A stretch of 64,000 bases of DNA from Takakia lepidozioides (lineage: Eukaryota > Plantae > Bryophyta), in contig CM060732.1 of NCBI GenBank assembly GCA_030704615.1, forward strand, positions 37,572,001 to 37,636,000, in the 5' to 3' direction. The position numbers and the translations under genes are program-made. Of the stretch, positions 1 through 64,000 are shown in pieces. The notes below the pieces were generated by a model, which was not told where the DNA came from, made no database searches, and worked only from the letters and a program-made list of their open reading frames with translations. Positions within the stretch are counted from its first letter, which is position 1; every line of letters begins with the position of its first letter.

Positions 1-179
1 GATTGGGTAGGTGACTGTAGCATGCCTTGATCAAAGTAACTGATCAGCTATGTGGATGTCGTCATGGTTAGCGACTCTTATTGTAGTCACAGTGTTTCAC
101 AGAAGATAACAGTCCAGCAGTTAACCTAATTATTTCAAGTACATGGTAAAAGTGTGCTGTTGTCATTTCTTATGGTCAG

Positions 180-3100
180 GTATAATGGGGCGTGAGGGGA
201 TGCTGGACAAAGCGTCAGAGCTGTTTGAGGAAATGCCCAACAACTATGTTGAGTGGAATGTGTACTCATTCACTGCTTTAATCAATGCATACGGGCGCAA
301 CGGCCAGTACGAAGCTTCTCTTGATTTGCTCGCACGGATGAAGAGAGAGAGGGTCACCCCCAATCTCATTACATACAATACAGTGATAAATGCGTGTGCA
401 AAAGGGGGTTTAGACTGGGAAGGTCTTTTAGGGCTGTTTGCGCAAATGCGACATGAAGGTATCCAGCCTGATATCATCACATACAACACACTCTTAAGTG
501 CCTGCAGCAGGTATCTGCTCACATCTCTCTCTCTCTCACACACACATGCAAAAGAGTTGTGCTAGGGCAGTCGAAACCAAATGAGCACATATTCTTGCTC
601 TCTCATTCGTCCCATAGGCTATGGCAAACAAAGGAGTACGTTCTCATGCATCCCAAAACCACCCACCTCACAATATTCCTTCCTTGACAGGGTGGTTCCT
701 CTCTTTTGTCACCCTAGCTGCAGGCCCGGAGTACCATGAGCTGATGGCAGCTTGAGAGCATGGCCTGACATTGGAATTTTAGCAGCCCTAAGGGCTGGAA
801 ACAATGATCTTGGGTTGCATTAGAATCGTCCTCAACATGACAGCTACACTACATGATTGGAGGAACCAATTCTTGGTGGTTGGTGTTTTAGTGTCTATGT
901 GGCAACATACACATACACGTGTGAATGGAGTGTTCCATATTGAATAGGCCATGGTGTCTGCTTGCAGCCGGTGCCTGGTCGAAGAAGCTGGCATGGTGTT
1001 CCGAACAATGAATGAGGCAGGTGTAGTACCAGACTTGGTAACATACAACTCTGTAGTTGACACATATGGGCGGGCTGGGCAGTTTGGGGGTGCTGCCGAG
1101 CTTCTGCGAGAGATGGAGCGCGCTGGCAATGTGCCTGATGTTGTGGCTTACAATGTCTTGATTGAGGCGTACAGCAGGGCAGGCGAGTTCCGGGCAGGTG
1201 CAAAAGTGTTCAGGCAAATGCAGGAGGCTGGGTGTACTCCAAATGTTGTCACATTCAGTTCTCTTTTAGAGGCTTATGGAAAACATGGGTGCTATGATGA
1301 AGTGCGCACACTCTTCGCAGATATGAAGGACAGGGGCACAGAGCCCAACGTATTTACATACAATACACTTATCCAAGTGTTTGGGCAAGGAGGTTTCTTT
1401 CGAGAATCAATCAACCTCTTTCGTGATATGCTGGTAACAATAAGTCATGTTCATGGACACTAGTTTTATAGCAATATTCATTTTAGCATACCACTCCTAC
1501 CTCTTACCCTTCACATCCTTCTGTTGGTTACAATAGATTGCACCAAAATCATCTTCTTGCTTGGACTTTCAAAAGCAATCACACAGCGAGTTCCAGGGCT
1601 CATGTGTTAGAGGGGTTTCGGTGCAAAAGTGGTTGGCACTGCAGTGCATGAGACTATGGCAATTGTGGTTTGAGAGTCTGTATATCCTATGCCCAAACTG
1701 GCTTCGCTACGGGTAGCCTCCTGTAGGTACTACGCCTTTGATGGTATGACAGCAATGTTCCTAGGGCATGATGGAGAGTATTCCCTCTTTCTGTACTTCG
1801 TGTGCGTGTGCGTGTGCGTGTGCGTCTGTCTGTCTCTCTCTACACACGCACACACATACGCAAGTAACCACCAGATAGCCTCAATAACACTTTATAATTC
1901 TTAAATGTGGCAAGTTGTCCATCAGTATGCTTCTGTGGTCCTGACCGGGCCCTGAAAGTACATGCAGGGTGGGTCTGTGGAGCCAGACATGTCAACCTAC
2001 ACAGGCCTTCTTTTTTCATGTGGAAAAGGGGGGCTTCACAAGGAGGCGACTGAGATCTATCGACACATGCTACAGAGGAATGTGGTGCCAACATCAGAGG
2101 TTTTCACAGGTATGAACGTATTGAACGTGGTTTGAATTTTCTTACTTGTGATCCTGAATCTCTAGCTACTGCCTACTGCATTTTCCTGCTACACAAAACT
2201 TCAAGAAAGGAGGGTTTTAAGAATGTGACATGTTCCTTTTTTTCTGTTTACGCTTTTTGGGAAAGCCAAACAATTTCATAGTTTCAACTACCATTTTTGG
2301 GGATTTGGCAGACATGGAATCTAGCTGTTTACTTTCATTTTTCAAACAAGACCTAATGTGAACATCTATTTTGACTAGTTTCCTGAACTATGACTTCATC
2401 TACAAGCAGCGGGGATCATAGCCTTTGAAGTATTCTCTGATAGTGATAGAGGGGAAATGTATGGGGAATGTATTTTTGCGAGGAGTTTTACTTTGCATGC
2501 TAAAGTAATTATATTTGCGCCTCACTCTGCTGAAGAAGACCAAACATACAGAGTGGTGCAAAAGAGAACATAATGTCCTGACGTCTCCACATTAATGATC
2601 CCCATGACCAACATGGGCTTTCTACATTCCTGTGTTTACAGGGCTCATAACAGCGTATGGAAAAGCAGCTCTGTACCAAGAGGCAACCAGTGCATTTAAC
2701 AGCATAGAGGAAAACGGGTGTGAGCCTGACCACGCCACCTTCAATGCTCTCATTGAGGCTTATGCAGGTACTATTATGGTTTGCACCCCCATGGTGAAGG
2801 ATTCCTCTCCGTTGAAATGTTTTTCATCGTGTTTTGAATGCAACAAGAAAGTAACCCCAATAGATAAGTGGTAACGTGAAAATACACATACAGTCGTGTT
2901 TTCTGACTCGCTCCTTTGTGCAGCCTAATTTTTAGAGGAGAGGTATATGGTCACTCATTCAAAGTATGTGACAGGTGATGGTTTTGGGGGACCAGTGTGA
3001 TGGGACTGTGCTCACAGACATGCTAACCATGATTGTCACGTCGGTTATGCAGGTGGAGGTTTATATAGTGAAGCAGGTGGGGCTTTTTGCACTATGCATG

Positions 3101-4819
3101 ATGGTGGCCTTCGTGCCGATGTTTCCACATTCAATTCCCTAATCGAGGCATATGGCCAGGGGGGGCTATTTGACGATGCTGTGGAAGTATATCGGGATAT
3201 GGAAGAGGCTCGGTGCCCAGCCAATCAGCAGACTTATGAAGCACTCCTGGTTGTGTATTGTTCAGCAGGACTTTTCGATGAGGCAAAAGCTCAGTTTCTA
3301 GAGATGAAGGAGGGGGGTAGGGTGCCTGCAGTCAGCGCATATTGCCTCATGCTGTCAATTTGTGCACGGCGGAACCGGTGAGGGCCAGCACCCTTACAAC
3401 CATGGTGTTTTATTCCTTACCCTTCAGTTTGCATACCTAACCTGAAGCAGATGGACTCTTCAATCCATCACCGGTCTCATCTAATCAGTCTTTCGGATCC
3501 TGCCAGGTGGGATGATGCCAACAAAGTGCTGGAAGAACTGGAAGGCCCCAAAATGTCAGAGCTACACAGGGTGGTAGCTGGCATCCTTAAGGGCGACCTT
3601 GACCAGGGCTCAAACTGGCAAAGGGTTGAGTTTGCATTCGACACTCTGAAAGTGGATGGGGTGGGAAGTAATATGACATTCTACAATGCACTTCTGGAGG
3701 CCCTATGGTGCTTAGGGCAGAGAGAGAGGGCTGCCTGCGTGCTTGCAGAGGGACGACGCAGAGGGGTTCTGCCTGAGGCATTCTCCCACACACGCATGAT
3801 GTGGGCGATTGATGTCCATAGGTGTGTCTCTGCCTACTGTAGCCCCGACCTGCCTCTTCTTCACCCATCTGCCTGCTCCCTGAATTTCTAGAGAGATCTC
3901 TCTTGCTGGAACATGGAGGACATGAAATGTGAACATTGGTTATGACCTCCCCTTGCAGGCATGTCTGAAAACCAGTTGCAGGGTCAAAGAATGTACGTGT
4001 GAAGTTGTCAGTGTGCTTCCACACAGCAGACGACAAAGTTTTAGTGGACTGAGTGCTAATACAGACAAACAGACGCATAATCTATTGATGTTGTCGTGGC
4101 TTTCGTGCCACTCCCACTATTCAAATGAAAGTCGAACTGAAAGAGATCCACATGTAACTTGTCTACAGTAGCTACACAGTGCTTGACTAACAAGGACTCT
4201 TGTATGACCAGGATGTCCACAGGGGCTGCATTGACTACACTGTTGGTGTGGCTGGCTGATTTGAAAGTGGCCGCCACAGTTGGAGAAGCCCTACCGCCTC
4301 TCGTCAGCATTGTGACAAAGTGAGTGCCTGTCTCAGTGTTGCTATTCAACCTCCCTCCGCCCCCAAGCTGGGACGTAGCAATTGCATTCCCCTACTGAAT
4401 CAGTTCAAGGATAATCTCACAAGCCTGATTGTGGACAACAGTAGCATTATGCAGAAGCCATGTTGGATCCTATCTAGATCCTATGTATACACTTTGACAT
4501 CATACTCATTGCTGGTTCTTACAGGTGCGGTGAGACAGATCCCAACAAAGACTCCAAAGGTCTGCCAATTGCAAAGGCAGTGTATGCTGCGCTTGGGGTC
4601 ATTGGGGCTCCTTTTGAGTTTGCCCCATGGAATGAGGGTCGTGTAGTTGCTTGGGCACCAAGGCTCAATGAGTGGCTTCCCCAGGCATCACTGCCTGAGT
4701 CCTTCTCTCTTGTCAATGCCCCCCTTTCTCCCCTGCTTTCCAGGGGTGCAGATGGACAAGCCTCTCTAGGACGGAAAAGTAGAACCGTGAAAGATTCAAC
4801 TGCCACTCTTGAGCTCTGA
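180..4819 (+). CDS. PTAC2: Plastid PPR-SMR protein pTAC2-like (5' part lies upstream of the window). Exons approx. 180-510, 968-1433, 1968-2109, 2642-2767, 3053-3377, 3507-3821, 4212-4319, 4525-4819
   Basis: Tandem P-type PPR motifs; pTAC2-diagnostic strings CAKGGLDWEGLLGLFAQMRHEGIQPD, SNWQRVEF, FYNALLEALWCLGQRERAA, WAIDVHRMS and WNEGRV (SMR domain); GT-AG introns keep the frame. Confidence 0.93.
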
Positions 4820-6697
4820 CTACATAATTTCTCTTTCTTCATTGGTCTAGTCAGTTGTTTTTGCTTTGGTAAATCTGGATTCAGCTTCTTGAGGTGGAGT
4901 GAATCCTTGACAGGGATAGTTGAAGCTCTCCCTCATTGGTATGTTCACTTGACCCTCAGTCTTCCAGGAGCGCCTAACAGATGGATCCATTTTGACTACC
5001 TCCTTGTGGGTCTTGAAAGTGAGTAAAAAAAGGGGACAGCAAATAGCCAAGGGGAAACAAAAGCTCTCATAGACTGCACCCTGAGGTATGAGGGTGTAAT
5101 TTAGCCCAAAAGGACATAAGAGAATGGGTGAAGGAAAATAAGGAGGAAGTGACTTTTGTCTCCAGCAGTACAGCACAAAGAAAGATTAGTGTAATGTCCA
5201 ATTACAGAGCATGCTGCCCTTCCAAGGGCCAATCGACCCATGGTCTGCACATGCCCTCAGGGCTGGTATGACTTGTCATTTATTGGACATCAGCGAGGTA
5301 ATTCATCTTCTCACAGGGCAGTGCAGTGTCAAACTTGCGGGAAGTGTGAGTTTTATTGCAATCATCGGGGACATCACATGCATTGCTGGTCTACACACTG
5401 AAAGTCTAAACCAGCTTAATAGCCTGATTCTGAAATAGGCTGAATGTTTGCTTTGCACCCACCCTTCCACTAAGATTTTTGAGAGCCAATCCATGGGTTC
5501 TTTTGGCATATCATATGTGACCAACCTGTCTTGAGTTAAGTGCACGCCTTGGGGGGTTCTTCTTGCCTTACATCTCAGAGTAGAGAGTGCGGTTGGCTGG
5601 GTAAGTGCATCGAAGCTAGTCACATGGCGCAGGCTACAGGTTGTTGCCAAGGTCATGCAATGGGCAGGGGGCACGAGAAGCAACTTCACCTCCTAGTATC
5701 TCATTCATGCAGGTTGTCAAAAAATGCTTCATGGACTAGCTCACTGCAGGAATTGCATATGAAGCTTCCACTGCCTCTGGGCCTCTTTTAAGCAGAACCT
5801 CGAGTCCTGCATGTTATTAATTTATGGAAGAGTAGCAACTAGCTACCCAAACCAATTACGCTGGGAAACTCACAAACGGGCCGACTGTGTCACTTGACAC
5901 CTGAATTGATCATCTCTACTTTGCTGTGGCTTCCAGCACAGGGCTTGTGAAAAAAGGCAGAACAGCATGCCCAACCATAACTAGAACTTAAATCATGTAG
6001 TGTATATTTACCAGTTGTCTCTCAAGTCTGGATGAAAACTATCCATATGATTCCTCCCAGTCGCTGCCCACAAGAACGGAACAATTCCGTAACTCCTCAT
6101 TACATATAACGTCCTACAATTATAGTACTAAAACAGAACATAAGCCAGGCAAGGAGAAGGAACATCACCCTGAGCACTAGAATGCCAAGAGGTGATAGCC
6201 AATGAGAGGAAGAAGCCAATAAACATGTTTGCAAATTTCTCGTATTAACTACGAATTTCCTTTACTCTTCACTATTGGATCTGACTACAATCAATACAGA
6301 TGCCTGCTAGCCTAGAGCTTGGAAAGCACTATCAGGGGGTCACTGCCTCATTCTGTGGGAAAACCATATAACCTGTGATGCTCACCCCAAAAATGCCATC
6401 GAAATTGGATGGAAGGAGGAGGAAGGTTCCTTCTTTCTCACCTTCAAAGTTCAAAAAACATACTTTAGGAACCTTCCATGCAAACTTCTTCACTAATGGA
6501 TGAAACTCAGGAAACCAATTCTCCTTTCTCTCTCAGGGCTGCTTGTGCCAACCCTTCCCAGTGATCTTTCACAGCTGCAGTCTGAGAAGTTTCGGCAGCA
6601 CCATTGACAGTAACACTTTCCTTTACCTCCTTGCTCGTTAATGAAATTTCCAACAAAAGTTCCCTAGATTTGCTGCTTTTGAGCCCCTCACCCTCAC

Positions 6698-9600
6698 CTA
6701 CCTCATTCTCCTCTCTAGATTCATCCTCAGAATCATCAAATACATCGTCCTCTCCCTCTCACTCTCCATCATCTCCTCCTTTTCCTCTGGCATCAAAGAG
6801 TCCTTAAGCTCCTCCAGTATATGAGGCTCCATGAGCTTCCATAGCCACATGGCAGACTTGCCCTTGAAACGAACCACAGATCCACTTCTCCTCTTCTTCT
6901 TCTCCTTCTCACCATCAATGGTTCTCGCTTTGAGGGCCTTAACCACCAGTGCGAGCTCCTTAGCTGTATATTGTGAACCATTCAGAATATAAACCCCTGT
7001 GAGGCTACACTTGCTTCCCCCATACATGTACCAATACGCAAGTGATCGGGGGTTTAGCCAGCGGTCGATCAGCCTAGGGATCACTGGACTTCCATCTGGC
7101 CGATACTGGTGGGCATAAAAGCGGAACGACCCATGACTGATAGTAGAAAACTGAAGCAGACTCACTTGCGCAGCTAAGTCAGAAAGGTCCTGAACAGTCT
7201 CCACTCGGGGTGCCTGCTGAGCCCAGTCACTAAATGTCTTGTACAGGTGGTTGATCATGACTGTTCCAACATGGGTGTTGGGATCAAGTCCAAAGTGTAT
7301 CTCATAGGTCCTGTCATTATCATGGGTTTCTATGCGTGCACCCCCCAACACCACCCCTACCAGCATTTCTCTTTGATCCTGGACCAGGCTCCTAGGTCTT
7401 GCTTTCTCTTCATAAGCCACTTTCTTGGGGCCCACTGCTTCTGTCACAAAAGGCTTGGCCTCTGCTGGGAGTTCCAGCTTCCGAGCAGTAAGATGCGAGT
7501 AAATCTCTTTCACTTTTTCTTGACGTTCTGCTTTACCAAAGGCTTCGAGCAAGAGACTGTAGGTTTTCAAGTTAGGACGAATTCCCCCCTCAGCCTTCAT
7601 CCCTTCATATACCTCGTCTGCCTTTCCCAGCTGTCCGCGCTTGATGTACGAATCAATGAGTACGTTGTAAGACTGGTGATTAGGTCGACATCCACTTCCC
7701 TTCATTCGGTTGAAGAGTATCTCAATCTCGCTCAGTAAACCCTTCTCTAGGTACATCTCCATCACTGCATTATATGACGACTGTAAAGATGGGGTATCCG
7801 TGGCCTGAGCCCTCTCCAGCAATATTTCAGCGCTCTCTCTCTCCCCTGCCTTTGCCATGGCTTCAATAATTGCCTCATAAGCATTGATGTTTATATGGAT
7901 GCGATCAGCCTCCATCTCCTGGAATTTTCGCAAGGCTTTTGCAGGCATCCCTGCTTTTCCGTAGGTCTGTATGAGGGCCACATATGCACGCCATTCGAGC
8001 TTAGCCCCAGCCAATATCCCCAGAACCTTTTCGGCTTTCTCAACATCTCCACCATGTGCACACACACGCAGCACGGCAGTGTAGACATTGGGGCTTACAT
8101 CTAGGCCCGACCCCTTCATTTCCTCAATCAAGTTTTCCACCCTCTCTCCATCACCCTTCGTCCCATGCAAGTGCATCAGAGCAGTGTACATCACAGTCCA
8201 CATGTCTTGACTGAAGTGATCTGTCCATGGTGCCCCCTTCTTCTTAATGCTCTCAAATAGTGCATCCGCTTGGTCAAGATGTCTGGTAAAGGCACCTCCA
8301 GCCCGGTCAGTGAATGCTTGAAAGAGTGAGTATGCCAGGGAGGGTGGTTGTTCATACGCACCCAACTGCAACATCTGATTGTAAAGACTGAAGGCCTCAT
8401 CAAGGGATTCAGAGGACCGATCATCAATATACCCACTGATAAGTACGCAGTAGGTGGTCTGATCAGGCACTTTCCCATTAAGAATTGTGGTGTCAAAAAG
8501 TTCGCGTGATCGCGACAGCTTATTCTTGCGGCCCAAAATATTCGCCAACTTTGTATTCAGCTCGTAGTCATCCTCATACCATGGCTGTTGCATCATCCAT
8601 TTCAACACCTGCACACCAAAAGTTTTCGGAAAGTAAAGATTACGGTGGGAATCATAATTGGTGCCTAAAGTTTTAACTGAAAAATGAAACCCACCTAGCT
8701 CATTTACAAGCATGCTTGGTAGTACCTTCAAACGAGGCAGGACCTACAACAACCTTGTGCGACTCCATACATTTCAGATACACAATGCCTTTTGACATGA
8801 AACACTATTAGGTGCAAAAATGCAACAATCCGAGGGTAAGAGAACCATAACAGTTTTCTGAAGGAGGACAATCTACCCATATTCAATGCTAATGAGGTGT
8901 CGGAAACAAATGGCTGTAACGCTGAGTCAGCCAAAGCCACATTTGCAGAGTTGGTTTGACCTTGATGGCTGGAGCTAGATCTCTCACACCAGATTGTCAG
9001 TCCGAATCACTGTAACAGCCAATGAACTACTTCATCTCCTAAAATGTTGAAACAAGTAACGTACTCTGTGGGCACGCAAAACTTCCTCCCTCCGTAGCAA
9101 ATGCTCAATGACTTGCTTGCTATCAACAGCTGTGATCCATGACCGCTGCCCATTCAGAATAGTCACAACACCAGTGGGTCTCAACCCTGGAATCTCCTTG
9201 CACAGCCACCCTATCTTCTTCCTCCTCCACTCCTCTCTCGACTCCACAAACTCTCCCTCTTCTTTGTCATCTTCCAAGCTAGCTTCCAACCCCTCCTCAT
9301 CGGAATCCATGTCATCCTCCCACTCAGAATTTGCAATAGGCTGTGCTTGTGCTTTTTTTTTCCTTACCATGTACTGCCACTTCTCCTCCCCTTCTGCCTG
9401 CTTTCTGAATGGCTGTCTGGTAGGCCTCACATATTCACCAGCCACCCCTCGCGCTGCACCTCTGAACTGTGAAACTCGGCCTCTCCCACCACTACTGCCC
9501 CTCCCTCCTCTCAGACTGCCTCTTGTGTACGGTGAGAAACTAGCATGCCCATCATCTCCATAACTGCCCACTGACCTGTCATGAGGTTGCTCATCCCCTA

Positions 9601-11011
9601 CTTCTCCTTCCTCCTGGTTGCCTCCAGACGACCTCCATCCTCTATCCGTGTCAAGGAGCTCAGATTCGCTCATATCCTGGGGTAACATACGCGGCTCTTC
9701 TCTGTCTCCATATTGACTGAACCTGTCGGGAGCAGCTCTTTCCCTGTTGCCAAATCGGCCAAAAAGCCCTCTTCCTCTAACCCCTCCCCTTCCTCTCACC
9801 CCTCCCCTTCCTCTATTGCTCTGATATCCTTCAAAACTTCTTGCACCTCCTTCCCTTCCACCGTACATGGACTGCCCCCTCAACCTGTCAAACGATCCCC
9901 TCGCCCCATTAAACGCACCCCTCCCTCCACGGAGTGCCCCCCTAGAACTCCCATTAAAGCCTCTTCCCCCCCTTCCCCCCTCAAAACCCCCTTCTCCATA
10001 GGTCTCCAATCCTCCACTTGTCCTCCCAAACGTGCTTCCATTGAAACTGCCTCTACCCCCCCTCGCCCCCCGAAACCCGCCTCTGCCTCTGCCTCTTAGA
10101 AAAGGCCCACTCCTCGTCTCAAAACCTCCTTCTCTGTCAGTGTCCAATTCTTCATTTCCCCTCTGAAACGAACCCCCGTTGAAACTGCCTCTACCCCGCA
10201 TTGCCCCCCGAGTTCCGCCCCTGCCTCTCACGGAACTTCCATTCCTCTCAAAACCTCCTTCTCTGCCCCCCTCCAATCCTCCACTTCTCCTCCCAAACGA
10301 ACCCCGATTGAAACTGCCCCTACCCCCCCTTGACCCTCGAAATCCGCCTCTGCCTCTCCCTCTCACAAAACCCCCACTCCTGTCAGAATCTCCTTCTTTA
10401 CCGTTCTCCAATTGTCCACTCCTCTCAAACCCCCCGCCAGTACCATTCCCAAAGTCACTCTGAAAATTGTTCCCGCCCCGGTAAGAAGAATATCTATCAC
10501 TTCCACCTCTCCTCTCGCCCACAGCACCACCCCTGCCCCTGCCTCTTCCCCCCACCCTACCTCTGCCCCTTCCCCTGTCTCCAAAACTGGGTCTTCCCCC
10601 ATAGCCTTGAGAACTTTGGTATTTCTCTCCTGTACCCTCAGGCCTCCCTTGACCCCATCGACTGTCGCCCTCTCCTCTGTCCGCACTCCACCTATCTCTC
10701 TGAAAAGTTCGTGGCTGGGATTCTGAAACGGCATTAGCCTGTTCGTTGCGGACCTGCAGGGAATTCGACACGGTGTGGATACTTCTTTTCTGGTCAGAGA
10801 TACTCAATCTCAGTCCTCCAAAACCCCGCCATTCCTTAAACCCTAGAGAGCATGCTCGATTCAAAGAGTGGGGTATTTCTTTAGAGCTTCTGCAATCGGT
10901 TGCAAATGACTTGCAGCAGGGGCAATGCAAGGACCGTGACACCAAGGAGGGCAGCGGAGAACCCAGTTGAAAGAGGCGCGCACTGGGCAGCCCAGCCCTG
11001 AGCAATAACAT
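6698..11011 (-). CDS. OTP51: OTP51-like PPR protein with C-terminal LAGLIDADG-like domain and RGG-rich N-terminal region. Exons approx. 11011-9065 and 8608-6698
   Basis: WLCKEIP...ILNGQRSWI motif, P-type PPR array, then QREMLVGVVLGGARIE, FRFYAHQY, IPRLIDRWLNPRSLAYWYMYGG as in OTP51. Donor AGA|gtacgt and acceptor tgcag|GTG join in frame. First ATG is at 11011 (the ORF-track start at 11029 is GTG). Confidence 0.88.
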
Positions 11012-12139
11012 TTCAGCTGCAGCTTCCACTTTTTCACCACTGAGGTCCTCCCTCAGCTGTACCCTGAGATGCTCTCATGCGTGCTCGCCTACCTTTCCTG
11101 ATCCTTACACCGCCTACTCATATCACAAGGGATTCAACTGGGCTCTGTCTCTTTGCACACTCTAGATTCCCTCTCTCTCAGAAACCCATCTTCAAAAAGG
11201 TATGCACTACATAAGTAGTGGATAAGGTAGAGATCATACTAGACCACCCGTCAACTGTTTCTACTCTACTTTATTACAAGATACTACAACGTGTTTTTCA
11301 CTCGAAGGGAAGGGGACAGAACAAGTGTTGTGTCTCAGATGAGAAATGCTAAACATATTCCCGGAACCCAAAATGTAAACCTTCTCTCCATTTCGTCTCT
11401 CTCAATTGTTGGACTCTTCATTCTTCCTTCTGTTCCTTTCATCTCTTCCTTTCACAAGGAAAGGAAGGATAGAATCACTTGGCGGTGTTGCTAAGTATCT
11501 TTCATTACGATTCTCGAGGTTCCAGGTTTCAGTCGTGTTACAAGTGATACTGATCGGTATCCCAGCATTGTCCAAAAACATACATGTTATGTGCAGTATC
11601 ACCGGCTTTTAACTTTTAACGTTCACATAAATCTGCAATGCACCATTTTGTCTTTTTCCGTTTTGTTACGTGGCTGCTTATTTGGTTTGTCGAGATTGCT
11701 CTTTCCTTCACAGCCGCTGAGGCTTGCTCTACTCAATGCTTCAATGAATGTGAGCTTTTCATTTCCTGCCCTAATGACTTCTGCTAGGAGTCAGTGTGAT
11801 GTGTTTATGCATGGCTATCTTGCTTTGGTGACGTTGATAGGGTACATACACCTGTATGTCCAAGAGGGATATCTCTCTTACCTCTGCGCAAGGCCCAGAA
11901 AGAGAGAGGTTAAGGAAGGAAAGAAGAAACTTATAACCTCCCTTGAGGGCAGAGACAGAGAGACAGATCTCGATTTACTTCTCAAACTTTACTGCCATAG
12001 CCTTGAGCCTGCACCAAGTATGTATGAAGCTAAAGAGAGATCTCATTCCCTGTGGGATCTTGGCTAGTCCCTGCGAGCTAGTAACCCTCCCAGAGCAGGT
12101 GTGGGGTTCAGCAGCCGGGCGGGCCCTCCGTGGTTTCTG

Positions 12140-12245
12140 AGAGACTTGCCATACCACCTTATTAATTCAATGCCAATCGAACCAGATGCTATGGTGTGGA
12201 AGGCCTTGCTTGGTGCCTGCAGAATCCATGGCAATGATATAGACT
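12140..12245 (+). pseudogene. Isolated fragment of a PLS-class PPR E-domain
   Basis: LINSMPIEPDAMVWKALLGACRIHGN is the canonical E1-motif string; no upstream PPR array or downstream DYW domain in frame. Confidence 0.7.
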
Positions 12246-13137
12246 GGTACAGCAAGTTGATTTTTGTGCTGGCTTTCAGGTTGAATTCTGCACTGCAGCT
12301 CTCCCTCTAGCTGATGCGATAAGTGTCTGGTTGCATTGCCACTAACACTGTTGAAGGAAAAGGGCAGGAGGGGAAAAAGGAAATATCATACACAGGGACT
12401 TACTAATGTCCGCAGGAAGCTCGAACAGCTCAGCAGTATGACTGTAAATAGAAACAGCAGCAGTGTTGGTGGATTAAAGGTGTCATTGACAGGTCCACGA
12501 CGTATGGTGTATTGTCCACCACCACATGTGAGAGAGGATGGCAAGTAGTAGTATCTCACATCAGTAGGAAGTGTAGTTACAGATTGAATTGAAGCATCCA
12601 AATTATGTTGAAGATGTATTTCACCACAAACATTGCAGTATCAGAGCTTTCAAGATATTGACATGACAGCAACCACAACATTCTGAGAAACCAGAGTCAT
12701 TTCATTGTGAGGCACTCGTTTGACGACCTTTGACAGACAATCAAGAGTGAGTCCCAGTGTCACAGCAATACGAACTGCTGACATACTTAGGAGATTTGGT
12801 TAAACACATTTCAGGGTGTTCCAGTTATACAAACCTCAGTTGCTTGTATGTCTGCCGTAGGACGTACATGAGGATGGAATCAACAGTAGGACTGACAGGA
12901 CGTTAATTCCTTAAAGTCCAGCTCTCTTATACAGTCTTGTCCCATACAAAAGGACCTCTTTAAGAAATAGATCAGCCTTCAGACATGCAACTAACAAATC
13001 ACAAACAACGAGACCAAGCCACAAGGACCATGTGAGAATATATTACTCAAAAGGCAAAACAACACGTGGCTTTTCCAGCACTTCCAAGCAGGGGCACAAA
13101 TCTTACAGCAAATGTAAGCCCTGGACAGAAGTCTGCC

Positions 13138-15068
<1,931 letters not shown>

Positions 15069-18000
15069 GATTGTTGGCGCTGATCTCTTGCGCGACCCGC
15101 GAGAGGGACGAGAGACGAAAAGAAAGAGACAGACGACCCCCTGCCCTAAATGCGCTCAACAACAAGCACATAATTAAGTCGCCCTAATCATCAATTCACT
15201 AATACAAGACTTAATTAAACGGATGCAAAATGTCCACGGCCCTGAAGCATCCATGTACATCGTTATCAAAATACAGTGTTTCAGTGATATATATTTGTAC
15301 TAAGTACTGTGGCAGGAGGAGGAGGAGGAGAAGTCAATCCAGACTGCTGGACCTCCTTTCAGTCGTCCGAGCCAGATCCTTTTGTGGTGTATTGGCCGGA
15401 ATTCGTTGGTGTCTTTGTGGACTTACGTTTTTCTTGGCCTACAGAATTTGTTGGCTTTGTTGGGTTGTTTTGATCAAGCTGTCATCATGTTCAGAATTTT
15501 CTCGCACCACTGAGAAGGTGCAGTACTGTTTGCAGAAATTCTCGTGTGAAGAGGTGTTTGTTATTGTTGTCTTAGAGGAAAACCAGGATTTTGTTCAGAG
15601 AGACTCGGTGGGTCGAGTCCGTGTTACAACGCTCGATCTGGTATCTGGAACAATGCGGAGATGTTTTGAATATCCCTTTCTGTTTGGAAGGCTAAGTTTC
15701 AACACAATACATCGCAGCCTTTCGACCAGTTGGATCAGTCCGATTATTTGCATTACTGCAATGAAGGCCATCCGGTGAGTACTAAGTGCGGCCTTTCCCT
15801 CCAACACAGTGCTTTATTTGTTCTGAGCCTATAATCGCTGTGTGCATATGGTATTTTCTCACTTACGCAATTGCAGGAATGTGGACTCATGTGGATTCTT
15901 ATCTTTGTGATAGTTTTCCTAGCGCTGCTGTTACTCATGGATGGCATGGACATGTAAGGGTAAAAATTGCACGGAGTAGTTGTTACAATTCAATTGTGGA
16001 CATGGGGTGTGTCAGTCGGTCTTCTGTCTCTCCATTGTTTAAGTGGGGGATTGGTACTGTTGCCACAAGGCTCTGGCGAGCATAGTTCAATGAGTACATT
16101 CTCTATTTCCAGTTCTACTCCCGATGAGATGGATGCATGCACATGTCTTTTTGTATGCTTAAAACATCAAGGTCACAACTGTAGTGCTGGGGTTGTGTTT
16201 GCTTTAAAATATTTGAATGTAGGACACATAATGAGACTGGAGATTTATTAGAATGCAGGCAGATGATGTCAAAGATGTAGGCATCTGTGCTTCATGACTG
16301 AACCAGAGAGGAGACTCCCTGTAGGCGGGCTTTACGACTCGCCAGACACAATAGGCGAGTGTTATGCATGTTTCCTTGCCACATGGTGAGGTACATGTAT
16401 CTCTTAAATTGTTGTTTCAAGTAGCCGGGCATTCCAGTCAAAAGTGGGCACATTATGTTGTTCGTCTAGATTATTGTCATATCTTCTATTGGAGAGGGAG
16501 AGAGAGAGAGATCGAAACAGTGATTGAATTTTACATCTGACCAAGTTATCTTCTTTCTGTTTCCTCTTTTGATTGTTTCTTCTTCATGCATCTTCCTTGA
16601 TGTTTTGTCTCGGTGCCCGTGTGTTCATCTTTGATGCTCTTCTTCACCTTGGATGTGGCTATCTCATTTTATGTTTGGTTACTTCTTTTTATGCCAGTTC
16701 AGTAGTTACTACTCTTTCACATTGATGTATATGTTTAATCAGGTTTTGGTCTGATATCTTGTCATAACTCCCTTACTGCCATTGTGACCCGGCAATTGTG
16801 ATATGGGTGGATGGAAATGGAGGTCCCTGGAAAGATCCTGAAGAGGAGAAGGCCACAGCATCCCAACAGACTTCATGTGCATTTTTGGGTGGAGGAGGTA
16901 TGAGGTCTGGAACCATGCGATTTAATGTACGGATGTGCCTCTGTGTCTCTGTGGTGGCCATGCTGGATTGTCTAGCAGCCGGCATTTATATTCTGTCACG
17001 TCTCTCAATGTTTCAACATTCTTTTTCTTGCTTGTAGAGCTACTTTCCAGTGTCTCAAAACAGAAAGATGTGTGTAGCTGTGCTCACATCCTTTGGTTTG
17101 ACCCGGGTGGATGCAGTCTCATTCTGGGATATTCTGAGAACCATAGCAGGGTAATAGATACAATTCTCTGTTGCTTCCAGTGGCTTGTGGACATTAGACA
17201 GAATAATTTTAAGCCGAGGTATGTTGCTCTACCGGTTGTCTCCCCTTTCCTTTTGTGTGATACTCCAGTAGAAAGACTATCTAGGGCATTTTTTTATCCC
17301 CGTTCTGATTTGAAATCCTTCTTGAATGAAACATGTTCCATGCCCACACACTGCCATACTGGCTGGGTTGTACATTTTATTCTGCATTACAAGGCTGATG
17401 TGGCATTCTTAATGTTTGGTTACTTTGTCTCCTGTATTTGAAAGGAGTCAGGCTCTATCATGCAGCACCCCCAGTCACAACCCTCCCCTTCTCTTCCTTC
17501 CTTCCGAATCCCACCAAAGGATCAGGTAGGGTTAGTTTCCCGCGAGGTCAACAGCCATAAGGCTATGGCATGCCAACATTTGCAGGGAACAGCAAGAGTA
17601 CATTCTCTCCAGTCTGTGGTCACAAGGTTGCGGCTAAAACAACTTATGAATACATTGTCTCTTGACAGTGTGATTGGCAGTGTCACATCTGTGGCTGATC
17701 AGGGGCGCTGCAGCAGTGGTGGAATCAACACTCGTTGTCATTTATCAGAGAGTAATTGGCTTCGGGTAAGTGTATTAGATGGTCTCATATACCAAGAGGG
17801 CTGATGTTGGACGTCAAAAATTTCCTAACAGATATGACATTTATGCAGCAGGTGGACGATCACATTAGCCTTTTTCCTTTTTTTGTTTGCACCAGAGCCC
17901 TGAACTTCATCAAAATTAGAGCAAGGAAAACAACCTTGCGGGTGCCATGAAACTTACAAGATGTGAGAATTCATCCCCAAGGCACTCATTGCACTCTTTT

Positions 18001-19479
18001 AAAAATCACATTTCCACAAACTTCTGCAGCAAGCTACAAACTTTAGAAACCCAGAAGCTTAGGATTTTTGGTGGCAACGCCCCCTTGACTGTGCATGTGC
18101 CACGGCCAGAAACTGCTGGTGGAGAAAGCTCTGTGATGGCCAACATTCCCCGGGGTGACACGGTTGAATGGAGGTGTCTTTCAACCCCCCAAAATGTCAC
18201 TACAAAAGCGCCTATAGCTAATCTATGGATTAATAGGAATAAAAATCTGCCCCCTTCTCAAAAATTGCTTGGTCAAACAAAGCATCTCAAGCGAGTTTCG
18301 AGGTCATTCCAAATCACATTTGGTCCCCACATAATCCTGCAAAACCAACCCTCAAATTTTCTGGATTTTGGGATTTGGGAGATATGCATGAATCTGTAAG
18401 GTTCATTTTCATGGATGAGTGGTGGTAACTGAGTAGGGGTGGTGATTCTTAGAGGTTTGTTCCAAGACAGTTAAGGGGGTAAACATACTTGAACTTCCCT
18501 CACTCATAGGATCTCAGTAGAGGTGAAGCAGCATGCACAGATGGTAGGGCCATATACAATGGACATGTGGACTTCCAAAAATATCCAAGCACCAGACTTG
18601 CCAGCGAGAACTGAGTCAGATGTAATGGTTTTCACTGTCTTTGAGCTGACTGCCTGTCAAACCAAGCGACGCCCATCCTTTGCCAATAGTGAGATTTACT
18701 TTCATCCATAATAAACCTGAAAATCCATTTATTTTTCATAAATTGTTCAATAAGAAAGATGTTATCTGAGGAAGGTATTACCTTGAGAAGCATATGAGGA
18801 AGGAGTTTCCAGCAAAGGAGAGGAGGTAACGCCTGGGAAAGGCATAGTAGGGGCTTAGTGATTTTTGACACTCCTAGGTACTAAGCCTACTCTTTAGAGT
18901 AAGATATTATAAAAGCCCATAATCAATTGCATAAAAAATAGGGATGGATTATTGACAGGAAAAGCAACTTTAAATGAGCAACTTAGCTCCTTCGGCCTTC
19001 AGAGGTTATTTTTTCCACCACCTTTTCACGAATAAAGTTCCAGGGCCTCCGACCTTGTTTACTTTTTTAAATTGAGTGGTCCAAATCGACTAAGACTATA
19101 TTTGATCTAAAGCTCTCAATCTTGAATATACTGCAATAGTCGAAATATATGTGTAGAATAACCAGTGGCATATTCCAACATTGGAACAGATATGTGGAAT
19201 ATCCAGTGACCTGTTCCAAATTCAGAATATTTCAGTGCAAATTACGGCAATACTGCACTCCTATAGAACGTTAGCCAGCTTAATGCCTAATAATTATTCA
19301 AAACAAACTGATACATTAGGCATGTTCCCCAAACTATAGGCTCTCATTTTTTAATATTAGGGTCTTGAATGCACCTATGGGCCCCGCCAGTATGGCACAT
19401 GGGGTGAGCTCATAAACCCACCGCCCATTCATCGGGTCGGCGAGATTCTGAAATTTTTTTGTTCATTTACCACGGCGGA

Positions 19480-19655
19480 CCTTCTAGTGGACTGGGCATA
19501 CCCTCCAACAGACCGGCTCCAACCTTCTAACGGACCGGCAGACCCTCTAGCAGACCGACGAACGGACTGGGCAGACCCTCCTCCGGCAGACCGGCACACC
19601 CTCCTGCAGACCGACGAGCGGATTGGCAGACCCTCCTCCAGCAGACCGACGAGGG
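19480..19655 (+). repeat. Degenerate short tandem repeats (GGCAGACC core) that truncate the 3' end of LINE copy 1
   Basis: Repeated ggcagaccctcctcc.gcagaccg units visible directly. Confidence 0.6.
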
Positions 19656-20077
19656 GATATCGATCAAGGCAGAATATAAAATCGATAAAGTGGATGATGA
19701 GCTGCGGGGATGGTGAAGTAGATGGCGAGGCTTGAACAGGTAGTCCCTGGATAATGAGTATGTCCGGGCAAAGCCGGGCGGGGCATGAGCAGAGTATTCG
19801 AGTGCATGTGCATGGTAGAAACCATGGCGGCATGGTGTGGTCTGGTGGCCTCCCTTGGAAGGTACCGGCGTTAATGAGTGTGAATCATCGGGTTCACTAC
19901 AGGAAAAGGGGGGAGTTTCGACGCCGCGGCGTCGTAAAACAGCTTTTTTCGGGAGGGGGGAAGAACCAAATATGCGACGTCCGGGCGTCGCAAGCCCGTC
20001 GCCAAAAAAAAGTCGCAAATTTGCGACCAATGGGGTCGCAAATAGGCGAAACCGCGATTTGCGAAGCTCAGGCGTCG

Positions 20078-20109
<32 letters not shown>

Positions 20110-23100
20110 ACTCTATCATGCAGAATTAGCACCGTCCGGGGGTCACAAAGTGCGATGCCCGGACGTCACAATTTAAGGGGGTATATTTGAATTTAGGCGG
20201 GAAAATTTGAATTTGAAATTTGAATTTTAAAAACTTGTTGACCATTGACTCTGGTTCTGTCTAATGGCGATATATTCATTGTTCTACATATATCATGCAA
20301 TGCATACTTGAACCTAAGATCTCCACGTTATAACATTTATAAGACACTACAAACTAATCAACACACCTACGCTACATCTATGTATCACAAAAGCAATCTA
20401 TATATATATATATAACGATTTCTTTCAAGTTCCTTCTAAGGGGTCTTTCTTGTGACGTTGGGGAGTTGCAACCTCCACAACCTTAGTGCCCAGCCCCAAC
20501 CCCAGCGTCGTCGCCGTTGTTGCACCCCCCCACCGCCAGGCGCCCCAAACAACGTTCTTGTGATGACCTAAGCTGACCACAACACCATTGCGACCCACTG
20601 TGGCGACACCGTTGCGACCCTCTGGCGTCGCAACGTTGGGCGTCCCAACGCGGGGCGCCCCCAGCGATGCTTTTGTGAAGTTGAGGCCGCAAAGCCCAAA
20701 AAAATATTAAAAAAAAAAAAAAAAAAACTCTCACATTGGTGATGTTGTTGCGATGCCCTGGCGTCGCAGAGGCGCTGGGGCGCCCTTAGTGACGCTTTTG
20801 CGACGCCTCAGCTTGCAACGTCCAACCAAAAAATATATATATTGGATTTCCGACGCCGGGGCGTCGCAAGAAAAAAATTTCGTCGCAGCGAGGGCCCTTT
20901 TTTCCCCTTCATGTCACCTTACGACGGCTGGGCGTCGTAATGGTGTCGCAGCGGGGGATTGCGACGTCGAGGCGTTGCAAAAAAGCGTCGCGGGCTCGGC
21001 GTCGAAGGCTTGATGTCGCGCGGGGCGTGGAGGCGCAGCTGGCGTAAACCCCCCCCCCCCCCCCCCCCCCCCCGCCCCATTTGCTGTAGTGGTTTCGGCG
21101 TGTTTTATGAATAATTTGTGGAGATGCCAGACTGCTTGGTTGTGTCGAGTGATATGAAGACCATGGATAACCGGATGCGTGCACTAGCTCAGGAGGTGCG
21201 GCCAGGTATCACGTGCATTGTGAGTTGTGGAGCACAGTGGGCAGTAAGGTGATGGATAGAGATATGGCCAGAAAATGTGTTTGCGTTGATGACCCATGTA
21301 TTGGGCGTATCTGAATTTAAGTGTCTGGCGGATTTGTGCATCAGTGATAGATTTGGTGTGCCAGAAGTGGTTCGAGAGTTTGTGATGTAATACCTCGGAT
21401 TGGGTCCATTTTTTAATATGTATTTTGGTATGACTGATAGAGGCTACGGCCTGTTTGTTTGCTTCATGAGTGAGGGTGGCCAAGAGATTGCGTGTGGGTC
21501 GTGGTGCGGTAAGGTTCGGAACTGGGTGTATAAACCAAAAGGGATAGGAGTGGGCGATGTGGATAGGATCGTTGGTTGGTTTGACTCTGAGTTTGGTGGC
21601 ACCGAGCTGAGTGAGGAGGTCGGCCTCCTCATTCCCTTGAATGTCAGTGTGCGAGCATACTTTGAGTAGGTGTACTGGGTGTTTTATAGAAACGGCGGCG
21701 TTGACAATGGCTGAGATGAGGTTGCGGTCAGGATGGTGGTGGTGGGAGGAGGGGCGGGCAATGTGGTGCAGATGAGGAATAAGGAGGTAAGGCTGTCAAT
21801 GAAGATGAAGTATGGGGGGGGAGAAATGTATCGAGTAGGAGGAGAGCATCGTATATGGCCATAAGTTCGGCCCTGAGAATAGTTGAAGGGCCAGGGAGTT
21901 TGAGGGTCACCCCTCTCCCCGTACCTGCGTGATAGATACCATAGCCTGCATTAGTTTGAGTAAGGGATCCATCAGTGTAATGAGAGTTCGCAAGGGGGTA
22001 TTTGAGGGGGTAGGATTGTTGATAGAACGAAGGAACTGGGGGAAGATGATCTGTTGGTGTGGGCTGTGGGGGGCGTTGCAATGCCTCAATCCAGGCTTTA
22101 TTTGTTTTAATTCGGGGGAGGGGGATAGGTATATTTGTACAATGGAGAATATGTGGGTGATGGATGATGGTCTTTATTTTATGAGTAACGGTTAGTAGAT
22201 GTTCTAGTTTGTGATAGAAAGGTGTGGGTATGGCAGCGTGGTGGGGGTTTTGGACGTGGATTCTTTTTGCCTAAGGTATTTGGGAAAAGGGGGGGTATGG
22301 GTATATTTAAGCTGGTTTGGGTCAATTGTGGCTAATAGCTTGATCTCTGTAGGGAGGCGTAGAAGTGGATGAGAGATGGTAGGTGTGTTTTTGTTGTGTA
22401 AGGATGAGAATGGTTGAAGCATAAGAAGAGGAATGTGCAGCAAATTTGGCCCATTGAAGTGCTTCATGAGCGACGGGTCCAGATGGAGGGTGAGCGAAAC
22501 CATGGCCCTCCTAGGTATGCTGGGTAGCATTAGCAGTGGCCCCAAAAATGTAGTCCCTATGATGTGGGCTGGCAAAGGTGTCGAGTTCCATAGGGTAGGT
22601 TAGTGGGTTGGAGTAGTATGAATGAGTGATCTGGAATATCTTGATAAGTAAGACGAGAATATCTTGGGGAATAGTGTGATGTGTGCTTGCCATTTCTAGT
22701 AGTGCAAGGGAACGCGGTTTTTTAGGTGAAGTGTCTTTGAGATAGCGGTCGATAAGCCAATATACTTCTGTGGCAAAATCTTGTTTAAGTGGAAGTAGCT
22801 CATGTGAGCATGTCTTTGGGGTAGAGTATTTGTTCCATAGCCATGTTAATCTATTGTTGGGGATGAGCCCTATGTAGCGGCCATTTTGTGCATATATACT
22901 AGCAAGGCCGGGGCCCATGCGGATTAGAGGTTGAGCATGTTGGATATCTTTGTCAGGGTTACATTCAGCTATGCATATGTATATGTTGGGGGCCGAGATC
23001 GGTTTATGAATGTATCTGTTGTTTGTATGTTGAATGGGGGTGGCATGTTGTTGGTAAATATGTGTTAGGGAGTCAATGTTAGTGGTTTTGTAGAACATGG

Positions 23101-23780
23101 TGAGAATGGTGAGATTGTGGTCTGGGTCACAATCGTCATGTGGGCCAAATAGATCATCTTCTATTTGTCATGTGTTGTCTTCGTCAGGGTAGCCGGCCCA
23201 CTTGCAATGGTAGTATGTGTCAACACAGGTGGCCCGAAGGCGTCAATTGACGTTTGGGTTTTAATACCTAGACATAGGCATCCAAGTTATCAGAGTTATG
23301 CGGGGAGGTAGGGTGAGACATTGTGGGGGATAGTGGGGGATGGGTGGAAGTGTAGTGAATTCATTTTGCCTTAGAAGTCGGCGCCGTGTTGCTGTGGTAA
23401 GTTGGGTAAGGGTAGTAATGTGACGTTCTTTGAAGTAAGTGAGGATGGGAATTTTTTGTTTTGGGTGAGAGACTTCGAATCGTGATAGAGAAGGACTTGT
23501 GACCCACGTGTTCCAGTGGTGAAGAGGTGTTTGTGGTAGCCTGGTAGGTCCGTTTGTATACTTATTTTCATTTGGCGGAGGATGAGTAGTGTACGCGCAG
23601 TGGGGGAGTGTATGCAAGCTTGTGGGTATAAGGATGACAATGAGTGGAGACCGTTGTATTTTTGGGCAAAGAATCTGAGAAGCCCCTGATAGATGATACT
23701 AAGGCGCCCGATGTCACTTAGCGCTTCTTTCAATTGTGTACCTAATGTGTGGGCGTACGAAATAATTAATAGGCTGACAA
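19655..23780 (-). mobile_element. Decayed RNase H- and RLE-bearing non-LTR retrotransposon (Dualen/RandI-like), copy 1, interrupted by the CACTA element at 19895-21091
   Basis: Order on the minus strand: GTQLKEALSDIGRL, chromo-like YYHCKWAGYPDEDNT*, FGA...AHPP MTase-like region, RNase H (YTDGS, RAEL, DS, GNEEAD), CPLC...HLLS*C..HITRHN knuckle, then PDILIIQGLP...HFIDFIFCLDRYP endonuclease; stops and frameshifts. Confidence 0.8.
19895..21091. mobile_element. Non-autonomous CACTA (En/Spm) DNA transposon, 1197 bp
   Basis: Left end CACTACAGGAAAAGGGG, right end reverse complement CACTACAGCAAATGGGG; 3-bp TSD GTT (19892-19894 and 21092-21094); GCGTCGC/GCGACGC subterminal repeats; removing it restores the host LINE reading frame. 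Confidence 0.92.
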
Positions 23781-26643
23781 TATTTGAACACCAAACCTCG
23801 TGTTTATTGTACATTGCCCTGACAACAAGCATGTAGCCGAGTTGTAAGCCAAACTATATCTTCGCATTAGGCAACTTCATAAATATATACATTTTAACGA
23901 ACAACAGTGACATATTTTTTAGTTAAACGCATGAAAAGATAAAAATGATTTTATGAGTATATACCCGGGTCTCAGTAAAGGTAACAAATGAGAACCAGGC
24001 GGGGGTGTCATTGAGCAATACCCGGTTGTTTGGTAGAATGTAGGTTTAGGGAAATTGACCTAACCACCTGCAAACCATACTAGTCGCAATATGGCTGTTG
24101 GCGATGCTGTAATTGAGACCAATACTCAAGGGCGAGCAGTTGAAAATGGGAGGGGTAGGCATTATGACGTTAGGACGCCCCATGTCATGGTTTTAGTCAT
24201 GGTTGATTAGAATTACCTGCTTCTAGTTAACTAGGACATTTTGGATATTTATATTTGTATTTTGTGTGTTGGGACTTCATTTGGTCTCATATGCCAAGTG
24301 AGGTGTCAAGCCACCTCACTTGGAACATGGGGGATGGGTTTTCCCCTTGTGAGGGTTGAGGAGGGCTCATCTTTTTGTAGTTGAGCCTCCATGAGCCTCT
24401 CTGTGATTCTATGGTCAAACGATGTTTTGAGACTCGTGAAGATATTTGAAGCTCCTCAACGATCCCAATAAAGCACATAAATTTGACACAACCTTCCCAA
24501 AGAAACTTGCACATGCGCGATTATTTTTTGAGCTACGCGAAGGAGGCCAAAGAAATACAACAATCACAGCACCAAGTCGGAGACAAAAATCAAACTGCAT
24601 TGCAAGCAATATGAGAAAGGTTTGAAAAGATTTGCTCAAAATTCCGAGTAATTAGGCACTTTTGCCATATAGTTTCCGATCAATTAGGCAAAAATATGAA
24701 AAATTACTAAAATGTATTAGGCGCGTTGAATTTGACTTAAATATTATTGCCTAACCGGCTATATGGGTACTGTAGTAATGGAAAGAAACCACCTCTTAAA
24801 GGAATAATCCAACCCTATCTTATGTGCAAAAGCGTATATGTACAAAGCGGTCAATCGCAACCAGCCCTACCTTTTTAGGCGAGATTCAGCCTAAAAGCAC
24901 AAAAAAAAAAGTGGGCCCGCAACACCCCTATGCAAAAAAACAGGGCCCTGAAAAATAAATTAATAATAATAATAAAACCAGGGAATGTCGGTTCCTTGGC
25001 CATGTGGTGCCAGAAGGCACCAAGGGAACTGACCCTGGTTTCCATAACCGAGGGGCGCCGGCCCCATCGCACCAGGATCTCGCCACTTGCACCTCTCAAA
25101 GTCCAGGCATGGGCATGCGCTAATTTCGCCACCTATTTCTACCTCCATTTCCAGATGTGTTCCCTGGGTAATATACCTATATAAGTTATGTAGAAATCGC
25201 CATATTGTACCACATATATAACCTGGTAGGATCGGAGAAGACTATGTTTACTCAACGAGTTGAATGCAAGCGTGGGAGCCTTGCGATACGGTCATCTGGA
25301 ATGGCCGTACCGACGAACGTTCCGACAGGGCATCGTGCATGTTGTCAAATCCCCATCTCCCCTTGCTCCCCTCTCACCTGGAGCCTGTATTGTAGACTAC
25401 AAGATTATAAAATCAAAGGTTTGGCAAGAAGTGGATGGTAGTGGGGTGGCTAGGTGATATATGTTCCAACGACAAGGTTGGAGATTCAATTTGTGGTGGT
25501 CAAAGTACATTGAGTGATTGGTTGTACATGTGATTAATTAATTATATTTTTCATCTCCAAAATAATTCTAAGTCCAAGATCCTCACTTTGCTCCGTGTTC
25601 CCAATCGCTCCTTTGTCCCCTCCTTGTTCCTAGCCCCTCTCCCCTATCCCTGTCCCTTGTCCTCATCCCCCGTTCACGGTCCCGCTCACCTCCTCGCCCA
25701 TGTGGAATGCGGCTTGCTCCCCTATTCCCGGTCCCTGCTCCCCTTTCACTATGGGGATAGTCCGTGAACGGGAACATAATAGCAAAATTGGAGAATGTTT
25801 GGGAACATGGTCCCGAAGGTGGGGAGCATGAGGAGGGAACAATAGGTGTGGAGCGCTCCCCACCTTCGCAATGGGGGGATGAGGGTTGACTGATAGTCTC
25901 CAGGAGCCTCCGCCCAGCCCGGCCACCACCTCCAGCCTGGCCACCACCTCCCCCGCATGCCTTAAAACTCGTTGGGTAGGCGTAGTCCTTGGCCATAGGA
26001 TTCCGGTGGACATTGTACCAGTCGCCACCTCTGCACTTCAGGTAGAAACACCCAAATATGAGCAGGTCTCAAAATGGACCCTTATTTTTGGGGTGTAAAG
26101 TGGTCCCGCCTGGCCTTAAATGACGACCTTACTGCCAACGGGCTGTTTTAGGTTCCTTCATGGGCATTGTGGGCCCCATGGTGCTTTGTTAGATGAACAA
26201 AAACGTACTGAATATTGTGAGCAGCGTATTTGCCAAATGGAGGCCTTTTATAGGATACCTTTTGCTCTTGTGGGCCGAGCTCTTGGGTGAGTTATTGGGC
26301 CATTTCAAGTGCACATCTTGTGCATGTCAGGTCACATGTAGGCTTCATATTAGATAATATTTCAGTGAGTTATGGTACCCTCTATAGCTCATTTTTGTGC
26401 CCTGCCACTTTGATAATATATATCATTTAGCCACTTCATCCAAAATTCATGCAATTCAAACCACAAGCTGTTTGTTCAATTGCTCATCCAGTCATATAAC
26501 TTTTCCCCTTACTGCACCAATTGTACGGGCATATCTGCTTAAGCGCTCACATTTGGGTGTAACTACCTTAATCCCAAAAACAATTTGTCGCGGCCACACC
26601 TACAACATGAAGTGCCATCCAAAAATTAACCTATCAAAATAAA

Positions 26644-27484
26644 TAGTACTTTTTCAATTCATCCTTCACCTTCCTACCTTTTTTTACTAAAAAATTAAGT
26701 GATGAATCTCAAATCGATCAATAGAAGGCTGATGGATAGTCGTGGTTGAATAAACCATGGCCCACTCTTCTTTTCGATTATCGCAGATGGAACCGGCCAC
26801 TAAGGGGGAAATGTAGGATCGGCCTCCAAATCCGGTGAGATTGAGGGATTGAACAGTTTTCGTTTGGAATAGAAGAGCCTGATGGCACATCATGCACATA
26901 TATCAATTTCAAAAGGAGTTCGTAGTACTTTTTCAATCCATTCTTCACCTTCCTACCTTTTTTTACGAAAAAATTAAGTGATGAATCTCAAATCGATCAA
27001 TGGAAGGCTGATGGATAGTCGTGGTTGAATAAACCATGGCCCACTCTTCTTTTCGATTATCGCAGATGGAACCGGCCACTAAGGGGGAAATGTAGGATCG
27101 GCCTCCAAATCCGGTGAGATTGAGGGATTGAACAGTTTTCGTTTGGAATAGAAGAGCCTGATGGCACATCATGCACATATATCAATTTCAAAAGGAGTTT
27201 GTAGTACTTTTTCAATTCATCCTTCACCATCCTACCTTTTTTTACGAAAAAATTAAGTGATGAATCTCAAATCGATCAATGGAAGGCTGATGGATAGTCG
27301 TGGTTGAATAAACCATGGCCCACTCTTCTTTTCGATTATCGCAGATGGAACCGGCCATTACAGGGGGAAAGGTGGGATTGGCCTCCAAATCCGGTGAGAT
27401 TGAGGGATTGAACAGTTTTCGTTTGGAATAGAAGAGCCTGATGGCACATCATGCACATATATCATTTTCAAAAGGAGTTCGTAG
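26644..27484 (+). repeat. Tandem repeat, three near-identical 279-bp units
   Basis: Units start at 26644, 26923 and 27202 with TAGTACTTTTTCAAT; the same 70-aa ORF appears twice in the track. Confidence 0.95.
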
Positions 27485-29522
27485 CTACTACCTATGCGTT
27501 GGTCCTCACCACACTTTCGTATATAAAAGAACGAAATAATCTAACTTTTGTGGCAGGCCATGTTGCATTCGGACAACCACCGATTCGACATGCCTCATTT
27601 GATACATCTTACTTCGTAGCTTTATATCGTCACCTTCCGCTCAAAGTGCGAATAAGATCAAACATTTGACTTCGGTCAGCGTCATCTTCACTTTGTCGTC
27701 CAAGGCACTGCTGTTAACACTCCGCAATAGTTAATTATTCGTTACTCCTTACCCCTATTGGACCTAACCAATTTACGGTTGACTGGATCCATCATACCTC
27801 TCCAAACTCGTCCTTTTATTTTTATTTATTTTTAGGTAAAGGGAACGGAGGCCCTAATTATTTTATTAATAACCTTTTATTTTATTCTATAGAAATAAAA
27901 AGGAGATGGAAGGGGCCCAGGCCAAGTATTTCAAACCAGCTTTCTACCAAGTCTTACGCAACTTGGTCGTACAACTGACTTTAAGAAAAGGATGTTGAGA
28001 GACTGCACACCACAAACTGTGAAATGGAGTTGAACCTCAGATCTTCTGGGCCCCACCTTAGTCGAAGAGTGAATGAATGATGGATGGATGAAGTTTTGGT
28101 CGAGCAGTTGTCCTCGAAATTTCCGTGAAAAGAGGGTAGGGTAAGGGTAAACAAACTTCAACTTTTTGCATAAGAATAAAGTTTCTTTACTGAGCATAGT
28201 ACTGAGCACGTTCCTTATGGGTAAGAAGTAAAAATAGTAAGAGGGGTGAATTGACCGGCGATGACTGGTGGCGGTCGTCTCTCTCGCGGTATGTGTGTCT
28301 ATCTGTCTGTGTTCTCGCCGCACCCACGGCCCACGTTGTCCGTCTCTCGTTCTCTGACTAGTCACACTCCATTAATAGAAGCTTGCAGTCATGGTGGTAG
28401 AGTCTGTGGATTTTTGGTAGGTTCACAATTGCTGTCTCCACGGGCGTTTCCTGCAGTGATTTCCGCATCACCTTGCAGCCAGCGATTGCACTACTCCAAA
28501 GAATTGAGCTTGCAAGTTTGGTTCCAGCATATGGAGATCCTGTCTGTGGAGTCACTCCCTTTGTGCATCACAAAAAGGGATTATCTGTCTTGCTCTTCGC
28601 TTTACCATCCGCACTTGCAATCTTGAAACTAATCTCAATTGCACTGCATACATACAAAACCCGGTGCTTTACCAGGACCATGAGCAGATTCAACGCTTCG
28701 AACGTCGAAGAGGAAGCTGGAACCGAGTGTGGATGCAGGCCCTCGCTTTCAAGGAAATTCCTACTGTGCAGGCCTGGTGTGCAAGAGCGCCAACTGTATT
28801 TCATAGCGCTAATTGTAGTCGCAGGAAGACTGGTTCACGGACAGTGAATATGGATTTAGCAAGGTTTCGCGTGTGGGGTCGATGGGTTTGTGGTGCCAAT
28901 TCGAATGGATAGAAAACGCGAGAGTAGATTAAAAGGAATAAGGGGGCTCGATTCGAGCAACACCGACCTGCGCCAACTCATGGGTGGGAGACTTGCACCG
29001 TAGAGACCATGTATAAACTGTGTAAAGAGAGAGCCAAATAGAGTGCGGGTGTGGTCTTCGGGCAGGTGACCTGCAGGGCGGATACCTGCTATGGCACAGA
29101 CAGATATTCCGTGATACCATTTGTGATAATTACTAGGGGGACTCTTAGTAGTCCGCAGAAAGTGAGGAGCATGGGAGCCGCGCAGTGGTTTAGATTAAGA
29201 TAATGCAATGGATTGACCGCACCCCCTAGATGTAAGTATTGAGCTGCCCTTTTTCATGTTGGATTGCTTTCCGTGGACATGGAACTCAGGCTGGAATGCA
29301 ATTTGTTAATCGTGCGGCGAAGGAGGCTTTCGCTATGGCGAACTCGGCTGACAAGTTGGAAACTGTCTCCTTCCAGGACTGCTTACTTCGACTTTTTAGC
29401 CCTCAGAAAGAGCGCAAGAATACCAGGATTTGAAGCCTACGAGGAATTTCTCTGAAGTCGACGTCAGACAGGATACTCAACTTACTTTTATGGAAATTGC
29501 TCACTAAGAAAGGAGCCACGCA

Positions 29523-32500
29523 ATGGCTATATTGCCATTCTTCTTACTCCTTGGACTCTCCTTCAACATTCTGTTGTTAGCCGTACTTCCATACCCAGTG
29601 TCTTCCACGCTGTCGTACGACTATGTGACCCTTAACTTCACAGCATCCCCGTTACAGTACATAGACAACAACGGGTTCTTTCTCAAGTCCATCGATGGCT
29701 CGTTTGCCCTCGCATTCTCAAGCAATAGTGGGGACATCACAAATTTTTACTTGAGCATTGTTCACGTATCCACGCTAGTGATAGTCTGGTCGGCAAACCG
29801 GAATTCCCCTGTGGGTGAAACTGACGTGCTGGAGTTCCGAAGTAGCGATGGAAACGTAGTGCTACATGCAGGTCGGACTTTAGTCTGGGAAACAAATACC
29901 ACAAACCTGCGGGGCACTATTTTGCAGCTGCAAGAGTCTGGAAATTTGGTGCTTCTCACCGCAGTTGTGCAAGGGACTGTGCTGTGGCAGAGCTTTGACC
30001 ACCCATCAGACACTTTGTTGTCTGGCCAGGTCAGCTTTCCCATAAACATTGATTTGTTGAATTCCAATACTTTGTTCAGAAAGCCTGAAACAAATACTGC
30101 ACTGCTCACTGCGTAGATATCCTTGCAGTTTGGCCAATGGTCTGATGGTTTAGATGGAGGTAGATTCCATTTGTCAGATATTTCAGGATTTATGATTCCC
30201 TTTTATTGGTGCTGCTCATGATGGGGAGTTGGTGGGAGATTCCTTGGCTTTTTCCTCCTCAAGCCAATAAACAAATTTGTATGTGCACTGGGTTTTTGTA
30301 AAAACCATACAGGAGACATGTTCTGTTTCTAATATTTCTCTTTTTGCAACCAGAAGCTTCAGTCTGGCATGAGACTGATCAGCAGCGTTTCATCAACAAA
30401 TGTTTCTGAAGGATTGTACTCCCTGGAGATGAAAGCTGGGGATGACCTTGTGCTGTATGCTGACTTTCCTCCTCTGCCACAACCTTACTGGACAATGAGA
30501 GGCGACAGCAATACCGTGACAGAAAATCCAGGAACATCCTCATATGCATTGATTGACAATGGGATATTAGGTGTGTATGGCAATGGATCTTCGGCCCCCC
30601 TTTATGAGATCACATTAGACCAGTCCACAACAATGCTGCGGCATGCAACACTTGGAGCCGATGGAAATCTTCAAATTTACTTCCTTTATGGAGGGTGGAA
30701 TCTTGCATTTCAAGCAGTTTCGACAAGCTGCAATCTCCCAAGCTTTTGCGGGGCCTATGGGATTTGCAACAATGCTCAATGCAACTGCCCTCAGTCCTTC
30801 CAGCCAGTGAACAGTACAGATGTTTCGTCGGGCTGTCTGCCTCCAAGTACCCCACCATCTTGTCCAAATGCTTCAAGTGAGGGACTTCAGTTTCTTGACA
30901 TGGGCTCCTCAATTACGTACTTTGCCAACCAGTACTTAACCCCTTTGACTACAGGGCTGGCATCATGCCAGCAGCTGTGTCTTAGTAACTGCTCTTGTGC
31001 AACCTTCTTCTACTATAATGAAACAGGGTCCTGCTATCTATCTCAGCAATTGGAGGGTAGCCTCTTGTATGACGGCAAGGCGACCCACCTGGCGTTTGCT
31101 AAGATCAAGAGCAAGAATGGGGTTTCTGCACCAGGGATACAGAGCAATAAGGGAGGAGGTTTGTCATCGTCATCTGGTATAGCTATTGCAATTGGTGCTG
31201 TGACTTTGGTCATCATTGCTGCATTGTGTGGGGGTGCCTATTGCTGCTACAAGAAACGGAGGGGGGTTGAAAGTCCCCAAGTTCCCTTGGAAGACGAGAT
31301 GTTTCTGGACTCAATCCCAGGCCTGCCGACACGCTTTTCCTTCAAGGAGCTACAGTTGGCAACCAGCGAGTTCAGCAAGAAGCTTGGAGCTGGGGGTTTT
31401 GGATCAGTTTATGAGGGCGTGCTGTCTGGCAGCCGTAGGATCGCTGTCAAGCAGCTAGAGACAGTTGGGCAGGGTCGGAAGGAGTTCCGTGCAGAGGTGG
31501 CAACTATTGGAAGCATTCACCATGTGCATCTCGTCCAGTTGATAGGATTCTGTGCCGAGGGTTTGCACCGTCTCCTTGTGTATGAGCACATGGCCAATGG
31601 TTCTTTGGACAAGGCCTTGTTTACAGACAACGAGAAGGGGTTAGTGCTTGATTGGAAGACACGGGTTAACATTGCACTAGGCACGGCAAAGGGTTTAGCC
31701 TATCTCCATGAAGACTGTAGGGAGCGCATCATTCACTGCGACATAAAGCCAGAGAACATTTTACTGGATGATAATTTCTTGCCCAAGGTGTCAGACTTTG
31801 GATTGGCAAAGCTCATGAACCGAGAAATGAGCCAGGTTTTCCTCAAGTCTCTCATGTCTTGCATGTTGATTATTGCTGCAGGCAGGCAGGCAAACACCCT
31901 TGAGAAATATTCCAGTTGCAAACTATTGCAAAAAGCACATCATAACAACAAGATACCTGCTAGAAATACTGTCTTTAAAAAGTCTGTGCCTGTGGTTGTG
32001 TATTTCTTCCTCAATTCCTCATGCCTTCACTTGGTTGCTGCTATTTCAACTACACTCATCAGTGGTTGGCTGTGGCATGAGAACTGCTCATTTCTTATGC
32101 TTTTTCAAATGTGCGAAATACTTGTTGTTCTCCGACACTCCTCTCTGTGGAAACCACACACATGTTGGTTGGAGCAAGCTTGGGTTTTACTTGAGAGAAA
32201 AGAGTATTCATGAACCCTACAGGGGTTATTGGATCTTTCACTTTAGCCAAGCAAGTAATTTTTTGTGATCATTATCGAGGTGGCTTGAGAGTGAGTTGGC
32301 TCTGATTGGCAGGTGTTCACTACCCTCCGAGGCACACGTGGCTACTTGGCACCTGAATGGCTCACGAATTTTGCCATCTCTGAGAAAAGTGATGTGTATA
32401 GCTTTGGGATGGTGCTTCTGGAGATAATCAGTGGCAGGAAAAATTTTGATCCAGCGGAAACATCAGAGAAGTGGTACTTTCCTGCATATGCTTATCGGCA

Positions 32501-33507
32501 GGCAGAGGTTGGCAAGGTTAAAGAGTTGGTGGATCTGAGGCTCCATGGTGTAGCCAATGATGAGCAGGTAATATACTCATGCAGACCTGATGATATGAAG
32601 TAGAGGCAGAACCCATATGCAAGGGTCTGTGAAATGGTTTACTCACGGGACTAAGAGATTTTTTTATCACAGGCATGTTCAGTGTGTTTGGTTTGAAGTT
32701 TGTGAGGGGTTTATACTGGTTGTGGGGTCTGCCAGTTGCATTGAGGAGGGCCCCGTAAACTTCCTTTTTTCTGAAGGAGTAATCAAAGATTGAAATGCGA
32801 AACTGTGAAGAAACTTAGTGGACTAGGCCTTAGATGCCATCAGACAGTAGATTGCCGAAGGTCTTCTCCATCCTTTTGTTTTGTATACTTTGTTAGAGGC
32901 CGCACTTGGGGTCCATGAGTGCAAAATGACTGAATTATAAGTAGGGACAAATGCTTTACCGGTATATCTGGTTTGGAGATCCCGCAAATGCATTAACTTT
33001 CACTTCAAGTAAGGCCGATCTCTCTCAACGTACCTGCCCCACCTTCCTTTTGGCAAGAATTTGAGAAGCACATGCCACTCATTCAAATGGTCAAAGAGCT
33101 TTCATTTCTAGTCCTCTATGGCATTCTGTGGCTCGATCCACATGAAAGTTTTTGTTGTTTCAGGATGTTGAATTGTGTTATGGGGTTGATCACATGTATT
33201 CCACTGTAGATTTCTGGTTCCTCTTTCCCTCTTTTTGCTGTTCTAAGGTGGGTTGTGGATCTTGCAGGTGAGCCTGGCATTACGGGTGGCGTTCTGGTGC
33301 ATACAAGAGGATGTAGCACTGCGACCTTCGATGAGCAAGGTGGTAAACATGCTGGAAGGCAATGTCAAGGTGTCTAATACGCCTTCCACCCCACACTTCG
33401 CCAACCGATTGCAGGGAAGGATGATTGATGCTGCCAGTGATATAACAGGCAGTGACTACAAAAGTGCAGACTTGTTGTCTGCTACATCCCTGTCAGGCCC
33501 CAGATGA
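29523..33507 (+). CDS. G-type lectin S-domain receptor-like Ser/Thr kinase (SD2 type, SD2-5-like). Exons 29523-30029, 30354-31835, 32313-32567, 33268-33507
   Basis: Signal peptide, B-lectin ([19 protein letters not shown]), EGF-like and PAN cysteines, TM helix, kinase motifs [32 protein letters not shown], and SD2-type C-terminus [10 protein letters not shown]. Confidence 0.93.
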
Positions 33508-36268
33508 TGATGAGATCCTACAAGGGATCCTCCTTTTCTTTCACGATTTTGCTTGTAGCCCTCAATCACATCAAAGCCTCCCCAGGGTATGCTGAGCAAG
33601 CCAAGCCTGGCAGTGGAGCTCTGCGCCAAATTCTATGGCTCTGCCAAGGAGGTTTGTCTTTGTGCCTGCTCTGTACCGCAAGATTACTCAGGGGACGAAT
33701 GTACATTAGAAACTTGCCAAACAAATGTTCAGTAGCTACTACAACAATTGACACCATGTTGAAAATCCTTCGGGCCATGATCTCTCTTTACAGAGAAAAC
33801 CAAGATCCAGTCCTTTGGACACGGTAATGTATATTGTATAATGCAGAATGTGCTTCCTTCAAATTTGAGATCTACAAACACTGATTGTTGCGGTCTATTT
33901 TGTATCTATCTGTGGTGCTCACAACATCAAACAACATAGCATTTGAAACGTTGCTGCCCATTTAATTTGTTTTACAGGAGGAAAGGTAGGGCAGTCCTAC
34001 TGTTTAGTTTGGACAGTGGGCAATCCCAACCGTTCGTTATGAAAGATTGGGCCATGTTTTGGCCTTTGGTCTACCAAAGGTTGGACTCCATGTGAAGTCA
34101 CCAAGGGACATCACTGTTGTCTATAGATGCAGGGCGGGGAGTCTCTTAAAACCGCTATCTATCCTAGCAAACCCCTCCTCTGCACAGACTCATCTTGAAA
34201 CTGCAGCCATTTACTCGGCCATCAACCACCATCAAATATCAAGACTACTCGCATTTTCTCCTTGTCTCTCCCATACACAGGTCAATTCCATTAACATGGA
34301 GAGCCTACAGTGGTGGTGATGGCACCTCTCAGGCTACCTCAGGCACCTAGAAAATTCTTATCCCCATCTGACTTGGGCGTGCAAAGCTTACAAGTAGTTT
34401 ACGAAAAGGACGCATTCCTCCCTCTCCTCCTTCGCACGTAGGCATCCAGCATGACTAGTTTTACACTTCATAAGCATCTGACTATCAAAGTGTTTACCAC
34501 ATACTAGCCAGAATATGGCTGGAATCTTTGTTTGTTGACGCCTCTGATCAAAACAAACACACAAATATCAACATTGGCCTCTTTTGCATCCAGCAATTCG
34601 CCTCTCAACTATGCCAAGTACAGTTTTAGGTACTTGAACTTGTGCGTCATCGCGGAAAGAGTACCTCCCCGCTCGGCGAGGCCGCCTGTTACTATGACAG
34701 TCGTAGTGGAGGCCGGGTTCTAACCTGGTCCACCCCCTCCTTTGCAGAAGGCGAGTGAAACACAGGCCATGCCCCTCTATCCTCCCTGCCTTTGTCCTAT
34801 CTGGGCTCTTGGACGATGTAGATGCAGTCAGGCTTTGACGTCCCGGTTACCCAGGACGGAACACAGCCATGACATTGATCCATCCTCCGAGCCCAGGCAT
34901 CTAGCTGCTCCCGGCTACTAGACTTTTAGATGTCCTGGTTTGTCTATTGATCTAATAAGTACTACATTTGGAAGCTTTTACAAAACATTTGTACAAAAAA
35001 GTCATGTTCTTCAATGCTTGGCGCACCTAAGAAGATTTCCAATGTGCAATTTGGACAAGAGACCAGCTCTCTGCAAATTGAACGAGGCTTTCTCACGATA
35101 GAAAACGGACACATGCTGATGGCAGACTCCATGTCTGCTGAATGCGGACCGTGATTGACTGGTTGGCCTTCAGAACCAGAACAATCCAAGACAAATAGAA
35201 CAACCAGTTGTAAAGCACGCCGGGGGAGATAAATAGAAGTCTGCAGTCCTTTCGAGTATCATTCATGCACGTGAAGGTTTACTGTTAGACTTGCCCAATA
35301 ACAATTCAGTAACCCAAGTGTGTCTAGTTTCAGAGGTTCAACAGTTTGTTTAGTTAGATCTGCCTGGGAAGGTTGTCAGGTGATACGATTGGAGTTTTCC
35401 ACAAGTGCAGAACCTCAGAGTTGAATCAATTGAATATGCTCTCTTCAACAAGGCCCAGTTTGTGCACTTTAAGAATGCTCTCGGGAACCCCTACGTTGAC
35501 GCGAAAATGAAGGCAACGACGGGAAGCTGATGGGACAATCAGGTGTGAAGTTAGTCTGCTGAGTATAGCTGAATACAGGACCCCCAGGGTCGTCAAAGAA
35601 GAAAGGAGGGATCATGAATCTGGAACTATCATGTTTTGATGACTACTTCACAAACATGATAAAAATCAATCATTTCATTACATCAACACGCTGTTGGCAC
35701 AGTCAAACACTGAAAAGTGGATCCCGTTCCCCCCTATCTCTCACGATGCAGAAGTCCATCCTGCTCCCCACCAATCTCTCTCGCAAGTCAAGTTCCCCCC
35801 TTCAGGCGGTAAAATGAGCAAGTTCTGCTACGTTACCCCTGCCATCTCGCTCTTTCTCAAGGCGATGACGCAAAAAGAAAACCTAAAGCATCTGCAGAGA
35901 TTTCATCTTCCCGGTGTTCATCTTCATGTGCCTCTCTTCTCAAGTCTTTCTTCATAAGATCTAACATAGTTCTTCCCATCCCCCCGGCTTTCCAAGTTGG
36001 TTTAATGAGCCGCCACGCTCACACACCCTCCCTCTGCCATTGTCTCCGGCACTTAAGCTCTTGTCGCTAATCGGTGGCTCCCCGAGCCCTGCAGTGGTCT
36101 GCACGATGCAGCAGCTCTAAATGAGCCTTGAAAGAGTTGCAGTATGAAGACGCTGCCAAGCCGCCATGCATTCTCTACAGGAAGGGAAGATTACTCTTCT
36201 TCAATTAACCCCTCCTTATCTGCTGCATAGACCAAGGATAGAGGCGAGCTCATGATTTTTTTCTCTAA

Positions 36269-39200
36269 ATGTTGATGTTGATGCAATTCTCCATGCATTC
36301 AGCTGAATCAGCTATCTATCATCTCTCACAGCTTGTCGCATTTGCTGTCTCCGCTCCACATTGTTCCCTCGCAAAATCCACATCCATCCCACCCCTCCAC
36401 TCGCTACCTCATCCCTCTCCTCCCTCCACTCTAATTCTTAATCCCATTCTTACTTCTCACGCCTGCTGTCTGCCTGAAGGGCCAATACGCCTGCTAATCG
36501 CAGTTCTGTTGCGGCTGTCCCATGGATTCCAGAGGTCGTGGATCCAGGAAGGCGAGACGTGGAGGAGTGTCCGGAGGTTTGTCTCAGCAGCGAAAACCAA
36601 AAATCAGATTTGGACCAGGATATCCTCCATGTTGCAAGTCGATGCTGCCTCCGTTCTAGGAAAGGGCCCCTCAGCCTCGGCCCCCCCACCCTCACAATTG
36701 ATGATTAAGAACGCATGGGAGGACACAACGGTGCAAGAAGACAAGGAGCAACCTGTCATAAATTTGAATAAAGCTAAGTTGCAGGCTCAAGTGCAAAAGT
36801 TAACAAAGACAGGCATCCTCTTGTACTTCCCTTGAAAGCCGCGGACGAGAAAATCAATTCGTACTTGGATTATTGAGCACCTAGGAACTGTTGGTGGATT
36901 GGCACAACACTTTAGCCTTTCAATGGGGAAAGGCTTCTACGCAATCATCTTCAACTCACCCGCAGATGCAGAAAAGGCTTTGCGCTTCAACACGCAGACA
37001 TCCGCCTCTAAAGTCCACATCTTTCCATGGACTCAGGATTGGGGACACAAAAAAGGCATCTTGTGGAAGCCGAGAGTCATTGCCATCCCCTTCCTACCTC
37101 CCACGTATCTGACTTCGCTCCCAGAGATAGGTGCTAGCTTTGGTTCATTCATAGGGGCAATTAATGTTCTGGAGCCAGCTCAGGACAAAATTCTCAGTGT
37201 CAATACCGAGGTCACACATTCTCAGGTTAGTGAGGACATTGGCATCCCCAAGATCATTGTGCTCATGCCTGAAAACGCAGCCATTGGCACCTCTATCAAA
37301 CCGCCCACCTTGGATGACTCGTACATCGTGGTAGCAGTGAAAGAGGAGGTTCTCTCGGTGATCTGTTACCACTGCAATGCCGAAGGGCATATCAAGGCAG
37401 ACTGCCCAAACATCAAGATCACAAGAAAGGAGGAGGGCTCCTCCCAACCACTCGATACCTCCAAGGCCAATCAAACGCAGCAGGTGCAAGAAGCTGGAAA
37501 ATCAGATGATCAAACCATGGTTGATATGCTGCCTTCCAAGAAAAGAAAAAGAGTCTCCGAATTGATAGAAGATGTGTCCCCCAATAAACCAACAGGATCG
37601 GGCTTCTTCCCAGTGCGTATCATGGAGGCTTGGGGATCCTTCCCTTTCTCAGTCTTAGATATGCAGCAGCTGGACTCCACCAGCTTGGCAATCACGATTC
37701 TGGAGCTGCATTCTTTCAAGCTCAGCCCCCTGCCAGGGTGGGAACCAGGCTCCTCGTTTGAGAGAGAAAAGGCGGCAATATGCGTCACCCCTCTGCTCTA
37801 CAATTTTGTAGATGATTACACCAGTTTCTTCCTTCCAAGTGTGAAGCAAGGATTCCACTCTGCATGGGTTTCAAAAGCACTGGCTCTTCAGTTCGGCATT
37901 GGGAAAGAAAGAGAGCTCGCATTGACCCTCACGCAAAACATTCTCAAGGACTTCTTTCCAAAACTGAACCTTACTCTATCTCATGTGCAGCATATTGGCA
38001 TAATGGTTGAAAATATTGCCTCTCCTCCAGACCTTGCTGTTGTTCATGTCATGCCCGTCATTTTCAGTAGGGGCTTGGATACCTCAGGGGCTCATAACTC
38101 ATGGATTTGGGTGAGTAAGTACTACCTGTCTTATAGAGTCAAAGACCCCACTGAGTGGCCAAGAGGCAGGAAAATAATGGAGGTAGGATCCAAGCTGGTA
38201 GATGAGCATTACCAGCTGCTACATCCTCGGGAGGAATCTGGCCCCAGCAGGAGCCAAATCTCAACACGCAAATGGTGTTGGCAAACACAAACCGCTTCAA
38301 CGCATCCTCCAATGCTGCAGCAGATCACTCCATCACCTTTCTGCAGCCGGAAGAGACAGTGGACTCGCGCCCACAGGTGAGCATCTCTACTGCGTGCTCC
38401 CCCTCTTCTTCTATGTGCTTGACCACTCAAACTGTAAACGGGTATGGACTTTGTTGCTGGACAGTGTTCATAAGTAGAAAATCCCGCCAGCCTGGTGGAA
38501 CTTAGCAAGCCTTCCATCCTCCCCACAATCCCTCTCCCTCCTTTCAAAACTCTAGCCTGGGACATCTCTGCAGACATGTTTTCAGTTCTTAGAGACGGAG
38601 CGACCCACTTCGTACCTTTTCAAAACAAATGCAAAAGAAAAAAGGCAACAATTGTGTTCACCTGTCAGCTCCCTGTTTTGATCCATCCTCCACAAGGGTT
38701 CAAGTGGTTCTCCACCCCACCCCCATCCGACAAGCGTCCAAAGTACTTCTTCATCCCACAATGGCCATCAAGTCACGCAGACATCGTGGGCCTGATAGTC
38801 ACACCCACATGAATCTGTCTCTCGTATCCTGGAATGTGAGAGGTCTCGGCTCTGACCACTCTGCCCCCCAAAAGGGCAAGGGTCAGAGCATGGGCCTCCA
38901 CTCTGCTACGTGATTCCAATATTATCTTTCTGCAAGAACATAAATTGAATCAACCAAAAATAGCTTCCATTGGTGCCTCCATTTGGCCTGCGGCCACAAC
39001 CTTCTGGAATCCCACCATCTCAGATTCCAGAGGGGGCACAGCAATCCTTGCTTCCCCCTCCTCACAACAATCCATTGTCTCCCATGAGATTTGGTTGTAA
39101 GGCAGAGTGCAGCTTCTTGTTTTGAACATAGGTCAATCTCTGGGGGAGGTGGGTTTTCTAAACATATATGCTCCGAATGGGGAGGAAGACAGGATAGACC

Positions 39201-41034
39201 TCTGGAACCATATCAGAAATAACATGCAGCAGCGCCATCATCTCCAGCACTGGCTGGTAGGTGGCGACTTCAATATGGTGGAGGAAAAAAAAAAAGAGGC
39301 TTGGGAGATTGGTGCATGGTCTCTCCATGACAGAAAAAAACACCTGGGATGCCATGTCCTTGTTAGTGGGGCTGCTTGACGCTTCGTCTCCAAGCCAGGG
39401 CGAATTGAAATTCACGTGGTCGAACAACAGGGACCCCCCTCACTTGTGCCAGGTTTGGTTGGACAGATTTTATTGCTCCTACACTTTGAAGTCTTGGTCA
39501 ACCAGTGTCCCGCTGCAGCCCATCCTCCCGGAGTTTGACCATGCCATGGTGCAACTGATGTTCAACACTCTTGGGTCCAGGGTGAGAGGCAGGGGCTTTT
39601 TCAAGCTAAACCCCATCATGTTGCAGGACCCCTTCATCATACAGACCCTTCAGAATGCCTGGGAATCAGCTTCCACCCAGCTAGCCTCACCCACTACCAA
39701 ATTTTTGGCAAAGATGGAAATGTTAAGAGACCTTTGTAAAGTCATGTCAAGGGAGAAGGCAGAAGACAATACTAGAAGGCAAAAGGCTCTGACTAAGTGC
39801 TTGAAGGTCTGCCAGTTTAAGCTGCAGTCGGGTCTGGAGGGAGCGCACACCATAACTGCATACAAGGATGCCAAGAGAAATCTCTCCATGTTGTTACATG
39901 CCAAGGAGCAATTCATTAGAGTCAAAGCCGGAGTCAATTGGAGTCTCAAAGGGGAAAAGATGAATAGATATTTCTTTGTCAAGGCTGCGCAGCGGAGAGC
40001 TGCCACAATGGTCCCAGCTTTGCGAGATGCAAATGGACATTTGGTAGATAAGCCAAAAATCATGGCAGAAGTGGCAGCCTCATATTTTCAAGCTCTCTTT
40101 CAAAGGCAAGATGTTTCGCAGCAGAAACAAGATGCAACAGCAGCCCTGTTGCACCACATCCCCTGCTCGATCTCTCAACTGGACAAATCAAACCTGGTGG
40201 CCCCCCTGTCAGTGTATGAATTGGGGCAGGCGGTCAACTTTTTGGCATCCCAAAAATCGCCAGGACTGGATGGTCTCCCTATTGAACTTTTTAAAGCACT
40301 ATGGCAAACAATTGGGGAGGACTTCCTCCTTATGGCAAACGATATTCTGGAAAAACAGATAATGCCCTCGTAGATGGCGGAAGGTCTTATTACTCTAATC
40401 TTTAAGAAAGGAGATAGAGAAGATATGGCCAACTACCGGCCAATCACTTTGCTAAACTCAACTTACAAGATTATTGCAAAGATCGTGGCCTTGAGGTTGC
40501 AGCCCCTCCTGCCGAAAATTATTAGGAAGGAGCAGACTGGCTTTCTCAAAGATCGCATGATTTTAGAGAACATCCTGTGGGCCCATGAGGCCCTTCACAG
40601 AGCAGAAATAAACAGCCAGCCACTGGCTTTCTTAATGCTGGATTTTCAAAAGGCCTTTGACTCCATTGATTGGACCTTTCTGGAAGGGGCTATGGAGAAA
40701 TCAGGGCTGGGGGGGGGGGGCTTTCCTGACATGGGTCCATATCATCTTGCATGCAACATCTAGCAAGGTCATGGTTAATGGGATTATATCTAAGCCCTTC
40801 CACATTTCCAAATCGGTGCGGCAGGGTTGCCCCCTGGCACCCTTCCTCTTCCTCATAGCGGCGGACTCGCTGGGTCACATGTTGCACTACAGGCAAGACA
40901 TTATTGGCCTTCACTTGCCCACGCTGACCCCGAAGATGCTGAAACTCTCAATGTACGCAGATGACACTACTCTATTGCTGGACAACTCCACAAAGGCCAA
41001 CATTGACAAGGCACTCCAAATTCTCCACACCTTC
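36269..41034 (+). mobile_element. Decayed L1/Tx1-type LINE: ORF1 (DUF4283-like region plus CCHC knuckle) and ORF2 (APE endonuclease plus RT), 3' truncated
   Basis: CYHCNAEGHIKADC knuckle; ORF2 ATG at 38809 LSLVSWNVRGLG, NIYAPN, GGDFN, KSPGLDG, NYRPITLLN, LDFQKAFDS, QGCPLAPFLF, YADD; premature stops and homopolymer frameshifts. Confidence 0.92.
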
Positions 41035-41720
41035 TACGACCGTTTGCCTTTGGCAGTGGTCAACAGGGTGGGTCAACCACGAGCAGCATTACCTACACTG
41101 CTCAGCTTCCCAGAATCCCATGCTTTTCGGGATGGTGGACCTGGCATTTTGTGGGATAGCCAGTTGCAACAATTAGTGGAGCCCAATGCTGACGAGCGCG
41201 AGCGGGCGATGGGTTTTACCACAGGTACCACGGCGGTGTCATCTCTTTCTGAGGCATCACGTCGTCAGGTGTTGGGGCAAGCAATGGATCTCAATTGCTT
41301 GACCTGGATTATCAGCTTGGCTATGGCTGAGCAGCGCAGAGTACGGAGTACACTTCCCTTCATGGTCTCCCTGTCTACCGAGACGGTACAGGCAGCGAGT
41401 GGGGGCGAGCAGGTGAGGACCACGAGGTGCAGGCCGCATCCATGGTACACGTGGGAGGTGCTCGAGGTTCAGAAGGAGTTGGCAGCCAAGGCGGCGGTGA
41501 TGGATCAGGTTGGGGATTTTTCTCGGATTGAGGAGGTCCTCAAAGATGGGATGATGGGGCAGGATGAGACATTGTCACTGACAGAAGAGGCAGTGGTCAC
41601 TGCTCAAGATGTTGCAGCATAGCAACCACGAGACGCGTCTTCTACCTCTAAGCCTGCTGGACTCAAGGTTGCAGTCACGGAGGACAACTGGGAGCCTGAT
41701 GTTGGACCTATAGTCACCGG
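41035..41720 (+). mobile_element. Fragment resembling the C-terminus of a retrotransposon-borne C5-cytosine DNA methyltransferase, joined in frame to the LINE RT
   Basis: EPNADERERAMGF (motif IX-like, 41179-41217) and RRQVLGQAMD (motif X-like) directly after the RT segment ...LQILHTF. Confidence 0.65.
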
Positions 41721-42229
41721 AGGAGAGAGACATCTCTTCTTCCTCAACGACAATCTATAATTGGAGTCCAAATGTAAAATGACTAAGTGCAAGTATCCAA
41801 TTGTAGACAAACTGGGAATGTGACATCCCAGAGTGCAAATCCTCAAAAATCCATAGCTCCATGAACAATCATTTAACTTGCAGAATAACCATACCAACAT
41901 GTGGATATAGTAGATGCCAGATGACTAAGCAATATTCAATCTCGTTTGGGACAAAGATAAACTCACCCATAGGCAAGGCAGTTTGTTTTGTTTTGTAGCG
42001 CGTTAAGATCCCGCATACATTAATATATTTTCCATTGCATAATGAAGGGTTGTTTGGGTGAATTTTTTCTCTACATTAAGGCTGTGTAGTTCCTGGCCTG
42101 TTTTATCAGTATCTCTCGACTTACCCCTCATTTAGGCTGAAAGCACAATTGCAACTTGAAGTCTGTAGTGCGGACAATTCAGACTGGTGATTTGGGTGAT
42201 GGCTATTATATGTATGTAGGATCTGTCTT

Positions 42230-42830
42230 TAAATTTGATGAGAAGTACATGAAATATTTCCAATTAATGGTCTATGCTCATTGAGGAAGTGTTATTCGGT
42301 TGACATGTACAGGGAGGTTGTTTTTCCATGAGCGGTGAGCAGACCCGCCATGAGCATGAGCAGAAGAGAGTCGGAGTGAGAAATTCACAGAACCAGTAGA
42401 ATTATACACTAATCCCGTAGTGACTACAGAGCGACGGAATGCAGGTAAATCGGCGCCAACTTACCTATTTGCCCCATCAAAATGGTCATAAAATGCTCAC
42501 AAAATGGACTATGTAACGGAAAAAAAAAAAAAAACATGTGCTGATATTTTTCCACATTTGATGACTTTGAGAAATACATGAAAGTTTTTCGGGGTTGGTC
42601 TGTGATCAATGAGGAACCCTTACACTGGGCAGGCAGGCATGTACACCAAGATTAACAAGAATACATACACAGAGAGCCACCATCATTTACATTTGATGAC
42701 TTTGAAAAGTACATGAAAATTTTCTGCTGAATGGTCTGTGCTCGATGAGAAACCTTGTGGAAACCCTTATACTTTGCAGGTTGACATATACACCAATTGC
42801 AAGAAGAGTACATACACAGAGCGCGACCTT
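42230..42830 (+). repeat. Three diverged copies of a ~130-140 bp unit
   Basis: ATTTGATGA...AARTACATGAAA...TGGTCTRTG recurs near 42233, 42556 and 42690. Confidence 0.6.
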
Positions 42831-43075
42831 CTCTTGGCTTTTGGAGTTCCGAAATGACCCTACTACTTACCTCCTGTCTGCGATCCCAGTTTTATGACCG
42901 CTTTGCAATAATTCACGGTGATATGTCATACACCCGATCGAAAAAACACTACCTGCTTGTTTTTTTGGCTTGACCAGTAGCTTAGCCAAAATTGATTTGT
43001 TCGCTATACCCGTGAGTTGGATAAGGGAAAATGACGTTGTCCTAGTGTTCGTAGAAAACATCGATTTAATGAAAA

Positions 43076-43378
43076 TGAGGAGATTCTGAACATTGAGGAA
43101 CAATGATGAAAGCAGATGAAGTCGAGTCTGAGGAGATTCTAAACATTGAGGAGCGACGATGAAAGCACAGGAAATTATAAAAGTTGAGGAGATTTTGAAT
43201 ACCCTCTAGCCACGAATGAAGCAGATGAAGTCGAAGTTGAGGAAATTCTGAACATTGAGGAGTCACGGTGAAAGTAGAGGAACTCGAAGTTGAGGAGATT
43301 CTGAACATTGAGGCGCTACAGCCCAAGCTCCTCCACTAGAAGTTGAGGCGAAATTGAAAATTGAGGAGTCACGATGAA
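43076..43378 (+). repeat. Minisatellite, six units of ~53 bp
   Basis: TGAGGAGATTCTGAACATTGAGG core at 43076, 43129, 43185, 43238, 43291 and 43344. Confidence 0.9.
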
Positions 43379-44094
43379 CACCCTGCTCGTTTCGATACTT
43401 GATCATAGAGCTCTCCACCATCACGGGTGTAGTGCATTGCAGTGGTGGTTATGTAAACCTATCACTCTCACTTCTTTGAGTCCCCTCTTCAACACGATCA
43501 GGGAATAAGAGATAATGTTTTACTCTATAATATTTTGACGTGTGGCATTGTAATTATGAAAGAGTGCACTCTGGATTACAAATAATAAAAATGTCCCTAG
43601 GGATCCAACCCCCAGTCGTTAAAATCACTGCAAATTTCCGTAATATACCAATTATAATTTTTTTTTAAATTTCTACGAAATCAGCATGAAACCCGCAGTG
43701 GTTTCCGCGACTGGGTGAAAGCAAGCTACGGTGGCTAGAAAAAGTCCACTGTGTGTCCTACACAAAAAGTCCCAAGGTTTTTCAGAGTTTTGATTTGATG
43801 ATTATGGAAAAAAATATAGTCGTTAGATTCATCCATGCTGAAAGATATCATATATGAACCATCTAAAGTTGACAGTAATAGACACTATGGCATTATTTCT
43901 ATTTTTCCTAGTGCAAGCTATTATTTTTATTTTCTTATTTTATTTCTTATATTTTGTATTTTCGTTAAATCACATAGTGGGACTCGGGCTACTCTTCATC
44001 TACATGAAATGTATCTCTTAGTGAAGCAAGTCCATTGTTTTACTTTGTTTCCATGCATTCATGTACTTTGGCAAAAATCAGTTTTTCGAGGCTC

Positions 44095-44097
<3 letters not shown>

Positions 44098-44137
<40 letters not shown>
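44098..44137. repeat. (AT)n microsatellite
   Basis: Uninterrupted AT run. Confidence 0.95.
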
Positions 44138-44139
<2 letters not shown>

Positions 44140-44491
44140 TGTTTTTTATAGGACTTTAGTATTTTAAAGAGTAGAGCAGTACTAATATGAGTCATTTTTA
44201 TCATATTTGTTTTCTATAGTGAGTGCAAAAAGTCCATAAGAAGTCTTTTTATGGACTGTGACACTGCGTATGCAATTTTCTAAAGTCCATTATTTCGACA
44301 AATCAACTTCATGTCTTGGTGAGAATTTAAAGATTATAGCTTGTAGTAGTTGGAAACATAAGAGTGAGTCTCATTTCATCATTGTAATAAAAATTTGTCT
44401 CTAAGGTACAATTGAATCAAACTATGTCATATAAAACACTGTTGTGATACATTTGGAGCTAGCATTTGTAATCTATTTTACAGTATTACTA

Positions 44492-44956
44492 TCACGTTCC
44501 AGTACTCCATACAAGATCAGTCACTGTTGGACTGACACAGTACATAACAAGGTTTCCATCATCTTGTACCACAAGGATGACTTCTTGTGCATTTCCTTGT
44601 GGACAAGTATGTGGACCAGTGCTCCAAAGCTGACGTTTTTTGCCATTATAAACCACCAAATTTCCATCAGTCTGCATAGAAGCGTAACAGTTGGAACCTT
44701 TGTTATATGTGCCGCTGCTCCATAGTGCTTGCCTGGTACCTAACTTGAATAGCACCAAATTGCAATCCCGTTGCATAACAAGATTGTATTTCGAAGACTG
44801 ACTTTTGAGGTAGTCTCTTTCATGCAAGCTGTCTGATTGATACAAACAACAACTCCCAATGAGATTTGGAAGACAACAAGCACTCTTAGCTGGGACTATG
44901 GAAACTATAAGACATAAAAGTATCAACACTGTTTTGGACACACTTTTGGCATCCAT
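44492..44956 (-). CDS. Secreted GNA-related (bulb-type) mannose-binding lectin, intronless, 154 aa
   Basis: Hydrophobic signal peptide and three QxDxNxVxY-type motifs (QRDCNLVLF, QTDGNLVVY, QDDGNLVMY), each followed by WS(S/T)G. Confidence 0.88.
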   Translation of the reverse strand: MDAKSVSKTVLILLCLIVSIVPAKSACCLPNLIGSCCLYQSDSLHERDYLKSQSSKYNLVMQRDCNLVLFKLGTRQALWSSGTYNKGSNCYASMQTDGNLVVYNGKKRQLWSTGPHTCPQGNAQEVILVVQDDGNLVMYCVSPTVTDLVWSTGT

Positions 44957-46295
44957 ATCGTTGTTTTATGTTTCACAAAACTGGAAGTTGAGGTCTAATG
45001 AGCTCCTACATATTGATTTGTCTTTTTGTACAATCATGTTAAACAGTGGAATGAAAATTATTAGTTAGACAGACAAAACTATTGAGTAATTTTTATTCGA
45101 AAAATATGATAAAATATTAAGTCATATTGAAAGGTTCGATGTCGATACAAACATTTGTCAATGTAGACAAATCTGCAACGTCAACATACCATCGTCATAC
45201 TATGATCATTGCGTTGTCCAATTGAATATGCAACATTGCATAAGTTAATGATGTCGAAATGGATCGAAATGGATGATTCCAATCTATGATATATATTCAT
45301 ATTTTACTAAAAAAATTGGCTCCTCTTTATTGGGCCATGCCTTATAAAGGTAATCATGACTACGCATTCATTTGGATCTACAACTACCTTAACTCTACAA
45401 TAGCTTGGACCTTAATGTTAGAAGTAGGTAATCTTGTCTTGACTAAGCATTTACATGGTCTACAACTACCTTACCGTTAAAAGTAGTTGGACTATAATAT
45501 TAGGGCTATATATTTATTTGGGTTTACAACTATCTTAACGTTATTTAATGTAGCTTGGGCCTTAACGTTAAAAGTTTAGGGTAGTTCTATGTCATTATTA
45601 TGGCATGGCCCTCATGTAACTTACACCTTTTATTCTAAAGAAGAGACTACGCATCAGTGTCAAAATCGCTAAGCACTTGTATATAAGGCCTTTCCTGACT
45701 GCATTTAGTTTTTATTGTTGTGATGATTTAAAAGTTTACACTCATTTTTGTGTAGAGTAGTAGTAGGGTCCCATCAGTGCCACATCTAAAATGTTTAAAA
45801 CAAATAAAGCCAACTTCAAATCAACTTCTTCCCTTGAATATACATCTAGATGCAAAGATGTGCAAGTTGTGGAACTGATTTTGAAAACTATTTTCTGAAA
45901 CTACGTGCATGAATTTTTAATTTATATTTAGAATATATATTTAAATGATAAAAATGATACCAATGTAATATATCAATTTCCTTGTAGGTATTAACGGTTT
46001 TGCCAAAGGTAACATATGTTAGATGTAGATCAACATAATAGTGTTATTGTGTTGGAAGACAAGGCTAATGCATTTAAAATGTATGCTCTAATATTATTTT
46101 ATGAATCCTTATATATATATATATATATATATATTGTCATAGCAAGCATAAAGTATAGTGTCATGAAGGAGGACACATTTATGACATTCAACATGTGGTT
46201 TAAATCCACAACCTACATAGTGAATAAGCTTGTGCCCTTACCACTTGGCTAAACGTTTGTTGTCGATAAAATAAGACAGTGGAACATGAAGTGTT

Positions 46296-47319
46296 TGTTA
46301 GACTAGAAAACTGACCCTCTGCACTTGTGCAGGAGGGAGGGAGGGAGGGAGGGACTCATCAAGGGGCTCAGTGGAGCTAGAGCCACGAATCTCGCTGGAG
46401 GGTACGCCCCAGGGAAGCCCAACACCTAGGGAGGGGTGAGCAGCTACGAGCTGCAACCGGGCAACGAGCTACGAAGAGGCTATGAGCTCGACAGGAGCTA
46501 CAAGCAACGAAACCCTTACGAGCCCGACTCTAGCTACGACCATGTCCGAAGCAACGAAGGGCCGAGTCGCTACGAAGGGGATAAAGACTACGAAGCGCGG
46601 ACTGCTATAGAAGGCCAAGTAATTTCTTGGGAAAGGACGCGCACTGCTATCATCACACGAGGAGGACGCAAGGGAGGATCTCCAGGCAATCATCATGAGA
46701 AGATGAGGGCGGAGGACGCGATGCTGGCAAAGGGAGATAGACAAACAGCAGCAGGGGGATGCACGATCATTGGCACGAATGAGAGATTGGGGAAAAGTAG
46801 CATGATCTAGAGGAGAGAGACAGGGAGAGAGCTGCTGCGATTTTGGGAGAGAGAGAGAGTATCGTCAGGAGGCAACAATGGAGGACGCAGTAGCTAGGGA
46901 TATAAGGAGGTAGTCGCAGACTAAGAGGGGGATAAGAGTCCCAACAGTGGGGAATAGGAGGTAATCAGGCTGTGACAACATACAACAGAGAGACACCATA
47001 CTATGAAACACTCGGCTGAGCCCCACTGTAATAGGGAGGTTGAGCGCTCCGGATTGGAGTTGTTGGGGAAGTAAAAAGGGATACGATCAAGGGAGATCTT
47101 CAGGAGATCCGTGTGTGCAGTCAGCCCGTGTCGTCTTGTATGCTTATTGTTGATTTGTCTTGTATATTGTCTTAAGTTCGCACAAGAATCTACCCCCAAC
47201 GCGTTGCATCGCGGCTTCGTGGTGCAGCTACCGGAGGGCAAGTACTGTAGGTGCATAAGAAATTGTGCGGATTGTTTTTTGAGTGTTTTGAGCCAAGAAA
47301 ACCAAATTGTACGTAGACA
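46296..47319 (+). mobile_element. Probable solo LTR (~1024 bp)
   Basis: TGT...ACA termini; flanks GTGTT / GTGTA (4 of 5 match, TSD-like); TATA-like GATATAAG near 46900; internal GAGCTACGA repeats; no coding capacity. Confidence 0.7.
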
Positions 47320-48249
47320 GTGTAGAATCATGACCATTTGTTACAGAAACGGTGAAACATCGACGCAGCTACTGATATGGCCATTAAATGGAAGAGTCTG
47401 CATCGTCCACGAAGCCAAAGCGCTCAGGAGTTTATACGACTAGGGTACTTGCAAGGAGCAGTAGTTGAAGGCGTGCGATTACGGTCGTCCATTCGAACAT
47501 CTAGGGGCCAATTATATGACTGTGGGCAACGGTTTGTCTATTCCTCACCTCAACGTCCGATCGTTATTTCAATTGAAGGCAAGCAAGAAGAGCTTGGCCT
47601 TAAGAAAAAAATGTCCGATGGGCTGTGCTGTGCTGTAAACGACACGGTTGATAACAGTCTCGCAATGTACCATATATCAATTTTCACATTGCTCCAATGC
47701 AGTTTCATGAAGACGCTGGAGGCGTGGAGCACAAATGCTTATGGTTACAATTTTTATTTCAAGCTCGGATACGTCAGTGACAGTGATCAAGCATAGGTTC
47801 ATCTGTGTTTTAGTTCATTCATGCAAACAGACATTGTAGTGCGACAAGCAGCAAACTGTCGGCAGTGTATTTTTTTTCCCAGGAGGACAATTAAATTTTT
47901 GTGTATGAAATCAATTCAAGAAGATTTCAAGATGTCTTGGTCTTCTATCAAAAATCCTAAAGAGGTTTTATCCAGCGGTAGCGGCCGACTGGGATTTTGC
48001 TGTACAAAGTACCTTCAACGAACAAGACGAAGCCAGAATCGAGCGCTGTTTGGGGAGGGTTTTTTTGTGTTTGTCTAATAATGGTAAAAGATGATATGGA
48101 AGGAATTTCAGCCCCAAGCGTCGATCTTTCCACGACCAAAAAATATGCTACAGTTTTCAACGTGCAATTGCAGCTTGTTGATTTTCCATGGTTGATGGTG
48201 GACCCATATGGACCTGAAGTTTAGTGGGCATTTCAAGCGTACCCCAAGG

Positions 48250-49120
48250 GAATTTGTGGGCCAAGTTTCAAGATTTTTGGAGAGGATTTGCAACAAATCA
48301 CCATTTATGAAGATTTTGAGCATTCGTGGCCACAAGAAATTCAATTGGAGTGGATTTTTGGGCCTAAAAGATCTAAGAGCGCCCTAGGACAGCTAGTTGG
48401 ATGAAATATTATACCTACCAACCAAGAAGTGTTGAAATCTTTTCTCATCCAAGGATTTTGGATATTCCATCCAATCATTTTTATAGTTTTTCTAGTATAT
48501 AGGGCTTAGGAGGTGAGCTTGCTCACCACTTCACTTCTAGTTTTTTCTTGCTTAGTGCTTGTTAGTTAGTTGCTTAGAGGGCTTGTTTGAGAGCAAGACT
48601 TTGCTTTATGCAACTTGTTTTGTGAAGTCCTAGTTTGCTTGTGAGCTTAGAGCTTCGCCTAGATATTTTAAGCAAGCTTAGAGGAAGCAACTAGTGCAAC
48701 TTAGGAAGACTAGGGATACCCTAGATACTTAAGTTGTAGGCCAAGTGCCATTTATGCTTTGAAAAATAGAGATCTTCACCAAAAAAAAAAAATGGTGTGC
48801 AACTTGAGAGTGTGGTGATTCCCTAGAGAGAGAAGAGGAGGTATGAAGCAACAAACCCCATAGGAGAGGTGAGCTCCTACCCCTTCCCCTAGGTTTTGGT
48901 AGTCCACTTAACCAAGTGAAACCCTTTTAGAGTGGATAGAAGTACCTCTTGTTCCTTTTTGCATGTGTTTTGCTCTTTTGTCCTTTGTTGTTGCAAGTGC
49001 TTGTTCTAATTCTTGTTCACTTCTCTAACCAAAAAGAGTGGTAGAGTATGGGAAAAAAAAAAAAACTAACCCCCTTCGTGGCCAGGAAGCCCAAAGGTTT
49101 ACTTGCTTTGTGTTTAAAAG
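48250..49120. mobile_element. LTR-like non-coding repeat remnant; boundaries uncertain
   Basis: TATATAGGG followed by TTGCTTAG-rich low-complexity sequence resembling plant LTRs; no termini identified. Confidence 0.3.
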
Positions 49121-49122
49121 TT

Positions 49123-49395
49123 GAGAGTGAGAAGACTCCGGCCGAGGCCGGCGTAACTAAGAGTCATTTCACCTTGCGGCTACTGAGGGTGGGCCCTTTA
49201 TAAATATAACAGGTGTCCAGGGGACACCTAGTAACCGGGGTTAAGAGGTATCTCTGGGTACCTAGGGTACCCTAGGGTACCAAAGATGGGGTGGATTCGA
49301 GTTTCCGCTTATTGGTTATAATGGCTGTGAGAGAGCGAAGTGCCGTAAGGTGGATGTCTTTAAAGCATGGAGGTGGTGGGGATTTTACAGTTATA
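49123..49395 (-). mobile_element. 3'-terminal fragment of the Dualen-like LINE family
   Basis: Encodes CFKDIHLTALRSLTAIITNKRKLES; shares the terminal hairpin and CT-rich tail with the copies at 52552 and 56857. Confidence 0.75.
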
Positions 49396-51092
49396 TCACA
49401 TATAATAATTCGTAACCCAATCTCCAGTACTTTGGATGAACAACTACATGTAGCATTATCAAGTGGCTGATAAGTACAGATTTTGCAATAGAGGTGCAAA
49501 TTGGATGAAGACATATCAAGTCTCAACCACTGATAGATGCCTCAGTACACATTGTTGACATTGACACTGCATTGTTTTCAGCGTCCCGTTCACTCACTAT
49601 TACAGATCATACCCTCTCTATGTTCATTGTGAGCCTCAATATCTACAAACAGAAGTGAAGTGTGGCGTTGTGGATGGAGGCCTGCCCACATAAGATGGCA
49701 CAATCTATAGACCATGTCCTTGCTCAAAACATGAGCACACCGTATGATGAGCTCGAATGTACCATTGATGACTACTTAAGCATGAAGGTAATCAAAGCTG
49801 AAATCTCAACAATTCTCACCTACTTAGGTCATTCCCTATACAAAGTACAGAGTATATTTATCCTTTAAAGTTAACATGGCCCATCTTCCTCCACCCGCAA
49901 CCAATATACTTCATATGAAACGGAACTTCTTTGGTTATACGAAGATTTGGTCAAATTTCTTCCTGCTATTGAATTGATGGTCAACAATTATATGGGGAAC
50001 ACCACATTATCCTAAAATCATGCTCAAGGTTCTTATGCTGCAAAGATGCTCAAAACCCTTCAAATTGACTTTGGCAAAATGGGATTCAATTTTATAGTCT
50101 ACTCCACAATAGTTAATTTGGAAAATAACACAGAGCAATGTTGCAGCTCAGTACTCCTATGGGTTGATGCTAAGGGTTATCAAGCAATTGGAGTCGAGGC
50201 TTTCAACACAAAAGACAGTAAAAGAAATGGTGAAACGTATAGACACCACAACAAACCAACCTTGATGTGACTGACCATCGAGTGCACATCAGTGACCGGA
50301 GGTTGAAGTCAAATTCGGCCAACAATGGCATTAACGACTGCACATAGACTACTCTCTCTTGTTCTGCCACCTACACCCATCTGCAATCATTTTAAGAGTC
50401 TCACCATAATGGTTCTTCTAATTAGGAAATAGAAATAAAAACCCTAGATTTAATTATATCTATTCCTATTTTCTGGTAATCTTCTAAGCAGAAAACCCCT
50501 TTAAAATTATTTACTTAGGTTGGAAATTCACTAATTCTAAAAAATAGGCATCAGATAGGAATTTATGTTCATCCCTGCAATTGGATGAAAAACTGCATTC
50601 CTCATCCTATATTTATCCACCGTTCATTCATTCGGTGGATGAAATACTGCTTATTTCATCCACCGTCATCCATCCGTAAAAAATCAACTCAAGGACACAT
50701 GCCGGTCACTCGGTCGTCTCTCTCGTTTGGAACCCTAATGATCATTGGTTCAAATTCTATGGACTTTCTTCCCTCTATCCTTCGCCGAGATGTCTCCTGC
50801 AAGGCCGTTTCGGCCCCTAGAAAATTCCTATGGCTCTAAACGACGGCCCCGAGATGACCTTAGCAGCCCCCCCTCAACTCAAGATTAGCCACTAAAATCT
50901 ACCCCAAATGCACTATCCTTACCCCTCATGCTATATTAATCTCCCTCCAAAGATTTAAATGGTCACCCCCATATCCTGGGGACCGTTGGTTAATATAAAG
51001 ATGTCTTTATCCAGAGGTCCTGCAGTCTGTCACCCTCGAGATGGTGCGGCGCGGGCCCCGCGGCTTAATCCAGCAGTTAAAACAGCCTGTCC

Positions 51093-51630
51093 ATGGCTGT
51101 GTTCAACAGTATGGCTGAACAAGATGTGGTGTCGTGGAGTGCGATGTTTGCAGGGTATGCACAACAGGGGTGCGGGATGGAGGCTTTGGAGACCTATGAG
51201 CAAATGATGGGGGAAGGGGTGAAGCCCGGCGACATAATGTTTATATGCGTTTGCAGTGCGTCTGGCAGCCCTGGAAAAGGGCAAAGATATCCATGGTGAC
51301 ATCATCAAATCTGCAATTGTACCATATGTCATCCTGAACACTACTCTGGTGGACTTATAGGCAAGCTGGAATTATACTACATGTCGTTCTGAACTATGCC
51401 AGATCGTGGACTTGTATGCCAAATGTGGGTGCATGGAGGATGCAAAGGGAGTGTTCAACAACATGGCTGAACGAAATGTGGTGTTGTGGAGTGCAATGAT
51501 CGTAGGATATGTACAGCAGGGGCAGGGCAAGGGGTTGAGGCTTGGTGACCTATGAGTAAATGGTGCAGGAAGGGGGTGTTCAGCCCAACCACTGCATGAT
51601 GTTTGGTTGCATCTACAATGCTTTGCAGAT
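51093..51630 (+). pseudogene. Degenerate PLS-class PPR gene fragment
   Basis: VFNSMAEQDVVSWSAMFAGYAQQG and a second LYAKCGCMEDAKGVFNNMAERNVVLWSAMIVGYVQQG motif, with frameshifts and stops. Confidence 0.75.
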
Positions 51631-51795
51631 TCAGATACTTATACATGTCTCTTGCATATTAAAAGCATGAAGATGATAGGCACAGAAGTTGGAAATTAGC
51701 AGCAGCATGCCCACTGTCCCCTTGCTTTATTATTAAAAAAAACTGTTTTGAGCCATCCAAATGTTTTTGGTACCTGCGTTGCATTTGTATTATAT

Positions 51796-51834
<39 letters not shown>

Positions 51835-52189
51835 CTTGTATTCGCAATGTATTTTCAGTGAAGTGCAGCAAATCAAAACCAATATATATATATATAGCCC
51901 TAAGCACTAATTATATATTAAACCAATATAAACCAATATAAACCAAATATAAACCTACACCAATCAAAATCCATATATATGTATATGTATAATTGATGAT
52001 ATATATGCATGTATATATATATATACAGTAATGAAACATATTTATTAAAACACTTGCATTTTCACTGATTCACGGTAAAACCCTGCACTATGCACAGTTA
52101 ATAATTTCGCTATATACTCATTTGACCTACTTTACTGTAGTGAAACAACTTTACTCCACGTCATACATCCTCCAAGGTCGGGTGGGTCC

Positions 52190-52377
52190 CACTATTTTAC
52201 TGTCACATTTGACTGTCAAAACCTGACACCTCGGTTTGACTCCCTTACTGAAACGACTTGACCATTGTCACTATCCTGTCAGAGCAGTTTGACCATCAAG
52301 GGCGACAGTAAAAGTGTCACAAACAACTCAAAAAAGAGTTAAACACATAGTCGAAAAACTCACTTCTTGTTGTAGTG
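52190..52377. mobile_element. Orphan right end of a CACTA-like element
   Basis: Reverse complement CACTACAACAAGAAG at 52377 with clustered TTGAC/ACTGTCA subterminal repeats; partner end not found. Confidence 0.45.
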
Positions 52378-52551
52378 TTGCTTACAATTTTTTCCTTATT
52401 TGAATCCCGCTTGTATTTTTTTATTTTTTAAAATTCAATGACATCCAATATTGGCGATCGCCTGTATTTTTTAATTTTAAAAATGAAGCGACCTCCAATA
52501 TTGGCGGTCGCTTGTTTTTCTTTTAATTTTGTAAAAAGAAACGACCTCCAA

Positions 52552-52626
52552 AGAGAGAGAGAAGTCTCCGGCCAAAACCGGCGTAACTCAGAACCACTTC
52601 ACCTCACAGCTACTATCCCCTCTCAG
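52552..52626 (-). mobile_element. 75-bp 5'-truncated insertion of the Dualen-like LINE 3' end with a 10-bp TSD
   Basis: Flanked by CGACCTCCAA at 52542-52551 and 52627-52636; homologous to the 49123 and 56857 termini. Confidence 0.78.
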
Positions 52627-53839
52627 CGACCTCCAATATTGGTGGTCGTTTGTTTTTTTCAAGAAATGAAGCATTGCGTCAATTTTTCGAAAAAAATACC
52701 CCCACCCCCCCCCCCCCCCCCCCCCCCCGCCCAAAGAATAAATGGAAAAAAAAAAGAAAAAAAAATGGGGGACAAAGTGTACACATGTTTTGCAGTCCCC
52801 CAAAGAAAAGAAAAAAACGAGTTTTTTGTTTGTTTGTTTGTTTGTTTGTTTGGGTTGACAATGTCAACTTGCAGCCCAAAAAAAAAAAACCAAAAAAAAC
52901 GTGTTTTTAAAATTTTGTCTTTTGGTGATTTTGACGAGGGCTGGAAAACAATTCTGCATCAATGCACATTTGTTTTGCAGCGCACAAACACACACACCAA
53001 AAAAACAAAAAATATATATATTTTTATTTTTTATTATTTATTTATTTTGGTGATTTTGATGAGGGTTGGAAAACATGTGTGCGTCAAGCAAACTTGTTTT
53101 GCAGCACACACATGTATTTCATTCCTCTTCCTTCCCCACTATGAGGGTAAGAGCCCTCATAGACATGTTCAACTTTCGACATATGGTTTGTTAATTTTGT
53201 TTGTACGAAATTTCGTTATGAACAGAAAAACATGCACTTCGCACTTATCAATATAATAGGTTTCTAACATTATAAATCAATAGGCCCCTTCCTGTCCATG
53301 GATATAGACTTTGCTTCTTGGATCTGCTCACGCTTAATCGGCATCTGCTCACGCTTTGTGGGCAAAGCGTGACTACGCTCACGTGAGCCGCTGGCGGCGT
53401 AGCTTCTCCTTAGACTCACGTAGTGATGTTGTCTTCTTGTTGTACATGAACTGCACCACTGTGCTTCTATGACTGATCTTAAACAAAGCTCTTCTTATGA
53501 TTTATGCGTATGAGTGCATCCTTTGTTAATCATTGTAAGGAGAATTTCAACAATTTTATGATAGCAAGTGTGACATCATATGCAATTTCACAAAATTCAT
53601 TGATTTATTATATCATAATATTATTAATATTTGAATTAATTTAATTCACTAATATATATTAATTTTCGTCCGGATTTAAGCCAAAAGCCCGGAATTTTTT
53701 TACAATGGTAAAAAATCCAATAGTGAAGTTTGTTGTTTTTAATCCAAAGACAATCTATAAGGTGCGCCCCCACATTGGGGGCTGTAGTGTGAATATGTGG
53801 AGCTCAGAATACACCTGCTATTCTAATTTTTTTTTGCCT

Positions 53840-53992
53840 TATGCGTGTGAAGATGAGGCTGTGCAGAAGTATCAACACCGTTTGAAACGCTCTTTTGGCA
53901 TCCATATTGTTGTTGTATGTTTTCACGAAGGAAGTTGAGGTCTAATTGCCCCCCTATATATTAGTTCGTCTGTCTATACAATCATGTTAAAT
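53840..53992 (-). pseudogene. Paralogous promoter, 5' UTR and signal-peptide start of the lectin gene (ATG at 53905), without a recognisable lectin domain
   Basis: Clear nucleotide similarity to approx. 44918-45043; encodes MDAKRAFQTVLILL versus MDAKSVSKTVLILL. Confidence 0.65.
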
Positions 53993-53994
53993 AA

Positions 53995-55630
53995 GCGTAT
54001 CCACCTTAAACTGTTACTGTCCGACACTCACAACATGGCTATCACATCCTTTCCAACGCCACCTTTACACGCCCCATCTCGATCCCCCTACATACCAAAA
54101 ACAAACAAAACATGGATTCCGGCCCCTCCACGCCCCATCCCGTCACTCAATATTACCCCATGTTGGAGCACCTTCAATTCATCTAGGCCCCACCTCTTTA
54201 AAATACCCCTCAACACATGCACACTACACAGATGGCTCCCTGCAAGCTGGCTCCTACGCCGGATATGGAGTCTACCACGCGGCCACTAACATTGGTACAG
54301 CCCACTGACTTCCAGGCCCGCAACCATTCTACGTGCCGAATTTATGGCCATCTACGAAGCCCTCTCCCAGCTACACGCATTCCCCTCACCACACTACATT
54401 TTTACAGACAGCTTAACTTCGCTCCTTCTCCTGCGAAACCACATAACCAGCCCATCATCCCACCATCACCACCCAGATCGTAATTTTATATCAACAATCA
54501 TCACTTTAGCCATCTCAATCAACCAACCCATTCAATTTCTTAAAGTACATTCATATACCGGAATCAACGGGAACGAGGAGGTTGACCTTCTTGCCCAACT
54601 AGGGGCCTCCAAACCCAGCAATCATCACTTTAGCCATCTCAATCAACCAACCCATTCAATTTCTTAAAGTACGCTCACATACTGGAATCAACGAGAATGA
54701 TGAGGCTGACCTCCTTGCCCAAATAGGGGCCTCCAAACCCCCAGTAGAACCCTCCACAGACCTCATCCACACTGCACATACACACCCTTTCTGGCTAATA
54801 CATCCAATTCCAAGCCCTCCCCAACCTAAACCTATTCGTAACCTTTGCTCTACTCTCTCTAAAGAAGCTAACAAACAAGCCGCTACATCTTTCAGTCATA
54901 CCAAACAACATATCCAAAAATGGACACACTCCACAGTACTCCATCATAAACTATCCAACCACTTCTGGCACACTAAAGCCGCTTCCGACGCACAAATCAA
55001 ACAAATACTTAAGTTTAGATTTGCCCAGTATATGGGGCACCAGCGTAAGCATACCTTCTGGCCAACCATTTTTACATCCCTACACTGTTCCATCTGCTCC
55101 CATATACATGCAGTACCTGACACTTAGCCACATATCCTTAGTAAATGCCCCCACCCAGTCTTGCATGGCCTTCATATCACTAGGCACAATCCAATTGTAT
55201 GGCACATCCACAAACTATTACAACGACATAAAGAAACCAGATGGTTCTCTCTCATCAATGCTGACACTTATCAAGGTAGACCCCCAGACCATACAGTACC
55301 ATCCTGGCTATTACCCTATATTTGCCAACCCCATGCTATATGTACATGTCTTGCTGGCTCTGCCCGGACATCCTCTTAGTTCAGGGACTTCCCATCAACG
55401 TCATTCCACTCTTTATTACCTACCCCACTAGTAATCATACACTTCTTCGAATTTACGTATTGCCATGACCGCTTCCCGCACACCTACATTCTCGAAAAAC
55501 GCCAGAAATACGCTCCGCTTATCCTTGTTATTCGCCGACGAGGGTGGGCCACGGGCCTACTCTCCGTCATCTCCGCAGGTACCAGAGGGGGCATATACAA
55601 CGACAGTATCTCAACACTTCAAGACTCCGA
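53995..55630 (+). mobile_element. Dualen-like LINE copy 2 (RNase H, CCHC knuckle, RLE), with an internal 124-bp tandem duplication
   Basis: HYTDGS, RAEFMAI, FTDS, KVHSYTGINGNEEVD; CSIC...HILSKC..HGLHITRHN; PDILLVQGLP...HFFEFTYCHDRF...EKRQKY...GW; collinear with copy 1. Confidence 0.82.
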
Positions 55631-56856
55631 CTTTGATAGGCTAGAAGTTGTACCTCGTTCTCCACCTGATTGAAAATTTTCTGTACTGTTAATTCTTGAG
55701 ACAGACTCATCTTTCAAGTTCTTGCCATAAGCCATAAGCCATCAGCTATAAGCAATCGGCTATCAGCAAGGGTCATTTGCCGAAGTGACAAAGCAAAAGC
55801 TTCATCAGCTAATAAACGAGTACGCATATTAAATTTATTTATTAAATTTTGTCGTGGTTTGTTGCAATTACATAGAAACCATGGTTTCAATAATAAATCA
55901 TAAACATTGCTTTAGTTTTTCAACATTGTTTTGTATACAATATAATAAGCTTGTTCGAAGTGCTTATTTTTCCAATACAATCGTTATTCTATTAGGAAAT
56001 GAGATGTATAGATCAATGTTGGTTTGGTATCTTGAATTGGAAATACCAGAAGGGTCCTGGTATGCAGTGCTGAATTTTTTTAAGGTAGGTAGGTTTTCCA
56101 ATAATGCAGCCCTTGATTTTTTTCAAGTATGAATCTGGTATGCATAGAGTGGTTTAAAAAAAAAAATCAATCCGGATATGAGCAATGGTATCTGAATGTC
56201 AATAACCTAGAAATATGAACTCGGATATGGTATTAAAAAAGTAATAAAATAAAAATGATACTAGTTAGTATTCAAATTCAAATTGAATATTGAAATGGCC
56301 ATTTGAACTATTCATATGACCATTTGAATATTCAAGAAAACCACAAGGGAAACTGCTCATCTCATAGGATACCAACCCCCATATTTACATGATACCCGAA
56401 CAAACCTGCAGCGACGCGTCGAGCTCTGGTAGGGGCCGGGGAAAGGAGAACCCTAACCGCCGCATGTTAGGGTTTGGGGGACCGCCAGGGAACTTGATAA
56501 CCTTCTGGTAGGGTACTACAAATGTTTACGGGGACAGAGAACAGTAGGTTAGGTTAGGAGAGACCCGGGTTGATACCCGATGAAACCCAGATACCAGACC
56601 AACACTGGTATAGATCCAGGTGGCCGAAAAGCCCAGATTTTGTAATGGAGCTGCAAATTGGGGCAGCATGTACAATGGTGTGATATACCCAACATTCATC
56701 ATCCATCATTCATGATACTCCAAAAAAATCAGATTGAGGGCAAAAGGTCAAACAAAACTTTTAATCACACATGCCCATGCAAACACTTGCAAACATGCAA
56801 ACTAATTTGTATTGCTTATGAATTAGTGAAGGTCTTTGTTTTGTAAGGCTGGACTA

Positions 56857-57205
56857 GAGAGAGAAGACTCCGGCCGAAGCCGGCGTTTCTAAGAGCCACT
56901 TCACCTTGCGGCTATTACCCCATTTCGGGGTGGGCCCTATAAAAAGAAATGTGTCTTGTGGGACACCAAGTGACCATAAAAAGTAGGGGAGTCTGTAGTA
57001 TCCCTGGGTACCCGGGGGTGCGTTTGAAGTGCTGGATTCGAGTTGACGTTTGTTGGTGATAATAGCTGTGAGTGAACAAAGTGCCGTGAGGTGAATTGCT
57101 TTGAAGCATTTGTGGATGGGAAGAGTGAGAATTTTGAAGTTATCATGTATGTCATTGATACTGGCGTTATGAATGCCGCCTTGGAGTACCCGCGATGATG
57201 ACGTG
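56857..57205 (-). mobile_element. 3'-terminal fragment of the Dualen-like LINE family
   Basis: GGIHNASINDI overlaps in homology with GGIYNDSISTL at the end of copy 2; continues CFKAIHLTALCSLTAIITNKRQLES to the 3' UTR, hairpin and (CT)n tail. Confidence 0.78.
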
Positions 57206-57886
57206 CAATCTTTCTCTCTTGTCGAGGCTCCGATCATTGTGCCAAGAAAGCCCACTTCCCTATTTGGGCTTTCCTATTTTTCGCGAATTTCCAGCGACCA
57301 GAAGTACTTGAAATTCTACATCTCCCGCATGTCCAAAAATCATGAGACCAAGCCCGTGCACCCTCTCCTCCTCGAGGGCTTTCCAATGATACCAAGCACA
57401 AGGGCTCGGGCCTCGCTTCTCAAATCTACAAAACAAAACAAACGTCTTGCTTCATAATATATTGATGTGACATAATTGGACATGGGGTCATAGTATAGCT
57501 GCCACCCAACGCTTCAAAGGGTTGGGCCCTTCACTTGTCAAAAGGGTTTGCCATATTGCACCTAGCTATTGTAGCTCTGATAGCGACATCTGGACTACAA
57601 ACCCAGGAATACTCCAGCATTCGGATGACGTTAAATAATGGCGACCAGTTGACCCTGATCACGGCTCGCCGGGTCGACCCTCTGAGCATTCTCTAATACT
57701 CAACCGCAAACGACAAAGTCCACACCTGTTTATATGAAGTGCTCTGTGCTGGCATGCCACCTCACCCTAGCGTGCACAAGGTGCTATGTCATAACCCTCG
57801 TGAATAGACTCAAAATGGCTCCGGTGCGCCCCCCAAGAAAATATCAAGCCACTTGAAATAGGCCATCTGGCGGAAGCAATTCCTAT

Positions 57887-58365
57887 ACGTGGCACAACGA
57901 AAGCGTGTCAGCTAAAAAAAGAAGACAGTGGTCGGTGTTGCGAGATTCTCAGTGGCTAGTGCCTTCGTTTTCGTGTTACCGATAATGTTCCCTCGACAGT
58001 CTAAAAGTTACAGTGTTGAATCGAAGGCGACTGATCAAGTAATCACGAATGGAATACAACACTTTGAATTTTGCAAACAACCGCGATCTGGACAGTTATG
58101 CTGTCGCGAAATGAGACTGGGAAGCTCAAGATGATCACGGGAAAATTTACTTCAGGCAGAGTGAGATTACAGATTTAGGTGACAAGACGATTCTCGGGGA
58201 GAGAGTCTGATGAGGATACAATGGTGGACCCCAGAAGGACAGGTTTCGGCTTCTCCTGCATTGTATGAATGGATCGACCAATCAGAGATTTGTCACCAAG
58301 TGGATTTCGCATATTCTGTCGGAGATGACAGCACATATTCCATTTTCCCATTTGCGAGGACACGT
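57887..58365. promoter_or_regulatory. Two ABRE/G-box-like elements upstream of the malic enzyme gene
   Basis: ACGTGGC at 57887-57893 and GACACGT (reverse complement ACGTGTC) at 58359-58365; motif match only. Confidence 0.3.
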
Positions 58366-59403
58366 AAGAAGCAGGAAGGATCCAAAATCAGTTCACCCAC
58401 AGGACGCTGACCTCCACAATCACTTCTACTAGTAATTACAGAAACATCAGTCGCATTGGAGCTCATTGCTGCTGCTCATGTGGGGATCTGACAGCTAGAG
58501 GAACTGTGAAGGTGTCAAAGAATCCACGTTTGTTGTTGTGAACGTGCTCTGTTGATCTGCAAGGTGTTGGAAGTTTGCTACTGGGAATAAAATCGTTGTC
58601 AGCTTTGTTGAGGTATGCATGGGAGAGCTTTGTCTTCCAGCTTGGATGTTGGGGATTGTTCGCATTATTTATGGTCCAGATAGTACAGGTGGATTTAAAT
58701 GTAGAACTGTGGGCAAGGCTAAAGTAATGAGATCGAAGTTGTGCTACAAGGTTGAGGGGTCATGCTAGACTATTTTTCCTATTACGATCTGCAAGGGTTG
58801 GAATTTTCAATTTCGGTTAATTGAATTTGGGCGAGAGGCGAAGAACAGTGCACAACATTGCTCCTGTCTGCAGTCAGAATGTGTTCTCTTCCTGATAAGG
58901 ACTGTGTTAGTCCCACCGGGTCCAAGAAACTCTGTAGTTTTCACTTGTCTTCTCAGCCGCTGCAAGAAGGTTAGGGAGCTTATGAGGAGCTCGCTACCAG
59001 GCCTTACCCATAGATGTATATATGTGTGAATGTGTGTCGAGAGGCAGGAGAAGAGGCAGAGGGGAAAGAAAGAAAATGATTATCTTCCAATTTGGCTGTT
59101 GATTAACGCCGCGAAATTTTTCTCCCAAAGCCACGACATCGTTTAAGATCTGCAAGTGAGGGAAAGACCTCGCAGATTTTACTAATGCCCTGTCGTTTGC
59201 AGTACTCTTAGAACTAGGCAGCTAGAACTGTGCTCGAAAATGAAGCCGAGATCCAGAAATCAACTTCTCTTCTCGCATGTATGAAACTACAAGGAGGATT
59301 TGTGCGTGCCCTGTTGGTTAAATAAGTGTTCTCCTCAGCTTGTCAGAGGAGGGCTTTACCTAACTTTTGCATTCAATGGGTGCACAGGATCACTTTTACC
59401 ACC

Positions 59404-63892
<4,489 letters not shown>

Positions 63893-64000
63893 GTAAGCCC
63901 AGTCCTCGGTTTCCTTGCCAACTATCAGTTCAGAAGTAACTGTATATATAGATGATATGGTTGGTTGTAACCAGTTGTTGTATCCACTTCATTTTGACAA

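Follow-up and report, generated by a model that had tools for sequence, protein, structure and literature searches.

LINEs of the Dualen/RandI group were reportedly described from green algae by Kojima and Fujiwara in 2005, and the methyltransferase (MT) domain of DIRS1 elements, in which the domain order is RT-RNase H-MT, is said to go back to Goodwin and Poulter. Chromodomains are a hallmark of the LTR chromoviruses, where they direct integration to marked chromatin. R2 elements target rDNA and are not known to carry an APE, an RNase H, a chromodomain or an MT-like domain. Cellular PCIF1 binds the RNA polymerase II CTD through a WW domain at its N-terminus. Among the domains published for Dualen is a Josephin-related protease, and Dualen domain lists (e.g. 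that of Dualen-4b_cRei) give APE, RT, RNH, RLE and JCP (PMC9977147). An earlier note on this DNA held the group to be known mainly from algae; this stands for green algae, to which cryptophytes are to be added (PMC5029228), with an element, Dualen-1_GCr, whose N-terminus carries both a C48 peptidase and a methyltransferase of the SET type (Lescot et al. 2016, PMC5029228). DIRS1-type tyrosine-recombinase retrotransposons carry a PCIF1-clade MT domain that was judged inactive (Iyer et al. 2016, PMC4738411). LINEs of flowering plants are placed in the L1 and RTE clades in a published table (PMC3747384).

The window, i.e. the whole stretch of 64,000 nucleotides analyzed here, contains on its minus strand an element (copy 1) that is, with a probability of about 80%, a dead, 5'-truncated LINE of the Dualen/RandI group, interrupted by a CACTA insert and with its 3' end cut short, in a land-plant (moss-type) genome. 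In tblastn comparisons, positions 23215-21100 and 19894-19642 follow the same order as intact ORFs of metagenomic relatives: a chromodomain, a PCIF1/CAPAM-like domain, RNase H, a CCHC knuckle with RHN and an R2-type RLE. The intact natural ORF P0002 matched 23212-22400 (E 1e-65), and P0018 matched 22792-21100 (E 1e-80) and 19893-19558 (E 4e-18), the part of the last alignment past about 19642 being low-complexity tandem repeats that were excluded from homology. These E-values are far beyond chance, and every segment listed in the earlier note was recovered on the minus strand in the order claimed there. Pfam scans of the window's own stop-free pieces gave sub-threshold matches only (PCIF1_WW, PF12237, E 0.11 on a 195-aa ORF at 22511-23098; RNase_H, PF00075, E 1e-3), and the case therefore rests on the relatives. 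Copy 1 contains six in-frame stops and one frameshift in addition to the CACTA insert, and tandem repeats with units of about 20-35 bp (19475..19660) lie in place of its 3' end.

The insert is a CACTA-type DNA transposon of 1,197 bp located in the RLE-coding region (19895..21091) and recognized from its terminal inverted repeats and target duplication. Both features of CACTA (En/Spm) elements, inverted repeats beginning with CACTA and a 3-bp target-site duplication, were found: CACTACAG terminal inverted repeats are present at both ends and GTT is duplicated on both flanks. Subterminal repeats are of the GCGACGCC type. The insert has no transposase and is therefore non-autonomous. With it removed, copy 1 is again collinear with a second copy in the window and with P0018. 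One true nested insertion in a TE-rich locus, together with a stop-filled copy and with DIRS1 elements as the other known carriers of PCIF1-like MT domains, could be taken to mean that the entire arrangement is a chance mosaic of unrelated nested repeats, namely a chromodomain-bearing element, a DIRS-like MT fragment and an RLE LINE. We consider this exceedingly improbable and have rejected it, because uninterrupted natural ORFs from independent metagenome contigs cross each junction in the same order (P0002, P0018/P0134, P0105, P0164 and L007). The junction between chromodomain and PCIF1-like domain is bridged by P0002/L011, and that from the PCIF1-like domain through RNase H and CCHC to RLE by P0018/P0134, which contradicts separate insertions. 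The same order occurs in dozens of long proteins, and no tyrosine recombinase was seen.

At the 5' limit of copy 1, a possible post-RT (thumb/linker) remnant lies at 23494..23769 on the minus strand. When the search was restricted to 23780-23300, residues 1665-1747 of P0171, about 100 aa past RVT_1, gave a marginal, collinear match to 23769-23494 (E 2e-4). The post-RT region proposed in the earlier note is thus the weakest of its segments, with a match that is collinear but marginal. No further family match was found upstream of this segment, and no family RT or APE was found in the window, as that note had also stated. The absence of APE from both window copies reflects their 5' truncation. 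The sole RT match in the window belongs to an L1-type element at about 40250-41620.

A chromodomain remnant was located at 23144..23248 on the minus strand. Its C-terminal half is clear, with 23215-23144 reading YYHCKWAGYPDEDNT, a stop (23170) and then QIEDDLFG. This stretch aligns with P0002, residues 2-26 of which match Pfam Chromo (PF00385, E 4e-9) and correspond to window positions 23212-23135, and this bears out the chromo-like motif of the earlier note. Contig L011, the nearest relative, encodes a whole chromodomain in the same frame, and its AF2 model resembles the chromodomains of CDYL2, Chp1, SUV39H1, CBX7, HP1 and LHP1 (Foldseek probability 0.98-1.00). A profile match and a three-strand-plus-helix fold, which together define the domain, are therefore both seen, the first in P0002 and the second in the L011 model. 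In L011 the putative aromatic cage for methyl-lysine reads Y...W.GY at the expected places; in the window, where the N-terminal half is degraded, W.GY alone is left. A Pfam-detectable chromodomain is confined to the P0002/L011 lineage, as Pfam Chromo was absent from ten other upstream-extending relatives and from residues 840-1330 of P0105. Other moss-like relatives are without the GY of the cage, and their fold resembles chromodomains weakly (E 0.2-0.6). Between the chromodomain and the methyltransferase fold lies a conserved module (22800..23143, minus strand, within the 195-aa ORF) with the motifs ECNPDKDI (22966-22943) and RLTWLWNKY (22852-22826). It is kept across 22-39 relatives (alignments A1, A2 and A4) and is predicted with high pLDDT as a beta-hairpin plus a helix.

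The PCIF1/CAPAM-like methyltransferase fold occupies 22330..22799 on the minus strand, with in-frame stops at 22513 and 22324; the PCIF1-like region overall extends over about 22966-22330. The 195-aa ORF retrieved 133 relatives with HMMER, many of them above the Pfam PCIF1_WW threshold. A family profile of this domain matched the solved CAPAM structures 6IRX and 6IRV at E 1e-10, and the nearest relative, modelled with AF2 at a mean pLDDT of 83, matched CAPAM 6IRV at E 1.8e-10 over 265 columns in Foldseek. The MTase-like region of the earlier note is thus homologous to the CAPAM methyltransferase domain and shares its fold. PCIF1/CAPAM is a cap-specific adenosine N6-methyltransferase (PDB 6IRV-6IS0), and its FASPLN-like and FG motifs are recognizable here, although the former is altered to YYSNPLT (within YYSNPLTYP, 22618-22592). 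In contrast to the cellular enzyme, this domain is part of a transposon polyprotein and has HPPS, HPPD or HPPN for NPPF. No WW domain of the N-terminal cellular PCIF1 type was matched in any Pfam scan of the family, and its upstream position is occupied by the chromodomain.

The catalytic NPPF ([DN]PP[FYW]) is missing in the window, where the motif IV position reads HPPS (22492-22481, within GFAHPPS, 22501-22481). Close relatives have HPPD, HPPN, YPTN or HPHN, so that the catalytic N and the aromatic residue are both replaced in every one seen; judging from these residues, the methyltransferase catalytic signature is lost in this lineage. A comparison of L007 with L010 gave a dN/dS of 0.175 overall, 0.11 for the chromo-like part and about 0.18 for the MT-like part, ratios that are rough because dS is high (0.65-1.1). 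By this measure, the chromo-like and MT-like domains are under purifying selection. Since the NPPF position is lost yet purifying selection persists, the PCIF1-like domain of this family is more likely to be a binder than a methylator. With the catalytic N and the aromatic residue both replaced, the marking of its own RNA or DNA that the earlier note suggested as possible is improbable in this family. A still active adenine methyltransferase with an unusual motif, marking the cap-proximal adenosine of the element's own RNA or its cDNA for stability or for shielding from host defence, would fit the well-preserved fold and the purifying selection. It would also fit the retention of NPEY at motif IV in at least 17 proteins among deeper-branching, algal-type relatives, which makes an ancestor with enzyme activity plausible and leaves the algal versions as possibly active enzymes. 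We nevertheless regard activity in this family as improbable, given the replaced residues in the window and its close relatives, the alteration of FASPLN, and the fact that the analogous DIRS1 domains were judged inactive on the same kind of grounds (Iyer et al., PMC4738411).

RNase H, the CCHC knuckle with RHN and the PD...(D/E) endonuclease were each located downstream in copy 1 by motifs and by the alignments of relatives, as the earlier note had read them. RNase H (21600..22081, minus strand) includes HYTDGSL (21982-21962) and GNEEADLL (21636-21613), with a frameshift near 21789; Pfam RNase_H is reached at E 1e-14 in P0018 and P0065, both of which align there. The CCHC zinc knuckle and RHN (21092..21483, minus strand) include CPLCS (21243-21229), a stop at 21186 and ITRHNQAVW (21153-21127), in a region aligned to residues 309-532 of P0018. 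The RLE catalytic core (19642..19894, minus strand), with RPPDHT (19875-19834), CPDILIIQG (19770-19744) and IIHFIDFIFC (19698-19669), aligns to residues 528-608 of P0065 (E 4e-19) and 535-658 of P0018. In copy 1 the PD is kept, E is replaced by D, and the sequence ends before the conserved K. The CCHC knuckle, RH[ND] and PD...(D/E)...K are complete in relatives and in copy 2. A profile of the CCHC and RLE region resembles the C-terminal zinc knuckle/RLE region of the R2 proteins 9DOU, 9NL2 and 8GH6 (E 3e-12), indicating that the C-terminal CCHC knuckle, RHN and PD...E...K endonuclease are homologous to those of R2.

Copy 2 lies on the plus strand at about 54000..55672 (blastn and tblastn) and comprises RNase H, CCHC/RHN and RLE. 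It shares 67-69% DNA identity with copy 1 over 54308-55219 (blastn), and 54198-55620 matched P0018 and P0065 at E 1e-61 to 1e-69 (tblastn). Its RLE includes the E motif IIHFFEFTYCHD (55434-55469) and the K motif EKRQKYAPL (55494-55520). The copy is therefore real and, as the earlier note proposed, corroborates the half of the protein from RNase H to RLE; RNase H precedes the C-terminal CCHC and RLE in both copies. Its reading frame is broken by 3 stops and by frameshifts, and a tandem duplication of 124 bp occupies 54495-54740. A small third fragment at 56989..57183 on the minus strand corresponds to the extreme C-terminus of the family protein, matching residues 640-700 of P0065 (40% identity, E 1e-6) and 650-715 of P0018. 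Both window copies are dead. None of the sequencing runs on record as RNA contained the sequence in a sequencing-run search. The locus is a dead copy, and a host function is unlikely. The window also has a G-type lectin receptor kinase and PPR genes, on which the assignment of the genome to land plants is based; a PPR-LAGLIDADG ORF matched Logan proteins at no more than 68% identity.

In the longer relatives, APE, RT, the PCIF1-like domain, RNase H and RLE stand in one frame. In Pfam, P0105 matches RVT_1, RNase_H and PCIF1_WW, the last at 54 bits where the cut-off is 31, and P0002 has Chromo and PCIF1_WW in one ORF. P0164 combines Exo_endo_phos, RVT_1, PCIF1_WW and RNase_H in a single uninterrupted ORF of 2,523 aa and also aligns to the CCHC/RLE region. 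About 20 long proteins hold PF03372, PF00078, PF12237 and PF00075 together. On the 8-kb contig L007, one strand carries in order APE (25.9 bits against a cut-off of 24.5), RT, the chromo-like region, PCIF1_WW, RNase H, CCHC and RLE. P0134, used to search ESM Atlas features, gave an uninformative result, since all hits were unnamed RNase H clusters that scored below 0.9.

An RT tree, obtained by a quick search with SH-aLRT support only, placed L007 in a clade, supported at SH-aLRT 98, together with every PCIF1-positive row and with the Josephin-bearing rows, including one from the green alga Pleodorina starrii. The L007 RT was read through three in-frame stops, with X at each, and L007 departs from the alignment in residue composition; the Dualen anchor consists of one named Pleodorina protein and the Josephin domain. 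Clustering with Josephin-bearing elements supports the Dualen/RandI assignment, and the earlier note's reading of an RLE and RNase H LINE of this type is therefore probably correct. The R2-like and Tx1/L1-like rows fell outside the clade, so that the RT of L007 groups with neither. It is important to note that the window copy is without RT and APE, and that its assignment is taken from relatives with a protein identity of only 33-44%. Because the window copy shows the RLE side alone and its CCHC and RLE are homologous to those of R2, the family might instead be an R2/NeSL-like, RLE-only LINE that acquired RNase H, the APE of L007 belonging to a neighbouring element. This is very unlikely, and we rejected it on the presence of APE in the same element of relatives and on the tree. 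In L007 and L008 the APE ORF is directly upstream of RT on the same strand, collinear with single long proteins (P0171 residues 688-1697, P0105 residues 83-1008); P0164 has APE, RT, PCIF1_WW and RNase H in one ORF; and the tree sets the group apart from R2-like rows.

As a probable Dualen/RandI-type LINE, the family resembles described members in having APE and RLE in one element (in the relatives) and an RLE preceded by RNase H and a CCHC knuckle. It differs from green-algal members in its land-plant host and its canonical chromodomain, and the moss-like contig L007 showed no Josephin protease. The PCIF1-like domain is not in published Dualen domain lists; a stretch homologous to it nevertheless occupies the interval from RT to RNase H in the Josephin-bearing relative P0189 as well. 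Like Dualen-1_GCr, this is a probable Dualen element with acquired chromatin-type accessory domains, but in that element they are an N-terminal SET and a C48 domain, whereas here a chromodomain and a PCIF1-like domain lie between RT and RNase H. With DIRS1 it shares a PCIF1-clade methyltransferase fold in a retroelement polyprotein, beside RNase H and with catalytic residues lost. DIRS1, however, integrates by a tyrosine recombinase, whereas this is a LINE with the order RT-chromodomain-MT-RNase H-RLE, and, unlike in DIRS1, N and Y are retained at the catalytic position in part of the relatives. Chromoviruses (Ty3/gypsy LTR elements) likewise have a chromodomain within a retroelement Pol protein, but at the integrase C-terminus of an LTR element; here it stands between RT and RNase H in a non-LTR element, for which nicking and reverse transcription are expected. 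In the searchable literature, no Dualen element or other LINE was described with a chromodomain or with a PCIF1-like domain, and no chromodomain was reported in a non-LTR element. A chromodomain plus a PCIF1-derived domain in a Dualen-type LINE is thus a combination for which no description was found there, and no prior annotation of the architecture came to light.

Full-length members would encode one polyprotein with APE, RT, chromodomain, PCIF1/CAPAM-derived domain, RNase H, CCHC knuckle and R2-type RLE. Movement would rely on target-primed reverse transcription, in which APE and RLE would each cut one DNA strand and RNase H would remove the template. The chromodomain may tether the RNP to methyl-lysine-marked chromatin (of the H3K9me/H3K27me type), which would bias insertion toward silent, TE-rich DNA. 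The PCIF1-like domain would bind rather than catalyse, its most plausible ligand being the cap-proximal 5' end of the RNA transcribed from the element itself. A further, speculative and on balance doubtful proposal is that Dualen-type LINEs ancestrally had a working PCIF1-type adenine methyltransferase (NPEY) and that one land-plant lineage paired a dead version with a methyl-lysine-reading chromodomain. This would be the first LINE with histone-mark-steered integration, in which the former enzyme might hold the element's RNA by its capped 5' end or compete with the host cap-methylation machinery.

The Dualen/RandI group links RLE-type and APE-type LINEs, and a Dualen-type family in a moss-type genome extends its known host range. 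The PCIF1-like domain connects Dualen LINEs with DIRS1, hitherto the sole retroelements known with such a domain. The gradation of the motif, NPEY in the algal type and HPPx in the moss type, offers a natural system for the role of a cap-methyltransferase fold in a retroelement before and after the loss of catalysis. If the chromodomain works, histone-mark targeting would have evolved independently in both great classes of retrotransposons.

Translation of 19400-24200 on the minus strand gave a His/Thr/Pro-rich frame for copy 1, running from approximately 23300 to 21100, which contains a handful of stop codons and one frameshift and picks up again past a CACTA insert. The minus strand is strongly C-rich at copy 1, with a plus-strand GC skew of +0.41 over 22-24 kb. 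On this strand, a chromodomain remnant (YYHCKWAGYPDEDNT-stop-QIEDDLFG, 23215-23144) is followed by the motifs ECNPDKDI (22966-22943), RLTWLWNKY (22852-22826), YYSNPLTYP (22618-22592), GFAHPPS (22501-22481), HYTDGSL (21982-21962), GNEEADLL (21636-21613), CPLCS...TWPHLLS-stop (21243-21187), and ITRHNQAVW (21153-21127). Past the insert, INAGTFQGRPPDHT (19875-19834), CPDILIIQG (19770-19744), and IIHFIDFIFC (19698-19669) are found. Beyond 19642, short tandem repeats take the place of coding sequence, so the last motif of the restriction-like endonuclease (RLE) and the 3’ end are missing. In place of the 3’ end, directly after the RLE ‘E’ motif, are G+C-rich tandem repeats with 20-35-bp units (19475-19660). 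The sole family signal upstream of 23250 is a marginal collinear match of 23769-23494 to the segment following the reverse transcriptase (RT) in a relative protein, P0171; on this basis, the post-RT region described in the earlier note is plausible but weak. Copy 1 is 5’-truncated at approximately 23769-23494, and LINE copies usually are 5’-truncated.

The insert is a non-autonomous CACTA element of 1,197 bp (19895-21091) lying inside the RLE-coding region. Its ends are CACTACAG terminal inverted repeats with a GTT target duplication on either flank, and a subterminal repeat of GCGACGCC type occurs about ten times. Homopolymer runs of A and of C, each 30 nt long, also lie within the element.

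The earlier note had read these segments as parts of a single retrotransposon protein; alternatively, they could be a mosaic of nested elements. Decay has put the segments of the window itself out of reach of Pfam (PCIF1_WW, E 0.11; RNase_H, E 1e-3), and relatives were therefore sought with a 195-aa ORF (22511-23098) among 1.84 billion representative proteins. This search returned 133 matches, nearly all of them metagenomic ORFs, with 46 below 1e-10. One relative, P0002 (444 aa), carries Pfam Chromo (E 4e-9) followed by PCIF1_WW and aligns to 23212-22400 with 44% identity (E 1e-65). Two others, P0018 (715 aa) and P0134 (749 aa), contain PCIF1_WW, RNase_H, a CCHC knuckle, and the RLE; their alignments cover 22792-21100 (E 1e-80) and continue beyond the CACTA insert from 19893 on. 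The 2,422-aa protein P0105 has, in order, the C-terminal part of an apurinic-type endonuclease (APE), RVT_1, PCIF1_WW (54 bits; cut-off 31), RNase_H, and a CCHC/RHD/RPD endonuclease. When used as a query, P0105 identified approximately 30 such proteins of 1,600-4,000 aa, about 20 of which combine PF03372 (APE), PF00078, PF12237, and PF00075, while some additionally carry Josephin, PHD, or OTU domains. These long proteins are collinear with the window at 22-37% identity. Finally, L007, an 8-kb metagenome contig of the moss-like subfamily (33-37% protein identity to the window), encodes on one strand and in order an APE above the Pfam threshold, an RT, an ORF with chromo-like and PCIF1_WW domains, and an RNase H with CCHC and RLE. 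Because the intact natural ORFs of these relatives, together with L007, span every junction, the mosaic was rejected. The segments listed in the earlier note are confirmed as collinear with intact ORFs of relatives, and bridging of the junctions by single ORFs supports the one-protein architecture. In several metagenome contigs (L002-L005), the moss-like P0134 ORF and an L1-like APE+RT element stand tail-to-tail on opposite strands; this arrangement recurs across samples and is therefore probably one genome locus.

Dualen/RandI elements are defined by the joint presence of APE and RLE (PMC9977147, PMC4640811, PMC5029228), and the Chlamydomonas Dualen domain set comprises APE, RT, RNH, RLE, and a Josephin-related protease (PMC9977147). 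An RT tree with SH-aLRT support was obtained by quick search from 68 rows, with Repbase-type curated references not among them; L007 was read through three in-frame stops, with X at each. All PCIF1-positive proteins, the Josephin-bearing ones, and L007 fell into one clade (SH-aLRT 98), in which the only named Josephin-bearing row is Pleodorina starrii. R2-like and Tx1/L1-like rows lay outside, which separates the RT of L007 from ordinary L1 elements, a grouping that the earlier note had regarded as contrary to its reading. As judged from the RT and APE of relatives, the window copy itself having neither, these sequence comparisons support the assignment of the family to Dualen/RandI. Algal-type members of the clade vary in their extras, which include an OTU-like protease (weak match), a PHD finger, or Josephin (P0171, P0183/P0184, and P0188/P0189). 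Accessory-domain turnover is high in the Dualen-type clade.

A profile of 22 family members matched the PCIF1/CAPAM crystal structures 6IRX and 6IRV at E 1e-10, with NPEY of the family aligned to NPPF of the enzyme. An AlphaFold2 model of the chromodomain plus methyltransferase-like (MT) region of L011, the window’s nearest relative, had a mean pLDDT of 83; its six best Foldseek matches were CAPAM (E 1.8e-10, 265 columns), with ZCCHC4 next, and modelling of P0155, a more distant relative, gave an identical top six. At the motif IV position of the METHYLTRANSFERASE fold, the PCIF1-like domain reads HPPS in the window, HPPD, HPPN, YPTN, or HPHN in close relatives, and HPxx in the Josephin subclade. 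At least 17 proteins, including P0105, P0164, P0166-P0172, and P0184, have NPEY. Since these are spread over both deep branches of the clade, the ancestral motif was probably NPEY; its catalytic asparagine and aromatic residue would have been lost in the lineage of the window’s family. This loss makes the ‘writer’ function suggested in the earlier note unlikely for this lineage. A comparison of L007 with L010, a diverged pair of moss-like members, put dN/dS at 0.11 (chromo-like part), 0.08 (middle module), and 0.18 (MT-like part), ratios that are rough given the large dS. These low values indicate that selection maintained the domains during the family’s active life. Most simply, the PCIF1-like domain of this family would serve as a binding module, in parallel to the role that Iyer et al. 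proposed for its inactive PCIF1-clade counterpart in DIRS1 elements (PMC4738411).

Extending the L011 frame upstream completes a chromodomain, in which the Y...W.GY cage pattern is present. The model matched the chromodomains of CDYL2, Chp1, CDY1, SUV39H1, CBX7, HP1, Rhino, and LHP1 with probabilities of 0.98-1.00 at 23-40% identity. In other moss-like relatives, the three-strand-plus-helix fold of the chromo-like region is kept and the GY is lost; Pfam finds no chromodomain in that region. A profile of the C-terminal region matched R2 retrotransposon proteins (9DOU, 9NL2/3, and 8GH6) at E 3e-12, covering their zinc knuckle and endonuclease, and the R2-like proteins in the data set share the C..C...H...C, RH[ND], (R/K)PD, E, and K motifs with the family RLE.

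Copy 2 (plus strand, approximately 54000-55670) covers RNase H through RLE, with both the E and the K motif present, and is 67-69% identical to copy 1 in DNA over 54308-55219. Its decay shows in frameshifts, three stop codons, and a tandem duplication of 124 bp within RNase H. The duplication (54495-54740; 2.0 copies, 91% match) falls in the C-terminal part of RNase H and doubles the GNEE.DLL motif. A (GCCATAA)n / 14-bp short repeat at 55724-55767, approximately 50 bp past the stop codon, may be the element’s 3’ microsatellite tail, as RandI elements have short repeats at their ends (PMC3747384). On the minus strand, 56989-57183 holds a third scrap, from the C-terminus of the family protein.

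An L1-type LINE (36899-41622, plus strand; zf-CCHC ORF1 and RVT_1 ORF) carries the window’s sole other RT and has no relation to the Dualen-type family. At 29523-32213 (plus strand), a G-type lectin S-receptor-like kinase of land-plant type is spread over at least two ORF pieces, with the domain order B_lectin, S_locus_glycop, PAN, Pkinase. On the minus strand, an intact 677-aa ORF (6698-8731) with PPR repeats and LAGLIDADG_2, an architecture known from plant OTP51, is at most 68% identical to its nearest database proteins. The L1-type element, the receptor-like kinase, and the PPR-LAGLIDADG ORF are all consistent with a land-plant host. A 665-aa ORF (9032-11029, minus strand), within a stretch of plus-strand GC skew -0.30 (8000-12000), had no Pfam match, and LINE family proteins matched nothing there.

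The locus is a dead copy. Accessory domains known in Dualen are Josephin (Chlamydomonas, PMC9977147) and SET plus C48 peptidase (cryptophytes, PMC5029228). In the literature searched, which lay outside Repbase, Dfam, and subscription journals, no paper joined Dualen with a chromodomain or a PCIF1-kind methyltransferase, or PCIF1 with a LINE, and no prior annotation of this architecture, which the earlier note had considered possible, was found. The chromodomain and PCIF1-like domain are thus, as far as that literature extends, accessory domains undescribed for LINEs. A 2013 tabulation gave L1 and RTE only for flowering-plant LINE families and placed RandI under green algae only (PMC3747384); the land-plant host of the present family is, within the same literature, a host group new to reports of Dualen.
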